Part shown: positions 1 to 64,000 of the stretch, one piece after another
Layout: every line of letters starts with the position of its first letter
Position numbering within the stretch: position 1 is the first letter of the stretch
Origin: Paraphysomonas bandaiensis
Taxonomy: Eukaryota; Protista; Chrysophyceae
Direction: 5' to 3'
DNA length: 64,000 bases
NCBI GenBank assembly: GCA_965644295.1
Contig: CBFFRP010000119.1
Location: forward strand, 62,001 to 126,000
Notes under the pieces: generated by a model
The model's input: only the letters and a program-made list of their open reading frames with translations
Database searches by the model: none
Told to the model about the DNA's origin: nothing
Made by a program: the position numbers and the translations under genes

Positions 1-3000
1 CAGTTCCGTAATCTCCAATCGGTACAAGATTTACTAACTGCACCACATACATCAAGATGTCATGAAGCATTTGCGGGCGAAATACACACCATCTGCAGTG
101 ACTTCGTTTCCTCCTCAGTAATGTTGTCTTCGTCAACGCCGAGAGAAAGTCCAATCCTGGTGGACATCCTCCTTCTGTTGGCCACATCGGAAAGGGCGAG
201 TCTCTTCGACGATTCAGACGGTAGGTTCGGTGTCGTATTCCCTCCCTGTGTCTTATCGCCTGCACAGCAACTCTCCGTCGCTTTATCATCCTCGATCGCG
301 GTTAAACATTGACTTTCATCTTTGAGAGCTTCGCTCAGTTCTTCCTCCTCTAGGGCAATCATCTTCTCACTCATAGACAGCAAGGTTTGAGACCACAATT
401 TCTCAGCCTCAAGCCTAACATAACTTGTAAGAACAACACAAAACTGCCAGCAAACATGTACCGATAATTCAAATCACCAAAGAAAAATACTCGATCGAAC
501 TCTCGTGCCAATCTATCCCTCGTATCCACTGCCCCAGAGCGCCTCACATCATCATCTTTGTCCTTACTACCCCCTTTCGGAACTACAGGGGTTGTATTAC
601 TTTTTGCCTTCATTTCGACAGATGGGACATCGTCATTCACATAAAACTCCACTAGGGGGTTTCCTTTGAATTCAACTACTGTTGACCGCCGCTCCTGCAC
701 AACTATAACGCTGTATACACAATGCCCACGTGATATAACGAACCTGTACCCTGGTGTTACAAAAATCTAAGTCCACACTGTCAGAATCGCGTATATCTGC
801 ACTGGGAGTTTTGGATCTCGTGCTCTTTGCTTCAGTAGCTGCAACATACAGGGAGTAATGACTTGCGTTGACACATTATACATCACTCACAGGTTTTTCC
901 GAGTGATTCAACCATTAGGGCAGAGATTCGGTGAAAGTCACAGTTTCTATCTAGTACCTGGACCACACAGTAGTTTACTAACTCGACATAATGGTGGAAA
1001 TAAACACAAATAACCTTTTCTTTATTGGCAGCCAAGTGAGCACATATAAATGCAACTGATGTGTCATAGCACTTCATACTGACGCCAACGGCTCCCTGAA
1101 TACCGTTGTAAGTCTTCCAGTTTATCAGACACCACCACACCAACCTTATTGTACATAACATTGCCGATTCCACAGGGCACGAAAGCGGTGGATACATTTG
1201 ACACGCAGTCGATGACATCGTGTCGGACAAAAACGCACACATGAATTGCTCCCATTGCACGAGAGGCCGCCAGTGTAAATCTGAGGGGGAATAGTGTTAG
1301 TACTAATACTTATCAATACCGGTAAATACTCACCCTTCACCAAGGGCATTTTTAACCATTACCAGCCACACATCTACGGGTGAGAGTTGGTCCGAGGAAA
1401 AACTATGATAGCTGCAACAGATTTTATGGTACATTTATAAATGACGAACCCTTACATCACAGATTGACACTCCTGAACACCCACTGTAACAACTTGACAA
1501 CCCCTTAGTGCTCTTAAAAAACTGCAAAATCTTTAGAATTAAAGGTAAGAAATCTTTACGGATGTAACCTGATATCCTTCATCTTAGGAAGGCTTTCGGC
1601 CAAGTTCCACGTAACACATGCAACAGACAGCTGATCCCATTTCCCTGCATTTCATGAACATACATCGTTTATAAAATCACGAGTTAACCACCATTTTCTG
1701 ACTCTAAATTCTGTCGACCGCTTATTCTGTTCGTGATTGAATTTTGATGGCCAATGATATTGTCTGCCGAGTATGAACACTGTGAGCACGAAGTCAATGG
1801 GTTAGGATAACGCTCACCATGGGCCGGTGATTCTGCATGGAATCCAAGAGCAATGGTTGACTTCTGAATAAAAGACACGTTCCTGGGACAGAGTCGTACA
1901 TCCGCACGAGCAGGTGACATCACAGGGAGCTCTGCAAGTGAGTATTACGGGAATTACGGGAAAATGACAAAACAGAGGACTAGCACCGTGACAGCTATCA
2001 GATTCGCTGTGAATGATGCGCTCCATGGCCGCCTCCCAGTCGTTCCGTTCCGCCTACGCATAATATCATATCATCTCTCTCACTTACTCGAATAATACCT
2101 CTGATTCAAACTGAAGCTCCCATACTCGAGACAATGTGACAATTCGCAACTCAGTGGCCCCCACAGCATCCAATGTCGCCTGCGAATAGAAGTATTAGAA
2201 CACTCAAGTAAAAAAGATATACTGACATCAACCAAAGAAAATTGACCAAGTGCCACTGAAAACGTCGATCCTTTAAAATACAACACTCTACCATACTGTG
2301 TGACCACAAACCACCTCTTTTTGTATGCCCTGTTGCCCCCATGTGCACCACCTGATTGCAATACCAATCAATACAACTGGATAGTACGCAATACATTGTA
2401 CCCACCCCTTTTCTTGAGATATCCTGACCGAACTACAGGTTCACCACCGGATTGCACACTCTAAACGCATACTGTCAAGGAATACATCAGAATAAGAACC
2501 ACAATACGTATACCACAATAGGGTCCATCTGCGAAATGTCAGTAATATTCTCTGTTTCAGGAGATCCAAAGAAGATAGACTTCATTGACTGCGCTCGTTT
2601 ATTCAGTAAGCGTGGAGAGGGACTATTTGGTGCAATCGGCATCTTTGCTTCGTTCCAAATATTTTGAATAGCAGATACCCAATCCTCCAAGCTGGGGGGC
2701 TCGACACAATAAAACCTTACAGCCCTCTACATATATATATCGCAATAAGCGATTATTGACTTACGCATATTCAGTACCAGTATCACTCCATCTTCAACAG
2801 TACAAAAACTAAAGCCCTGGTCCTCGTCTGTATTAAATTCTGAAAACTCGAGCAAGTTTAGATGAGAGCAGGGGATTTGGTCTTTTCTCTTAGCTAAGAT
2901 GAGCATTCCATTACTCATCAGAGTCGCCCATCTCTTCTTGGTTGCAAAAAATATTCCACCCGTATGCTTCTTCAAGTATCCAGAAATCACAACTCTGAAA

Positions 3001-3090
3001 AATAATTCGAATGCTAAATATAATTACAGCTTCAGAGCATAAAACCAACCGTGTGTCAACTGACTCATTAGTGGGCACGAAAGCCGCCAT
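1..3090 (-). CDS. Multi-exon gene: two N-terminal PH domains plus inositol polyphosphate 5-phosphatase domain; 3' end runs off the window
   Basis: PH-like exons ISGYLKKHTGG..KKRWATL and SGYLKKRGG..YKKRWFVVTQYGRVLYFK; 5-phosphatase motifs VTWNLAE, VGVQEC, VAFICAHLAA, RVFFFGDLNYR; short GT-AG introns; probable ATG at 3090 (MAAFVPTNESVDTR|VVISGYL). Confidence 0.8.
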
Positions 3091-3521
3091 AGAAAGAGCC
3101 AAATGTTATAATGAGGAACTTATCGATTATTGCATTAATATTATCGTAACCTGAGATGCAGTGTGTGGAGTGTTGGTTTAGTAGATACAGCCAGACTTTA
3201 AACAGACAGCTACTGCCTGCTGTATTTGAACAAGTGTTAGAGCTGCATGTACAGAGTAGACCTGTACAATACATCAAGATACATACATTCCTACATACAG
3301 CAGTACAGCAGAGTACAAAGGAGGAGTACCTACAGCAATACTCTGTACAGAGCAGTATACGCCGTGTATTCCGTGCGTCAGTGGAGAAGAAAATGTGAAT
3401 GTTCTTTTGCTGGTGTCTGTATATCTGCACCAGATATGCTGCAGTATTTGTGTGCATTGCAGGTACAGGATATGTGACGCTAACATAGTACAGATCTTGC
3501 GACCAGGAGTTACTGATATTA

Positions 3522-5005
3522 ATGAAATACTACATTGCAAATCAATGTTTTCGCAGGAGGCTGCCTCGAACGAGCGCCTTCGCAAGATATTTCTCATCGA
3601 AAGAGCGGGTGGTTGTCCTGGGGTGCGGGTAAGTGCATTGCCCCCTCTTTCATTCAATATGGTACCACTGTGTTTATAGATGGGGAGGATTCCGCTTTGC
3701 CCAAGATATTGACAAAGATAAGTACGATGTTGTGCTGATATCCCCTAGAAACCACTTCCTGTTCACTCCGCTGCTTCCGAGCACAGCTGTCGGAACATTA
3801 GAATTTCGATGTATTCAGGAGCCGGTTCGTACTATTCCAGGGGTGCATTACATTCAAGCTTCTTGCACAGAAGTCAATATTCATGATCGCAAAGTAATTT
3901 GCAAAGAAATATTCAAGCAACGAAGTTTCACTGAAAAGTTCGACCGCCTTGTCTTTGCTGTTGGAAGCGAGACAAATACTCTGGGAGTACCTGGTGTACA
4001 GAACAATTCTCGAGTATTTTTTTTAAAACAGTTAGAACATGCTAGATCAATACGATTGAAGATGATTGAGTGTTTTGAGCGTGCGAGCACTCCTTTTATT
4101 GACCAGACTGAAAGAAAGCGCCTACTGACGTTCGTAGTAGTTGGAGGAGGCCCGACTAATGTTGAATTTGCTTCGGAATTGCATGACTTTTTGCGTAAGG
4201 ATGTTGCGAAGTGGTATCCCGATCTACATGATCATGTACGTGTGGTTGTTATTGAGGCCTCAGGTCACATTCTCGGATCCTTCAATGAATCGCTGGTGGA
4301 ATACGTGGAGAAGCTTTTTGCATCTCGTAATATAGAGGTGTTTACCAAAACGGTTGTGAAAGAAGTAAAAGAAAATGTTGCTGTGCTTGGCGACGGAAAA
4401 GAGCTTCCCTTTGGAGTAATGGTATGGAGCACTGGCATCAAGCAGATGGATCTTGTGAGGAATATGCCCGACGAGGTGTGTCGATCGCAAGGAGGACGTC
4501 TTCAGGTAGATGAGCACCTCAGGTTGCAAGGGGAAGACGGTAAAGGGGGTATCACGCCACTTGGAGAAGGGACAGTGTTCGCTATTGGAGACTGCGCTGG
4601 CGATATCTCCCGTCCACTCCCGGCTTTAGCTCAGGTATATAAATAGTTCTGTCCTAGGCGTGGTCAAATTACTCTGTCATTCAGGTTGCGTCGCAACAAG
4701 GAAAATATCTAGCACACTTTCTAAACAATCACAAGGAGGAAGCATCCAAAGATATACCTAATGCCCCCCCATTTAAGTATGCACACTTGGGTTCAATGGC
4801 TTCCGTAGGGGAGTGGAAGGGGGTCATTGATGCCTCTGACATAGATAAAAGCTCTAAGGACCCAGCTAAGCTCAAAGGGTTTCTAGCATTTGCGCTTTGG
4901 CGAGCGGCTTATTGGACAAAGCAAGTATCATTTACAAACAAGTTGCTGATTCCAATGTACTGGTTTAAGTCAGCAGTATTTGGGAGAGATATATCGAGAT
5001 TTTAA
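3522..5005 (+). CDS. Mitochondrial type II (alternative) NADH:ubiquinone oxidoreductase, 3 exons (3522-3628, 3680-4634, 4685-5005)
   Basis: Arg/Ser-rich presequence MKYYIANQCFRRRLPRTSAFARYFSSK; VVVLGCG|WGG; SPRNHFLFTPLLPSTAVGTLE; VVVGGGPTNVEF; AIGDC; LPALAQ|VASQQGKYLA; C-terminal FGRDISRF. Confidence 0.95.
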
Positions 5006-5410
5006 GTGGTTTCACTTATTCTGATCAGTGAATTTTAACTGTGTTCGGAAGGATAGTGCTGGTAGAATTATATGAAGAGTACATTACTAAAACAATTTGT
5101 ACATTATAAAAGAAAATCTTTTCGGGTCATGTAGTCATTAGTCATAATCACTACTCACGCACTATATATTCTAGACGGTTTTTAGTCTTGCATTTATAAA
5201 AGTCATTGTTCCTGAAATATCTAAAATTTTAAAACTTGAATGGTAATGAAATCCTCAATAGATCTGGGCAAGAGTGGTGTGTAGTACATAATAGATAATA
5301 GAAGTGTATCGTCTATATAGTGAGAAAAACGGAATAAAGTCACTATCCGATATCTCATCACACAATTTAGCTCACTGTATTAGTAGTACACCGTGAAAAA
5401 GCGGACATCT

Positions 5411-8400
5411 AAATAAGATTTAAGCTTATTAGTAAAACAATGTTGTGATTATTAGAGTGTAAGTAATGAACACGATAGAGTGAAAATTATGAATAACAAT
5501 ATAGAACGTACTATCATGCACAACGGAGTAGTTAGAAGTGTAACTGATAATGACGACGTTATGATGACGATCACGTATCTTCGACAGATACTCTCTCTAA
5601 TTCAGTTCATGGTATATTTCATTGAACATTGTAACTCACAGATACAATCATGTATTAAGCTGAATCCTAATACGCCCCCTCAATGAAATAATCAGTGAAC
5701 CGTAGATAATAGAGAGAATATGAACTTATGCACACTGAGAGTAAAAACCAGAGTAGCAGTCACTATCCAATAACAAGCGAACTGCAGAGATGCCATATTG
5801 TGAGACCATCCTTCTAGTCCAGCATCATGTATTGAATAAAAGTAAAAAAATGGTAAAAACTCCGTGTAACTCAAACTAGCCACCTAGGTCGCTTGTGGCT
5901 TGTTAATTGTGATTTAGGTGTCTCTGAGGTTGTTGATCGCTTCCTGTTGTTGCTGGATGGGATGTCGAACCCAGCTCCCCCCATCAATGTAGTTCGCAAT
6001 TGAAGAAAATTAGTTGCTCCTAGTGGTTTCGTGAGAAGATCGGCTAACATTGACGTGGTGGGAATATGGTCAACAGTCAATTGGTTTTCGGCAATATTTT
6101 CTCGAATGAAATGATACCGTATCGCAATATGTTTCGTACGACGATGATGAGTAGGATTGTAACATAATTGGACTGCCCCTTTATTATCGCACCAAATAGT
6201 TGTTGAGAATGGAAGTTTGAAACCAATTTCTGATAATAAAGAGCGTAGCCATAATGCTTCCTGAGCTGCTGACGATAGAGCCATATACTCAGCTTCAGTA
6301 GATGACAATGCCACAGTTGTCTGTAATCGAGATTGCCATGATATAAGACAATTACCTATGAAGAATGTAAAGGCTGTAGTGGACCGTCGAGTGAGGTGAC
6401 ACCGTGCCCAATCGCTATCGCAGTATCCTGACAATGTTATGTGGGATCCAGAATATATCAATCCTTGCTTAGCAGTGCCTTTGAGATACCTAAGAACATG
6501 TAACGCAGCATTACAGGTAGTTAGATTAGGCATATCAGAAAATCTGGCAAGAGTATTGACTGCATAGGCGATATCCGGTCGAGTGCATACAGCTAGATAC
6601 ATTAGGGAACCTATGAGCTCCTTGTAGGGGAAATTCTGAACATAACTTTGATTTGACTCTGAAAGATGATTGTATTCATGTAAATCATAGTTGAAAGACA
6701 GTAACATAGGTGTTGACATGGGTTTACTGTTAGACATGTTGAATTTGTCCAGTAACTTTCTGACGTACTGCTCCTGACTGAGAGTCGTGATATTTTTGTC
6801 AAAATCTTGATGAATGGAGATGCCCAAGTAATAGTCTAGGAGTCCGAGATCCGTAATTTCGAACTTTTTGGATAAATGGTCTTTGAATTGTTGGATATCA
6901 GTGTCGGATGTAGATGCTATAATAATATCATCCACATACATGACTATTAGCATAATCCTGCCATTAATCTGCTTTTTGAATATACACGGGTCAGATATTA
7001 GTCTGGTGAAACCCATATCTAGCATAAAATTTGTACAGCACTTATACCAGTTAAGACCTGCTTGCTTTAGACCGTAGATGCTTTTCATCAGTTTGAGGAC
7101 TTTTCCGTCAGGGACGTCCATGCCAGGAGGGGGATACATGTATATGTTCTCTTCGAGGTCAGCATTGATGTACGCAGTTGTGAAATCGATTTGGTGCAAT
7201 TTGAGTTTCATAATAGTCGAAAGGGCAATAATTGTACGTAGTGATGTAGCCTTTGCGACGGGGCTGTATGTATCATTGTAATCGATGCCTTGGATTTGAG
7301 TAAAACCCTGTGCGACTAGTCGAGCCTTGAATTTGATATCATTCTGTTTTCTTTTTATTTTGAATATGAGTTTCCCCTTTATGGCTCTTGCTCCAGGTGG
7401 TAACGCAGTGTATCTCCAGCACCCTTTCCTCTGAAGAGTGGATATTTCTCTATTGATAGCATCGATCCACTGCTGTTTATATTTACCTGAAATAGCATCT
7501 TGAACACTCTTTGGTGTATCGGTTAGCTCGTCAATGTCATCGCAATTACTGATAGCATGCATAACAATATCAATATTGTTTGTATGTAATTTTGATATAC
7601 ATTGTGTGTCATCATGTGCCATATGATTTACTACATGTTTAGCATTTACATCACATGTATATACACCATCACCTAGTTTGTGTATATTTACAATTACCCG
7701 TTTCCTGGCCATTCTCCTGCTTCGGAGAACACTCTTTCTACCAGCTAAAAATTGTTGTTTTGCTGTAGCACGGACCTTACTTGGCCCTTCAGGTGTACCC
7801 TGATTTTCCCAATCTTCCGATGAATCAGCAGACTTGTTACCGCGTTTGGCCATACGCTGGTGCACACGATCCACTTGACCGTGTGGTGCCGGATTCGGCA
7901 CTAGATTCCCATTGAATTGTTTCGGAGGGCGAGTCTTCGCTATCTTTGCATCGGAGTGGGTAGGTTTACACCGATGGCTGCTGATTCTCTCCTGCGCGGC
8001 ATCATGATGTCTGAGATTCTCGCCACTCCCCCTGGAAGTAGCGGCTGGCGCTGGAGATCCAATAACTGTATCGGGGTTTTGATCTGATTTGCTGGATTTA
8101 TGTATTGGGGTTTTCGATCGAGACGTAATACATTTGAGACCAACTGCTTTGAGTTCTATGTATTCTTCAGTGTACTTTTCGACGTCTGCAGCATGAATGG
8201 GGTCGTCGAGCTGGATGATTCGTGTAGTGTCACCGCTGTCGTCCACTAGACCACGATACGCTGCGATTAATCCTTTTCTGAGCTTTATTTGAGTCGTTAC
8301 ATATGTTAATCCATCGTCTGGATCTACATGAGCTAGACCTATGAGATATTTGAAACTTTCTACTGTCCTGGTGGTCTCATTCTCTCTGAATATCTCATTT

Positions 8401-11095
8401 ATCTCCTTAAAGTATCTCTTATCTGCTGGTGGAACACATTCGTTGAAAAATACATGTCCTGATATAACAAAGTCTCTTAATGCGGGAACAAAGACTATAT
8501 ATCCAGGACCATCCTCTCGATAGCCCATAAAATACCCAGGCCAGCTATGTCTGTCCCAGTTGTTCTTTCGGAGACTGGAATCGATATTCACAAAGCATTT
8601 ACATCCCCATATTCTGGCATAACTCAAGTCTGGTATTTCGTTTTCGATGAATTGGAGTGGGGACATGAATCCTTTAGCAGTTTTGCAAGGTAGCCTGTTC
8701 TTCATGTGTGTGGATGTCTTCATGGCTTGTTCCCAGAAATTCGTTGGAAGACCTGAATCCATCAAGCTACTAAGTGCTCGTTCTTTGATGGTTCTCCATG
8801 GTCGCTCTTGAAATGGGTTGTCCTCGGGAGTATAAGGAGCGTTAAAAGTCCATGTTGCTCCAATGTATTGGCGATATTCCAATACTTTTCGTGAGACTAG
8901 TTCCTTCCCTCCATCGGCATGGTAATGTTGTAGTCGTTTACCCCTACTGCGTAGATACGTGACGACTTTCTGAATGGATTGGATAACGAAGTTTTCATCT
9001 CTCGTTGTTCCGTAGGAGTCCCACTGGTACCTTGATGCTACATCGGCGATCCCAAGTACATATCGATTTCCGGTAATAATTGCATCGGGTGTATGTGGTC
9101 CTGAGAAATCGGCTACTATGAGCTCCCCCAGCTCCTTTGCCCTTCTCATTCTTTTCAACAACATTTGGCGGGTGGCATTCCTGTGCTTTCGTCTATGTGA
9201 TTTCCCAGTCGCACATCCATCGCATAAACCGCCAGGTAGAGAGGCAACACTCATCTCCTCTTTTGTCATCTTGACACCAGTTATTAGACGTGATTTTATT
9301 GCCTTCTGTATGAGTCCAAGTGATGCATGTGCTAGTCTCTTATGTGCTAACAGTGCGGGTTGACCTGAGGCAGTTGATGCGAGGTGAGATTCATCAGTGG
9401 GAATACCGAGGTCTGATAGTGGAATTTCGTATAGGCCTCCAACGCGCTGGCCTTTCGATAGCAATATGCCGTCTTTAAATATTTCCACTGACTGGTTTCT
9501 GAATATGATCTCATGTCCGAGGTCATCCAGTTGGCTAATAGAAATGAGGGTCCTAGACGCTTGGTCCACGTGTTTGCACTTGGGGATGATTCCAAGTCTT
9601 CCATGACCTGAGGATATCATTGTAGACCCTGATTTGGCTGTTTGAATCTCGGTGAGGCAATCAGTGTAGTCCGTAAGGTAGCTTGCTTCTGATGTAATTG
9701 ATACTGTGCACCCCGAGTCAAGAGATCCCATTCCTGCCTTTTGATCACTAACGAAGTGTGATTCATCGCTCGGTGTGTAAGCAACTCCTCCGTAATCTCG
9801 TCCTTTTTGATAGTCTGACGATGGACCACTGTCTTCATAATTTGCAAGTTGATCAGAGTGGTCGTGGAAATATTCGTTACTCTGAGTCTGGAATTTCACT
9901 CTCTTGAATTTCGGTTTTCCTCTTGTTGATGACTTGTTGTCGGAGGAGCTTTTCATCTCTTGAATCTTCTCCCAGGAGTGCTTGCATTCCGATGCAATGT
10001 GCCCCTTTCCTCCGCATCTGAAGCACTTAATGTCTTTATCGGTTCTCTTATCATGTTTCTGTTTATTGGAGCGATATTTGGAAGATGTCCCTCTTTTTCG
10101 CTTAAAATTGACTTTGCTGCGGGAAAATGGGGGTCAAGACGAGCTTCCTAATCCGCGAAGTCTGCGAATCAATACTTTATAATCATCAATTGGATGTAGC
10201 TGCAGATTAATTGCCAATTCTCGGTAAACCATGTTATCTTCTGAAACAATTCCCTGTCGTATTCGGGATATTAAGTCTTGGTCGTTGATCCGATGACCAT
10301 AATTGATAAGCTTGTTTTTGAGCTTTTCGATAGCGTCAAGAAAGTTGATTATTGACTGACCTTTTTTGATTTTTAGGCTCTGAAATTGACCAATCAGATC
10401 GGTGATTACATCATTAGTCGTTTTTTCTTTGAAGTGGGATAGCAAATCCGTCCAGGCGGTTTTTCCGTCTCCATCGGGGACGTTTTCCAAAATCCCTTCG
10501 GCCTCTTCATCCTGACCAATGACAGCGCTCGAAATGACAGACCATAGGTAGTTATTACCTTCATCATAATATCGTTTCGTTTCGTGATACTGGTCGAGTC
10601 GATATTGGTAATCTTCGTCATCTGAAATCTCTCCTTCTTCAGGTTCAGTTGGATGATCGTTTTGTAGGGTATAAACGATCTTGGGCTTTCTGTAAAACCA
10701 TGCACGGCACTTCTTCTGCCACTTGGAGAAGTTCTTCGCGTCGAACTTTGGCATTGAGTCTTTCTGTTTTTCGGTTGTTGAATCCGAGTCGGTTGAGTCG
10801 TAACTTGTAACTTTAACTGACATCTCGCTACCAAAATAAGATTTAAGCTTATTAGTAAAACAATGTTGTGATTATTAGAGTGTAAGTAATGAACACGATA
10901 GAGTGAAAATTATGAATAACAATATAGAACGTACTATCATGCACAACGGAGTAGTTAGAAGTGTAACTGATAATGACGACGTTATGATGACGATCACGTA
11001 TCTTCGACAGATACTCTCTCTAATTCAGTTCATGGTATATTTCATTGAACATTGTAACTCACAGATACAATCATGTATTAAGCTGAATCCTAATA
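5411..11095 (-). mobile_element. Copia-1: full-length Ty1/copia LTR retrotransposon
   Basis: LTRs 5411-5672 and 10834-11095 look identical by eye; TSD CATCT (5406-5410, 11096-11100); PBS TGGTAGCGAG (10833-10824); PPT ATTGAGGGGGCG before the 3' LTR; domain order gag-PR-IN-RT-RH. Confidence 0.95.
5871..10823 (-). CDS. Copia-1 gag-pol, one frame interrupted by a single TGA at 10134-10136
   Basis: Gag 10823-10137; the same frame continues through CFRCGGKGHIASEC into ORF 9956-5871 with LDSG protease, ADFSGP/HADGGKE integrase, YVDD RT and GYCDSDWA RNase H. Confidence 0.9.
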
Positions 11096-11331
11096 CATCT
11101 TTCTTTATCGGTGATCTAGAGCAACGGTAGACAAGACTCAAAGGTGCACAAGATTCTGTTCCAAAATCAATTATACGAAGAGCACAATACACAACGCTTT
11201 TCGAATAAAATAATTGAGTCGTTAGAATTTTACAGCTAATACCAAACAGTATTCACAACACATGCATCACAGCTCGCGATAAACCAAGCCGTAGCCAGAT
11301 ATCTACTACAGAATTATTACTCGACATTATT

Positions 11332-12105
11332 CTATACAGGATAGTGTGTCCAGTGGTCGTCCTCGGTCCATGCTTTCCGCAGTATACGTGGAGGTATTTC
11401 TGGCTCTGATCCATTGGTATGAGACAACCAAACTGCTGCCGTGGATTTGATGTTTCCCAGTCCAGTCCTTGTGGGCACTATCTGTCTGACAATGGTGGTA
11501 TGTCGGTAAGGGTCCTTCTCAACAGCAGGAACATCCTGCCTCCCAAACTTGCTGGGATACCACTGTGTGATGTATATTTGTCTATACTTCCTGGCAACAC
11601 GCAGCACAGGTTCTTGAGTCCGTTTCCAGGGAAAGTTTTTATCACTGCTCAACATGCCCTGGTTTTCGAGATCCTCGATAGAAAAGTGGACAGCTACTCC
11701 ACGCTCGGTCCATGTAGACTGATTGTTCCTCGCATACCTAAACAGACATAGAAGTTCAACTGCATAGTGAATAACAACTGGGCTCCACACACCTCTCAAA
11801 CACGTTCGTGGGCTTAGGATCCATGTTCAGAACATCCTTCCAGAGAGAATCGAACAGGTCCTCCTCCGACTGTATCCCACCACTCTCTTGTAGACGTCGT
11901 CTTTCCGTGAACTATTAATTAGATGTCATAATATATCACGACCATAGGATCAACGTACCTCCATGCCGTGTGAATTTTCTGCTGTTATGCCATACACAAC
12001 TCCTGTGTAAAATAAGTCTGGAAGCCTGAAATGACCATGCTTGCTTGCCGTTGTATGAAAACGAGTTCCAATAGTATCATAGTAAGGCTCCGGTAATTTA
12101 AACAT
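11332..12105 (-). CDS. Hypothetical 3-exon protein (~225 aa)
   Basis: ATG at 12105 (MFKLPEPYYD..); two GT-AG introns join in frame to FTERRRLQ..VFER and YARNNQ..THYPV*; no motif recognised. Confidence 0.55.
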
Positions 12106-12262
12106 CGTCTCTAGATTATCCAATATGTACTCACACCATCTACAAAACTAAAGGTATTTACATACCTGCATACATTGTATTGACATATATATCTGCCATT
12201 TCACTTGTCGACAGCACAGGTCTCACCATTTTCTGCATACCATTAAACATTTACATGATCAG

Positions 12263-12865
12263 TTAAATACCATATACCATCTCTTCATGCGTCATCGGGG
12301 TGCGGGTGACAGGGCGCTCACCGAAAGGGTCATTTGCAAATACTATTCCCATAACTGCAAATATAATGGCTGTCAACGGTCCCAGTATTTTAGCATCACC
12401 GCATGCCCCAATAAAATCTTCAGTAACCGATGACTTGAGCAACATAATCTCCTCTTGGCTAATCTCTGCCCCTTTATGAAGCAGAGTATCTGTTTCTTCC
12501 GCATACGCTTTGCTCTCAGCACCGACACTGGTCGATAACGACGTCATTTCAGTCTCCACCTCACCGTGAATACCTATATCACCACCCATACTCGTTGACC
12601 ACAGGCTTGATGTTGATTCTGCTGAACTTAACCTCTAACTACAGCTGATACTAACTGGGGGTGGTGGAATGAACACTTTAAAACAGCTCCCAAAACAGAG
12701 CACAAAAAATGTCGTTTTTTTGTCGATGGCAGAATCATCTTCAGTTCCGTTTGTGCACAGCACCAGCAGCAGATAGGCGCCGAGGTTAGCTAGTTTTCTG
12801 GTGGTTGAAAGCAGGAGCACCACAGCAGGATTAAATAAGTGGTTTATTACGGAGGTGATGCACAT
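12263..12865 (-). CDS. Hypothetical membrane protein, 2 exons; start uncertain
   Basis: ORFs 12635-12865 and 12263-12589 can be joined by a short intron; C-terminal hydrophobic segment ILGPLTAIIFAVMGIVF. Confidence 0.4.
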
Positions 12866-13049
12866 GTGCTGTGTATGGGCTGCGATATAGCTCCACCACT
12901 TCTGCTATTGATTATCATTATAATCTACCTTCACCATAGTATAGGTGTCATAGGTATTTGTTTTGGGACACACGCGTATTGAATCCCATCACAGGGGTGG
13001 GCTATTTCCAATTGAATAAAATAGCAGTCTCATTTTAGTGGCAACACAA

Positions 13050-14578
13050 ATGAATAAAATGCAGTCGTCTCAGTTGACCTTGATAACTATTATTTGTGGA
13101 AAACTTCTTTTAATAGCAGCAGAGGTATACGTCTGTAACTGTTTTTGATTATAACTAACTCTGTAACTCTATCGCTGCTGTAGGAAACTGGTAGCGAGGA
13201 TACAAAGTCGAATCGAACCTATAGGGGTGAAGCTAATGTTGGGGATGTTTTGTACATGATTGCTGTAAACTTCTTGCTTTACGTTACCCTTATTATTGTC
13301 TTCTACATGCTTGTTCGTTTCTACTTAGAGGAAGAGACGAGCGCTGAGACTTCATATGTTTCATACCTTCCTGTCCCTGTAACTGATGAAAATGATGTTG
13401 ATGTTCCTCCAACTAACATAGATGAGGAAGTAGAGAATGGTGAGGACATAGATGACACCACCACCGGTTCAATTCCAGATAAGCCAGAGGGTATCAAACG
13501 TGTAGGATCCTTTTTAAATGTGAATGAATGGGTTGAGCCGGAGGGAACCAAAATGGAAGTAATTCAGAGAGTGGTCTACTGCGCTGCTGGCCTCAACATA
13601 TCATTCTGTATATGGGGTTTACTACAAGAGCGTATGCTTACATATCCATACGGAGGAGACTATTTCATATATAGCTACGGACTAGTTTTCTTGACTCGGT
13701 TCGGAGGTTTGATTCTTTCAACTTCACTTCTCTACTACTATAAGGTGTCATGGGTGTCGACCCCGTTATACGAGTTCTCATTTCCCTCGGTTGCTAATAT
13801 GCTTAGCTCGTGGTGTCAGTATGAGGCTCTTAAGTATGTTACCTTTCCTACACAGATGCTTGCCAAGGCCTTGAAGCTGGTCCCGGTTATGCTCATGGGA
13901 AAGTTCATCAATAACAAGACCTACCAGACATACGAATATGTGTGTGCAAGTACAATCGGATTTGGCATATACCTCTTTCTTTCATCCTCAGAGAACATTG
14001 ACTTTGGCCAAGACGTATTTGGTAATCCTGAGGGGGTCAATGGGACATGGTGTGGCATCGTGCTGCTCATCCTCTTTCTTTTCTTTGACAGTTTCACCGC
14101 TCAGTGGCAAACTCGCATGTTCGAGCTGAAGAAAGAGATGTCTCCGCTGCAGATGATGCTTGTTATTAATGCATTTTCGTCGGCTTTCTCTTTTATTACA
14201 CTTGTCCATCAAGAAGAGCTGTATGAGGCGCTTAACTTCGTGTACACCCACCCTCCAATCATTGTGCATATGTTGCTATTCGCTATCTGCTCGACGGTGG
14301 GTCAGCTGTACATATTCTATACCGTCAAGAACTTCGGGGCGGTTGTATTCTCGATAATCATGTCCATGCGTATCCTTTTCTCCACGGTATTATCTTGTCT
14401 CGTGTATTCCCACCCTATAACCGAGCTGGGATTTGTCGGAATGGTGGTTGTGTTCGGTGCGATTACATACAGAATCATGAGAAAAACCGAAGGAAAGCCG
14501 TTGCTTCGCTGGAAGGCAGAAGGGGTGGAGCGAACAAAAAATATATTCCACGAGTGGCATGAGCACCTTGATATATAA
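13050..14578 (+). CDS. SLC35B2: UAA-family nucleotide-sugar/PAPS transporter (PAPST1-like), exons 13050-13124 and 13184-14578
   Basis: WGLLQERM, NMLSSWCQYEALKYVTFPTQMLAK, FDSFTAQWQ, GQLYIFYTVKNFGAVVFSIIM; many TM segments; an in-frame upstream exon supplies a signal-like peptide. Confidence 0.88.
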
Positions 14579-15099
14579 TCATGGATATATCGAAGCGTAT
14601 GATGCCCTTCGCCTTATTTCTACTTCATTGAGAATGGTGGTGCACATCAGCACTGTTTAGTATATTGCAGTGGTACACGCGTTGATACGTAATAAATAAA
14701 GGAGTGGTTGTTTATCATCTAGTGACTGTGTGTGTGTTTAGATACAAAAAGTTATAGTGTTGCGTTGTTTTATTCCCAAAATGCTAACATGCTAACTAGC
14801 TGCCCAGACCTATCGTCAGGTCTTCACATTAACCATATCGATGTTAAAAGCCAAATTATAGTGATATATTGATAGGTATGCATGAACCCATGGTACTACC
14901 TGTAACCCAGAGTTGCATCATACTTTATCACATATTCTAGTAGTCTCAACCAGAACTGCGATATCAATCAACTGTCGTATGCGTATCAAACTAAATAGTT
15001 ATTAAAATACATAACCCCAAAAATCTCTGTTTTGATGTATGACTTACGTTCTTATTTTTCAATGGGAATAAAGAGCAGACATTCGAATTCTCTCATTGT

Positions 15100-15502
15100 T
15101 TAATGCGATTGATTTTCTCGGAACTGAGCCACTGTTACACCATGAATCGACCAATTGTCTGCAGAGACATCCCGAAAATTCATGAAAATTCGATTCGGCA
15201 GTACCCCTCCAATAGACGACATCACCTGAGAGAGTTTGAGGCGATTGTAATTCTTAAAAGCGAGTTATTACATCTGAGAATGGAGTAATTAAACTCTCAA
15301 AATCACCGCCGACCGATTCAATCTGTATCATACAACAGGGCTCCGTACTTCCACCGAAGCATAATGAGCTCGTGTGCTCGACATGACACATCACCACTGC
15401 CTCTGGTTTATGCAGAGCAGCTGACAGAGCAGAAGACAGCGCGACCATGATATCATCTTTCGCCTTCACGTCCCCTGAATAAACACATCGTATGAATGGC
15501 AT
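15100..15502 (-). CDS. MIF: Macrophage migration inhibitory factor / tautomerase family protein, 2 exons
   Basis: N-terminal catalytic Pro (MPFI), LHKPEAVVM, FGGSTEPCC..IESVG; second exon NRIFMNFRDVSADNWSIHG; ~115 aa. Confidence 0.88.
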
Positions 15503-15924
15503 TTGGAGTAATGGTGTTTGGTTAATCTTCTGCGTACATTAATTATGTGTGGTGTGGGTTACTGTATGTTGAACCGCAATGTTCCAAAGAACAGAATCGT
15601 CAAAGAACAGCAGTGTATACATGTATGCATACATCCAGATTACCGACGGCTGGCATACTGGTACGAACGTATATGTAGATATTCAACACCGCAGGCATAT
15701 CCAGATGATATTTTGACATGATTCGCTATCAGATATGCTGTACATAGATATACAGTGTGTATTATGTATACCAGTATACACTTATGCGCCAGATGATGTG
15801 CAGTAGTACAAAGCAGCTGATGTACATGTATGCTAATGAGGATACGTAGTATACCGTATACTGGTGTAGCCATGCATCGGCTCCATGATGCATGGCTGCC
15901 CTCTGAGATCTCCATAATAACAAC

Positions 15925-16827
15925 ATGAATAACTGCCAATCCGCTCCTGGACAGTTTCTTGGGCAAACTCACTATGTTCTATCTTGCGATATACACAGCG
16001 GCAGGCCTGTAGTCATCTGTATTCATGGAATCGGATCATTCTATCGTCACTTTGATGCGTTGGCTGATCATGTAACGGCTGCTGGTTACTGTGTGCTGCG
16101 ATATGATCTTATTGGTCGTGGATACTCCACTTATCCAAGGGATGACAATGAAAGTGTTATGGAGTCAAAGTTTGGAGCAGAGAGTCATGTTAAGCAACTT
16201 CGAGATCTCGTTTCAGGCCTGAATATATGTAGTGGAAAGTACCATATTATTGCTCATAGTATGGGGGGTGCCATAGCTGCATTGTATGCATCTAGATACG
16301 CCGATGAAATTTTGTCACTTTCGCTTTTATCTCCGGCTGGACTTATGGAACTACCTGTTGTGAAGCTTCTCAGGATGTGCACTTGTCTCCATGGATGTGT
16401 GAAGCCTATCTTGCGGAGTGGACAGGAAAATGCTTGGCGAGAAGACTTCCATACTCATAAAGGCGAAGCTCTTGAAGCTGAGAATGATATGGTTTCTAAG
16501 CTTAGGTTTATCAATAATTTATATCCCACGATTTTTGATGCCTTCTGGGAGTCTGTTTTACAGTTTCCTCTGTACGGACTGGATGTTGATACTTTGGCTC
16601 CACAGATAACTGTTCCTGTGTTTATTGGGTGGGGGGAGTATGATCGAGCAGTCCCTTGGAATCCTTCACTTAGACGATGGGAGCACGCCTTTAAAACTGC
16701 GAATCACCCATCCCTCACTATAAAAATGTATGATAACTCCGGGCATGCCTTTTTTATAGAGAATGCAAATCTATTTCATACTGACATATTGACATTTATA
16801 AGCAACTCCAGCACAGGAAAATGTTGA
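15925..16827 (+). CDS. Alpha/beta-fold hydrolase
   Basis: CIHGIG, YDLIGRGYS, nucleophile elbow AHSMGG, WGEYD, SGH; 300 aa, single exon. Confidence 0.92.
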   Translation: MNNCQSAPGQFLGQTHYVLSCDIHSGRPVVICIHGIGSFYRHFDALADHVTAAGYCVLRYDLIGRGYSTYPRDDNESVMESKFGAESHVKQLRDLVSGLNICSGKYHIIAHSMGGAIAALYASRYADEILSLSLLSPAGLMELPVVKLLRMCTCLHGCVKPILRSGQENAWREDFHTHKGEALEAENDMVSKLRFINNLYPTIFDAFWESVLQFPLYGLDVDTLAPQITVPVFIGWGEYDRAVPWNPSLRRWEHAFKTANHPSLTIKMYDNSGHAFFIENANLFHTDILTFISNSSTGKC

Positions 16828-16884
16828 TATAAGTAATAATGATTTTATTGATTATCCTTTCCCTTCAGTTATATTGATATGAAG

Positions 16885-16996
16885 CAGGACCTGGTAACCA
16901 TTTACCATTAATGGGTGCCCAGTTCCCGGCAAGTATAATGTCATCAATGAAATATGTCCGGTAATTATAATGGCCATTAATGGTTACCAGGTTCTG
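16885..16996. mobile_element. Short MITE (possibly hAT-type)
   Basis: 18-bp TIR CAG(G/A)ACCTGGTAACCATT; imperfect 8-bp flanks ATATGAAG / ATATATAG; related inverted, degenerate copy at ~63815-63935. Confidence 0.6.
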
Positions 16997-17113
16997 ATAT
17001 ATAGTGTAAGTGATATAAAAACAAGGGTACAAGATACTCAGGTAAAAATCTATATGACTCTAAAGATGCACACTGATTTGGAAGTTCATATGACGAACAC
17101 TTAGACCACATCA

Positions 17114-20100
17114 TGTTGAGAAACGCTCATTTTACACTAGATCACAGAGAGAATTTGTCGTAAGACTAGATAGATTTATTAATATCGTTTACACGAAGTT
17201 GTGATAACCAACACTAACTCATTATAATCCCTGCATAATATCCTACATATGCGAACCTCTCGTTACTGAACATATCTTGAACGATCAAACTATTTCAGTT
17301 TCTCAATATCATCACAGCATTTGTACATCACTATATTTCACTGTATTCTCGTACATTGTCTTGAAGTGACATACTGAATATACTAGAATAAGATCCATAT
17401 TCTAATACTCCCACTCAATGTAGAATGCAGTGAGATAAAACAACAGTGATCACAATAATCTGATAATGCTATGACTATCTAGTCCCATAGGTAAAAACAG
17501 ATGTGAAATCTTTTAAAGATACATATATATCTAGCAGTCAACTAGATATACAGTTATGTGGGATTTTCACCCACTAAAACACACCTTTAACCTCTTCGGG
17601 GTCGTTTCTTCTGCTGCTCCTCCACACTGTTAGACACACTCCTCTTAACCCCGGTAATCGTTTTCTCATGACGGCTGAAGATCTTCGTGGACAACGCCTT
17701 TGTAAAAATATCGGCCGCCATATCATCCGTAGATACATGAATCAATTTTGCTGTAGGAAATTTGCCATTAACATGTTCTCTTATCCAGTGATACTTGATG
17801 TCAATATGCTTCGACCTCTTATGATACACTGGATTCTCTGAAAGATCCTTTGCACTCTTACTATCCATAAAGAATGGAGTCGGCTTCGCTACCAAGAGTC
17901 CGAGCTCCTTGAACACCCCCGAAGCCACACCAGTTCTTGCAAAGCCGCATACTCCGCCATATACTCAGATTCCATGCTCGAAGTCGCAACTGTGGTCTGA
18001 AGCTTGGACTGCCAGGCCAAAGCGCCCGCACATAAAAGCACGATGTATCCCGTTGTGGACCGCCTAGTCATCCTATCACCAGCCCAGTCTGAATCACTGA
18101 ATACATGTAAATCAAACTCACTCCCACTGAATCTGATTCCCTTATCAACTGTACCACGTAAATATTTCAACAAATGAATAGCTAATCTGCAAGTCGCATA
18201 TGTTGGAGAAGTACTAAATCGAGCCAATAACCCCACAGCGTAAGCCAGATCAGGTCTAGTGTGAATCGCCAAATGCAACACCGCTCCAATAATTCCTCTA
18301 TACGGAAATGAATCGACCCACTGCTTCTGCTCCTCCGTCAGCTCACGTTGCTCTGCCAACAAATCCTGAACATTGGTAGGTAGTGGAGTCTCCTTATTCT
18401 TACTGCTCTTCCCCATAAACGAATCGAATTTCTTTACAATATTCTTGGCATATTCCGATTGATCTAACATGTACCAGTCCTCTCCTCTCGTGATTCTGAT
18501 ATTCAGAAACCGTTTGCACACACCCAGATCGTGCATTTCAAACGTTTCGCAGAACCTACGTTTAACACTTTCTAAGTAGGTGAGATCAGCAGATGCAATG
18601 ATAATATCATCAACATATATCAGCAATAAGTGCAATTGACCATTACTCCATCGCATATACAAGCATGTATCTAAAATGCAAGCAGTAAAATGTAACGATT
18701 TGATAAACTTGTCAATATGCTTGTTCCACTGCCTCGGTGATGACCGCAAACCATATAAGGCCTTGATCAATTGAAAACACCACCCCGCTGGCAACTCTTC
18801 ATCAGGTGGAGGTGCCATATACACATCCTCTTCAAGATCGGCATAACAAAACGCTGATGATACATCCAACTGATGTACATGCATATGGAACATAAACGCA
18901 ATCGCGAGGACCAGTCGAATGGTTATTCCTTTGACCACTGGAGCAAACGTGGACTGCTCCTCCTCCGTTTTTTCTTGTAGATTCCCTAATGCAACCAGCC
19001 GCGCCTTATACTTGACTACGTTCCCCAGAAGGTCTCTCTTCACCGTGTGAACATACTTTGCTCGCACCAACTTCACTCCTCGTGGAGTCCGCACAATCTT
19101 TAAGACACGTCTCTTCAGTAGTGAGGTCTTCTCCACCTTCCGAGCTTCTCTCCACTTCATGTACTGTGGAGATCTCTCTGCTTCAGCATAGGAGTCTGGT
19201 GTCTTAAAATCATCGTGTTGAAACTCTGCATGTTTAAAGTTAACAGTGCATGCATCTGGCACCTCAACCATATTTATTTCTCCTAACACCGATGCGTTCG
19301 CCAACCTACGCTGTAGCCGTTTCCGCCGTACACGACCATCACCATCTAGTTCAATAGGTCGTCTAGTAGTTATATACGAACCCATACCTTGCTCATCCTG
19401 AGCCCGCAAATCTTGCGGTGTGGGAGGAGCCCCGCTCGCATCCCCAGACCCATGGTCTGTCGAGGTCTGCAACCTCACGACTGTCTGTTGACAGGTTGGG
19501 TCAGGACTCTCCTGGAGCCCTCCAGGTCTTCCCTGGTCCAGCTCCCTGGCTGGCGTAGTACTCAGGGCGTCCCCCTTTCCTATGTACCCGGTATTCCCGG
19601 GGGTTTCTGCAGTCATACGCACCACGTCTTCGACGTGTATAGGCACCCGGTGCTCTATATGCTCGCGACCTGCAGTAACAAGTGAACGGTATGCTACAAT
19701 CACACCCTTACGTTCTACAACTCTTGTTGTCTTATACAGAAGTCCGTCCTCATCATCAATATGATACGTTCCTTCTAAGCTGGCATAGTCGGATGCAAGC
19801 TTGGGTCTAGCGGCCTCCCGCACTCGAAGAGCATCAATCTCTGCAAAATACTTCTCTGATCGTGATGGCGTTGACTCATCAGTCAATATATGGACTGTAG
19901 TCACCACCTTGTTTGATTCAGGAAGATATACATGGTATCCTACCTTCTCATCAGAGTAACCCATTAAATATCCAACTAGAGCCTTATCCTCCCAATCCTT
20001 TCGTCGATCCGCCTTCGGTGAAAGAACATAAGTTCGACACCCCCATACCCTAAGATATCTCAAATTTGGAGGCTCGCCCGTTAGAAACTCTATAGGAGAC

Positions 20101-22620
20101 ATATACCCTTTATCTGTTTTCGTTGGCAATCGAATCAAAATATATCTGGCTGCCATGTATGCATCCAGCCAAAATTGCGGTGGCAGTCCAGATTGGATTA
20201 GCATTGCAAGAGTCATCTCTCCAGCAGTTCTGAACTTCCTCTCCTCTATGGCATTCATTTCTGGAGAGTCTGTTGAGCTCCACGTATGTTGATAGCACTC
20301 CTGTGTCCTAAGATACTGACGCAGCTCTTCACTGATTAACTCACCTGCACCATCTGCATGATAGTGCTCCATCTTGAGCTTGTACCTTTTAACATCTCCT
20401 CTAAATAGCTCTTTGAAGACTTCTAAGACCGCTTCCCCAGTTCTGTGGACTAAACCCGTCGCCCAGAACATTTTGCTGGCATGATGCGTTATCTTTAACA
20501 CATACCTCTCACCTCCTCTAGCAGGACAATTTAAGTACACTGCGATATCTGCTGAAAAATTCGGTCTAACGGAATTCTCGTCCTTCGTTCGGAAGCTGAC
20601 TCGGGTTATCTTAGACCTGGCACACACATCACACAAACACTGATTTTTGTGTACCTTGGCTGTGAGGTGTTTTCGTTTCAACCCTGTACCCATGATGAGC
20701 ATCCTCTTATGTGCCTCCACTAAAGCATGTTTGTTGAAGTGACCCGCTCTCCGATGCAGCAACTCCAGCTCGTCCTCACCAGTCCTATCGCTAAGATTTA
20801 CTTCACAATTACTCGGTGTAGACACATCTGGAAGCTCCAACAGCTGCTGAGTTGGAACTGCTGTCATGCCATTCTTCATGGGTCCCTCCAGTACTAGCTC
20901 ACCAGTATTACAATCATATATTTGGATGCCATACCAAACCGTGAATCTATATCCCATTTCGTTCAGCTTACGTCCGGAGCACAGGCATCGATTGATCTGA
21001 TCTGAAATTTCAATGTCTCTCCATGCTCCACGGGAACCCACACTTGTGATATGAATCTCTGATCCCTTCTTAGAGCCGTATATCACCTTTGATGTATTCA
21101 TATGAGTGTCAAGCATGGTCACATCATTCATCAAGAACATTGATGATGAACAGCAGGTGTCAATATATGTATAATGCATGTCATCATTTACACTACATAT
21201 ATTCGTTTCATGTATATTGCATGACAATTTCATAACATCCTCGATCATATTAGCTTCATCTTCATCAGAGAAATCTGCTGGTTCTCCACGCCGTATATTC
21301 TCTACTGTCAGCAACCGTTTGTCCGGCTTCCTACCATGATTCTTCCCTTTCTCTCCTCTTCTAGAATGCTTTTTCTTCGTCGTTGGACAATCAGCAGCAA
21401 GATGTTCCAGAGACTTGCAATTTCTGCATCCCGTGTACTCCGCACTTCCAGGACGCTGCCCTGATATCTCTCCATCCTTCTTCCTCTGCTTCCTCCTGCA
21501 CTGTTCAGTTGAATGGCTATGAGGAATTCCTTCTTTCCTGCAATATCTACAGTTGCCCTTCTTACGCTTATCCCGTTCCGTTCGAGACCGTTTGCTCTTT
21601 TCAATGAAATTCAGCTCCTCCACCTTCTTGCGTTTCCGCTCTAACGCAATCCTTCCAGGAATGGTATCATCATACCGTTCTATCTTCCTTGATAATGTTG
21701 CATAATCAACATCATCAGGCATCAAATACAAAGCAACATTCAGAGGAGCATATTCTTCATTCAACAGACCTTCTCGTAACCGTGTTATTTTTGAGAGCTC
21801 CGATATGTCCTGCTGCTGCTCCTGTAGCTCTTTCAGCAGTATTTCAAACCGTATTATATAGTCCTTCGCAGTCTCCTCCGGACGCATACGGAAAGATCCA
21901 TACTGAGTCAACAGCTCACTGATCTTGTTTTGCTTCCCTCCAGCAAAGCACTTCTTCAACTCATCAATCATAATATGCGCCTTAAACCTGTTGCTTCCTT
22001 TTCCATCAGCCTTGAACCCTTTATGTAGAAGATGGAATTTCTGAAGCGCCTTCGAAGATGTTTGCACTGCCTCTCTGCAGTACGAATACGCTATGGCATT
22101 CGCCTTCCAGTACTTCTTCACAGCCTGTCTGTAAGACTTCTCCTCCATTAACGTGAGTGGCTGTTCCCCAAAGTCGCTTTCCTTCGGTGGTGGCTCCACC
22201 GCTACTTCACTTTGCTCTTTCCTCATGAGGAATGTTTCGAAGTCCTCAATCCATTGTTCAACATTGCTCTCATTAAACTGTGGCACTACTCCTCTATCCT
22301 CCTTCTCTCCTCCTCGCTCGCTACCATGTTGAGAAACGCTCATTTTACACTAGATCACAGAGAGAATTTGTCGTAAGACTAGATAGATTTATTAATATCG
22401 TTTACACGAAGTTGTGATAACCAACACTAACTCATTATAATCCCTGCATAATATCCTACATATGCGAACCTCTCGTTACTGAACATATCTTGAACGATCA
22501 AACTATTTCAGTTTCTCAATATCATCACAGCATTTGTACATCACTATATTTCACTGTATTCTCGTACATTGTCTTGAAGTGACATACTGAATATACTAGA
22601 ATAAGATCCATATTCTAATA
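17114..22620 (-). mobile_element. Copia-2: full-length Ty1/copia LTR retrotransposon
   Basis: 294-bp LTRs at 17114-17407 and 22327-22620, identical by eye; TSD CATCA; PBS TGGTAGCGAG (22326-22317); PPT ATTGAGTGGGAG. Confidence 0.96.
17587..22343 (-). CDS. Copia-2 gag-pol polyprotein with a 1-nt frameshift in RNase H (~17916-17920)
   Basis: 1484-aa ORF with CRNCKSLEHLAADC, HYHADGAGE, YVDD, FSDSDWAG; the RNase H tail (KRSKHIDIKYHWIRE, ADIFTKAL) is in a second frame, 17928-17587. Confidence 0.92.
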
Positions 22621-22919
22621 CATCAGACATCATATTGTTCCTTAGCCTTGAATCACAGAAGCAATCGTATTCCAGGCCAAAAATAGAATGAAAACGGACC
22701 CATGGAACGTGGAAGAGACACCATTTTTCTTTCAGTTTAATTAGGGAGATATTTGCCAGTCAGTATCATTGCTTGTAGTCGAATATTATTCGATACTCCC
22801 CGCCAAATATTGCTCTAATCCATCATGATTTAAATCATATTATTACCAATGCTTAATGTAGGTGACAATCGTAGCTATAACTATGAACGCATCACTACAT
22901 CTACAAATTTAGCCACTTC

Positions 22920-25900
22920 TAGTTTACATCGGCACTTTCATCATCAGATTGAGGAACAGCATCCTCGGTGGTTTCCACAGGGCTCTGCTCGGCGTTGTTT
23001 TCTAATTCCGCTTCCGCCAGTACCTCATCTCGGCTGATATTATACTTCAGGAAAACCTAAAGTACCATTATAAACTCCTACTATAAAGCACAATACGTAC
23101 ACTTTGAAGCTCCTTCTTTATATCATCCACTTGCTCGCTAAGGTCTGCAGCGTCGTCATATTCTTCGGCGTCGACAGCAGCCTGGCACCATGAGTGATTT
23201 AGAACAGTTAAATACACAAACACAGTACGAATAGACCTCTAACTCAGCTTCTTTTTGATCTAGAGTAGCAATTAAATCCTTGGCTCGATGAATATCTTGA
23301 GCTCGGTTATCTTCAACGGACTGGACGTCGGCAATATCCTCTGTAACAGGTTGCGCGTCATCTTCATTTCTAGCAGAGGAGCTATCCCCATCACCCGACT
23401 CTGTCAGGTCCGCAGCATCATTCCTGTCCACCACTTCCTCACAGACCTATATCAGGAAACAGTCAAACAGAGTTAGACTCATCAACAACCTAACAACCTC
23501 TACAGATTCTTCAGCAACTAGGTCATCCTCCGTTGATTCTAGTGGCGCATGATCACCCTCATCTATCTCTGCAGTGTTGTGGGTTTCATCATACTCACTT
23601 TCACCTTCAAAGTCCAGAGAATCTGGAAGGTCGTGCTTGGCTTTAATCTCACTTGCTGCAGCCAGCACAGCCTGTATACTCAATTACGACGAAGACACAT
23701 GCTTTGCGCAGAGTTATTACCTGAAGCTCTGCATCTAGTAGCGAGTGTGCAAGGCGGGTGAGAGTACCCGTAGTCGAGTCCCCATCATCTGTTGTCGCAG
23801 CGGCCTTCTCAGCCTTACGACAAGATTTCAGAAGCTCTTTGGCATGAAGCAAAAGCCCATTGAAACGGACAATGTCAGCTCCTTTTTCCGCCTCTCTGAG
23901 CTGACTACGAGAGTCGTCTAGTTCGGACTTAGCGAGCTCAACATTGGCCTCGGCAGCAGCGAGCTCACCAGCACTGCTCTGAAGGAACTCAGCAATTTCA
24001 TCTTTCCTAGACATCATGGATTTAAGGGTCTTGGCAACTGCAGCCGCTTCCTTGAACCTCTTGTTAGTAGCGTGAGCCTTCTTCTCAGACTCGAGAATAG
24101 GAATTTTCTCTGTAATGTCGCTATCTTCATCCGTCAGTTGCCCAATTTTGTCATGAACTCCTCTTAAGGCAGTAATCGAATTGTTTAGCGCTGCATCTGC
24201 TTTAACGACACTCTGTTTTAGCGTTACCAGAGCTGCTTCAGCCTCAGGGTCTTTGGTTGCGGCAACAGGCTTCCTGACAAAATCAAGAGTGGATCTCAAT
24301 TCTGACGCCACATCTATCTCAGATTGAACACTTTCTAACCACCTATCGATGTCTGCTTCTGTCTTGGCGAATTTATCACGGTCTGCCTCATAAGAGAGAC
24401 GCATCTGTTGGATAGCATCTTCTTCCCTTTTACACGCCTGGCTATCGCTGTTGAGGTCCACCACACGCTCGTGAATCCTCTGCAGACGCCTATCATACTT
24501 CTTCCGCACCTCGCCTATTTTAGTTTCCACCACTGCCAAATCTGACTTCAGATCCTTTTCTTGCTGCCGCTTCTCAGCTAGGGCTTTCTCAAGACTTCGT
24601 ATCTCCGCCGTGACACCCATCAGCCTTAGCTCCATCTCCTCCTTGCTCGCTTGTACCTCCTCCGTTTGAGACATTATCACAGCTTCTATCTCTCTCTTCT
24701 CTTCATCCAGAGCAGCCTCCTCCCTGGCAACCCCGCTGCGCTCCATATTAACACGCTCCTCCTCCGCTTTAACGCGAGCTTCCTCTGCGCTGAGTCGCTT
24801 TCTGTGTGATCGAGAGTATTTCTCGACCTCTTCCTGTTGTTGCCGTCTAAGGTTAGAGAGTCCCTTTATGGTAGCCTCTAGGAGAGTTGCCTGTTCGCGA
24901 CGCGACTTATCAAGACCCTCATCCGCTGCTGTAATCTGCGCACTCAAAGAAACGACTCGTTCGGCAGACTTTTTGATATCGTCTCTCAGTAACTCCAGCT
25001 AAATACACGCCGCTATCAGTACACAATATCCAATGACAATGTACGTACCTTGACTGACAACGCGTCTGCAGACTCAAAATCTTCCGCCTCGGCTAGCCTA
25101 CCTTGCTCTTCCTCGACCTCGTCTGCACGCTGCCGTAGTAACCTTCCAGCTACCTCCTCTTTCTCTAGTTCCAATCGCAGCCGCTGACCTTCATCCATCA
25201 GTCGAGCCTGCTCCATAGATTGCTCTCTGGCAGTGTTCTCGAATGAAGTCATCACATCAACAGCGAGATCCTTGATGCGCAAACACACAGCTGCATCATC
25301 CTCAGGTGGTGCCTTCTTCTTCGCCACCGGAGTAGGTGATGGCGGCGAAGGGGTGGCTGAAGATACTGTAGCAGAGGCTGCAGCTGGAGATATTTTTTCA
25401 GTTATTGCGTTTGTCGTGGAAGACGGGGGAGTACTTGTTGTGGAAGGGAGGGAAGGTTGGGTTTTAGGAGACCGGGGAGGTTGGGTTGTAGGGGACCGAG
25501 TAGATTGGGTAGTAGGGGTTGGTGGAGTAGAAGGGGTTGGTGCAGATGAGGTAGACATGCCCATAAACATGTCGACGTTGTAACTTTGAGTCACTCCAGC
25601 AGCCCCCTCGTCTCTATTGGTTGAAGGTGGGCCGCTAGCGGGAGACGGGGAAGGAGGGGTCGGTGTACGGATAGCAGGCTTCTGAAGCGTGGGACGAGCA
25701 ACAGAGTTGGTAGCTGCAGGACTCTCAACAACAGGTGTCTCGGCGGAAGGGCTAGCTCCGTCAGCTGATTTGTGGAATCTCCCTGCAAGACAGAAATGTC
25801 ACCTACGCATACTCTTGAAATCTGTTCGACACCTACTTACCCATGATAGTGCTCATGAAGCCGCCTCCACTCTTGCGTTTGCTTTTATTCTCCCTACAAA

Positions 25901-26796
25901 CGGAAGAAGAGTAGGTAATAAAAGCCGGTACTATGATTCTTCACACTTACCTGGTGCCTTGCCTCTGTGCGGACCTCCCAGGTGGGGCGCTGGTAACAGG
26001 AGGGACGGAATCTCCATCTGTACTTCGATCTGAAACAATACTATCCGTAGAAGCTTCGCGATTTAACGGACGGGATACAGGTACAGGATCCGATACAGAT
26101 GTAGGAGGTGCCACGTCCTCTGTCGACTCTACTGCTACAACATTATCTGGCTCCGGTTCGGAAACAGCAGGTACAGGTTCAGGAAGGTCAACAACTATGC
26201 CTGATCCAATCATTCGGGAAGCATTCATAGACTCCTCACGCTTTTCCATGTAAGTCTTTTCCCGAGGAGGCTCCGGCGGGGTATTGACGGCGTTACTATC
26301 TTCCTGTACCTCCCTATCTTCTTCTCTCGCGTAGCCTACTTTGGGAGCACGTTTCTTTTTCTTGACCTACACAAAATTAAGTCCCTTTTAACAAGTAAAA
26401 TAGTCTTACAGGTTTTGTGGTTGACACTTTCGCCAGTTTTATCTCCTGTGTTGCAGGTTTATCCTGTACACTGCTACTAGTGTTGGTGTTTGACAGTATT
26501 TCTGGTGTGGTCGCAGAGGAGTTCACCTATACGCAATATCGTAACAATCAGTGAGTACAGTATTGCAAGTTATATACATTAACATCCAGCCCATTCGCAG
26601 TCGCACTAGAGGATTCAATGGGTGTAGCACTTGACATAAAGCCAAACCCAGAGGGTGTTGACTCCTCTGCGGGGTCAGCGCTGTTCATAAACGAAAATCC
26701 GAACTCGGCTGGCTCCTGCACTCTCTCCTCTGCACCCGCCGAAGAAAGGAAACTGAACCCTGAGCTACTCTCTTGCTCCAGATGATCTAAAGGCAT
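22920..26796 (-). CDS. Multi-exon coiled-coil protein with low-complexity N-terminus and UVR-like motifs; 3' end approximate
   Basis: Consecutive minus-strand exons: S/G/F-rich start, KKKKRAPKVGYAR, P/T-rich region, AEAEDFESADALS, long heptad exon with IPILESEKKAHATNKRFKEAAAVA, acidic tail. From memory it resembles a plant UVR-domain coiled-coil family (At5g25070-like); unverified. Confidence 0.7.
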
Positions 26797-27002
26797 AATA
26801 TTAATATATATATACAGACATGAACAGGGACTGTACCTGTACCTTGAGACTCATCCGCATCCAAACAAACATCTGCCGGGACGGACATAGTTACTTACGC
26901 ACCCGAGACTGAGTAATATCCAGCAGAAATGCACGCTAGCAGGGAAGATGCAATAGTGAGTGTATGATTGTTGGAGTCTACTATACATAGAGCGGTACGT
27001 AC

Positions 27003-27070
27003 TGTACATGTATGTACTGTAGACTCTGTAGATGTATGTACTGTAGATGTGTGTACTGTAGATGTATGTA
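27003..27070. repeat. Short ~15-bp tandem repeat (TGTACTGTAGATGTA variants)
   Basis: Four imperfect consecutive units are visible. Confidence 0.7.
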
Positions 27071-27409
27071 TTGATCGAGAGGGAGTTGTGTGTGTGTGTA
27101 TCTGCTGCGCATACAGTAGCATACAGCATACCATACCCACATCAGAAAGAGGTATACTCTGTACTCGCTAATCTGTATTCCACACACATACTGCAGTTGC
27201 TGTGTGCCAATAACCGCACACATGATGTGCCTGTTATTCGTATCTTTCTGTGAGAAATACAGAGTATTCAGCGGTATTATAGTGTCAACAATTATATGCA
27301 TTCATGTGAGTGGAGCGTCTGCACACATACACACAGCTGTCGCACACTCACTGCAGTGAATGTATTGCAGCATCAACTCTTCGACGATAGGCCTATGAGC
27401 CTCTGCTTT

Positions 27410-28013
27410 CTAGTTGGCAGTAGCCATATTGTATCCTTCCAGAGTGAGTTGACAGCGTGTCGATAGCCCCCAATCGCTCAGACGGCTTTTGAAGTACGAG
27501 CCGGCGAGATGTTTATGTTTGCTTGCTGCAGTTGTGTCTGTACTTTCTTCGTCCACAATATAGTCACATCCGTTATCACTGTTCCGATAACGCAATGAAC
27601 GTGTCATTTCGATTGGTACTGCAGTACTGCCAGAAACAGAGCGCTTCAATGAGGAGGCTGGCAGATACACACCGACCCCGGTATTCACCTTCTCTTTATG
27701 TGTCAGATAAGAGATTCTCTTATTCAAGCAGAGAACCGGTTTACTATGTCGTGTACGCCCCTTTGGTTTGGTGAATTGGCGCAGCAGAATACTCTCTGAG
27801 CGTTTTCGATCGTTTTCCCTTTCTTCTTCCTTCTTGTATCGATATATCAGTGATGTATAATATATAATGGTTATGCAGTAAGTATACATATATCATTCCA
27901 CCCAGCACACAACTAAGTTTCGCTAATACGCCTGTATCAAGTAGAGCTCTGATATGTCCTACCCCGAGTATTATATATGATATGAATGTTGTTAGAAAAG
28001 TAGCTCCAAACAC
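27410..28013 (-). other. Possible gene or gene fragment (hydrophobic exon plus charged exon)
   Basis: Overlapping ORFs 27744-28013 and 27410-27889; no motif recognised and no clear start. Confidence 0.25.
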
Positions 28014-28149
28014 TTTACATATACAACCTCAATGTGAGGAAAATACCTGGCTACCGTAGATGTTTGTGAGTGAAACCTCATCCGTGAGGTTATTAGAGGG
28101 GATAAACAAGTGCGTCACCTAGAGTTAGTATCCACTATCCGCTTTACAA

Positions 28150-28945
28150 AAAAACAGTTTCATTATTAATGATCCGAATTTTGAGAATGGAATTCCAAAA
28201 CTCCAAGCAGGCGAAGAGTTTGAGTTGACAAGATCTGAGAAAGATGCTGTTAGAATATATCTCCGTTCGGACAGTGATCATTGCAACAATACAGAGGATG
28301 ATGAAGCTAAAGTTGGCTATGCGGAAAAAATTCTTCAATTAGCGCAGAAACTTAAGAAACGGAAAGTTGAAATATCTAAGTACAGGTGCACGAGTCACGT
28401 AGCATGTAGTGTGTTCTCCCACTACATGTGAACGCCTGTTCAGCACAGTAAAACTGATTATATCACTTAATATGCTACTACACTTAATATGCTGTTGTTT
28501 CTGAAAGCTAACCGACAGTTGTGGCCGGGTGTAAGCATATTTCAATTAATATTGGATGAATATGGTGATGATGAGTATGAGGAAACTTTTAATTATTTAA
28601 TTGGTTTGATTATCAAGTAGTGACCTTAGACCTTATAATGAGAAGTACTAAAAATGGAAACTACGGATGTGTTTACTTACTGATTAGTCATACTAATATA
28701 TTGCAATAGTATTGTAGGGCCGGTTTAATAAGTCCACCAATACTATTGATAGAACGCAATCTAACAATAGTATTTTTTCCTATTTCTGTTTGAAACAGAT
28801 GAGGTGACAATATCAGGGGCCAGTCCACAATATATTGCAATATAATGCCAACAGAAATAAAAAATAATAAAAATATTTTCAAGACCAATAATAATTATTA
28901 GATATGCTACAACATATATTGCAATATATTGATATATATTGGGCA
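28150..28945 (+). pseudogene. Degenerate hAT-like transposase C-terminus plus AT-rich subterminal repeats
   Basis: DPNFENGIPKLQAGEEFELTRSEKDAV..SKYRCTSHV, then frameshifted TTCERLFSTVK (hAT dimerisation-type ERLFS); AATATATTGCAATA repeats like those in the 61933-63694 element. Confidence 0.6.
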
Positions 28946-29066
28946 TTAAGAAGAAGAAATCAGCTCGATCGGCAGTAACTACTTAGTAGAGGTTACAACA
29001 CAGTGATGAATACCCAATAACAATGCCAATACTCTAAGTGTTCCAACTCTTCGTCACTGTTGTCCT

Positions 29067-29419
29067 TGTTAGAATTGGACATTTCACAGAAGTTAACTTT
29101 GCTCTACACTTAAACCTTAATCTTGCTATGTTGAACACAATGCATTTTCAAGTAAGAAATTATAATTATTATTCTGAACACTTCACTACATATTCGTGTA
29201 ACATATATATGTTGAAACATCTGTTCTCAGCAACATCTGTTTATCACATGTTCATCAGTCAATTCTATATCTTGTATAGTCACACATCAGTAACTGATTT
29301 TAATTCCTTTGTACCACCTATAATCACCCGTTACACCTATGCGTTGACTTCACCTATTGTACACTATTAACTCACTTCAATTGCACAATATATATCACAT
29401 CATATTGCAGAACTCAACA
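29067..29419 (-). mobile_element. Solo LTR, diverged relative of the Copia-3 LTR
   Basis: TGTTAG...CTCAACA, colinear with 30347-30698 with many substitutions; flanks GTCCT / GATCG give no TSD. Confidence 0.85.
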
Positions 29420-31805
29420 GATCGGGCAGTCCATCATCGATGCACTGTCTTTTTGCGTCCACAAGTGCTTGTTGAAGCAAAAAGGAACAGCAGCAGTTTG
29501 AGGCATCATCGTGAGGTTAATTCTTATCGCAAGTGTGTCATGAATGATAATCAAACTGCTTAAATTGATGCTGTCATCCTCATACAAATATGCTTTTCTT
29601 ATAATCTGTAACAGAATGCCAGTCTAAACAGTCAAAAAGCAAGTGCCAGTAAAATGATCACCATATCCGCCCAAACTATAACACTAAACTATCGCTGTGC
29701 AGTATACGGTCCAAACTATTCGGCCGTCATCTCTTTCATATTTATTACTGATCAGGCGAAGAAACCGTTGTTTGCTACTATTACTTTGATTCACCATCTC
29801 TGCTCATGATGAGTTTGATGGATTCATTCCTCTGATTTCATTGTTTCATTAAGTAAACATTTTTTGTAAACGTGGAAATTTTGCAAAGTTTTAGGAAAAA
29901 CTTGGGGATTTTACAGTATTCATGTAGAAGCGTTTATGTACGACCGTAGTGTTATTGTTAAGCAACGAAAAATACCAGTGTGTAACAGAAGTTGACATTA
30001 TTTATTTGCTAAGGTTTGCTATTTTCAATTGAAAAGATGAAATTATAAACACTACATTCATGATAAACAAAACCGAAGTTGTATTCGATTTACAACTCTA
30101 TAGTGTACAAACCACACACTCACCAACTTCTACTTCAGTTTCATACTACACAATATAATGTACTAATTACATATATATATATATCTTTTGATTTTTATAT
30201 CTAATACTGCACTCAATTGCATATATTATAGAATCTTCAGATCTCAACAGTGTGGTGTGGCACATACAGAGTATGTTTTAAACGAAGCAAATAATAAATC
30301 TTTTTCCCTGTCACAGATTCCCACCTCTCCGTAGCTCCGTAGATGCTGTTAACAATGGACATTTCACTGAAGTTAACTTTGCTCTACGCGTAAACCGTAA
30401 CCTTGCTGTTGAACACAATGCACTTTCAAGTAAGAAATTATGATTATTATTCTGAACACTTCACTACATATTCGTGTAACATATGTTGAAACATCTGTTC
30501 TTATAGCAACATCTGTTTATCATATGTTCATCAGTCAGTTCTATATCTTGTATAGTCACACATCAGTAACTGAATTTAATTCCTTTGTAACTACTATAAT
30601 CACCCGTTACACCTATGAGTTGACTTTACCTATAATTGCACACTGTTAACTCACTTCAATTGCACAATATATATCACATCATATTGCAGAACTCAACACT
30701 CCCACTCAATTGGATGTAGTTAACCATTCTAAAATTTGTGAAGAACATTGCTATCGGATACGCAACCACCGAACCTCATAGGACACTGGTGGACGTATGA
30801 CTCCGCTGGTATATAGCTAGCTCCCACCATTCATTCACCTCTATCTAGTTACGACGAACTCTCTTTTACTCCTACTCCTCAAGAACATCACAACACCCTG
30901 CAACGTCATCACTGCCCACAGAAACGTGTTTATTCTATAAACTGAATACACACAGCAACCTAGGAGCAACGTATAACCGCATACTAATAGTACACCACAT
31001 CCTACGTTTTACTTTCTACCTAAATTCCCTTACAAAAACAATATACCGCCACTTTGGTGCATTTTAGCATTCAAGAACCCAAAATCCCTAATATCCAGGT
31101 TAATACGTAAATACAACCCTGCATACCAGGTATTGCATATCACAATTGATTCCCCACTGAGCCTGGTATGAACACTCGTGCACCTCGAGTATATAAAATC
31201 CATTCTCCGTTGATGTGATATGTACTTGCCCCCCTATAGGGTAGTATGGGTAATGCCAGTACGTATTCCTATGGAAGTATACACTGCAACTGCTACACTG
31301 GAATACTGACCCACATAACTTTATTATAAATTTGTGGCAGGTTTCACATTGCGTGAAGTCACCATCAGCAGATCATAGTGTACATCATCATCGGCAGATA
31401 AAGTGGACATCACACCTGAACGTTGATTCCGTGTGTAGGTACATCATAGCTCATTACCCCATCTTAATGAGTATAACATAGAATATGCATCCTAGACATG
31501 GTATAGGGTCCTGATGATATAATGTTCTTGATATAGATTCCTAAACAAATATCACAGGGTCCTGAATGGGCAATGCATGCAGTTTTGGTACTATAGCCAC
31601 GTAGATAGGGCATAGGAAATGCCACGTGGTCACACTGCCTCCCCCCCTCGTTTTTGTGAGAAATCCATGGTCGCACACATGTCAATGGGACTAGGTTTGA
31701 AATAGCCATCAATACGAACCACCATGGAGTATTATTATCATATTATAGATGTAATTCGGAGAATACTTAAAAATTTCACATCGTAAATTGTAGAGTAGGA
31801 ACACT

Positions 31806-34800
31806 TTATACCGACTGATTAACTTGTGGAAATTTGCTGGCAAATTCCTCGTCTACCAAGACCATTGTAGAAGAATCAAATTCTTTATGGGCAAAACAAT
31901 GGATATGGTAATTATCAAGTCGGAAAGTTTGTTTAGTCATCACATTTTTAGTTGAGAGTATCCGTTTGGAACTTTTATGATACCAATGTGTGAAGACAAA
32001 ACGTGCAACATAAGTAATAAAATGAGAGTCCGGTAACTCCAGGCTTTCATACCACAGGTCCCCGAAAACTCTTAAGTCAACATAAGCCTCATCACCTGGC
32101 TGAAAACTAGTGATAGGCTGCTTACGGATTTTTGCAATATATTCCTTTGCCTCTTTAACCGGATAAATAAGATGATATAAATATCTTTTCCTAGAACAGA
32201 AATCGGCATATGGAATAGAGTCAAAAATATCCTTACTGAATGGAATGTCACGAACATCACCATCCTGAAATTTCACAGTAAAAACTAGAGAGGTTCTGGT
32301 GTCTCTATCACCTCTGTAGTATAGAATTGTGTCAATCACATGCTGTTCATGGTCTCTACAAGCCATGTTATACGCTGTGTCTTGATCACCCGCAAAAAGT
32401 TTAACCTCCCGCACATCGACTTTCACAACTTGTCCTGTCACCAAATGTCTGCAATCAATGTCATTTTTATATTGAGATATGACTTTGAAAGGACCCATAT
32501 AACGGTGAGACATCTTAGGATGGACTTTAGCACCCTTGTCAAACAAAACAAGATCTCCCGGCTGATATCTGTTCTGCTTGTCGGCCGGTATACCTTGGCT
32601 AGCCCGCTCTTGCACAAGACGCTGTTGATAAGCATGCGAAGCTGCCCTGAGCTCACGTAGGTTATCATTAAAACGTTTAAGTCGTGCATGCGCATCCTGG
32701 GAAACAGAGTCGGTGTCCACGTTAAAATAACGCTTATCCTCCGATCCAAAAGTCAACTCGAATGGTGAGAATCCCGTCTCAGATGACACTTCAGAGTTAA
32801 GAATGTGTTGGACACTGGCGATCCAGCTAGGATCTTCAAACACATCTGTGCGCTCTTGACGCTCGCTAGCATCATATACTAGAGCTCGTAGGTGACGAAC
32901 TACCTCACCTATGGTACGTTCTGAGCCATTCGCATGCCGGTTGGCTATACTAAACGTATGGCGCATTCCCATGTATTCCGTTAGCTGCTGGAATAGATCC
33001 GAAGTTAAATCCGGACCCTGGTCTGAAATCACGACGTCAGTGTGACCGTAATAGGACCAATACTTCCAAACAGTATTCGCTAAATTCAAAGCCGTTACTC
33101 CTTTAACTGGTTCCAGAAAAACGAGCTTTGTGTGGAGGTTCACTATCACATTGATATGCGTGTAACCGTCCTTGCCATGTGGAGTAATCTCCACTGCATC
33201 AATAGGTGGTTTTAGGTTGCGCACTATGGGAATAAGTGCTTCCTTCATGGCTAACCGGGTTTTCACGCAAGTTGGACAGTTGGATATATATTCTGCTACC
33301 ACCTGATATGGTATTCCATGCCCTGGAAAACGTTTATTGAGACGAATCCAAGTAGCTTTCCCTCCAAGATGACCCACGCGAGAGTTGTGTACCTCACGCA
33401 AGCATTCTTCACGAGATATATTCATGGAAGGTTGTTCTTGGTCACTGAGATCCAACGGGTCCATAAAATTTCCTAGGAATGAGAAATACTCAGAATCCTG
33501 ACAGTCCTCTCCCAGAAAATAGGCATCATCCCACATAGAATCATCCAAGAACATGCCCGACAAATAGGCCAGTTGGTGTTCCCTGGATAACCAGTCTGCT
33601 AACCAATTCTGTGCTCCAGAAATATGTCGGATTTTAAAATTGAATGATTGCAAGAATATTCTCCATCTAACAATTTTTGGTACCTCTGACGCTTCCATCC
33701 AGAGCAAATTGTTATGGTCTGTTTCTATTGTAAACTGCTTTCCAACTAAGTAATACGCTAGCTGTTTAACCGAATAGTAGATACCGTAGCCCTCCTGCTC
33801 TATAGTAGCCCATTTCATTGCTTGCTCTGAAAACTTTTTAGAGATAAAGGCAATAGGTTGCAATTGAGCTTCTCCTGACGGTAATACCTTCCGTTGTAGT
33901 AGTACAGAACCTATACCTAGCTCACTTGCATCAGTCCGTAAAATCCACTCTAACTCATAATCAGGGTAGAAGAGCTCACACGCATCTTGTAAACCTTTTA
34001 TGAAACGTTTGTACTCAGCTTCATAATCATGACGCCAAGTAGATTTATTCCAATTGAAAGATTTCTTAGTGAGGTCCGTTAAATGACCTACTAAGTCAGA
34101 ATACTTTGGCGTGAAGCTGGAAAAGAAAACTCCCTTGCCTAGCAGAGATCTAGCTTGTTTAGTCGATGATGGCATGGGTATGTTTGCCAAGGCTTCCTTT
34201 TTATCCGGACACACTTCATACGATTTGTGTTTGCACACATATCCAAAAAAATTAACTTTCTTAAAACCAAGCCAGCTCTTAGCCATTTTCAACTTTATGT
34301 TTCTCTCCAGACATCTGTCAATAACTCGTTCCAACTTTTCATAAGCATCCTGGGGATCGTTGGCTAGTATTAGCATATTATCAAAGATAACGATAGCCCA
34401 GTCTGAAAAGTCGGCAAATATCTCCCGAACAACCTCTTGCAGAACACCAGTAGCAGGAGCTATACCCTCTGGCATGAAATTAGGTGCAAACTGTCCCCAT
34501 GGCGTTTGAATGGACAATTTCTCGGAAGTTTCCTCATCTAAAGGTATTTGATGAAACGCATTTGTAAGATCTATATCCAAATAATATGGAAAATTAATGA
34601 TCTTGTCAAGTTCATGTTTGACATTGGGAATAGTGTAGTTTCCCACATGCATGTGATCATTTATCTTAACGTAATCCCCACAAAATCGAATATAAGGAGG
34701 TGTAGCCTTGGGCGCTACTACAAGACAAGAAGCCCATGGCGATCTACTCTTCCGGTAAAAATACCCACACAAACGACGAAATTCTTTCTCTGAGGCTTCC

Positions 34801-35774
34801 CATAGTTTTGGATTAATAGGCCTCGCCTTGGGTTTGATCCGATCCGGAAGTGTATCTTTCCACTTAATTTTTAAAGGTTCAACACCTTTTACACCAGACC
34901 ACTCATCTGGTACAAAGACTTTAACCGCTTTAGTTCGTAGGAGATGCATCACATTTGTTTGTTCCTTCATCTCGCTACTAACATGGGTCTCCAACAACTG
35001 TTCATAGTCTTTTAAAGCTTCCGCTCTAGTCTTTCCTAAGAATACCAAAGCTTCTTTAAATTGAACCGGCAATTCGGAATCCTCTTCTTCCGGTGCAATT
35101 TGAGTACTCGCTTTAGACCATGGTTCCACTATTTGTCCATGCTCTAAACCAGACAAATCATCATGAGTCGAAATCTTCTTGGCATCTGTTTCTATCTCAT
35201 AAGATGTTTGTTCAAAAGCATGCCTCATCAGTTCACACATAAAGGGATATAAAGTACCAGTAAGTGCCGGCAATCCAAGTATGACATCATTATGTTTCAT
35301 GTCAATAATTAGGAAATCCCCTTTGAACTGATACTGTTTTCCATAAGGGTCAGCCAACAAAAGATTGAGTCTGACTCCTTGTGTGACTGTTTTTATAGTA
35401 GTACTATCCGCCAATACTACTCTATGATTCGCATCGTATAAAAATTCGGGGTTTAGCTCTGGCATTAAACTCTCAACCAGACCCCTAGACACATAGTTGG
35501 CTGAAAGCGCTCCCGTATCGCAAAGTACGGTGATCAATTTTTCCGAATTCTCTCTCAAATTATTGTTCATTATTAGCTTAGCTACAGTATGTGCTGATGT
35601 CATTTTTCGCGTATTAGGAAAGCAAGCATACAGCTTAGCTTGCCCCTCGGTTTGCACAGAACACAATGCCGCCGTGAATGTAGACTCTTCAAATTGTAAG
35701 CAACAATCGTCATCCCCGTCACACCCATTAACTACACTGACATCCTGCGCTCCCCGCACGCAATGGTCCTTCCA
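31806..35774 (-). CDS. Gypsy-A pol (PR-RT-RH-IN-chromo-like)
   Basis: LCDTGA protease; RFCGDY, DLTNAFHQI, IFDN RT; TDASELGIG/ETDH RNase H; HHCC and SDQG integrase; chromo-like HVIDTILYYRG..FTVKFQDG. Confidence 0.93.
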   Translation of the reverse strand, partial: WKDHCVRGAQDVSVVNGCDGDDDCCLQFEESTFTAALCSVQTEGQAKLYACFPNTRKMTSAHTVAKLIMNNNLRENSEKLITVLCDTGALSANYVSRGLVESLMPELNPEFLYDANHRVVLADSTTIKTVTQGVRLNLLLADPYGKQYQFKGDFLIIDMKHNDVILGLPALTGTLYPFMCELMRHAFEQTSYEIETDAKKISTHDDLSGLEHGQIVEPWSKASTQIAPEEEDSELPVQFKEALVFLGKTRAEALKDYEQLLETHVSSEMKEQTNVMHLLRTKAVKVFVPDEWSGVKGVEPLKIKWKDTLPDRIKPKARPINPKLWEASEKEFRRLCGYFYRKSRSPWASCLVVAPKATPPYIRFCGDYVKINDHMHVGNYTIPNVKHELDKIINFPYYLDIDLTNAFHQIPLDEETSEKLSIQTPWGQFAPNFMPEGIAPATGVLQEVVREIFADFSDWAIVIFDNMLILANDPQDAYEKLERVIDRCLERNIKLKMAKSWLGFKKVNFFGYVCKHKSYEVCPDKKEALANIPMPSSTKQARSLLGKGVFFSSFTPKYSDLVGHLTDLTKKSFNWNKSTWRHDYEAEYKRFIKGLQDACELFYPDYELEWILRTDASELGIGSVLLQRKVLPSGEAQLQPIAFISKKFSEQAMKWATIEQEGYGIYYSVKQLAYYLVGKQFTIETDHNNLLWMEASEVPKIVRWRIFLQSFNFKIRHISGAQNWLADWLSREHQLAYLSGMFLDDSMWDDAYFLGEDCQDSEYFSFLGNFMDPLDLSDQEQPSMNISREECLREVHNSRVGHLGGKATWIRLNKRFPGHGIPYQVVAEYISNCPTCVKTRLAMKEALIPIVRNLKPPIDAVEITPHGKDGYTHINVIVNLHTKLVFLEPVKGVTALNLANTVWKYWSYYGHTDVVISDQGPDLTSDLFQQLTEYMGMRHTFSIANRHANGSERTIGEVVRHLRALVYDASERQERTDVFEDPSWIASVQHILNSEVSSETGFSPFELTFGSEDKRYFNVDTDSVSQDAHARLKRFNDNLRELRAASHAYQQRLVQERASQGIPADKQNRYQPGDLVLFDKGAKVHPKMSHRYMGPFKVISQYKNDIDCRHLVTGQVVKVDVREVKLFAGDQDTAYNMACRDHEQHVIDTILYYRGDRDTRTSLVFTVKFQDGDVRDIPFSKDIFDSIPYADFCSRKRYLYHLIYPVKEAKEYIAKIRKQPITSFQPGDEAYVDLRVFGDLWYESLELPDSHFITYVARFVFTHWYHKSSKRILSTKNVMTKQTFRLDNYHIHCFAHKEFDSSTMVLVDEEFASKFPQVNQSV

Positions 35775-38700
35775 TCAAGGTCGGGAATCACCGAAGCGAT
35801 CCCTTCTCAAGATAGAAGTTGGATTGGATCTACCAGTGGAACCATCCTCAGCTTTCAGGAAAGCATTGAGCTTATCCCTCATCTCAACAGCCGAGGTTCT
35901 CAAGCACTGAGAATTGTGGTTGTATTTGCACTGTGGCTTGTTGCATTTCCCGTACAACATCTGCCTCAGGCAACCGAATTTCTCAACTCTCGAACTCGTA
36001 TCACCAGCAGGTTTATCCTGAGAAGAAGCCATAAAAGAAACCTCTTGCTCATTAACAACTGCTGTGGGATCAGGTTCCAGATCCTGCGATGATGTAACGT
36101 CCTTGGCTGAGCCACGACGTAAATCAATGTTACCCTCTTCATCATCTGAAGAACTAGGGTATTCGAGATTTATCTGCTCCGGACCTCGATCAAAATCCGA
36201 ATCATCAGAAACATATCCATCAATGTGAGTGAGAGCATGTGAATCTCTGTTATTCCGATGATCATAGTCCTTGTAAGAAGTAGACCGCATCGGAGACGGA
36301 TGTTTCTCATTATTCTTGGAAAACAAATCCCTTTTCCGTTTGTTGTACTCATCAAGTTTGTTTTTAGCCTCAATGTTAGCCTCAAACGGTAACTGACGAG
36401 CTGCTAAGCAAATCTGATAATGATCTACTAAAATAGCCGTAAATTCATCGAAGAACTCGTTCATCGTGTCAAACTGTAGTTTATTCATGCACCCAAAGAC
36501 ATAACGAACATAATCCCTATCGTTCAAGTTTTTGAATAGTCTTACGAGCCCATATTCTTTGTCATCTACTCTTGGACACCAATCCTTATTAAACTCCAAC
36601 ATAATGGATAACATGGTTCGAAACAAATCAATAAGTTTCAACTGTTGGAAGTAAAACTGTTCGAACGTGACAGTTGTCACTTTCCTCCACTCCATAATCT
36701 TTATGTGTCTAAGAGAATCTCGTAGCTCCTCATAGAATCCCACACAATTAAAAACCCGAGTTTCTTTGGCTATTACACGCAGTAAGTCGGACAAATCCAT
36801 CTCTGAAATCTCCGCATGACCGAGATGATATACTTCTCTTAGATGATCTCTTAATTCTCCAGAAACAACCTTTTGTAGACGCACAGTGGTCTGTTCCTCT
36901 TCTTGAAAATCCAAGATTTGTTTGACAGCTCTAGCCACTTTAGAAAGCTTAAGTTCATTGATACGAATATAACAACACCCGGTTTGATAACCAGGGTGTT
37001 GGCTCGTAAACAATAAAACTACAATAACACCTACACTGAACCAACAAAGAACAGTAATAACGGTATTATTATTAAAACACTTTTCCAAGTCTAGACCTAA
37101 ACTTAGTTAGTGACTCCCGCAAAGAGCCACCGCGCAATGGTATACCGCCGGCACCCAAGATCACTAGCACCAAGCTTTGGTCTAACTTAAAACAAGTGAT
37201 AAACACCATAGAAGCATATATGCACACACACACACTCCTAACATGGTACAACACACGTGGTGTCATCACACCACCACAGGTTGCGTAACTCTTCAATCAA
37301 AACTGAAAAATACACAGCAACCTGATAGGGAGTGACTCACCAGCATATGCCGAGAGTACACCGTATACTACGTATCTATACCCTACCAGAGACTGAAAAC
37401 CCCCTAATCCAGGAAATACATAAATACGGTACGTATAGTACGTATAGTACGCACACCACATTTGCAATCGAACCCCAATAAGCCTTGCATAAACACTCGT
37501 GCACCTCAAGTGTACAATAGCGACTTCTCTCTTATGATGGTCACATGTACTTGCCCCCCTATAGGGTAGTACGGGTAATACATGTATGTATGTATATGGA
37601 AGTATATACTGCAACTGCTATACAGGAATACGGGCCCACATAACTTTGATATAAATTTGCAGCAGGTTTCACATCGACCGAAGTCACCAGCAGCAGATCA
37701 TAGTCGTACATCATCATCAGCAGATAAAATTGGACATCATACCCGAACGTTGGCTCAATATGTAGGTACACTGTGGTACATTACCAATGTCCAAATGGTG
37801 TTGCATAATATGTATCCTGAACACAATGAAGGTCCTAAAGCAATATATAGGGTCCTGATATAGGGTCCTAAACCAACATAGGGTCCTAAAAGTCAATGTA
37901 ACCATGCATGTGACTCAATAGCGTGATACTATAGCCACGTAGATAGGGCATGGGAAATGCCACGTGGTCACACTGCCTCCTCCCCCGTTTTGGTTGTCTA
38001 CAGAATAGCATGCCTCCGGTATTCACAAATGCCAACGGGACTAGGTGTTACGTAGCCGTCAAAACGAAAATCCCCGGAGAATTATAAGTTATATAATAAT
38101 AATTTGATATGGAATAGAATTGAGAGAGCAATAAGAATAATATGTGTCTAGCGTGGAACTTAATAAGACGCACGGACCTGAGGATATTTGTTGGCAAAAT
38201 CCTCGTCCACGAGTACCATTGTGCTAGCATTCACCTCGGAATGAACAAAGCAATGCACTAGGTAATTATCATAACGGTAGGTACGGAGAGTGAGAAGATC
38301 CTTCACCGATAAAACCCGCTTAGAGCTCTTGTGATACCAGTGTGTGAACTGGATAGGAGCTACATAAGTAATGAGATGAGAATCTGGTAATTCCAACTCA
38401 TCGTACCAAGCATCACCATAAATTCGCAAATCAACATAGGCTAGATCACCAGGTTGAAACTGAGTGATCGGTTGCCGGCGGAAATCCGCGATGTATTTCT
38501 TTGCATAGTCAGCAGTATAAATAAGATGGTAAAGATATCGTTTTCGAGAACAAAATTCAGCATAAGGAACAGAATCAAAAATATCCTTGCTGTAAGGAAC
38601 TTCTCGGACATCTCCATCTTGAAAACGCACAGTGAAAACCATGGTAGATCGAACCTCTCTATCACCACGATAATAAAGAATTTCATCAATAACATGTTGA

Positions 38701-41700
38701 TCCTGATCGCGTAAAGCCATTTTATAAGCAGTATCAGAATCTCCCGGAAACAATTTAACATCGCTCACGGAAACACGAACCACTTGCCCAGTGGCGAGAT
38801 GTTGACAATCTACGTCATTCTTGTATTGGGACTTGACTGAGAAAGGTCCCATATACCGGTGAGACATCTTAGGATGAACCTTTGCCCCTTTGTCAAATAA
38901 GACAAAATCTCCCGGTTGATACCTATTCTGTCTATCGGGATGCACACCTGTTCCTGCCCTCTCCGTGGCTAACTTTTGCTGATAAGCTTTGGAAGCCTCT
39001 CGGAGTTGGGCTAACTGATCATTAAGCGCAGTGAGTCGAGCATGCGCCCGATCTGGAAGGTCTTTGAGATCCATGTTCAAATAGTCAAGATCCTTTGAGC
39101 CAAACGTCAACTCAAAAGGCGAAAATCCTGTTTCCGAAGACACTTCAGAATTTAGAAGATATTGAACACTTGCTAACCAACTAGGGTCCTCAAAGATGTC
39201 TTTTCGTTCCTCCCGTTCACTGTAATCATAGACCAGAGCACGTAGATGTCGAACTACTTCTCCAATAATTCTTTCACATCCATTTGCATGGCGATTGGCA
39301 ATACTAAAAGTGTGCCGAACACCCATGTACTCCGTCAACTGTTTGAACAAATCTGAAGTCAAATCCGGTCCTTGATCCGAGATTATTAGATCGGTGTGAC
39401 CGTAATGACTCCAGTATTTCCATATAGTATTTGCAAGATTAAGAGCCGTCACACCTTTGACAGGTTCAAGGTACACAAACTTGGTGAAAAGATTGACCAC
39501 CACGTTGATATGTGTATATCCCTCTGCACCGTGAGGTGTAATCTCAACAGCATCTATACCAATCGCGCTACGAGCATTTGGGGGCTTGAGATTTCGTACG
39601 ATCGGAATAAGAGCCTCCTTCATAGCCAACCTCGTTTTCACACAATTTGGGCACTTAGAGATATAATCCTCAACAACCTTGTAAGGAATATTATGACCCG
39701 GGAACTCTTTGTTTAAGCGTATCCAGGTAGCCCTTCCCCCCATGTGTCCAACTCGCGCGTTATGAACCTCACGCAACGCCGTCTCCGGTGATACATGAGA
39801 TGTTGGAGGGTCCCCAATCTCTCGATCATCCGGGTTCATAAAGTTACCCAGAAAGTTAAAGTACTCATACTCATTACAGTCATCCCCCATGAAATAGGCG
39901 TCATCATATTCCTCCTCTGGGAATATTCCAGAGAGTATAGCAACCTGATGCTCTCTAGATAACCAGTCCGCCAACCAATTCTTGGCACCAGATATATGAC
40001 GAATGCTGAAGTTGAAAGACTGCAAGAATATCCTCCATCGTGTAATCTTTGGAACATCCGAAGATTCCATCCACAATAAATTGTTATGGTCGGTCTCAAT
40101 TGTGAATTGCTTGCCTATTAAGTAATAAGCCAAGTGTTTAACACTGTAGAAAATTCCATATGCCTCTTGCTCTATAGTTGACCACTTCTGAGCTTGGGCA
40201 GAAAACTTTTTGGAAATGAAAGCTATAGGCTGCCACTGTATGCTCCCATCCTCTAATATTTTCTTTTGCAATAACACTGAACCTATTCCCAACTCACTAG
40301 CGTCAGTACGCAATGTCCACTCAAGATTATAATCCGGATAAAACAGCTCACAAGCGTCTTGTAGTCCAGCAATGAAACGACGATACTCTGCCTCGTAGTC
40401 ATGCCGCCATGTGGACTTATCCCAATTGAAACTCGACTTTGTCATGTCAGTCAAGTGAGCAACTAAATCAGAGTATCTAGGCGTAAAACTAGAAAAGAAT
40501 ACCCCTTTACCCAGCAACGATCTGGCCTGTTTGGTGTTAGTAGGCATTGGAATCTTGCCGAGAGCCTCCTTCTTATCGGGATTAACCTCATATGACTTGT
40601 GACGGCAAACATATCCAAAGAAATCCACCTTTCTAAACCCCAACCAGCTTTTTGGCATCTTAAGTTTCACATTCCTTTCAATACATCTGTCAATGATCTT
40701 CTCGAACTTCTCATAAGCATCCCTGGCATCATTAGCCAATATAAGCATGTTATCGAAAATGACTATGGCCCACTCAGAGAAATCATCGAATATTTCTCTC
40801 ACAGTTTCCTGTAAAACACCCGTGGCCGGAGCAATACCCTCTGGCATGAAATTAGGAGCAAATTGCCCCCAAGGCGTCTGAATTGATAGGCGCTCAGAAG
40901 TTTCATCATCTAATGGAATTTGATGAAAAGCATTTGTTAAATCTATATCCATGTATAGCGGAAAGTTGATAATCTTGTCCAACTCATGCTTAACATTAGG
41001 AATCGTATAATTTCCCACTTCCATGTGCTTGTTAATTTGCACATAGTCACCACAAAAACGGATGTATGGAGGAGTGGCTTTGGGAGCAACCACTAGGCAT
41101 GAAGCCCAAGGAGACCGACTCTTTCGGTAGAAATAGCCACACAGTCGCCGAAACTCCTTCTCCGAAGCCTCCCACAGCTTAGGATTGATCGGGCGAGCCT
41201 TTGGTTTCATTCGGTCCGGGAGAGTGCTTTTCCATTTTAGAGACAAAGGGTCCACACCTCTCACACCGCTCCATTCGTCAGGCACGAACACTTTTTCAGC
41301 CTTCGTTGACAACAATTCCATAATCTTAGTTTCACTTTTCATTTCATCGCTGACATGAGTCTCTATCTGCTCATGATAGTCTTGGAGGGCTTCCTCCCTA
41401 GACTTTCCTAAGAATGTCAACGCATCCTTGAATTGAACCGGTAACTCAGTTTCCTCATCCTCTGGGGCAATAGCATCACTCGCTCTTGACCATGGGTGCA
41501 CACGGTCATCAGAGTCAACCGTGTCCCCTGCCAGAGATGACAACACATTCGAATTTTCATTATCGGAGACACCCTCGATTTGAGTGTCATGTGCCTCACG
41601 CATAACAGCACACATGAAAGGATATAATTTCCCAGTCAGCGCAGGCAACCGAAGGCAACAGACAACAAGCCCAGAGAATCAAGCCCAAAGAAGCGTGTCG

Positions 41701-43398
41701 CAGTTAGTTTCTTATAAGAGTGTGAAACAACAGCGCAAAGACAGAAATTTCTGTACGAGCAGTAAAGTAAATATTTACTATAACAACACCCGGTTTGATA
41801 ACCAGGGTGTTGGCTCGTAAACAATAAAACTACAATAACACCTACACTGAACCAACAAAGAACAGTAATAACGGTATTATTATTAAAACACTTTTCCAAG
41901 TCTAGACCTAAACTTAGTTAGTGACTCCCGCAAAGAGCCACCGCGCAATGGTATACCGCCGGCACCCAAGATCACTAGCACCAAGCTTTGGTCTAACTTA
42001 AAACAAGTGATAAACACCATAGAAGCATATATGCACACACACACACTCCTAACATGGTACAACACACGTGGTGTCATCACACCACCACAGGTTGCGTAAC
42101 TCTTCAAAACTGAAAATACACAGCAACCTGATAGGGAGTGACTCACCAGCATATGCCGAGAGTACACCGTATACTACGTATCTATACCCTACCAGAGACT
42201 GAAAACCCCACAATCCAGGAAATACATAAATACGGTACGTATAGTACGTATAGTACGCATACCACATTTGCAATCGAACCCCAATAAGCCTTGCATAAAC
42301 ACTCGTGCACCTCAAGTGTATAATAGCGACTTCTCTCTTATGATGGTCACATGTACTTGCCCCCCTATAGGGTAGTACGGGTAATACATGTGTGTATGTA
42401 TATGGAAGTATATACTGCAACTGCTATACAGGAATACGGGCCCACATAACTTTGATATAAATTTGCAGCAGGTTTCACATCGACCGAAGTCACCAGCAGC
42501 AGATCCTAGTCGTACATCATCATCAGCAGATAAAATTGGACATCATACCCGAACGTTGGCTCAATATGTAGGTACCCTGTGGTACATTACCAATGTCCAA
42601 ATGGTGTTGCATAATATGTATCCTGAACACAATGAAGGTCCTAAAGCAATATATAGGGTCCTGATATAGGGTCCTAAACCAACATAGGGTCCTAAAAGTC
42701 AATGTAACCATGCATGTGACTCAATAGCGTGATACTATAGCCACGTAGATAGGGCATGGGAAATGCCACGTGGTCACACGAACTTTGCAAGTTCTTTCCT
42801 CACGCATTACAACAGTCTGTTGCACATTTGGAAGGTTGGCATTCTTTTTCAATTCCCTGAACAGCTTCCCAGGTTTCTTGCCTCCTAACAGAGCTTGAGT
42901 TCTAGTAGGGAATTCAGAAGCCACCTGCTGATCACCATCCTCCTCAGCATTACCATTTGACTGAGCAGTAGAAGTATCTTCCTCCTCCAACAATTCTCTT
43001 ACAGATTCATCCCGCCAAGGAGTGCGATAGTGCTCCGCCAGATTATGCAGAGTAGAGTATCTCCTTGTATCACGTTTCTTTACCGGTTTCGGTAACGTGT
43101 CAGGAACTGTAGGTGTTCCTTTCGTAACTGTTTCATCCGCCCCTGGGATATTTTGATCTTCCCTTAAAATCGTGGGGCTTTGCGCTCTAGAGCCGACAGG
43201 TGTACCTCTACGTGAGGCTCGCTCTTCGAGTCGCGTGACTCTCAACGTTAAGTCATCTATTCTCGTATCGAATTTCCTTTCCAAGGCATCGAAACGTGCA
43301 AGAATGATTTCGAGCATTGAAGGCTCTAGATCCTCCTTAACACTGCCTTCAGAACCAGAGTGGCTCTTAGGGCTACTCCTACCAACAGGAGTTTGCAT
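35775..43398 (-). CDS. Gypsy-A gag, split by Gypsy-B (43398-42779 + 36963-35775)
   Basis: Removing Gypsy-B and one CGAA copy restores the frame ..EERTCKVR|INELKLSK..; coiled-coil N-terminus; CCCH-type motif near the C-terminus. Confidence 0.85.
36968..42778 (-). mobile_element. Gypsy-B: sister-family element lacking gag and most of the protease, inserted in Gypsy-A gag
   Basis: LTRs 36968-37972 and 41779-42778; TSD CGAA (36964-36967, 42779-42782); PPT GGGGGAGGAGGCAG; the 5' leader joins directly to LPALTG at ~41648. Confidence 0.93.
38160..41648 (-). CDS. Gypsy-B truncated pol (RT-RH-IN-chromo-like), uninterrupted 1162 codons
   Basis: Colinear with Gypsy-A pol from LPALTG onward; same IFDN motif; intact integrase segment NARSAIGIDAV. 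Confidence 0.92.
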   Translation of the reverse strand: MPALTGKLYPFMCAVMREAHDTQIEGVSDNENSNVLSSLAGDTVDSDDRVHPWSRASDAIAPEDEETELPVQFKDALTFLGKSREEALQDYHEQIETHVSDEMKSETKIMELLSTKAEKVFVPDEWSGVRGVDPLSLKWKSTLPDRMKPKARPINPKLWEASEKEFRRLCGYFYRKSRSPWASCLVVAPKATPPYIRFCGDYVQINKHMEVGNYTIPNVKHELDKIINFPLYMDIDLTNAFHQIPLDDETSERLSIQTPWGQFAPNFMPEGIAPATGVLQETVREIFDDFSEWAIVIFDNMLILANDARDAYEKFEKIIDRCIERNVKLKMPKSWLGFRKVDFFGYVCRHKSYEVNPDKKEALGKIPMPTNTKQARSLLGKGVFFSSFTPRYSDLVAHLTDMTKSSFNWDKSTWRHDYEAEYRRFIAGLQDACELFYPDYNLEWTLRTDASELGIGSVLLQKKILEDGSIQWQPIAFISKKFSAQAQKWSTIEQEAYGIFYSVKHLAYYLIGKQFTIETDHNNLLWMESSDVPKITRWRIFLQSFNFSIRHISGAKNWLADWLSREHQVAILSGIFPEEEYDDAYFMGDDCNEYEYFNFLGNFMNPDDREIGDPPTSHVSPETALREVHNARVGHMGGRATWIRLNKEFPGHNIPYKVVEDYISKCPNCVKTRLAMKEALIPIVRNLKPPNARSAIGIDAVEITPHGAEGYTHINVVVNLFTKFVYLEPVKGVTALNLANTIWKYWSHYGHTDLIISDQGPDLTSDLFKQLTEYMGVRHTFSIANRHANGCERIIGEVVRHLRALVYDYSEREERKDIFEDPSWLASVQYLLNSEVSSETGFSPFELTFGSKDLDYLNMDLKDLPDRAHARLTALNDQLAQLREASKAYQQKLATERAGTGVHPDRQNRYQPGDFVLFDKGAKVHPKMSHRYMGPFSVKSQYKNDVDCQHLATGQVVRVSVSDVKLFPGDSDTAYKMALRDQDQHVIDEILYYRGDREVRSTMVFTVRFQDGDVREVPYSKDIFDSVPYAEFCSRKRYLYHLIYTADYAKKYIADFRRQPITQFQPGDLAYVDLRIYGDAWYDELELPDSHLITYVAPIQFTHWYHKSSKRVLSVKDLLTLRTYRYDNYLVHCFVHSEVNASTMVLVDEDFANKYPQVRASY

Positions 43399-44776
43399 CT
43401 TCCACCTTAGTTGCTGTTACACTCTTTAGTTTATATACCCACACGATTTTTCACCTCAGAGTTACGCAGCTCCCTTGGCTTCAGAGACTAACAAAGATCG
43501 ACAAGGAGGGAATTAAAAATTCGCTCACAGGTCTCAATGAAATAACTCAAATCCAGTCCCCAGTCCCCCGGAAGAAACTGACAAATCCACAGACCTGCGT
43601 AAGAATCCACCAAGACACCAAGACACCACTCAACACACTGACACAAGACACCCCTGCACAACGCACACAAGCAAGGCACACAGACAGGTCTATCTAAATG
43701 ATGTGTATCAAGAATTAATCACAAGAATTCTTGTGCGAGCAAATAAGTAAATATTTACTATGACGTAACCCGGTTTGATAACCAGAATCACGGCTCGCAG
43801 TACAGGTATAGCACACAAACACGCAAGTGTGAAAACAATGTATAATTAATTATGTTTTGACTGCTCTAGGAAAAACCTAATGCTCAGTAAATGATACCCG
43901 CCAAGTATCACCACGCAAGGAACACCGCCAGTGCAACAACATCGTTGGCACCAAGCACTTCGGTTAAGCCTAAACAAGTACATAACACCATAGCATACAT
44001 GTTACACCCACTCCTACTCCTCAAGAACATCACAACACCCTGCAACGTCATCACTGCCCACAGAAACGTGTTTATTCTATAAACTGAATACACACAGCAA
44101 CCTAGGAGCAACGTATAACCGCATACTAATAGTACACCACATCCTACGTTTTACTTTCTACCTAAATTCCCTTACAAAAACAATATACCGCCACTTTGGT
44201 GCATTTTAGCATTCAAGAACCCAAAATCCCTAATATCCAGGTTAATACGTAAATACAACCCTGCATACCAGGTATTGCATATCACAATTGATTCCCCACT
44301 GAGCCTGGTATGAACACTCGTGCACCTCGAGTATATAAAATCCATTCTCCGTTGATGTGATATGTACTTGCCCCCCTATAGGGTAGTATGGGTAATGCCA
44401 GTACGTATTCCTATGGAAGTATACACTGCAACTGCTACACTGGAATACTGACCCACATAACTTTATTATAAATTTGTGGCAGGTTTCACATTGCGTGAAG
44501 TCACCATCAGCAGATCATAGTGTACATCATCATCGGCAGATAAAGTGGACATCACACCTGAACGTTGATTCCGTGTGTAGGTACATCATAGCTCATTACC
44601 CCATCTTAATGAGTATAACATAGAATATGCATCCTAGACATGGTATAGGGTCCTGATGATATAATGTTCTTGATATAGGTTCCTAAACAAATATCACAGG
44701 GTCCTGAATGGGCAATGCATGCAGTTTTGGTACTATAGCCACGTAGATAGGGCATAGGAAATGCCACGTGGTCACA

Positions 44777-47553
44777 CTTTACCTTGGGTACCTCTGCGAT
44801 AATTTGTGCAGTAGTCTTAAATTTTTCCCCAAGATTTCGCTCCCTCTGTTCAATGAATATTGGACCACTCAAAGCCTTGGTATATATATCAGCCATCTGT
44901 TGTCGACTGCTCACATGAATTAATTTCGCTGTATTAAACTGTTCGGGATCCACATGCTCTCTAATCATATGATACTTAATCTCAATATGTTTCGATCGTT
45001 GATGTTGCACTGGATTTTCCGATATATCCTGAGCACTTTGACTATCCAGGAATAATGGTGTGGGCTCGTCAATTTTCAATCCTACTTCACCAGTCACCCC
45101 CCGAGACCATATCATTTCCTGTAATCCATTATATAAGCATTGATACTCTGCTTGCATAGTCGATGTAGCTACAGTAGACTGAAGTTTGGAACCCCACGAT
45201 AGTGGTCCACCAGCTCCAAACATAACATAACCTGAAGTTGATCTCCTCGTCAACGGGTCACCCGCCCAGTCAGCATCCGTGAACATATGAAGATCAAAAT
45301 CTTTCCCTCTATATTGAATGCCTTTTTCCGTAGTACCTCGTACATACTGCATTAAATGTATCATTAGTTTACATACAGTGATATTCACTTTCGTTGAGAA
45401 TCGTGACAATACTCCCACTGCATATGATATATCCGGCCTTGTATTCATAGATAAATAGAGTAACGCTCCTATTAGTGGACGATAGGGAAAATTGTCAACT
45501 AGTTCCTGCTCTTCAGTCGAATGCACATGTTCCACTCCCACTTTGATCCTATCCATGACATCACTAGGTAGTGGGTATCGCCGAGTCTTGTCCCTTGGAC
45601 CCAGAAAGTCCACATACTTCGCCAATACCTTTTTGATGTACACTGTCTGGTCAAGTTTGAGACAATTCTGAGTTCTCGTCACTCTCACGTTCAAAAACTG
45701 GCCAATCTCATTCATATCTGTAATATCGAACCTTTCACATATACTCGTCGCTTAATTTCCAAAATAATACTCGTATCTCGACATGCTATCAGCATATCAT
45801 CTACATATATTACTAACAGAACTACTAATTCACCCCTGATCCGTGTAAAATATAAACATGGGTCAAGTATACATGATATAAAATGTAAGGACTTATACCA
45901 TGACCGTGGTGAGCTTCGAAGACCATATAAACTTTTCTTCAGTTTAAAGCAATATCCTGGTGGCAATTTGAAATCTGGTGTTGCATACTTATACACACAT
46001 CTCCTTTTATATCTGCATATACAAGAATGCATTAGATACGTCGAGTTGATGCACCACCATATTCATAACAAACGCGATAGCTAATAGCAATCTTACTGTT
46101 ACCGCTTTTACCACTGGAGTATAATTGTTGGCTCTACCAACCTCATGGCCTCCGCATTCAAGTACCACAAGTCTTGCTTTCTATCGTGGAATCGCACCCT
46201 CCTTGTTGCGTTTCAAAGCAAAGACATACTCAGGATTCAAATTGCAGTGACACTGGGGTAGGGATGATGGGCTTAACTTCCATTACTTCCCTTCGTTCCA
46301 GTCTGTCACGCTCAGCCTGTCTTGCTGTCAATGGAGTGACTCTGGGGTAGGTATGGGCTTAACTTCCATTACTTCCCTTCGTTCCAGTTCGTCACATTCA
46401 GCCTGGCTGAACTCCATTGCTTCCGTTCCGGCAACTCCAAGGATTCGGAATATGTCTGAGGCACCTTAGGTCCCGCTGACGAGCACCAGATGGAATCTGC
46501 CTCCTCTAGTAGGCTGCACTCCACTTCGTCACACGAAGGTAATACGTGCTTCTCCCCTACTACTGACACATTCGTCACCACCCTTGGAGCCCTTGTGCGC
46601 CTGCCCCTAGTTGAGCGATCTGATGGAGCTTCCTCTCCCGGAGCACTTACGAAGTCAGAAGGGGATGGAACCGTCCCAGTCAACTGCTGTAATAAATGTC
46701 CGCTGGTCCCGTCGTCACGAGATCCAGAACTAGCAGATACTCTTGTCACAAGGTCTTCACTCATCCGCGATGATGTGAATAGGAGTCTTAACTTCCAGTT
46801 GCTCCTCACCACCTGACATCAGGGATCTATATCCCACAGTTAGACCTCTTTCCGAATCTATATTCGCGTGGTCTTGTTGTACAGTTGGCCGCCATCTTCA
46901 CATGGGTTTTGTCGATTAAGTAATCGAAGTCTCTAATATTTCGTTCCTGAGGATCCACAGCAACCATGGCCTCGTCCATTTCTCGATAATAATCAGCCGA
47001 TTTCTCGATAATAATCCGCCGATCTCTCAGGCACAGATTCATCGAATAAAACATGCACAGACGTAACTATAGTATCTCCAATCAATACTTGGTATCCCAT
47101 TTGCTCCTCTGGGAACCCTACAAAGTATCCAGTCTGTGCCTTTTCTTCCCAGTCTTTCCTGCGATCTGCCTTCGGGATGAGAACGTATGCCTTGCACCCC
47201 CATTTCCGTAACCAAGAAAAATCTGGCACCGTTCCTCCAGGAACACACTCGTAGGGTGACATCCACCCTCTATAGGTCTTTGTGGGTAATCTTCTAAGAA
47301 CCCAGCATGCATGTCTAAAGGCTTTCCACCACTCCGCTTTTGGCATACCCGATGACAATAAAAGTGATAATGTCATTTCTCCTAGTGTCCTGAATTTCCG
47401 TTCTGAAACACCGTTTAATTCTGGTGTCTCCCTAGTAGTGTAGGAGAATGTGGTTCCAAATTTTTGTAACAAGTATTCTTTGATTCGCCTGTCCATCAAC
47501 TCTGGTCCACCATCAGCATGGTACTGCTGTATCCTGTTCCACCCTGGGTATTT
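44777..47553 (-). pseudogene. Copia-3 left arm: integrase-RT-RNase H with frameshifts and small duplications; continues at 30866-30699
   Basis: QYHADGGPE, ELNGVSERKFRT, LKKSLYGLRSSP, YVDD, FTDADWAG, RSKHIEIKYH; local duplications at ~46247-46404 and ~46979-47022. Confidence 0.88.
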
Positions 47554-48802
47554 TGGTAGCGAGTGGTAGCACTGAAGATACGAAGGAGGACAACAAGGTG
47601 CTGAAGTTCGACAAGTATCAGGCGGAGGCGTCTGCTCAAAAAATTAGGATTCATTTGGAAATTAAGCGACGAGTATATGTGAAAGGTTCGATATTACAGA
47701 TATGAATGAGATTGGCCAGTTTTTGAACGTGAGAGTGACGAGAACTCAGAATTGTCTCAAACTTGACCAGACAGTGTACATCAAAAAGGTATTGGCGAAG
47801 TATGTGGACTTTCTGGGTCCAAGGGACAAGACTCGGCGATACCCACTACCTAGTGATGTCATGGATAGGATCAAAGTGGGAGTGGAACATGTGCATTCGA
47901 CTGAAGAGCAGGAACTAGTTGACAATTTTCCCTATCGTCCACTAATAGGAGCGTTACTCTATTTATCTATGAATACAAGGCCGGATATATCATATGCAGT
48001 GGGAGTATTGTCACGATTCTCAACGAAAGTGAATATCACTGTATGTAAACTAATGATACATTTAATGCAGTATGTACGAGGTACTACGGAAAAAGGCATT
48101 CAATATAGAGGGAAAGATTTTGATCTTCATATGTTCACGGATGCTGACTGGGCGGGTGACCCGTTGACGAGGAGATCAACTTCAGGTTATGTTATGTTTG
48201 GAGCTGGTGGACCACTATCGTGGGGTTCCAAACTTCAGTCTACTGTAGCTACATCGACTATGCAAGCAGAGTATCAATGCTTATATAATGGATTACAGGA
48301 AATGATATGGTCTCGGGGGGTGACTGGTGAAGTAGGATTGAAAATTGACGAGCCCACACCATTATTCCTGGATAGTCAAAGTGCTCAGGATATATCGGAA
48401 AATCCAGTGCAACATCAACGATCGAAACATATTGAGATTAAGTATCATATGATTAGAGAGCATGTGGATCCCGAACAGTTTAATACAGCGAAATTAATTC
48501 ATGTGAGCAGTCGACAACAGATGGCTGATATATATACCAAGGCTTTGAGTGGTCCAATATTCATTGAACAGAGGGAGCGAAATCTTGGGGAAAAATTTAA
48601 GACTACTGCACAAATTATCGCAGAGGTACCCAAGGTAAAGAGAGTTCGTCGTAACTAGATAGAGGTGAATGAATGGTGGGAGCTAGCTATACCAGCGGAG
48701 TCATACGTCCACCAGTGTCCTATGAGGTTCGGTGGTTGCGTATCCGATAGCAATGTTCTTCACAAATTTTAGAATGGTTAACTACATCCAATTGAGTGGG
48801 AG
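47554..48802 (+). pseudogene. Copia-3 right arm: PBS, start of gag, large deletion, RT C-terminus/RNase H, PPT
   Basis: TGGTAGCGAG at 47554-47563; gag-like STEDTKEDNKVLKFDK; from ~47654 it is the near-exact reverse complement of 45763-44777 + 30866-30699; ORF 47702-48658. Confidence 0.88.
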
Positions 48803-49154
48803 TGTTGAGTTCTGCAATATGATGTGATATATATTGTGCAATTGAAGTGAGTTAACAGTGTGCAATTATAGGTAAAGTCAACTCATAGGTGTAACGGGTG
48901 ATTATAGTAGTTACAAAGGAATTAAATTCAGTTACTGATGTGTGACTATACAAGATATAGAACTGACTGATGAACATATGATAAACAGATGTTGCTATAA
49001 GAACAGATGTTTCAACATATGTTACACGAATATGTAGTGAAGTGTTCAGAATAATAATCATAATTTCTTACTTGAAAGTGCATTGTGTTCAACAGCAAGG
49101 TTACGGTTTACGCGTAGAGCAAAGTTAACTTCAGTGAAATGTCCATTGTTAACA

Positions 49155-49430
49155 GATGCTGATATTGTTCAAAGCCCTACCTTCGATAAGGCCATCGTGA
49201 AGATTCAGAACGGAAACGAGGAATCTCTGACTCGTCAAGAGAGAGCAGCGGTTGCGAGCTTTCGAACGGATGCAGGAGAAGCTAAATCACTGGATAAGGC
49301 CGTCGAAGTGGAACGCTGCTGCTGCATTTGAAAGCCACAGAGCTACCAAGAAGTTACGACTACAGCTTGACACCCAGTATTGATCGACCACAAGCACATA
49401 TTCAGTACAACTAATGTTGTGGAGACACAC
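49155..49430 (+). pseudogene. hAT-like transposase remnant that was the Copia-3 target (left part ~30315-30346)
   Basis: Joining the flanks gives LRSSVDA|DIVQSPTFDKAIVKIQNGNEESLTRQERAAV, similar to the 28150 remnant; later HIFSTTNVVE. Confidence 0.55.
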
Positions 49431-49748
49431 AAGCATGAGAAATATATATTTACCTGGCCCTGGAACATATGATATACATTACGCTGAAACTATTTTCCAG
49501 TACAGAAACAATGACTCCAGAAATATTCTTAATTTTAAAACTTTATATGAAAACTTCATCGCAAAGAAGTGTTCGTCTTAACCCTACACATCACCATGCT
49601 ACTTTTTAAAGTCAGTAACTGCTACATAAGGGGATTGCCAGCTAAATAGAAGGCAACTTTATAATTCGTGACATCATGTATATCATTTCGGGCGTTCATT
49701 ATTGCCACATACGTATGGTTAAAAGTTAACGCCAATTTATACCAAAAC

Positions 49749-52739
49749 TTATGTGAACTCCATTTCCACAGGCTTTTGCCATTTCTTCTCTCCACGGTGG
49801 TCGGCCTTGTCCTTGTTACGCAGTTGGTACCTGTTGTATAGGAAGTATGCTAGCCATGCAGCGAATAGACCAACAAACAAGAGCACTATAGCAAGTGTCA
49901 CTTGCTGTTCAACTGTCTTGGTTCCACTGAGGTTGTACTTGATTACCTCACACCCCTCTTTATTACCGTCTCCAAGGCTATCGTTGTCGCCCTCCTGGGT
50001 GGTGAAAGTCTCTTTTGTCAGCACAGAGTCATCTTCCACAATACAGGAGGTAGCACCATTGTTGTTGGCACCAGAACCATCATTTGCAGTGTCTTCACAG
50101 GTGGATGCCGTCACCCTGGTTACAGCCGACCCAGTCGTGGCGGGGTTTTGATCCTGGAGTGCCCCTGTGACAGGGTCCACAGGACAAGTACCCACACAGA
50201 TAACACCCGTCTGATCTCTATTAGAGAAGTTGTTGTTTCGAGACGAGAAAAACGGGAACCAGCCGGACTTCTTGAGTGCCATGACACCACCATCAAAATA
50301 AGGGTAGGGTTTAGCATTCATTTTGGCACAGTTCAGGGGATGATTCTCGGCGACATCTTTGCTGGACATCGCATCTAGCTCCTCCTCAGTCAAACAGTCC
50401 TTTCCATCGCGGAGAATCAGAGCACCGCCATCCAACTGTATTGTAAATTAACGCGTACAGTAACAACACATTAGACCAACCTGCTGGTTGAGGTAAGCCA
50501 GTCGCAACAAAGTTTCATAGCAGTCATCACGGGTCTCATCCGTGTCTGTGTTCGGATCATAGCAAGGAGCATTGGCCAATAGCGCCTCCTTCGCCGACTC
50601 GATCTTCTGCGAGTAGGATAGGGTCGACGTCTGAGGGTCATACCCGAGGTAGTCCTTCGGAACATTAGCAGCCATAGAATCAAGCATGACGACGTTGCTT
50701 CGATCTGCCCTTGAGTTCAAATTCGCGTTCGCACTAGAAACGAAGTCATTCGCATCTGGAGGACCACCCTCAGCATTGTTGCAACCTCGACGAGGGTTGT
50801 AGTCTGAGCCCGTCCACTGGAAGTGAATCATATCATTCGATGACAGCGCAAGTGCATTGGGGACAAAGTCATATTCAACAGACGGATAAACATTCACTAT
50901 ATTCCCTCGTTTACCACGAACATTGACATTGTAAAGCTTTCCTCCATTAGAATTAATATTTGTGGCCATCAGAGTGGCATCAACCCTGGGAGTGTCAGTC
51001 TGTGTGTTCTGGGGACTGTCTGTCGTTGGGAACGGTTTAATAGAGAATGAATAGGATCTGTCTTGAAAGGTCCTTCCGTACTGGTTAGTATTAACAGCCA
51101 GAGACACAAACTTATCGCCAGAGCTTTCCAAGTCTCCAGGTCCAATGTATACATAAGGGTCCTGCAGCAGCGGGGTATTTGTGTCTGTACTGGACTGTGA
51201 GTTGTTGCGGTAGTCCACCATGCGGTCCGCACCGGGCGAGTTTGCGTCCTCCGGCCACTGTTGGAAGTCGCCGGTGGATATATTGTATCGGATACGGAGG
51301 GTACATGACTTATAGGCGTTCTCCATGGAGGAGAAGTAGTCTGTGCTGGTACTAGACACCGTGGACGGTATGCGAGGTATTTGCCAGAGGAATCTATTAG
51401 CATTCACGCCGTGGATTACATTATGGTCGGATGTTATACCTGCAGATTGTGACGTCTGAAGGGCGTCGTCAGCGTGTGCATTGCCCAATTGGTTCACCCG
51501 AGAAAATTGAGTCTTAGCACATACAAATCCGTCTCTATCCAGCTCAAGGTTATCTGAGTGCGAGATCTCGTACCATCTGAACCCGGCAGCTTCGCAGGCA
51601 GCACGGTTGTTGTACCAAACGTTACCCTTCCAGGCAGCGCTGTTCAGTTTAGTGTTCACAGTAGCAGATGGGTCACTGTGATCAACATCACAGTAACCCT
51701 TCGGATTGAAGTTCATGGTGTTATCCAGGTAGTAGAGGCAGCGATCCGTACAGTTTTCGCGCGTCGAGTCCGTACAGAGTTCCCCATCTGCAGCGTTGTC
51801 AGTGAGAACTGCAATGTCTATCCACGGGGTGGGTGCCCACCAGGGGTAGTAATCGCGCTCCTCAGGACACTCAAGACCTTGACGGTTACCATTTGGATTC
51901 TGTCGCGTTGCGCGACGGTCATTTCTGCGCATGCGCTGGTCAGCAGTGTAAAGCCCCTTGTTGCGCTCTGTGCGCTGGCAGAGCTGATAAAAGTCATAGC
52001 TCTCGTGCATGCCATACCGGCGGTCATTCACTGAGTCAGGAATAGCAGCACCCTCGTTGTCAGGAATTGTATCAGTTGCTGCATCATCAGCATTTTTAGG
52101 GACTCCGTCTCGAGGAGCTGCGATATGGTCACCCGACCTGAAGTGCTGGGTACCATAGTATTTACTTCCTGCTTCGGCTTTGTTGTTAACCCAAGGCCAG
52201 AAATTATCCACTCTAGGATCAAGGGTATCTTCACTATAACGAACAATTACACACATATGAAATACTAGCATTCTACGAACCATGCATACTGCAATATTAT
52301 TTCACAGGAAACTTTAGAATTAGATCCGCAGCCATGTTGATTGGTCCACTCGATGGGGAGAATACTACCCTCGTAATAATACAATCGCTTGTTCTGTGTG
52401 AACGTTATCTTCTGGCCTGTGGACGAATCAACATCCTCAAACACCGCCTCCCCCATCTCATTCTGCATGGACTCATCTCCCACTGCACGGGGACACGCGT
52501 ATCCTCCTGCTGCATTATTCTGACCGCCATTACACTCATACGATGTATACACGAAGCGCTCAAAATCTTACCTGTGAGTCGAATAGGCGATTGCCGTTAT
52601 TTCTGTTGATGTTTCTCTCACAGTTTCTGTCGTTACTGCCTCGCGGGTTATGCATATATACATCTCCTCTAACAGCAGTTAAGAGGATCGCACAGAGGCT
52701 TATATACACGCAGACACTGCGCTGCTTACACGGGAGCAT
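49749..52739 (-). CDS. DD3-3-like type I membrane protein, 4 exons
   Basis: Signal peptide; DVYMHNPRGSN..NRLFDSQ|NN..GGY; EWTNQHGCG; GLECPEERDYYPWW; LRIRYNIST; NTNQYGRTFQDRS; RGKRGNIV..YPSVEYDFVP; SRNNNFSNRDQ; C-terminal TM helix. These motifs are recalled from the Dictyostelium DD3-3 family. Confidence 0.82.
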
Positions 52740-53289
52740 CTTTAATATACGCGGATGGGCCAATCTCCTGCTTATGTTCGGTATGGCGGATTATTAAATA
52801 GGATTGCGTGTCGTTGTGATCATATGGTTCCACATACAGCCACACAACAGCACTGTATATCCACACTCCGCATCTATCTGTCTGTAATACATTGCTGTAT
52901 GTGTGCACTTGCATACCAGATACCAATTTTCGGTGAGGAAGATATGATGGAGTTCGTAAATGAGTCAAATGATCTCCAAAAAAATGATATTTTAAGTATG
53001 AAATTTGATTATTTTGAGAGAAAATGCGGGGTATTGCAGTACTTGGAAGTATCTATGGAATTTCCTACGACAATACTCTCTATGTATACCCCGTATATCA
53101 TATGAATATGCTCTATACAGTCTATACATGTACTGCTGTATATGTTCACGATGTAGGAGCACTCGGTATTCCTACATCGTACTAGCTTGTATTCCTATTC
53201 CTACAATATACAGATATATAGTAAGCGTGTACGTGTACTGTGTCCGGGTGTACAGATAGCTACACGCACTTGTATAGCTGCAGACGGAT

Positions 53290-54900
53290 ATGATAAAAAA
53301 GTTCGTCGAAATAGTCACAATATTCCCATCCATGTTATATAATAGCATCGTAGACTCCCTCTGGAGACGTCGCATCTGTCCGCGGTCATCCCTCACCAAT
53401 GCCTCAGTTTTACACTGGCGTCCAATGGTCGAAAGATTCGACCGCATCGGTGAGCTGGAGGGCCATACCGGATGTGTTAACACAGTGATGTTCTCTGATG
53501 ATGGAACTATAGCGATAACAGGATCAGATGACACCACTGTGAAACTGTTCGATGTCGAGGAGATGACTGTGAAGCTTACTGTGCATACGGAGCATACGGA
53601 TAACATATTTTTTGCTAAAGATGTGTTTGGTTCGAACTGTGAGCAGATATTAACATGTGCGGCAGATGGACAGGTGGTCCATATGTCACTGCATGGAGGA
53701 TCGCGTACCACTTCATCCATAGTGCACACTCATAGTGGGAGGGCTCACCGTCTTGCGCTACTTCCGTTCAGCTCTCATTTGTTTTATTCCTGCGGGGAGG
53801 ATGGCCGGTGTTTACTGCACGACCTTCGCGACCCTGATCGACAGAAACCTTGTATCACATTCCGTAGCATGTATGGGCTAAGATGCCCCATTTACGTCCT
53901 CGGGATAAATCCGGCGAGACCTCAAGAAATAGCCATTGGAGGAGCTTCGGCATGTGTCCGTGTGTTTGACGCCAGACGAAATGGTGAGCCCGTGGCTGAG
54001 TTATACCCCTCGCATATGCAGGACTGTCATGAAACTGTGTCTGGGCTCAAGTACAACTATACTGGGGATGAAATTGTGATTAGCTATATCGACGAGGACA
54101 TCTACTCCATGAACCCGTTGGAACATAATAAACTTCCTGGAATGAATTACAGGTCTGCTGGGATCGGAGTTGAATCGGGAGCAGATTATGTAGAGGAGTC
54201 GTCGGCATGTGGGCTGGGGTCAATACGTCCAGACTATAGACGCCGTTTCACGGGACATAGAAATTCGGACACTGTGAAACAGATCACATATATGGGTGGA
54301 CAATCGGAGTGGGTGGTTTCTGGATCGGACTGCGGACATTTATTCGTGTGGTGTGCCCGAAGTGGGGAAGTTGTACGGGTTTTAGAAGCTGATGAAACCG
54401 GAGCAATAAACTGTCTCTCTCCTCATCCCTACCTTCCTCTGCTCGCCACGTCAGGTTTGGATGACGATGCCAAGTTATTTGGGCCTTGCCCCTGCCCTAC
54501 CTCTGGTGCGATAGATCGAGAGCAAATTGCGGATATCTTACAATTCAACAGGCGTGAAGTCCAGTCGAGGAGTTCAGGCGATTACCAAGTAGGGAGTATT
54601 TTTGACCGCCTGATAACCATGCGTCAGATAGAGGAGATTGAGGGAGGCATAATGGAAGATTCCGAAGATGACTCGGAAGAGATGTCAGATAGCGACGAAT
54701 CTGATTCAGCTCAATGGTTGAGATTGGGCGACGATTTAAGAGAACGGTACAACGACATGTATGTCCTTGCTCTCCAATCTGCATATGACGAATCCACAAG
54801 CACCAGTGGAGATGAGGAAAACGGGTGCCCCCCCAGCAGTGGTGCCTCTAGTGATGTTGATGATGAGATACGAGCCGCTATCTTTGAAAATGTGGATTGA
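53290..54900 (+). CDS. DCAF8: WD40 protein, DDB1/CUL4-associated factor 8-like
   Basis: LEGHTGCVNTV, TGSDD, HTDNIF, TCAADGQV, SCGEDG, GHRNSDTVK, VSGSDCGHLFVW, NCLSPHPYLPLLATSGLD; acidic tail. Confidence 0.85.
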   Translation: MIKKFVEIVTIFPSMLYNSIVDSLWRRRICPRSSLTNASVLHWRPMVERFDRIGELEGHTGCVNTVMFSDDGTIAITGSDDTTVKLFDVEEMTVKLTVHTEHTDNIFFAKDVFGSNCEQILTCAADGQVVHMSLHGGSRTTSSIVHTHSGRAHRLALLPFSSHLFYSCGEDGRCLLHDLRDPDRQKPCITFRSMYGLRCPIYVLGINPARPQEIAIGGASACVRVFDARRNGEPVAELYPSHMQDCHETVSGLKYNYTGDEIVISYIDEDIYSMNPLEHNKLPGMNYRSAGIGVESGADYVEESSACGLGSIRPDYRRRFTGHRNSDTVKQITYMGGQSEWVVSGSDCGHLFVWCARSGEVVRVLEADETGAINCLSPHPYLPLLATSGLDDDAKLFGPCPCPTSGAIDREQIADILQFNRREVQSRSSGDYQVGSIFDRLITMRQIEEIEGGIMEDSEDDSEEMSDSDESDSAQWLRLGDDLRERYNDMYVLALQSAYDESTSTSGDEENGCPPSSGASSDVDDEIRAAIFENVD

Positions 54901-55489
54901 ATCCACGTTGTTAATAGCTATACAGAGAGATGTCTATAGTATCAGTGATGTGAAGTGTAATGCCTGTATAATTGTGTAAATGCTGTAGGTATTGTATTGT
55001 GTTGTGACCAATGTGTATAAGATATAACGTTTTATATTCTGGGCAAGTTCATTTTTTGTGATTATCTCAGAGCGTGTAATAGCAATCAGTATCATACGTT
55101 TATTCTAGAATGTCAGTTGTAATCATAGTGGAGGTACCGCGTAATAATTAATTGTCTGCAATCTTGTTGCTTTCGCGAGTAACTTTCTGAACTACAATCT
55201 CACCCCAAAGATGCCGGTTAGCGTGCAGAAACATCTATTTCAAGATGTCTAGATGTCATTCGCTTGCAAAATATAGCCATAACAATCTTAGCTCTGATAA
55301 ACAACCTCTCACAGCCATTGACAGTGCTTCACTCTGCTGAGGCACCACCCTCAACAAAGTCAAAGCAATAAATGACTCAACCTAGCCTAGTATAGTTTTT
55401 AACTTAGTCATGAATTGTACTCACATATAGTTACGCATTAGAGGCATATAGCTATGCATTACAGACGCATGACGTCATAGTAGGTGAAG

Positions 55490-56560
55490 GGGATATATTA
55501 TTCAACCTAGTCAATTTGGTGGACTTTCCTAGTCACTCCAAAATTGGTGTAATAACCTAGTCAAAACTATAAATGACTCAACCTAGCCAATTATAGTATT
55601 AAACCTAGTCATGAATTGTACTCGCATATAGCTACGAATTACAGAAGCATGGGGTCATAGAAGGTGAATTAAAATCAATACAACATAGATCAGGCGAACA
55701 CAAAGCTAAAGAGCAGTAATATAGTAAGATATAACAGCATGGACAGGACTCCATCGCTCTCTCCAATGCTCAAGTAGGCTTTTGTACACCATTCTTTCTC
55801 AACACAATCTCCATAGATGTCCTTCAGTCACCTTCAGAAACATTGATGAAACCTTGTACTCTGGGGGGGTCTATCAGCATCACTTAGTTTACTCCCACTC
55901 CCTAGCCGTACATCACTTGCGAGGTATGTGTATGTCACTTACACACCCTTACATATATTAATTATGTCCTTAGGGGACATTGATGTAAAGCACATGGCGA
56001 GCACTATCAGGCCTGCAAGGAAACGCGGCCGGCCTCGCAATGCAGCTGGGGCACTTATCTACGATGACCCCATAGATGTGGAGGCCCTTAAGCCAGGGGA
56101 CTGGAAGAACGCGTATGTTCGCCACCCACAGTACCTGAATGGTATGTGCGTGGATTACCGCGTGGTGCCGAACCACAGAAATAAAAAAATTCTTCGCTGG
56201 CAGTGTCGGTTTTCTGATGCTCCAGATGACATCCTTGCTCATCCGAAGATTGTGGGGTTCGATGCCCATGAAATGAAGATTGCTGTGGAGCTACACCGGA
56301 CTTGGTCATCAGAAACAGCCCAATTTGCATTCGACTGTGAAGACGAAGTGTGAGGCATATAGAATTTAATTTATGGCTATAGTATGCTCCCCTGTTTGAC
56401 TAGGTGAATACTCAATTCCACCTAGTCAACCTAGTCATTGTAAAGTTAAAAATCTAATTATTTAATGACTAGGTTTTTCAACCTTTTGACTAGGTTATTA
56501 CACCAATTTTGGTGTGACTAGGAAATTCCCCCAAATTGACTAGGTCGGAAAATACATCCC
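55490..56560. mobile_element. Inner Mutator-like (MULE) element with long imperfect TIRs and a 10-bp TSD
   Basis: ~75-bp TIRs GGGAT..ACCTAGTCAATTTGG..AATTGGTGTAATAACCTAGTCAAAA; perfect TSD GTAGGTGAAG (55480-55489, 56561-56570). Confidence 0.8.
55928..56353 (+). CDS. Small ORF inside the MULE with an AT-hook-like motif
   Basis: 141 codons; RKRGRPR; largely absent from the outer sibling copy. Confidence 0.4.
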   Translation: MYVTYTPLHILIMSLGDIDVKHMASTIRPARKRGRPRNAAGALIYDDPIDVEALKPGDWKNAYVRHPQYLNGMCVDYRVVPNHRNKKILRWQCRFSDAPDDILAHPKIVGFDAHEMKIAVELHRTWSSETAQFAFDCEDEV

Positions 56561-57001
56561 GTAGGTGAAGTAGAACCAATGCAACATACATCAGGTCAAA
56601 ACAAAGCTAAAGAGCGGTATATAGCAGCATAGACAGGACTCCATCGCTTTCTCCAATTCTGAAGTAGACTGGTATACCATTCTTTCTCTCAACACAATCT
56701 TCATGCATGCCCTTCAGTTGCCTTTGAAAGCATCGATGAAATCTTGCCCTCGACTGTGGCGATTAAGTGTGTGGCATATAGCATTTGAAATTTTAAATTT
56801 ATGGCTACAGCCTACAGGATGCTCCCCTGTTTGACTAGGTGAATACCCACTTCCACCTAGTCAACCTAGTCATTGTAATGTTAAAAATCTAAGTATTTAA
56901 TGACTAGGTTCATCTACCTTTCGACTTGGTTTTTACACCAATTTCGGTGTGACTAGGAAATTCAACCAATTTGACTAGGTTGAAAAATAGATCCCAAAGC
57001 A

Positions 57002-57159
57002 GAACATAACTATCATGCACAACGGAATATGTAGAAGTGTAACTGATAATGACGATACTCTCTCTAATTCAACAGATACTCTCTCTAATTCAGTTCATTA
57101 TATATTTTATTGAACATAACTCACAGATACTAGCTTGTGTTAAACTGAAACCTAATGCA
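57002..57159 (-). mobile_element. Degenerate partial LTR of the Copia-1 family
   Basis: ACTATCATGCACAACGGA..AGAAGTGTAACTGATAATGACGA..ACAGATACTCTCTCTAATTCAGTTCAT matches ~5505-5672. Confidence 0.8.
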
Positions 57160-57332
57160 TGAGTACATGTATAGACGATAGGAAAATGCGAAAATGGTAG
57201 AAGCGTTAGAGGTAGCGAGGTAGGATGGGGATCAGGTGTTAACGAGGCATCGGCCTTTCATAATACCTGGTAAATATACGGATAATACCAACTTATATAG
57301 CTAGTGTAAACTTAAAAACGAGACAAAACATA

Positions 57333-57929
57333 TTATGTTACACTTCGCACGAAAGGAAAACGGAGTTCTACTATATACGCTACTCTTCCTCGCAAAAGTC
57401 CAATAGGAACAGGGCCATACTTCCTAGAATCATTTGAATTCGATGCATTATCACCAAGAAGCCAGACATGTCCAGGAGGAACAGTCACGAAAACAGGAAA
57501 TCCTACACTGTTACGAAAAAAAACTTTTTCACCAGGCATACCGGCGATTCTTTTGCACACCGTTTTCCCAGGATCAGTATTGCAAATACTGATTACAACG
57601 TCGCCCTTGTGGTACCCATCACGAACAATTTTGTTGACAAGGACAACATCGCCATCATGGTTGAAAGTAGGCATCATGCTCGGTCCGATGCACTGCACAC
57701 AAGTAATCATAAGTAAAAGCAACATCACACACACACTCACAGTTGTAATAGTGAGCACATAGCTATCAAGAAAACAATACAATCCACCAAACTTCGCCAA
57801 TGTCGCCACTGTATCCACACTGTTGACGAAATATCACCATAAGCGCATCGAATAACAGAACTCAACTCACACTTCAGCGTTATATTCCTTAAAGTTTTTG
57901 AATAGTTTAAAAAACCTCGCGAAGGGCAT
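57333..57929 (-). CDS. IMMP1L: Mitochondrial inner membrane peptidase subunit 1 (S26), 3 exons
   Basis: CIGPSMMPT catalytic Ser, VCKRI catalytic Lys, VPPGHVWLLGDNASNSNDSRKYGPVPIGL. Confidence 0.9.
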
Positions 57930-59045
57930 AGTGTGTCAACAGCTCGTGGAGTATGTCGGCACAGAGCTGCTCTGGCATGTGACGGTGTTGTTAATTAGGA
58001 GTGTTTAGGCCAATCGGCTGTCCAGTATACAGTATACTACATATGTATAGTAAGCACACAGTGCATACATTGTATACAGCAGTATAAACATGCTGATCCT
58101 CATACGAATGCAGGCCAGGTGTAGCTGTTACGAAGGGTTTGGATGCCTAGCATTTCAATATGACATAAGTATCGGCATCCTTTGTATATTTTTGTTCAGA
58201 GATGCTCTAATATTGAGTCAACAATTATATGTATTAAAGCCGTAGTTGTATAGCAGTAATATAGAGAATATTTTGCTTCAATTTATTTCCGAAAAATAAG
58301 ATGCTGACTGCCGATAGGACATACATATCCCAGAGTAATCGGATGCAGCTCTTCGTTAAGATATGTAGTGTGAGTGTTCTTCTTAGTTGATGCTATCAGT
58401 TATGTGTTAGCTGACTGTGTAGTGTATGTATTGATATCGTGACAATGAATACACACGAGTTGTGTCGACCGACAAAGTAATGTATATAGCAGTATCGTAA
58501 TGGACGTGATGTTGGAACGACATATCTTTGACCTTATTAATCTCTAAGTTGCAATGGGCAATTGTTACATGTAACCAGATATACTGCGTGACTGTTTTAT
58601 ATGTAGAACTGTATCGAATTTTACCCTCCTTGAAAGTGTAGTCTGCTCCAGAAACTTATGCGTTAGTCCACATGTTCTGGAACAGTGGCGATCAGCCTTT
58701 ATCTTTTGAAAATATTTTATTGGAGTTGTCCACACTTTTTGGACATATGCATCTTGTTACTTTTTGTGCCATAATGCCAAGGAGTCAAAGTAAATTACAA
58801 ATACAGCACTAATTGTACTGAACACACAAGTTCCGGTAAATATTCAGTTTCCGTTAGGCATTTTACAGGGTCGTACTACCACTAATAAGAAGTTTCAACT
58901 TTTACAACAATTACTCTTCGTCATGTTTACTTATTGATTTAATCCACAGTGCAATACTAGCAGTCTGATATCATCAACGCACAGCTATAGCTTGCCAATT
59001 GAGGCTTTGTATTCATATCACATTACCCGTTTAACTACCAACTCT

Positions 59046-60681
59046 TCAGCGCATCATACTGCAAACAGAATGATATGGCTGTACTCCAAACGTATTACCC
59101 AATACAGCGTACGACGGGGTTGACTTAAGAATGGCGGCAGCAGCTGCGGATACCTCTTCGTTTGTGACATCGGAGTAGTTTCCAATTTGGGAGAGTGGTA
59201 TGCCTTGGCTTGCAGCGGAGAGGAGGAGTGTCGCAGCAGCGTCACCTCCATCCAGTGCACTAGCGCTGAGTAGAGACAGCTACGTACAATACAATCAATA
59301 AATACCGTGGTATTAAGAAGAGGTATATGCATGTTGTACCTTGGTCTTTGCCGCACTTGCGTTCACCTTGCTTGCGATCTCCTTCAGTTCATTGATTGTA
59401 AGAGCCAACAGATCCTCAGTGCTCTGCTTCGATTGAGTCGCTGTATAACATCCAACCAAACCGCTGTCAGAGTTCTGAATATGGAATGACTTTAGACAGC
59501 CCTTGTTATCTCCTTTGGTCTTGGCAGCCAAACGGGACTCAAGTATAGTATGAAGAACCGCATATGCCTTGCCTGGAAGTAAAATGGTGTCAGTTCAATG
59601 CGCCCAATTATACATACAAACACATATCTAAAACTGAAACATACCATTTGCTCCGTGCGCAGCAGGAAACGCGAGTGCGGCATGAATTTGGCCATTGAAG
59701 TCCACCGCACGACGCACGACACCTCCACAATACGGCGATTCCGTAATGGCTTTATATTCTCCCTCACCGAAGGCGGTTCCAATCGCCTCAAGCTCAGCAA
59801 GAGACATACCATCCGCCGCAACAGTTAGGTTTGGTGACGTGAAGTGGCGGTTACGGAATGCCAGAACATCGTCCATGTGAAGTTTGGAGAGTTTTGTGGC
59901 ATAGCAAGAAGACCCCATTGGGGTGCCTTCACCGTATGCAGCCTCGTATAACATCTTCAAATATACAATCAGAAAGTCTATGACGTACATAGTGTAAGAT
60001 GCTCAACGACAAAACATACCTCAGTAAGTGCAAGTTGTGGTGAGGATTGTCTGAGATGGTAATCATACTCAGCCACAGGCATGCGTTCCTTAATCTACGC
60101 TAACGGTTAGCCATTTCAATAGCACATTGAATCACTAGTATTATACCAAGTAGGAGTGTTTAGGAGGGGAAAGGATAACTTCTGTAAGAATGGCAGCAGC
60201 ATCTGAAGCGAACTCTGGAACTGATCTAATGCTGTAAACAGTCTAACAAAACAATAAATCACCGGACAAAGCTAAAAAAATAATAACCTTCTCGCGGCCA
60301 GCTTCAACCCCAACTGAAAACCCGTAATTTTCTATCTCTCTCATTAGCCTGAGGCCATCTCTATTTTGGGTTCCCGCAAATGCAGCCACAGACAGCAAAT
60401 GCGCAGCTCCTTTCTCGTTCTCTCGCTCATGTCTGCTCCCGCTGCTCACAGCCACCTTAAGAGACACACTCTACTACGTATTATTCGTTTCTGGAAATAG
60501 AACTTAAGCGTACCTCAACATATGCATCTCTCGCTAGCACTGTAACGCCATTGTTGAGCTGTTTCTCGTGTAATATGGCTTTTCCAGCAGATGCAGATGG
60601 AGTCGCTGATACAGATGTAGACATGCACCGGCATGAGGGCGGGATGATCCGCTTGAGGTAGACGTGTGTGTGTGATAGCAT
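59046..60681 (-). CDS. Non-catalytic M16B protein (complex III core 2 / MPP-alpha-like), multi-exon
   Basis: Presequence; LNNGVTV; SGSRHE..GAAHLLSVAAFAGT (no HxxEH); LYEAAYG; SPYCGG; C-terminal TPSYAVLGNTFGVQPY. Confidence 0.8.
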
Positions 60682-61932
60682 AGTTATGTGCGTTCTATGC
60701 TCTCTTGTGCAGTAGGTGCGCAGTGCTCTCTATGTATGCTGCATATCAACAGCAATGATGTCGATGTTGTGTGCACTCCTGTCTGTATATGTATGTGTAT
60801 ATGAACTGCTGCTTGTGCTGGAATGACACGCAACTACACCATACACCGTATTACATGCCTACCCAGTAAAATACTGTTGTATACACAGCCAGCGGTTGAG
60901 AGTGCCGTATTGTGTCGTATATATACACTGTATATACACCAGAATACGCATGTAGAGGCCTATCGCGTGGAGGCCTCAAGGCAGATTACTTCAACTAGTT
61001 TCTCTCTGTCGTCGTTCTCATTCTAATGAGCGTCAACTTCTTTCGTAGCCACTGCTGGTTCATATGCACCGCATCATCCGAACATATTTTCGTGTTCTGA
61101 AGTGCGTCGCTAAAACTGACGCGAAATACTTCTGTTCGTGTGTGTGTCGGTGTTGAAGTCATGTGTAGTCACTCCAAACGAACGGGACCTGATTAGCACA
61201 TGCCACCATGAGATTTTATTTCATTCGCGATCATGCCGCGAGTATCATCATAACTTCACCAAGATGAGGTTGCTGCTGTCCGGACTAATCCCACACGACT
61301 GACATACTTTGAGAGCTGCTCTATGGGGGAGCGGGATAATTATTCCACAGAAAAATGTAAATGTGTCCATATATGTGCCAAGGACTCACCTCAGATAACC
61401 AAACGACGACGCTGACTAATGTAAAGCGATACACAGTATTCTATGGTGCTACAGGGAAAGGCGAACCTATAAACTATGCATCATTATTGTTCTATTCATA
61501 TTGAAGACTGTCTGTACTCTAATTGAAGGTGGGTACTCTATGTTATATAGTGCCCACCATACTGCACTATTTATGTATGTTTTTAGACTATTTTATCGTG
61601 AGTGTGTAAATATTCATCATATGATAATATTGATGCATTTGTATGTAGATATATGAAAGTATAATAATACACCTCACAGACTGATATATATGTATATTTG
61701 CGTTGTGTTATCAGTTACAACAGTGCCAACTTGATAAACCATTTACAAAGTAGAAACACTATTTCTACTTTGAATGATATACTTTGTTTGAACTCTTGTT
61801 TATCTGTGTTACAAGATCTTTATTTTCACTGCACTCATGGTTGCATGAAAGTAGCTAGCTCCCATGTTGAGTTATGTAGTGTGATATGCATTGTGCTATT
61901 GGAATGAGTTAGTGGTGTACAATAGGTGAAAT

Positions 61933-63694
61933 CAGGGCTAGGGAACAATATATTGAATTGCAATATATTGTGTTGAAAGTCTTATTATTAGCAATATATT
62001 GATTAGTGCACCGGCCAAAGATTCCATCAATACTGTTTCTGTTAAAGTAGCTCACAATACTATTGCAATCAATATTATGATTGCCACATACGAAAAGATT
62101 CTCAAGTATAGGATGCAAAATATACGCATGTACATAAATATCCCTAAAAATAAGAAAAAACCCTATTTTTATATTATTTATTGGTTTTTACGTATCGCTT
62201 GCTCTGCACTCTCTATACATGTACACTACCTATCTTAATATAATGTACTCCTGTATTATGTATCATATATCTATCCCATATATCATACTGAATACTGACA
62301 AGAAGTGACGCCTGAACGATGAGTACTTAAAAAAGTAGAGATATTCACAGCTGTTTTCGGAGTCCGACTTAAGACTTAATCTCACTGTCAATGAGCTCAT
62401 ATGTAGCAAAGAGATGTGACAAAACTTGATGAAGCAGAAGATCCCTCATTCGACAAGCAGACCTAATGAGTTTAAGAGTGCTTCCTTGCTACGTGGCTCT
62501 CTATCTTCAGGTTGTGCTCAAGTGGTTGTATAGAAGAGACCCTGTATTAGGAATTAGAGGCCACCGGATGTAGTGACTGATATGATTTTTACTGCTCGAC
62601 AAAATTCCGATATCACTGCCCTACTGCTCGACGACTTGAGAAATGTACCTCCAATACATATGAACGCCTGTTCAGCGCAGCTTGACTTATTAACTCAGTA
62701 GTGCTACAAGAAAATATGCACCCTACTACACTTGATATTATGATGTTGTTTGTGAAACACTTGTTGTGGCCGGATGCATATTTCAATTATTTTTGAATGA
62801 ATGTGGTGATAATAATACATCACCAATGATGGTTCAGAGAATGAGTAGGAGGAGAGTTGTGACTAGCTAAGCAGTATAGGTAGTCTTTGTCTACTAGCAG
62901 ATAGAGTAGTGTGTTTGGTTATCATGTTATCTTAATGACTAGTATTGAATATGGAATCTACGCAGGTGTGTATAACTGCTAACTAACGATACTACTACTA
63001 TGTTGCAATACCCTAAACAAAAGTCGGACTCGCACCTTTTCGTGGTGTTCTGGGGGATAATAATAAGTACCGGGAAAACTAACGTGAGCCGCAAACATAG
63101 GCAGCATATATTTTTCTGCCCACTCATAGCGAATGCTTGTGTGGTACATGGGACACCAATAAAAGGGTCACTTGTGTATACGTCTTTGGGCCTTGACGAA
63201 TAAACATGCATCCGGGAATGGGCCCACCTCAAGGGCATCCGGGACAGGGCCCACCTGAAGGGTAACTAGGGTATCGGGCTGCCTGCTGAATTCAAGCATC
63301 CGAGATGATGTTCACCATAACCTGAAGTTAGCAGATGTCAACATTCTGCTTGCTCACGGCGTTTGCTTTGAGCGATAGAGAGGAGGTGGTTGCATCTTTT
63401 GGTGCTTGCGGCGACGTAGTACAAGCAGCTTTCATAGCGTTAAATATAGTAGGATAATAGCCATAATAGCCATAGCGTTAAATAGTAGGATATAATAGAG
63501 TTTGTACATAGTCTAGTACTTACGCCTAGCTACTAAACTTGTGCTAATCCTTAGCGCCTATTGCTAAAAATAAGACTTTCAATATATATATAGCAATAGT
63601 ATTGTTGGGTTGTGGTTAAAAAAACTCCATCAAAATTATTGGTGAGACGCTCACTAACAATAGTATTGCAATAATATATTGTTCCCTAGCCCTA
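61933..63694 (+). mobile_element. Non-autonomous hAT element
   Basis: 22-bp TIR YAGGGCTAGGGAACAATATATT; 8-bp TSD GGTGAAAT / GGTGAATT; internal remnant TSNTYERLFSAA (~62650-62680); CAATA subterminal repeats. Confidence 0.82.
63208..63262. repeat. Two-copy 27-bp tandem repeat
   Basis: GCATCCGGGAATGGGCCCACCTCAAGG / GCATCCGGGACAGGGCCCACCTGAAGG. Confidence 0.75.
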
Positions 63695-64000
63695 GGTGAA
63701 TTGGTGTAATGGATGGATGAATATATTATAGTTACGAAGAAAGTAAATTCAGTTACTGATGTGTGTGACTGTATATATATATAATACTCTATATTATAAA
63801 AGGTATATAGCTGAGCCTGCTGGTAACCATCATTACCGTAATGGTAATACCATTATAATTGCCTGGACCTATTTCATTAATTGCCAGGAACTGGGCACCC
63901 AGCCATTCATGGCATTTACTGGTACTTGGTACTTTTGATATATTATGCGATATAGAATTAAGATGTTTTCAGAAATTTTATCTCCTCTATTTTCCGAATT

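Follow-up and report, generated by a model that had tools for sequence, protein, structure and literature searches.

How does a retrotransposon whose chromosomal copies carry two direct LTRs come to be inserted with its LTRs facing in opposite directions? The question is raised by a Copia insertion at 30347-49154 of the window, the 64,000-nt stretch of Paraphysomonas bandaiensis contig CBFFRP010000119.1 that was analyzed and that contains 0 Ns. A direct 5-bp GATGC was read on both flanks (30342-30346 and 49155-49159); on the left it is followed by TGTTAACAATGG and on the right it is preceded by CCATTGTTAACA. BLAST against the LTRs of normal copies located a 352-bp LTR at each end of the insertion, on the minus strand at 30347-30698 and on the plus strand at 48803-49154, both with the U5 terminus outward; the left terminus, TGTTAACA, is the U5 end. 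The U3 start of the LTR (TGTTGAGT) is unlike this U5 end, which leaves no doubt that U5 faces outward on both sides. The PPT GAGTGGGAG (48794-48802 and its mirror at 30699-30707) and a C-terminal pol ORF (47702-48658, with its mirror at 44606-45715) precede each LTR. No further LTR copies were found inside the insertion, and a 5' LTR is hence absent. The termini, the PPT and RNase H end before each of them, the direct GATGC flanks and the missing 5' LTR are all as the sequence-only reading had described them.

In a paralogous locus on contig C297, the sequence runs uninterrupted across the insertion point with one GATGC. This continuous site was taken as the paralogous empty site, and the reconstructed allelic empty site is expected to read ..CTCCGTAGATGCTGATATTG..; it gave 0 matches in metagenome scans. 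A perfect 5-bp duplication, together with one U3 end and one U5 end, was found in 12/12 normal copies, and the probability of a chance match over 5 bp is 1/1024. Because the direct 5-bp duplication is typical of the family and the two flanks are adjacent in C297, a single integrase-type insertion is supported, as had been proposed. The right copy of the duplication is also present in the public sequencing runs, which are available as short Logan unitigs: one unitig of run X1 covers 49132-49243 with no mismatch, of which only 23 nt lie on the LTR side. The flanks had further been said to restore a continuous, transposase-like frame. Continuity is borne out by the paralog; the likeness to a transposase was rejected, since the frame across the empty site is open for 78 codons only and has no Pfam match.

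The insertion is an aberrant product of a Ty1/copia family and not a standard member of it. In the full copy L024, ORF2 contains rve (residues 56-154), SH3_retrovirus (221-289) and RVT_2 (506-728) domains, that is, the Ty1/copia pol order of integrase before an RVT_2-type RT, and the left arm of the insertion retains SH3_retrovirus and RVT_2 fragments in the same order. In 16 normal copies the LTR end ..TGTTAACA is directly followed by the PBS TGGTAGCGAGTGG, which is complementary to the 3' end of initiator tRNA-Met, as is usual in Ty1/copia elements. Complementarity to the initiator tRNA-Met gene of the same genome (tRNA-Met(CAT) on contig C263, end ..CTATCACTCGCTA) extends over 12 perfect bases, or over 16 if one G-U pair is allowed; this gene was found with a looser pattern, a stricter one (10 matching bases per acceptor side) having given no match. 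The departure lies in the LTRs. Two direct LTRs are seen in 12 normal copies, whereas the duplication here encloses inverted LTRs with U5 outward on both sides. Inverted terminal repeats are the normal design of DIRS-type retroelements, which use a tyrosine recombinase and produce no target duplication. The insertion is like them in being a retroelement bounded by inverted repeats and unlike them in its DDE integrase core, its 5-bp duplication and its character as a one-off accident. TIR DNA transposons and mobile foldback elements occur as several copies that have the same inverted ends and are mobilized together. The junction between the arms of this insertion occurs once in the genome, with no second copy, and no other close U5-outward LTR pair was found among the 100 of 147 U5 ends listed; the earlier term "TIR-like element" therefore describes its shape and does not extend to mobility.

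The two arms are identical over ~1510 bp (30346-30866 plus 44777-45771 versus 47646-49155), barring one TA: a private extra TA near 30812 gives (TA)3 in the left arm, against (TA)2 in the right arm and in 19 other copies. The left arm lies on the minus strand. Its PPT and 3' untranslated stretch (30699-30866, the mirror of 48637-48802) are followed by an A-type C-terminal part of pol (RT end and RNase H region, 44777-45898), which is the same as in the right arm up to 45771, and then by a block from the non-autonomous B subfamily (45952-46912). The remainder is A-type integrase core and SH3-like domain (46917-47553; Pfam SH3_retrovirus), and the arm ends inside the core. Identity of the B-type block is 99-100% with at least 24 B copies, against ~88% with A copies, and the block contains the 86-nt tandem repeat of its subfamily at 46267-46408; 190/190 informative sites within it are B, and the arm as a whole is recombinant between two subfamilies (A/B/A) that have their LTR and PBS in common. 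The segment 47400-47560 is 100% identical to ~15 A copies, and a 22-nt tandem duplication private to this insertion lies in the A-type integrase segment at 46978-46999. Neither this duplication nor the A/B/A joints were found in any other copy of the assembly. Such a clean recombinant with a private duplication fits a particle that held several templates and in which switching was frequent.

The right arm lies on the plus strand. After the PBS it retains the first ~100 nt that follow the LTR in normal copies (47570-47654, A-type), where they belong to the N-terminal coding region of gag; in L024 the gag ORF begins inside U5. A 3.7-kb internal deletion, with its joint near 47654 and only ~1 nt of exact overlap, connects this sequence directly to the RT C-terminus, the RNase H region, the 3' untranslated stretch and the PPT (47655-48802). 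No parent carrying the A/B/A mosaic or the 3.7-kb deletion was found in the assembly. The left arm alone is interrupted by a 13.9-kb Gypsy nest, which is separate from the Copia event: Gypsy A (30867-44776, minus strand; LTRs of 767 bp with 1 mismatch, flanked by a 4-bp CTTT duplication at 30863-30866 and 44777-44780) contains Gypsy B (LTRs at ~36968-37973 and 41779-42779, 1006 bp, 98.8% identity). The restriction of this nest to one arm, together with the TA difference, indicates that the arms are two physically distinct sequences.

The inner join of the arms coincides with the LTR/PBS boundary of the right arm. At this position the PBS (47554-47569, plus strand) is preceded by reverse-strand integrase sequence instead of an LTR end, and it is the only LTR-less PBS in the 62.5-Mb genome, compared with 16 that follow an LTR end. 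Its first seven bases, TGGTAGC (47554-47560; GCTACCA on the other strand), are common to the PBS start and the integrase site, and the crossover lies somewhere within them. The arms had been reported to meet exactly at 47553/47554; the PBS start does abut integrase sequence, and the single point has to be replaced by the shared 7-nt tract. The junction falls at residue 114 of ORF2, within the rve core. In the full 5466-bp copy, GCTACCA is the sole sense-strand match of at least 7 nt to the minus-strand 3' end, and it is longer than the CCA microhomology that had been guessed. This uniqueness supports the view that the minus-strand 3' end mis-paired within the integrase region, and does so more strongly than the first guess. 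A tRNA-primed plus strand was considered as the source of the join and rejected, because upstream of the 12-nt match the sequence agrees with the PBS and leader of the element and not with the tRNA. The junction 29-mer had 0 matches in metagenome scans, and exact look-up of the 52-aa ORF across the junction returned no record.

We propose, with a probability of about one half, that the locus arose when integrase inserted, in a single event, an aberrant Ty1/copia cDNA that had obtained U5 at both ends by mis-priming on a second cDNA. The anatomy of the arms leads us to infer the following order of events, template molecule and extending polymerase. Synthesis of minus strand 1 would have left its template in the RT region and resumed at the gag start, skipping ~3.7 kb, and then reached the template end, giving a 3' end consisting of the PBS complement (..CTCGCTACCA-3'). 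Having received no plus-strand strong-stop DNA, this end may have paired with the 7-nt look-alike TGGTAGC in the integrase core region of the minus-strand DNA of a second cDNA in the same particle. Extension would then have copied the second strand via RT, RNase H, PPT and LTR to its U5 end. Mutual priming is conceivable if the growing 3' end of the second strand stood at the look-alike site, as in normal second strand transfer. The predicted product is a linear duplex, U5...IN/PBS...U5, which integrase would have inserted with the usual 5-bp duplication of the family. Both a second minus strand and the same strand are conceivable as the template, and either reverse transcriptase or a host enzyme may have extended the join. 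The fully specified version, in which two minus-strand cDNAs in one Copia particle primed each other via the 7-nt PBS mimic and integrase inserted the U5-U5 duplex normally, is put forward tentatively, at slightly less than even odds.

The near-perfect agreement of the arms over 1.5 kb counts against the use of two strands: such agreement would be expected had one arm served as the template for the other, and two independent minus strands would need near-identical RNAs. The same mis-pairing might instead have taken place within one molecule, with a complete minus strand folding back so that its PBS-complement end primed at its own integrase site and copied itself. The complementary strand would then be made and the duplex integrated, and the 3.7-kb deletion in the right arm would follow, either during second-strand synthesis or after integration, e.g., by slippage that shortened the long inverted repeat. 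A single minus strand made from an A plus B RNA pair would suffice for this, the same 7-nt site would be used, and identity over ~1510 bp but for a TA slip in the copied (left) arm is what copying predicts. The right arm has no integrase target site, however, so the strand ending in the PBS complement could not, in its present form, have been its own template; an extra, unexplained deletion with a joint overlap of ~1 nt is required. A snap-back molecule also has one duplex end, and further full-length priming would be needed to provide integrase with two. Self-copying by one strand seems unlikely to us. We are more doubtful that two incomplete cDNAs had their U5 ends joined to the target by integrase while host microhomology-mediated end joining sealed their inner ends, one cDNA having ended at the PBS for lack of plus-strand transfer and the other having broken in the integrase region, with the 7-nt match used for sealing. 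The same anatomy is predicted (U5/U5 ends, 5-bp duplication and 7-nt microhomology), and retroviral integrases can pair the ends of two donor molecules in vitro. Against this, the break must coincide with the one 7-nt PBS look-alike that the element contains, and two cDNAs must have shared one intasome in vivo, for which we know of no documented case.

An inverted structure in a highly repetitive region, where many copies are 100% identical across hundreds of bases, could also reflect a chimeric read or a mis-join in the assembly. Position 47554 has no independent read support in Logan unitigs or metagenome scans: no unitig bridging it was found among the matches listed for the public runs, and the unitig gaps at 46834-47376 in three runs are uninformative. 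The join itself speaks against an artefact, as it overlaps by only 7 nt and is asymmetric; with 16/60 positions symmetric, it is not a palindrome center, and a read-level fold-back chimera was rejected on this ground. Both outer junctions lead from flank to U5, with the same 5 bp duplicated on either side, and the paralog is uninterrupted at this site; an inverted structure is therefore required whatever the internal assembly. The run X1 unitig over the right outer junction and the differences between the arms (the nested 13.9-kb insertion and the TA) point the same way, and we consider misassembly very improbable. Least credible is a change after integration, whether by two opposed insertions at the same 5 bp followed by deletion between TGGTAGC repeats, or by a DNA-level inverted duplication that took the place of a normal copy's 5' LTR. 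Young insertions are nested in this region, and in a two-insertion arrangement TGGTAGC would be a direct repeat on the plus strand, making the deletion formally possible. Such histories require that the same 5 bp was hit twice independently, or that one breakpoint fell exactly at the LTR terminus beside the duplication and another exactly at the LTR/PBS boundary. They are also opposed by the essentially identical arms and by the continuity of the paralog, which shows that no host DNA was lost or gained.

Several known systems share elements of the proposed mis-priming on a second cDNA. Retroviral integrases perform two-ended integration of U5/U5 donors in vitro; the likeness is that integrase takes two copies of the same LTR end, and in contrast to the test-tube substrate, this locus would show a Ty1/copia integrase doing so naturally in vivo. 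The template-switch complexes of Sabot and Schulman are aberrant cDNAs composed from multiple templates and inserted as a unit with one target-site duplication round the whole, features that are matched here by GATGC, the C297 site and the A/B/A mosaic. Those complexes join two elements, fused from two parents, that share an LTR, whereas here the arms are inverted, there is no internal LTR and no 5' LTR, and the switch would be from a minus-strand 3' end onto minus-strand DNA. In HIV-1 defective proviruses, aberrant or premature second (plus-) strand transfer leads to internal deletions or tRNA inserts (PMC12657518). The error likewise concerns the PBS-guided transfer step and leaves PBS-defined junctions; it differs in that the PBS complement would here have paired with a 7-nt minus-strand mimic, leaving one arm inverted and U5 at both ends. 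For Ty1 and plant Copia elements, PMC7197481, referring to Garfinkel et al. 2006, describes autointegration into deletion and inversion circles, a process that also makes inverted Copia-type cDNA segments inside the particle. Such circles connect an LTR terminus with an internal target. An autointegration inversion product, in which the internal target would be duplicated, was rejected for this locus, since no LTR terminus lies at the inner joint and the PBS meets the integrase region through 7 shared bases; the joint shows homology and no duplication, and the product sits in the chromosome between duplicated host DNA. A literature search covering few subscription journals, and thus weak evidence of novelty, found no precedent for inverted Ty1 dimers or inverted-LTR insertions.

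Collectively, the data suggest a single immobile oddity with no sign of function or mobility, and apparently a rare case in which nature has recorded an error of replication whose product integrase still accepted. The locus would preserve a failure of the final strand transfer in reverse transcription, with nearly all informative bases intact, including the unique 7-nt look-alike, the PBS end, the recombination joints, the slippage marks and the target duplication. If the proposed origin is true, plus-strand transfer would have a hitherto undescribed mode of failure, in which a short internal mimic can capture the PBS-complement end of minus-strand DNA. Copia integrase would have carried out concerted insertion with two U5 ends in the cell, and no U3 end would be needed in vivo. 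A search rule for other genomes follows from the anatomy: a PBS with no preceding LTR, or U5-outward LTR pairs that share a duplication. Long near-perfect inverted repeats are known sources of hairpin RNA and chromosome fragility, and LTR retrotransposons would be able to make such repeats in chromosomes, at kilobase scale, in one step.

The insertion, an aberrant Ty1/copia element (30347-49154), is bounded by two 352-bp Copia LTRs identified by BLAST against full copies in the same genome, the left one in reverse (30347-30698) and the right one in forward orientation (48803-49154). The Copia LTR starts at U3 with TGTTGAGT and ends at U5 with TGTTAACA. The insertion terminates on either side in TGTTAACA with GATGC alongside, in agreement with the sequence-only reading that its ends are U5 termini of the same LTR in opposite orientation. 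Upstream of each LTR lie a polypurine tract (PPT; GAGTGGGAG) and the C-terminal ORF of pol. No third Copia LTR was found inside the insertion, which therefore lacks a 5' LTR, as had been claimed, and hence a promoter reading inward. A repeat search within the window gave two inverted matches of 100%, 30346-30866 with 48637-49155 and 44777-45771 with 47646-48640; reverse-complementing the two left segments in succession gives the right arm (47646-49155). Between these segments sits a 13.9-kb nested element, Gypsy (A) (30867-44776), flanked by a 4-bp CTTT duplication, with 767-bp LTRs that have 1 mismatch between them. It encloses a second element, Gypsy (B) (36968-42779), whose LTRs are more diverged than those of the enclosing element (98.8% over 1006 bp, 3 gaps); this could reflect transposition of the whole composite or homogenisation of the Gypsy (A) LTRs.

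All 12 normal copies compared (A-type copies of 5.3-5.5 kb and derivatives of 4.1-5.0 kb) end in U3 on one side and in U5 on the other, within a perfect 5-bp duplication, so the paired GATGC is the integrase signature of the Copia family. Both flanks consist of repeat sequence that has many paralogs in the genome. In the paralog on contig C297 the left and right flanks, whose adjacency had been in question, directly adjoin each other, and the reconstructed empty site can be aligned with C297 through the insertion point. GATGC is single there, and relative to the paralog host DNA was neither lost nor gained; a search for an allelic empty site found none. The sole difference from C297 at the empty site is an 8-bp tandem duplication (CTCCGTAG CTCCGTAG; 30327-30342) adjoining the target-site duplication, which could be an older difference or a repair by-product of the insertion. 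A ~270-bp stretch of the flank (29983-30249), with at least 40 genome copies at ~75% identity, is absent from the C297 paralog and is therefore probably a small non-autonomous element. Further out, 1.28 kb upstream of the left LTR and in the same orientation, lies a solo-like LTR of 352 bp from another subfamily (29067-29419; end ..AATTCTAACA), with flanks GTCCT and GATCG that are not a duplication. Adjoining the right flank is a 611-aa ORF on the minus strand (50448-52283) with no Pfam family.

In 16 genome copies the LTR end is followed by the 19-mer TGGTAGCGAGTGGTAGCAC of the primer-binding site (PBS). The window is the only place where this 19-mer has another preceding sequence, namely integrase core in reverse orientation. 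At the integrase site normal copies read ..CAGGCTACCA and then AAATACCCAGGG.., and the window minus strand at the joint reads ..CACTCGCTACCA and then AAATACCCAGGG... The tract GCTACCA (47554-47560) is common to the PBS start and the integrase site, so the crossover lies somewhere inside it. In L024, a full A-type copy, the site is at nt 2267 (residue 114 of ORF2, within the Pfam rve core, 56-154). It is the sole sense-strand match of at least 7 nt there to the 3' end of the complete minus strand, a microhomology larger than the CCA that had been proposed; such a 7-mer is present at all in only 15% of shuffled elements. Judged by base pairing, the PBS is genuine: the 3' end of a tRNA-Met(CAT) gene (G000:C263:427651-427724, minus strand; L062 92-165), followed by a T-run terminator, pairs with it over 12 perfect bases, or 16 with one G-U pair. 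At its 3' end the mature primer tRNA therefore likewise reads GCTACCA. The A1-U72 of the gene, its anticodon stem (GGG/CCC) and its T-loop (AUCGAAA) are initiator hallmarks. L024 itself (3219-8684; G000:C80) has two long ORFs of 533 and 1012 aa with a 7-nt overlap; the first begins within U5, so that the PBS is coding sequence, an arrangement also found in Ty1.

The right arm begins with the PBS and ~100 nt of A-type gag start, joined directly to the RT C-terminus and, after it, the RNase H region, PPT and LTR; ~3.7 kb of internal sequence is absent, and the deletion joint near 47654 has ~1 nt of exact overlap within 6/9 similar bases. The left arm, from the integrase site through the LTR, is a clean A/B/A mosaic of the two Copia subfamilies, which have LTR and PBS in common. 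An A-type block (47560 to 46917; 100% identity to ~15 copies over 47400-47560) is followed by a B-type block (46912 to 45952; 99-100% identity to at least 24 copies of the 4.2-kb non-autonomous subfamily, including its 86-nt tandem repeat) and by A-type sequence from 45898 onward. Neither mosaic joint, nor the deletion joint, nor a 22-nt duplication (46978-46999) occurs in any other assembly copy. The arms differ only in a TA repeat (three units left vs two right), and two units are found in 19 other copies. The B subfamily (L036-L040, e.g. G000:C358:168834-173024) comprises at least 24 near-identical copies of 4.17-4.19 kb with perfect 5-bp duplications, a 1.3-kb 5' internal region unlike that of A and no long ORF.

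During reverse transcription, minus-strand DNA terminates at the PBS, and its 3' end normally anneals to the PBS sequence carried by plus-strand strong-stop DNA. The Copia minus-strand 3' end is ..CTCGCTACCA, and minus-strand DNA of the integrase region contains a 7-nt mimic of the PBS, TGGTAGC. If the 3' end annealed to this mimic and was extended, the product would be the PBS complement, then the integrase sense strand with RT, RNase H, PPT and U3-R-U5, exactly the strand observed. Were the partner a second, still-growing minus strand with its 3' end at the mimic, extension would be mutual and would give a full duplex with U5 at each end in a single step. Intermolecular mis-priming between two minus strands is rated most likely (probability about 0.5), because there is no integrase site on the strand that terminates in the PBS complement.

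A minus strand that folded back and primed on itself would account for the TA slip and for how nearly identical the arms are, but would call for an additional priming step and a subsequent deletion; this route is rated unlikely. Host end-joining of two incomplete cDNAs in one intasome, decidedly improbable, would by sequence have the same outcome as mis-priming. Rearrangement after integration, for which breakpoints would have to coincide with both the LTR terminus and the LTR/PBS boundary, is rated the least probable origin. Autointegration was excluded because its joints carry LTR termini (PMC7197481). An assembly artefact would fit the finding that none of the unitig matches listed from the public sequencing runs bridges 47554, but is very improbable: Ns are absent from the window, the joint lacks symmetry (16/60 positions), the 13.9-kb nest and one TA distinguish the arms, and both flank-to-U5 junctions demand an internal inversion however the interior was assembled. 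One unitig from run X1 spans 49132-49243 without mismatch, with only 23 nt in the LTR.

Across the genome searched (62.5 Mb, 669 contigs), the insertion is a singleton by the context of the PBS 19-mer and by U5-end pairs among 100 listed of 147; being a singleton without a 5' LTR, it shows no signs of mobility. Sequence of the window is present in marine and seawater metagenome runs, and the nearest pol relatives come from metagenomes and, at 42% identity, from a Paraphysomonas transcriptome. The host is probably a marine protist. A literature search of incomplete coverage found no earlier case of an element whose arms are inverted so that each end is U5. Near concepts are complex elements that arise by template switching and integrate as one unit (PMC1950507) and aberrant second-strand transfer in HIV-1 (PMC12657518), although inverted arms with dual U5 ends are not described in the accessible parts of either paper. 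The insertion is classed as an aberrant LTR-retrotransposon cDNA.

Follow-up and report, generated by a model that had tools for sequence, protein, structure and literature searches.

A Ty3/gypsy-type retrotransposon clade represented in Paraphysomonas bandaiensis, with asparagine at the second aspartate of reverse transcriptase motif C

Introduction

In textbook and primary accounts, all reverse transcriptases (RTs) have three conserved aspartates, two of which belong to YxDD (PMC2148107). The consequences of an Asp to Asn change in this motif are known from two yeast elements. In Ty3, D214N and D214E retain polymerase activity and D151 and D213 are essential, and transposition is lost when D214N is engineered into the element (PMC5371799). 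The Ty1 D211N mutant polymerises with a 223-fold lower kpol and a preference for Mn2+, and shows no transposition unless suppressors arise in RNase H; this bears out the statement of an earlier note on the present DNA that the mutant polymerises in vitro and does not transpose (PMC2148107). Nematode belpaoviruses, namely Cer7-Cer13 of C. elegans and Atlas virus of Ancylostoma ceylanicum, naturally carry YVDN (PMC554778, PMC9094657). Among Ty3/gypsy elements of diatoms or ocean plankton, the diatom group GyDi and the Tara Oceans 'Gypsy environmental clades' GEC1 and GEC2 have been set apart from the reference gypsy clades (PMC2806351, PMC5029228).

Results

Structure of the two elements

The window analysed here is a stretch of 64,000 nucleotides from Paraphysomonas bandaiensis, and it contains two nested elements, Gypsy-A and Gypsy-B (Table 1). 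Both have the direct LTRs and the short TSD expected of Ty3/gypsy, and pol of A follows the Ty3/gypsy order, running from protease through RT and RNase H to integrase. In A, gag is found upstream of pol, and a polypurine tract precedes the 3' LTR. The domain order, LTRs, short TSD and polypurine tract are shared with Ty3 of Saccharomyces cerevisiae (Metaviridae, 4OL8).

The protease of A carries LCDTGALS near residue 80. Pfam models match its pol at residues 379-507 (RVT_1), 600-706 (RT_RNaseH), 783-834 (Integrase_H2C2) and 853-940 (rve), and the C-terminal region of about 330 aa gave a weak SH3_Tf2-1 hint alone. One in-frame TGA lies between gag and pol. The listed gag ORF extends to 37088 only by reading into the LTR of B, and contigs of other runs, which have loose ends, connect 36967 straight to the sequence at 42783. 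Gypsy-B lacks gag and most of the protease; it is a deletion derivative and is not autonomous. Element A is most likely autonomous.

Table 1. Positions of the features in the window.
Feature	Position	Strand	Evidence
Gypsy-A, complete LTR retrotransposon, about 8.1 kb minus the nested B	30867-44776	-	LTR pair; flanks and empty-site paralogue
TSD of A (CTTT), left copy	30863-30866	.	CTTT flanks both sides
TSD of A (CTTT), right copy	44777-44780	.	CTTT flanks both sides
3' LTR of A (minus strand TGTGAC...GGAGTA)	30867-31634	-	LTR comparison
5' LTR of A	44009-44776	-	LTR comparison
Polypurine tract of A, AAAACGAGGGGGGGAGGC on the minus strand, abutting the 3' LTR upstream	31637-31654	-	sequence
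pol of A, 1,317 aa: protease, RT, RNase H, integrase, C-terminal ~330 aa	31806-35759	-	Pfam
RT motif C of A, I458-F459-D460-N461, replacing YxDD	34377-34388	-	translation, phmmer alignment
RT motif B of A, P430-E431-G432 (PFG in Ty3 and CaMV)	34464-34472	-	alignment to Ty3 and CaMV
RT motif A of A, D395-I-D397	34569-34577	-	alignment to Ty3 and CaMV
gag of A, 3' part, CCCH-like zinc knuckle	35775-36967	-	ORF, Pfam
gag of A, 5' part, beyond the B insertion	42783-43398	-	ORF 42721-43398
Paralogous empty site matching the insertion point of A; the repeat that flanks A is duplicated here in inverted orientation	48637-48640	.	sequence comparison
Gypsy-B, 5.8-kb internally deleted element nested in gag of A	36968-42778	-	LTRs, TSD, ORFs
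TSD of B (CGAA)	left 36964-36967; right 42779-42782	.	flank comparison
LTRs of B, about 1,000 bp, 98.8% identical	3' 36968-37972; 5' 41779-42778	-	LTR comparison
pol of B, 1,162 aa, beginning within the protease; RT 87% identical to A	38160-41648	-	ORF, Pfam
RT motif C of B, IFDN	40749-40760	-	translation

The earlier note had described a recently mobile lineage on the basis of intact TSDs and near-identical Gypsy-A LTRs. The ends of the LTRs of A and B were moved by 1-2 bases before the TSDs were called, and both elements then showed intact TSDs of 4 bp. The two LTRs of A are 99.87% identical over 768-769 bp. At 48620-48660, both flanks of A are joined with a single CTTT, which is an exact empty site. 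Furthermore, six RT regions of the genome are 100% identical over a 271-aa query, and five of them lie in open frames of 1,322-1,328 aa. These findings support recent insertion of both elements and recent mobility of the lineage.

Classification

To place the RT, it was compared with solved structures only, where Ty3 was the best match by sequence, profile and fold; the profile of the clade matched Ty3 RT at 1.2e-45. Pfam matches to gypsy-type models were also obtained for RNase H and the zinc finger. A search of the 331 C-terminal residues of pol A gave no match to Chromo, even at E <= 1, and membership in the chromoviruses was rejected because no chromodomain was detected. A BEL/Pao-type pol is marked by a peptidase A17 of the Pao type and by an integrase tail typical of BEL/Pao. 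The Pfam scan of pol returned gypsy-type models only and no Pao peptidase, and with Ty3 as the top structural relative, membership in the Belpaoviridae was rejected.

Motif C reads IFDN

Both pol frames read WAIVIFDNMLILA on the minus strand. Window positions 34341-34430 (minus strand) translate to VREIFADFSDWAIVIFDNMLILANDPQDAY and positions 40713-40802 (minus strand) to VREIFDDFSEWAIVIFDNMLILANDARDAY, which places IFDN at residues 458-461 of pol A and inside the pol frame of B. A plus-strand reading of the motif coordinates contains stops and was rejected. The positions given for IFDN by the earlier note are right, with the frames on the minus strand, and its remark that the codons of A and B differ synonymously agrees with the codon strings, ATCTTTGATAAT and ATTTTCGATAAC. 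The further shifted motifs that it listed, RFCGDY and MPEGIAPATGVLQ, were also seen in the pol ORFs of both elements.

In the phmmer comparison with solved structures, 'vifdnmlila' was aligned to 'vylddilifs' of Ty3 RT (4OL8, E 6.5e-24) and the motif also to 'cvyvddilvfs' of CaMV RT, with no gap within the motif. IFDN therefore matches YLDD of Ty3 and YVDD of CaMV column for column, with I in the place of Y, F in that of x, D in that of the first D and N in that of the second. The canonical [Y/F]xDD is absent from motif C, and IFDN occupies the aligned column. In an AlphaFold model of the 271-aa domain, strands 166-169 and 172-177 form a beta hairpin with F-D at its turn, at a pLDDT of 92. The best match of the predicted RT fold is Ty3 RT, at an identity of about 24-25%, and the motif sits on the expected hairpin.

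Conservation of the motif

At least 144 related RT matches were found in this genome, about 60 of them in stop-free frames of 1,281-1,395 aa. All 50 own-genome copies that were read carry IFDN or, once, LFDN, in families whose identity to A ranges between 100% and 48%, and the motif is written with nine codon spellings. Between the RTs of A and B, pN is 0.084 and pS is 0.95, so that synonymous sites are saturated.

All three motifs could be aligned in 342 database relatives (38-100% identity); 340 of these have Asn in the column of the second motif C Asp, far more than chance would give. The first motif C Asp is kept in 341/342 and the motif A Asp in 340/342, and the clade-wide pattern of motif C is [I/L/M][F/H/Y]DN. 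Only P0266 and P0287, one of them an outgroup, lack the Asn. Apparent LADD, GFDD and DFDD readings in proteins of the tree were rejected; they are an upstream 'DD', and the aligned column is xFDN. A search at E <= 1e-30 gave 378 clusters formed at 50% identity. The clade occurs in this genome, apparently that of a marine protist, and on many metagenome and assembly contigs, mostly marine; the families of this genome are spread over at least three of the deep parts of its tree.

Marine metatranscriptome contigs match segments of gag and of pol with 95-100% identity; one matched segment, 34303-34605, spans the motif, and positions 34377-34388 show no listed difference. Contigs from RNA libraries do not prove transcription, since DNA can be present. 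Taken together, the sequence comparisons support the view that IFDN is kept by selection rather than being a product of decay or read error. The earlier note had argued that the motif was retained while the DNA diverged and had proposed purifying selection on the RT as a check. Both are confirmed by the low pN against saturated synonymous sites, the near-fixed Asn and the nine codon spellings.

Homology searches for a canonical sister of the clade, seeded with its most divergent members, P0281 and P0287, gave clade members or fragments only. In the representative search, all but one of the best 150 matches listed lie inside the clade. Pfam RVT_1 scores for clade RTs are weak (35-57 bits) and the precomputed annotation of some relatives has no RVT_1; these RTs may therefore be counted too low or placed in the wrong class in surveys.

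Canonical elements in the same genome

Gypsy-type elements with YLDD coexist in this genome, with RT followed by integrase in one intact frame of 1,614 aa. At least about 30 such copies are among the matches listed. With degenerate DNA patterns, YLDD was found in the RT group scoring 95.6 bits (C1:180434, C58:33534); in the 104-bit group (C25), these patterns found no [Y/F]xDD plus three NTN codons at the expected place. The YLDD elements are not close relatives of A: no RT at least 38% identical to pol A has DD, and none closer than the Pfam level carries it. The earlier note had raised close YxDD copies as possible helpers in trans. Canonical gypsy-type elements are indeed present, but none is close.

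Other active-site residues

Of the canonical aspartates, A has that of motif A as D397, which is aligned with Ty3 D151, and the first of motif C as D460. These two are also the aspartates conserved between the clade and Ty3. Two residues before D397 lies a clade-specific extra Asp, D395, where Ty3 has Thr and CaMV has Ser. D395 and D397 are at least 97% invariant among 264 pol sequences; in the 342 aligned relatives, the -2 position is D in 326, E in 9 and N in 5. The motif B triplet is PEG in 331/342, and its Glu is kept in 340/342. The sole sequences without this Glu, P0266 and P0287, are also the sole ones without the Asn. Motif B, the FFGY motif and both retained aspartates are invariant over 38-100% identity. 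The partner enzymes are canonical and at least 97% invariant at RNase H D610/E656/D681/D722 and at integrase HHCC and D854/D913/E947.

Discussion

In our reading, A and B belong to a Ty3/gypsy-type clade that is large, old and still active and in which a remodelled polymerase hairpin has become fixed under selection; we give this reading a probability of roughly 80%. Most likely it is an autonomous lineage whose RT would work with two aspartates and an asparagine, an activity that we infer from sequence. Under this reading, the RT would retain both of the metal-binding carboxylates that Ty3 RT cannot do without, D397 of motif A and D460 of motif C. The third residue would be N461, and Asn at this place is tolerated for polymerase chemistry in vitro in Ty3 and Ty1. 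Coupled changes across the clade would make up for the loss of turnover or processivity that renders the substitution lethal for transposition of the yeast elements. Foremost among the candidates are E431 in the motif B P-x-G and D395, two residues before the motif A Asp; their co-occurrence with the Asn is what suggests that they may compensate. The earlier note had proposed a two-aspartate active site with compensatory changes. The retained D397 and D460, the fixed Asn, the correlated PEG and the extra motif A Asp are all present, and polymerisation with two aspartates and the compensating effect itself are predicted from them.

A third carboxylate may instead have moved. In this case Glu431 or Asp395 would bind a catalytic metal, giving a three-carboxylate site of new geometry. 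Both residues are peculiar to the clade (the counterparts are F and T in Ty3 and F and S in CaMV, respectively) and nearly invariant, and Asn and Glu are missing together in P0266 and P0287. However, this correlation consists of two sequences, one of them an outgroup, and the Glu (9/342) and Asn (5/342) found at position -2 in some relatives mean that Asp is not strictly required there. That the catalytic centre was rebuilt, with the third metal-site carboxylate passed from motif C to Glu431 (or Asp395), is a tentative proposal that we regard as less likely than not. If true, it would mean a different metal- and nucleotide-binding geometry, probably with altered metal preference, fidelity or processivity, in a polymerase that diversified into several hundred 50%-identity clusters, mostly from marine samples.

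Two observations speak against a working IFDN polymerase. The same single change abolishes transposition in Ty1 and Ty3 (PMC2148107, PMC5371799), and the intact YLDD gypsy-type elements of the same genome could in principle provide RT. Both would fit a catalytically dead IFDN RT in elements that a YLDD RT copies in trans, with the IFDN domain retained only as a scaffold, either for RNase H or for the assembly of particles, and element B is evidence that defective copies of the lineage can move in trans. But a scaffold would need no invariant motif A Asp (340/342), first motif C Asp (341/342), motif B or FFGY, and Asn is fixed though Asp is one transition away. In addition, many contigs of mostly marine origin carry members of the clade, and one cannot suppose that the same helper is present there; DD is absent from any RT closer than the Pfam level. 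We therefore hold a dead RT to be improbable. Decay, assembly error or read error in A and B has a negligible probability, since nothing but the prior expectation of an invariant YxDD favours it and it is opposed by the genome- and database-wide invariance, the long open frames, the synonymous codon variation and the identical letters in independent runs.

Returning to the remodelled hairpin of an active clade, we compared it with the described systems. Ty3 is the closest solved structure by sequence and fold, but differs in having YLDD, PFG and T-L-D where the clade has IFDN, PEG and D-I-D, and RT identity is about 24-25%. The engineered Ty1 D211N has the same residue change and retains polymerase chemistry in vitro (PMC2148107); that mutant is impaired, whereas here Asn is the wild type in many intact copies, some of them recently inserted. 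The nematode Belpaoviridae share a natural Asp to Asn change at the second motif C Asp, in intact frames and as a lineage trait. They differ in belonging to the BEL/Pao family, in their animal hosts and in keeping the Tyr (YVDN against IFDN). The change probably arose independently, by convergence, in nematode BEL/Pao elements and in the present clade. GyDi, GEC1 and GEC2, compared by description only, come from diatoms or ocean plankton, comparable to the marine metagenomes and metatranscriptomes in which the clade is found; the catalytic motif goes unmentioned in PMC2806351 and PMC5029228.

The earlier note had allowed that the clade might already be described. The D-to-N state as such is known from the YVDN of BEL/Pao elements and is not unprecedented (PMC554778, PMC9094657). 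In our literature search we found no description of a D-to-N motif C in Ty3/gypsy, nothing linking IFDN to a reverse transcriptase or retrotransposon, and no work joining gypsy, diatom and YXDD.

The state that is lethal to Ty1 and Ty3 transposition is the wild type here, in at least several hundred 50%-identity clusters. The clade would be a natural, deeply sampled answer to the question of which changes make a two-aspartate RT viable, and the PEG and D-x-D signatures offer direct targets for mutagenesis. As a second, probably independent case beside the nematode YVDN, it makes this question a comparative one.

Structure and insertion history of the gypsy-type elements

The ends of two nested Ty3/gypsy-type LTR retrotransposons, Gypsy-A and Gypsy-B, were set by self-comparison of the window and reading of terminal sequence. 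We found that Gypsy-B is inserted within the gag of Gypsy-A. In an inverted duplicate of the repeat flanking Gypsy-A, elsewhere in the window, an empty-site paralogue joins the Gypsy-A flanks exactly with a single CTTT, proving a real integration event. Copies of Gypsy-A free of Gypsy-B exist, since contigs from other sequencing runs continue from 36967 directly at 42783. Since Gypsy-B lacks gag and most of the protease, it is a deletion derivative that necessarily moved in trans. The gag and pol of Gypsy-A share a frame with a single TGA between them (...DRFGDSRP*WKDHC...), implying stop-codon read-through and not frameshifting. The gag knuckle is CCCH-like, not CCHC, and a purine run directly adjoins the 3' LTR. 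The window region is TE-rich, and its copia ORFs are interspersed with host-type long open frames without obvious introns.

Features of the window and gypsy-type groups elsewhere in the same genome (G000; C, contig)
Feature	Position	Strand	Description
Gypsy-A	30867-44776	-	768-bp LTRs 99.87% identical; 4-bp duplication CTTT
pol of Gypsy-A (pol-A)	31806-35759	-	ORF, 1,317 aa
C-terminal extension of pol-A	31809-32801	-	last 331 aa
IFDN, Gypsy-A	34377-34388	-	pol-A residues 458-461
gag-pol junction, Gypsy-A	35745-35790	-	single TGA
Gypsy-B	36968-42778	-	LTRs ~1 kb, 98.8% identical; duplication CGAA
pol of Gypsy-B	38160-41648	-	ORF, 1,162 aa
IFDN, Gypsy-B	40749-40760	-
Gypsy-A flanks	30346-30866, 44777-45771		inverted duplicate, 99.6-99.7% identical, of contiguous 47646-49155
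Empty-site paralogue	~48637-48640		single CTTT
Copia-type YVDDMLI codon string	45788-45807	-	
Ty1/copia-type polyprotein ORFs	5871-9956, 17889-22343	-	RVT_2 225 and 187 bits
UAA transporter	13250-14578		host-type frame
Hydrolase	15925-16827		host-type frame
WD40 protein	53290-54900		host-type frame
Further gypsy-type groups	G000:C168:117282-119036, C1:180098-181798, C119:138319-141669, C476:3859-6996		RT + integrase frames
YLDD of the 1,614-aa group	C1:180434, C58:33534		degenerate DNA pattern

IFDN at the catalytic position

The minus strand translates to ...DWAIVIFDNMLILAND... at 34341-34430 (Gypsy-A RT) and to ...EWAIVIFDNMLILAND... at 40713-40802 (Gypsy-B RT). Plus-strand coding at both stretches was ruled out by stops in the translation. 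A phmmer search against all solved structures returned Ty3 RT (4OL8) as the top match (E 6.5e-24), and 'vifdnmlila' aligned gap-free to Ty3 'vylddilifs' and CaMV RT 'cvyvddilvfs'. This alignment places IFDN at the YxDD position, with Tyr changed to Ile and the second Asp to Asn, confirming what the earlier note had read in both RTs. A 41-member clade profile matched Ty3 RT at 1.2e-45 and CaMV RT at 7e-31. In an AlphaFold model of the 271-aa RT domain (mean pLDDT 92.2), F-D lies at the turn of a beta-hairpin (strands 166-169 and 172-177), and Foldseek with this model also ranked Ty3 RT first.

Pfam models follow one another in pol as RVT_1, two gypsy-type RNase H models, an H2C2 zinc finger and the integrase core, and the protease motif DTG is found around residue 80 of the pol-A ORF. 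In a 264-sequence pol alignment, RNase H D610/E656/D681/D722 and integrase HHCC and D854/D913/E947 are at least 97% invariant; judged by these residues, the enzymes of the clade other than RT are canonical. The last part of pol-A is a conserved extension C-terminal to integrase, with G1089, P1090 and G1150 near-invariant across the clade and no Pfam assignment found beyond a weak SH3_Tf2-1 hint.

Purifying selection and recent mobility

We surveyed the window's own genome (62.5 Mb, 669 contigs) and found at least 144 matches to the Gypsy-A RT domain, about 60 of them in stop-free frames of 1,281-1,395 aa, as counted from the match table. Six were 100% identical to the 271-aa query, five of these in 1,322-1,328-aa frames. 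All 50 copies read carry IFDN, except for LFDN in one family, across families from 100% down to 48% amino acid identity and with nine codon spellings for the four residues. Between the Gypsy-A and Gypsy-B RTs, pN was 0.084 and pS 0.95, with synonymous differences saturated, and low pN with saturated pS recurred in every family pair tested. This pattern indicates that RT is under strong purifying selection, and Asn especially so, because a single transition would turn it into Asp. Thus the proposals that selection holds the motif and that the lineage was recently mobile were both borne out, the latter by the target duplications, the exact empty site, the near-identical LTRs and the six identical RTs. 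Own-genome families are placed in three or more deep parts of a clade tree (FastTree, 202 RT-RNase H sequences), indicating several old lineages with Asn at this position, each with intact copies.

Element DNA was also present in marine metagenomes. Contigs from marine metatranscriptome libraries contain gag and pol parts at 95-100% identity, including 34303-34605 over the motif, with no difference listed there; these RNA-library contigs are compatible with transcription, short of proof.

A clade with a three-part signature

Relatives were gathered by a word-indexed search, by HMMER run exhaustively over 1.84 billion cluster representatives, and by a further search started from one divergent member. 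Among the matches listed, 345 were related RTs, 342 of them with all three motifs aligned. Motif C ends in Asn in 340/342 and keeps its first Asp in 341; the motif A Asp is retained in 340. Motif B has Glu (P-E-G; P-F-G in Ty3 and CaMV) in 340, and in 335 the residue at position -2 from the motif A Asp is acidic (Asp or Glu; Thr in Ty3, Ser in CaMV). Motif C reads IFDN in 268, LFDN in 30, LHDN in 12, IHDN and IYDN in 7 each, MFDN in 6, and otherwise in a few others. The same two sequences of the 342, P0266 and P0287, lack both Asn and Glu. P0266 is a canonical DD outgroup (26% identity). P0287, a fragment, and P0360 come from short metagenome contigs and form a very small lineage that shares 42% identity with pol-A and has D-I-D (A), PFG (B) and IMDG (C); this branch has either decayed or preserves an intermediate state. 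The exhaustive search gave 378 clusters (50% identity) at E <= 1e-30 versus 15,845 at E <= 1e-10, and the former puts the clade roughly at 378 clusters.

Relatives have polyproteins of either ~1,300 aa (only pol, as in Gypsy-A) or ~1,700-2,100 aa (apparently gag-pol fused), indicating that the gag-pol junction varies between branches. One LHDN/LFDN sub-branch (P0305-P0311, P0317, P0321, P0322) has polyproteins of about 1,760-2,080 aa with an N-terminal Exo_endo_phos (AP-endonuclease-like) domain plus RT, RNase H and integrase (P0305: Exo_endo_phos 103-398, RVT_1 802-937, rve 1297-1382). Endonuclease and integrase together in an LTR-type pol are unusual.

Probable activity of the IFDN enzyme

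According to the Ty3 account in PMC5371799, polymerase activity needs D151 and D213, D214N and D214E are active with lower processivity (reviewing Bibillo et al. 2005), and D151, D213 and D214 mutants are all lethal for transposition. The Ty1 D211N enzyme still polymerises, with kpol down 223-fold and Mn2+ preferred; transposition of the mutant is blocked and partially rescued by RNase H suppressors (PMC2148107). Compared with Ty3, the IFDN enzyme has kept both essential carboxylates and carries Asn only at the third, dispensable position. We consider it probable (about 0.8) that this RT is active and self-sufficient: D397 and D460 would hold the metals, with N461 as an uncharged support for the site, and coupled clade-wide changes (E431, D395 and an aromatic moved from hairpin position 1 to 2) would restore performance in vivo. 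A sharper form of this reading, with the third carboxylate moved to E431 or D395, is less likely.

The main rival, a dead IFDN RT whose elements are copied in trans by YLDD elements, is disfavoured. RVT_1 and rve scans found four other gypsy-type groups in which a single long frame encodes RT and then integrase. Their frames of 1,912, 1,614, 1,526 and 1,947 aa have RVT_1 scores of 104, 95.6, 73 and 64 bits, respectively, all above those of the IFDN clade. The 95.6-bit group has YLDD, so a canonical RT could in principle be supplied in trans; the 1,912-aa group gave no match to the degenerate pattern of [Y/F]xDD plus three NTN codons. Closely related YxDD copies, which the earlier note had named as counting against its proposal, did not appear: among the matches listed, DD is absent from every RT at >=38% identity to pol-A. 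The remaining catalytic and substrate-binding motifs are invariant, and the clade is spread over many contigs from metagenomes and assemblies, most of them marine, which also argues against a dead enzyme.

Loss of the second Asp is less novel than had been thought, with YVDN known in C. elegans Cer7-Cer12 and in further belpaoviruses of nematodes, Atlas virus among them; the authors left the activity of these elements to be tested (PMC554778, PMC9094657). Those elements belong to the BEL/Pao family, retain Tyr and have animal hosts. Since domain models, best structural relative and fold all point to a gypsy-type clade here, the D-to-N change is probably convergent. Our literature search found no text that combines IFDN with reverse transcriptase or retrotransposon. 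The lineage may already carry another name, as GyDi of diatoms (PMC2806351) or as the 'Gypsy environmental clades' of Tara Oceans (PMC5029228); both papers leave the catalytic motif uncommented. The finding draws its value from how large and deep the clade is and how directly it contrasts with mutagenesis of Ty3 and Ty1, and the clean three-part signature of the clade provides candidate compensating residues that are testable.

What the first reader, a model, noticed from the sequence alone, without database searches (positions are those of the whole stretch)
41766..43759. No tRNA PBS: a conserved 14-bp palindrome sits at the primer-binding position of both Gypsy families
Seen: straight after each 5' LTR there is no TGG. 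Instead AGTAAATATTTACT (41766-41779 and 43746-43759), a perfect palindrome overlapping the last LTR base, is identical in A and B although neighbouring sequence diverges. By eye I found no matching 11-mer in the LTR as Tf1-type self-priming needs. Inference: an RNA ending ..UUUAC-3' could fold back, or pair with the co-packaged genome, so that its 3' C pairs with the first base after U5. That is the register needed to prime minus-strand DNA and would be a new self- or dimer-priming mode; a dimerisation signal is an alternative.
Basis: partly seen in the sequence, partly recalled or inferred. Interest (0 to 1): 0.82.

Follow-up and report, generated by a model that had tools for sequence, protein, structure and literature searches.

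The report
Palindrome replaces tRNA primer site
A whole clade of marine-protist Gypsy retrotransposons has, exactly where the tRNA primer should bind, a perfect palindrome that changes sequence between families but never loses its symmetry, which suggests that two copies of the element's RNA pair there to start DNA synthesis.

Summary
Two nested minus-strand Ty3/Gypsy elements, A and B, each carry AGTAAATATTTACT. Its first A is the last base of the 5' LTR.

- **No conventional primer site.** No TGG follows the LTR. Nothing of 8 nt or more in the LTR or elsewhere in the element is complementary to the site. No tRNA gene found in the genome matches even its 6-nt start.
- **Relatives.** Twelve of 12 families chosen only by Pol similarity (48-100% identity; this genome plus metagenomes) have a perfect palindrome at the same junction. 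It takes five forms: AGTAAATTTACT, AGTAATATTACT, AGTATTAATACT, AGTGAATTCACT and the 14-mer.
- **Covariation.** All changes are compensatory, including the central bases, which only a two-molecule duplex can pair.
- **Coexistence.** The 12-mer and 14-mer forms are both multi-copy in this genome, so one host primer cannot serve both.
- **Setting.** The site lies in a loop closed by a U5-leader stem, next to a U5 hairpin, which is the retroviral and Tf1 PBS architecture.

Best reading (about 0.5): a self-complementary PBS, with minus-strand synthesis primed in trans from a cleaved partner RNA. Priming itself is inferred, not shown. I found no description of this in the paper library searched.

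The parts
41766..41779 (-). Element A palindrome AGTAAATATTTACT. Base 41779 is the last base of the 5' LTR, and 41778 (G in RNA sense) is the first base after it.
43746..43759 (-). Element B palindrome, the same 14-mer in the same position relative to the B 5' LTR.
41779..42778 (-). Element A 5' LTR (TGTGACC...GTTATA). A 4-bp target duplication CGAA lies at 42779-42782 and 36964-36967.
36968..37972 (-). Element A 3' LTR. The polypurine tract GGGGGAGGAGGCAG lies just upstream in RNA sense, at 37973-37986.
43759..44776 (-). Element B 5' LTR.
30868..31634 (-). Element B 3' LTR. Its U5 part is cut off at 30868 by another insertion. The polypurine tract is at 31635-31649.
41786..41810 (-). Element A U5 hairpin (ACACCC-U-GG-UUAUCAAA-CC-GGGUGU), ending 6 nt before the LTR end.
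   Evidence: sequence read; MFE fold; coordinates
43765..43791 (-). Element B U5 hairpin (GUGAUUC-U-GG-UUAUCAAA-CC-GGGUUAC). The stem differs from A's and pairs through G-U in RNA sense only.
41813..41819 (-). Element A, U5 strand (UACGAGC) of the U5-leader stem. It pairs with 41754-41760.
41754..41760 (-). Element A, leader strand (GCUCGUA) of the U5-leader stem.
43793..43799 (-). Element B, U5 strand (UGCGAGC) of the U5-leader stem. It differs from A by a compensatory A-U to G-C change.
43734..43740 (-). Element B, leader strand (GCUCGCA) of the U5-leader stem.
41741..41754 (-). Element A second palindrome ACAGAAATTTCTGT in the leader. Its sequence differs from B's but the symmetry is kept.
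43720..43735 (-). Element B second palindrome CACAAGAATTCTTGTG.
38160..41648 (-). Element A open frame (RT, RNase H, integrase). This copy lacks most of gag compared with other A copies.
31806..35759 (-). Element B pol (RT, RNase H, integrase). B gag (42721-43398, continuing below 36967) is interrupted by the insertion of A.

Best explanation
The palindrome is the element's primer-binding site, and its partner is another copy of itself.

**Proposed mechanism**
1. Two element RNAs, presumably co-packaged genomes, pair through the palindrome. This gives an 11-13 bp RNA duplex directly 3' of U5.
2. One strand is cut near the 3' edge of the duplex. Between C and U is the cut that matches the integrated LTR end. 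By analogy with Tf1, the element's own RNase H would make the cut.
3. The new 3'-OH is extended on the partner RNA through U5 and R as minus-strand strong-stop DNA.

**Shown**
- The position of the palindrome, its perfect symmetry and its covariation.
- The absence of any other primer site or partner sequence.
- The PBS-like RNA architecture around it.

**Inferred**
- That the duplex forms in particles.
- The cleavage, the enzyme that does it, and the exact register (uncertain by 0-2 nt).
For: **1. Position.** The first A of the palindrome is the last LTR base wherever both LTRs could be compared. That holds for A, L083 and L089 (4-bp target duplications GCAA and GGCT) and L095.

**2. Ubiquity.** Families were chosen only by Pol similarity and contig length. 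All 12 (Pol 48-100% identical to B) carry a perfect palindrome at the LTR/leader junction.

**3. Covariation.** Five versions exist. AGT..ACT is invariant, and pairs 4:9, 5:8 and 6:7 change only by double compensatory changes. The 14-mer adds a self-complementary TA at the centre. In the count, 100% of cells pair, and 0 of 500 shuffles reach the covariation score.

**4. Central bases.** The centre stays self-complementary in every version (AAUU, AUAU, UUAA). Only a bimolecular duplex can pair those bases.

**5. Two versions in one genome.** AGTAAATTTACT gives 115 hits against 9 in the control, in at least 7 families with different flanks. It sits beside the multi-copy 14-mer families A and B.

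**6. No other partner.**
- No complement of 8 nt or more in the LTR or anywhere in element A.
- No second copy of 9 nt or more in three other complete elements.
- No tRNA gene with ATTTAC or TATTTAC next to a B box; hits were at or below the control count.
- At most 4 Watson-Crick (7 with G-U) anchored pairs with the 23 mitochondrial and about 8 nuclear tRNAs recovered.
- No Rfam family in the region.

**7. Architecture.** A U5-leader stem of a different sequence in nearly every family, plus a U5 hairpin, enclose the palindrome. The combined shuffle test for U5-leader complementarity gives p = 3e-4. This is the layout described for retroviral PBSs and for Tf1 (PMC7175516).

**8. Precedent.** Tf1 primes from its own RNA after RNase H cuts an 11-bp RNA duplex (PMC7175516).

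**9. Contrast in the same window.** Other LTR elements here use an ordinary TGGTAGCGAG PBS.
Against: - There is no direct evidence of cleavage or priming. The RNA data available were assembled contigs, which show no molecule ends. One metatranscriptome contig simply runs through the site.
- The palindrome alone would also fit a pure dimerisation signal.
- The outer AGT..ACT never varies. That points to sequence-specific recognition by integrase, RT or RNase H, or possibly a short trans partner, in addition to symmetry.
- If both paired RNAs were cut, no RNA would link the PBS to the leader and the second strand transfer would fail. The model therefore needs asymmetric cleavage.
- For the three variant-sequence families (L084, L090/91, L094) the LTR end is inferred from the conserved context and was not measured.
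- The tRNA survey was based on patterns. It would miss tRNAs without a canonical T arm, and it would miss other small RNAs.
- The 12-mer search outside the elements excluded sites followed by T.
Confidence: 0.5

Rival explanations
1. The palindrome is only a dimerisation (dimer-linkage) signal. Minus-strand synthesis is primed by something else that was not recognised here.
For: Self-complementary sequences in 5' leaders are the classic dimer initiation signal of retroviruses (general knowledge). Covariation that preserves a palindrome is what such a signal predicts. A second covarying palindrome lies nearby in A and B.
Against: No other conserved or tRNA-complementary block exists within 30-40 nt of the LTR end in any of the 12 families. 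A dimerisation signal has no reason to start exactly on the last LTR base in every family. The second palindrome in A and B could already serve for dimerisation.
Confidence: 0.2
2. A host RNA primes at this site. It could be a tRNA fragment, an organellar tRNA or another small RNA ending ...UUUAC, and the symmetry would be incidental.
For: Half-tRNA priming exists in copia, Ty5 and several plant lineages (PMC6317226). The outer bases AGT..ACT are invariant. The tRNA survey here was incomplete.
Against: The inner bases differ between families, and two versions coexist in one genome, so no single host RNA fits them all. No tRNA gene carries even the shared 6-mer next to a B box. The 12-mer occurs outside the elements only about 9 times, none of which looks like an RNA gene. 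Perfect symmetry in 12 of 12 families is not expected for a tRNA complement.
Confidence: 0.07
3. The palindrome works at the DNA level or with a protein. It could be a symmetric binding site for a dimeric host or element protein (transcription, integrase end recognition), or a signal in plus-strand transfer.
For: Palindromic DNA is typical of dimeric protein sites. The invariant outer triplets and the conserved U5 end (..ACCNGGGTT..ATA) would suit recognition of the LTR end by integrase.
Against: Swaps of A:T to T:A or G:C at symmetric inner positions, and a 2-bp change in half-site spacing, are hard to reconcile with one protein's base contacts but are neutral for a duplex. Only the first base of the palindrome is present at the 3' LTR end that integrase sees. 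The primer would still be unexplained.
Confidence: 0.1
4. One RNA folds the palindrome into a hairpin, and the fold-back primes within the same molecule.
For: MFE folds draw a 4-5 bp mini-hairpin at the site in most monomers.
Against: A hairpin leaves the central 4 nt unpaired, yet these stay self-complementary in every version. A 3' end made inside such a hairpin would have no U5 template ahead of it. The stem is only 4-5 A-U-rich base pairs.
Confidence: 0.05

Closest known systems
Tf1/sushi-type self-priming Ty3/gypsy elements (Tf1, Tf2, Tcn1 clade)
   Same: They have no tRNA PBS and the primer comes from the element's own RNA. The primer is made from an RNA-RNA duplex of about 11 bp directly after U5 (PMC7175516, PMC6317226). 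A U5 stem-loop sits next to the PBS.
   Different: In Tf1 the partner of the PBS is the first 11 nt of the transcript, inside the LTR. Here no such complement exists. The PBS is its own complement, so the partner must be a second molecule, and the primer would be an internal cleavage product rather than the RNA's 5' end.
Retroviral dimer initiation and dimer-linkage palindromes
   Same: Both are self-complementary sequences in the 5' leader that pair two genomic RNAs. Both keep their symmetry while the sequence drifts.
   Different: Retroviruses carry a separate tRNA PBS. Here the palindrome occupies the PBS position itself, starts on the last LTR base, and no other PBS is present.
Dictyostelid Skipper elements (polypyrimidine tract in place of the PBS)
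   Same: A Ty3/gypsy lineage that lost the TGG PBS and has no complement in its LTR. [quoted passage not shown]
   Different: Skipper has a degenerate polypyrimidine stretch, not a palindrome, and it is a different host group.
Diatom Ty3/gypsy cluster (GyDi; Maumus et al. 2009, PMC2806351)
   Same: A marine stramenopile Ty3/gypsy lineage described as diatom-specific. The relatives found here come mostly from marine metagenomes and metatranscriptomes.
   Different: Membership was not tested because no GyDi sequence was at hand. That paper does not discuss the PBS.

Membership tests
Ty3/gypsy (Metaviridae) LTR retrotransposon | Direct LTRs with a target-site duplication and a polypurine tract before the 3' LTR | tested here: met
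   The A LTR pair is 98.8% identical with a CGAA duplication. The polypurine tract is at 37973-37986.
Ty3/gypsy (Metaviridae) LTR retrotransposon | Pol domain order RT, RNase H, integrase | tested here: met
   Pfam RVT_1, RT_RNaseH, Integrase_H2C2 and rve hit in that order in both A and B.
Ty3/gypsy (Metaviridae) LTR retrotransposon | tRNA-complementary PBS (TGG...) within a few nt of the 5' LTR | tested here: not met
   No TGG follows the LTR, and no tRNA complement was found.
Tf1/sushi-type self-priming | The 5' end of the transcript, within the LTR, is complementary to the PBS over about 11 nt | tested here: not met
   The longest complement to the site in the LTR is under 8 nt. There is no second copy of 8 nt or more in element A and none of 9 nt or more in L083, L089 or L095.
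Tf1/sushi-type self-priming | A U5-IR-like stem-loop and a closing stem around the PBS | tested here: met
   A U5 hairpin and a U5-leader stem are present with compensatory changes between A and B and different sequences in other families. This rests on prediction and covariation only.
Tf1/sushi-type self-priming | RNase H cleavage of an RNA-RNA duplex creates the primer | not testable with these tools
   Testing this needs biochemistry or mapping of RNA ends. Only contigs were available.
Half-tRNA priming (copia, Ty5, Bianca type) | The PBS is complementary to an internal tRNA segment, usually the anticodon arm | tested here: not met
   No tRNA gene has the 6-7 nt seed near a B box. At most 4 Watson-Crick anchored pairs form with the tRNAs recovered. 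The survey was not exhaustive.
Retroviral-type dimer initiation site | A self-complementary sequence in the 5' leader, kept symmetric across relatives | tested here: met
   Five versions, all perfect palindromes, with 3 of 6 pairs covarying.
Retroviral-type dimer initiation site | It is distinct from, and additional to, a tRNA PBS | tested here: not met
   No separate PBS exists in any of the 12 families.

The most novel reading that the evidence does not exclude
This would be an obligately dimer-primed retroelement. Genome dimerisation and primer selection would be one and the same RNA-RNA contact. The whole clade would then replicate without any host primer RNA. The same clade also carries an unusual xFDN reverse-transcriptase active-site motif.
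Probability: 0.4. Interest if true: 0.9.

Novelty: new variant of a known kind. Interest (0 to 1): 0.78.

Why it matters
How minus-strand DNA synthesis is primed is a defining step for every LTR retroelement. The options described so far are a whole tRNA, a half tRNA, and the Tf1 way, in which the RNA's own 5' end folds back. A PBS that is its own complement would be a further solution. It would remove dependence on host tRNAs and tie priming to the presence of two genomes. It would also explain why these elements spread across many marine protist genomes while keeping 12-14 nt under strict symmetric constraint.

The idea is directly testable with mutants. Break one half of the palindrome, restore it with a different palindrome, and complement two half-mutants in trans.

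On the practical side, LTR annotation tools that require a tRNA PBS will misjudge this abundant clade.

Tried and rejected
- **Tf1-type self-priming: rejected.** No complement of 8 nt or more to the site exists in the LTR or elsewhere in the element.
- **tRNA or half-tRNA priming: nothing found.**
  - ARAGORN found no tRNA in the window.
  - The Rfam tRNA model on the genome scored only 63 of about 2,500 candidates.
  - 23 mitochondrial tRNAs and about 8 nuclear kinds were recovered, none complementary.
  - Genome-wide patterns joining the 6-7 nt seed to a B box gave counts at or below the control. One tRNA 3' trailer with TATTTAC was judged to be chance.
- **12-mer outside the elements.** About 9 loci, none of which looks like an RNA gene. 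Sites followed by T were not covered.
- **Ribozyme or known RNA family at the site: none**.
- **RNA ends from public runs: not obtainable.** All runs were held as contigs. They show only that family A sequence, and the uninterrupted B sequence without the A insertion, occur in marine metatranscriptome assemblies.
- **L094 LTR end.** The 3' LTR lies outside the locus fetched, so its LTR end is unverified.
- **Literature.** Searches for a palindromic or self-complementary PBS found nothing relevant.
- **Original Tf1 papers.** They were not held, so Tf1 facts are cited from PMC7175516.
Full report
**What is in the window**

Both elements lie on the minus strand.

Element A has LTRs at 36968-37972 and 41779-42778. 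It carries a 4-bp target duplication (CGAA) and a polypurine tract at 37973-37986. It is inserted into the gag gene of element B.

B has its 5' LTR at 43759-44776. Its 3' LTR (30868-31634) is truncated by another insertion.

Pfam finds RT, RNase H and integrase in the Gypsy order in both elements.

The LTRs read TGTGACC...(T/C)ATA, so they end in TA rather than CA.

**Check of the observation**

AGTAAATATTTACT occurs exactly twice, at the stated coordinates. The chance expectation is 0.04.

In RNA sense its first A is the last LTR base. I verified the LTR end of family A on other copies in the genome. Eight 3'/solo LTRs end at ...GTTATA and are followed by unrelated sequence. In contrast, 23 of 23 5' LTRs continue with GTAAATATTTAC.

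A and B share the 17-nt block ATAGTAAATATTTACTT, while the sequence on both sides differs. No TGG follows either LTR.

**Is there a conventional partner?**

- *Own LTR.* The best complement to the 30 nt after the LTR is 7 nt, and that match is a separate structural stem. Element A holds no second copy of 8 nt or more of the palindrome. Three other complete relatives hold none of 9 nt or more. Tf1-type priming is therefore excluded.
- *tRNAs.* The window has none. The genome is 62.5 Mb, and other first-stage notes call it an apparent stramenopile. Its mitochondrial contig of 61.6 kb carries 23 tRNAs. Those tRNAs, plus the nuclear ones I could recover, form at most 4 Watson-Crick (7 with G-U) anchored pairs with the site.
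- *Genome-wide patterns.* Patterns that join TATTTAC or ATTTAC to a tRNA B box gave 30, 8 and 95 hits against 61, 8 and 107 in the controls. None of the hits is tRNA-like.
- *The 12-mer outside the elements.* It occurs at about 9 loci, none resembling an RNA gene.
- *Rfam.* It finds nothing in the region.

As a contrast, two other LTR elements in the same window have a normal TGGTAGCGAG PBS.

**Relatives**

A search with B Pol found hundreds of relatives, mostly in marine metagenomes. I picked hits by identity range and contig length alone, then fetched their DNA.

Every family has a perfect palindrome at the LTR/leader junction:

| Palindrome | Where found | Pol identity to B |
|---|---|---|
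| AGTAAATTTACT | L083, L085, L086/87, L088, L089 (two elements), L092/93, L095 | 48-76% |
| AGTAATATTACT | L094 | 49% |
| AGTATTAATACT | L090/91 | 53% |
| AGTGAATTCACT | L084 | 65% |
| AGTAAATATTTACT | A and B in this window | B is the query; A's internal region is about 72% identical to B at the DNA level |

In L083, L089 and L095 both LTRs are present. In all three the first A of the palindrome is again the last LTR base, with 4-bp target duplications GCAA in L083 and GGCT in L089. For L084, L090 and L094 the boundary is inferred from the conserved U5 end (..ACCNGGGTT..ATA) and from the position upstream of gag.

On the ten 12-mer sequences, a pair count gives the following:
- 100% of cells are paired.
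- 3 of 6 pairs have changes on both sides.
- No change is one-sided.
- 0 of 500 shuffles reach the observed covariation score.
- All slid controls are far lower.

**Two versions in one genome**

In the window's own genome AGTAAATTTACT gives 115 hits against 9 in the control. The hits fall in at least seven families with different U5 ends and leaders. One of these families matches the TARA scaffold L088. The 14-mer families A and B are also multi-copy here. A single host RNA cannot match both versions.

**What the symmetry says**

The inner positions are free to change as long as the partner position changes with them. This includes the two central bases, and the 14-mer's extra TA is itself self-complementary.

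A hairpin cannot pair its central 3-4 nt, so a hairpin would leave the centre unconstrained. Yet the centre is AAUU, AUAU or UUAA in every version. On the most conservative view (an A/T-only alphabet and two or three independent events) the chance of this is roughly 1/16 to 1/64. That is suggestive rather than overwhelming. It points to a bimolecular duplex.

The bare duplexes are predicted at -10.8 to -15.4 kcal/mol.

The outer AGT..ACT never varies. Two explanations are plausible. The terminal A may be needed by integrase, or RT and RNase H may recognise those bases.

**RNA context**

In A and B a 7-bp stem joins U5 (UACGAGC in A, UGCGAGC in B) to the leader (GCUCGUA in A, GCUCGCA in B), with one compensatory change between the two elements.

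A U5 hairpin with the apex GG-UUAUCAAA-CC has different stems in A and B. B's stem pairs only in RNA sense, through G-U pairs.

Most other families have a U5-leader stem of their own sequence. Examples are GUCGAG/CUCGAC in L085, CGGAGU/ACUCCG in L089 and L095, AGCACU/AGUGCU in L084 and CAAGAAC/GUUCUUG in L094. A combined shuffle test for U5-leader complementarity gives p = 3e-4.

Independent MFE folds put the palindrome in the loop closed by this stem, next to the U5 hairpin. This is the layout known around retroviral PBSs and required for Tf1 self-priming (PMC7175516).

A and B also have a second palindrome further into the leader: ACAGAAATTTCTGT in A and CACAAGAATTCTTGTG in B.

**Best explanation**

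The site is a self-complementary PBS. Two element RNAs pair through it. One is cut near the 3' edge of the duplex, and its 3'-OH is extended on the other through U5 and R.

With a cut between C and U, the remaining primer-template duplex is 11 bp in the 12-mer families. That is the same length as in Tf1, whose RNase H cuts an RNA-RNA duplex to make its primer (PMC7175516).

Cleavage must be asymmetric, with one RNA as primer and one as template. Otherwise no RNA would link the PBS to the leader for the second strand transfer.

All of this is inference. The only expression data were contigs. Family A sequence, and the uninterrupted B sequence without the A insertion, do occur in poly(A) and random-primed marine metatranscriptome assemblies. 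One such contig runs through the site. No molecule ends can be read from contigs.

**Rivals**

- A dimerisation signal only, which would leave the element without a primer site.
- A host RNA primer, which is contradicted by the covariation and by the coexisting versions.
- A protein or DNA site, which fits poorly with inner-base swaps and a changed half-site spacing. Only one base of the palindrome is present at the 3' LTR end.
- An intramolecular fold-back, which offers no template and cannot pair the centre.

**Novelty**

The paper library holds descriptions of tRNA priming, half-tRNA priming and Tf1-type priming (PMC6317226, PMC7175516). It also holds an unexplained polypyrimidine 'PBS' in Skipper elements (PMC5006619). 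I found no report of a palindromic PBS.

Other first-stage notes on this genome mention the same palindromes elsewhere. They are unverified, and I do not count them as independent evidence.

**Limits**

- The tRNA survey is pattern-based and incomplete.
- Three LTR ends are inferred, not measured.
- The priming register is uncertain by 0-2 nt.
- There is no experimental readout.

Noticed in passing
window 34377-40760 (RT of A about 40755-40766, of B about 34374-34385), and proteins P0001-P0120: The RT catalytic motif reads IFDN (WAIVIFDNMLI) instead of YxDD in both A and B. At least 109 of the 120 best Pol relatives have xFDN or IHDN, so this is a trait of the whole clade, which also carries the palindromic PBS.
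   Followed up: partly
window 41600-41650; loci L002-L022: The A copy in the window is a deletion derivative lacking most of gag. Other A copies diverge from it beyond 41642 and carry a gag-like frame of about 612 aa that is 33-40% identical to B gag. Metatranscriptome contigs also leave the window sequence at 41642-41644.
   Followed up: partly
window 36964-36967, 42779-42782; L083, L089: LTRs of this clade end in TA (..CATA, ..TTATA), sometimes in CA or AA, rather than the canonical CA. Target duplications are 4 bp.
   Followed up: partly
window 5411-11096 and 17112-22621: Two other minus-strand LTR elements have identical LTR pairs (263 and 297 bp matched) and an ordinary PBS, TGGTAGCGAG. 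This fits a tRNA ending ..CUCGCUACCA, possibly initiator Met.
   Followed up: partly
L083 9047-10036, L085 107-931, L086 6243-6950, L087 795-1502 and 8204-8911: Relatives carry an antisense ORF with a SET (PF00856) domain between pol and the end of the 3' LTR. In L083 it lies outside the LTR repeat.
   Followed up: no
G000 contig C669 (L076-L082): A contig of 61,647 bp at 21.8% G+C with 23 tRNA genes is presumably the mitochondrial genome. It includes an odd tRNA-Ile(AAU) call with an oversized anticodon loop.
   Followed up: no
G000 contig C11, about 118464-128837: A tandem array with a 519-bp period and 20 or more units, containing ATTTACTTGACGGGAAGCCTTCGGGTAGCGGTTCGG... Its nature is unknown. 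The pattern searches did not pick up either palindrome version in it.
   Followed up: no
window 29067-30866 and 44777-49155: Inverted copies of another LTR-like repeat flank the B element (30346-30866 against 49155-48637; 44777-45763 against 48640-47654).
   Followed up: no
G000 C120:3105-3237 and C265:34830-34962: Two AGTAAATTTACT palindromes lie 75 bp apart, with related flanks in opposite orientation. This may be two elements head to head or a rearranged junction.
   Followed up: no
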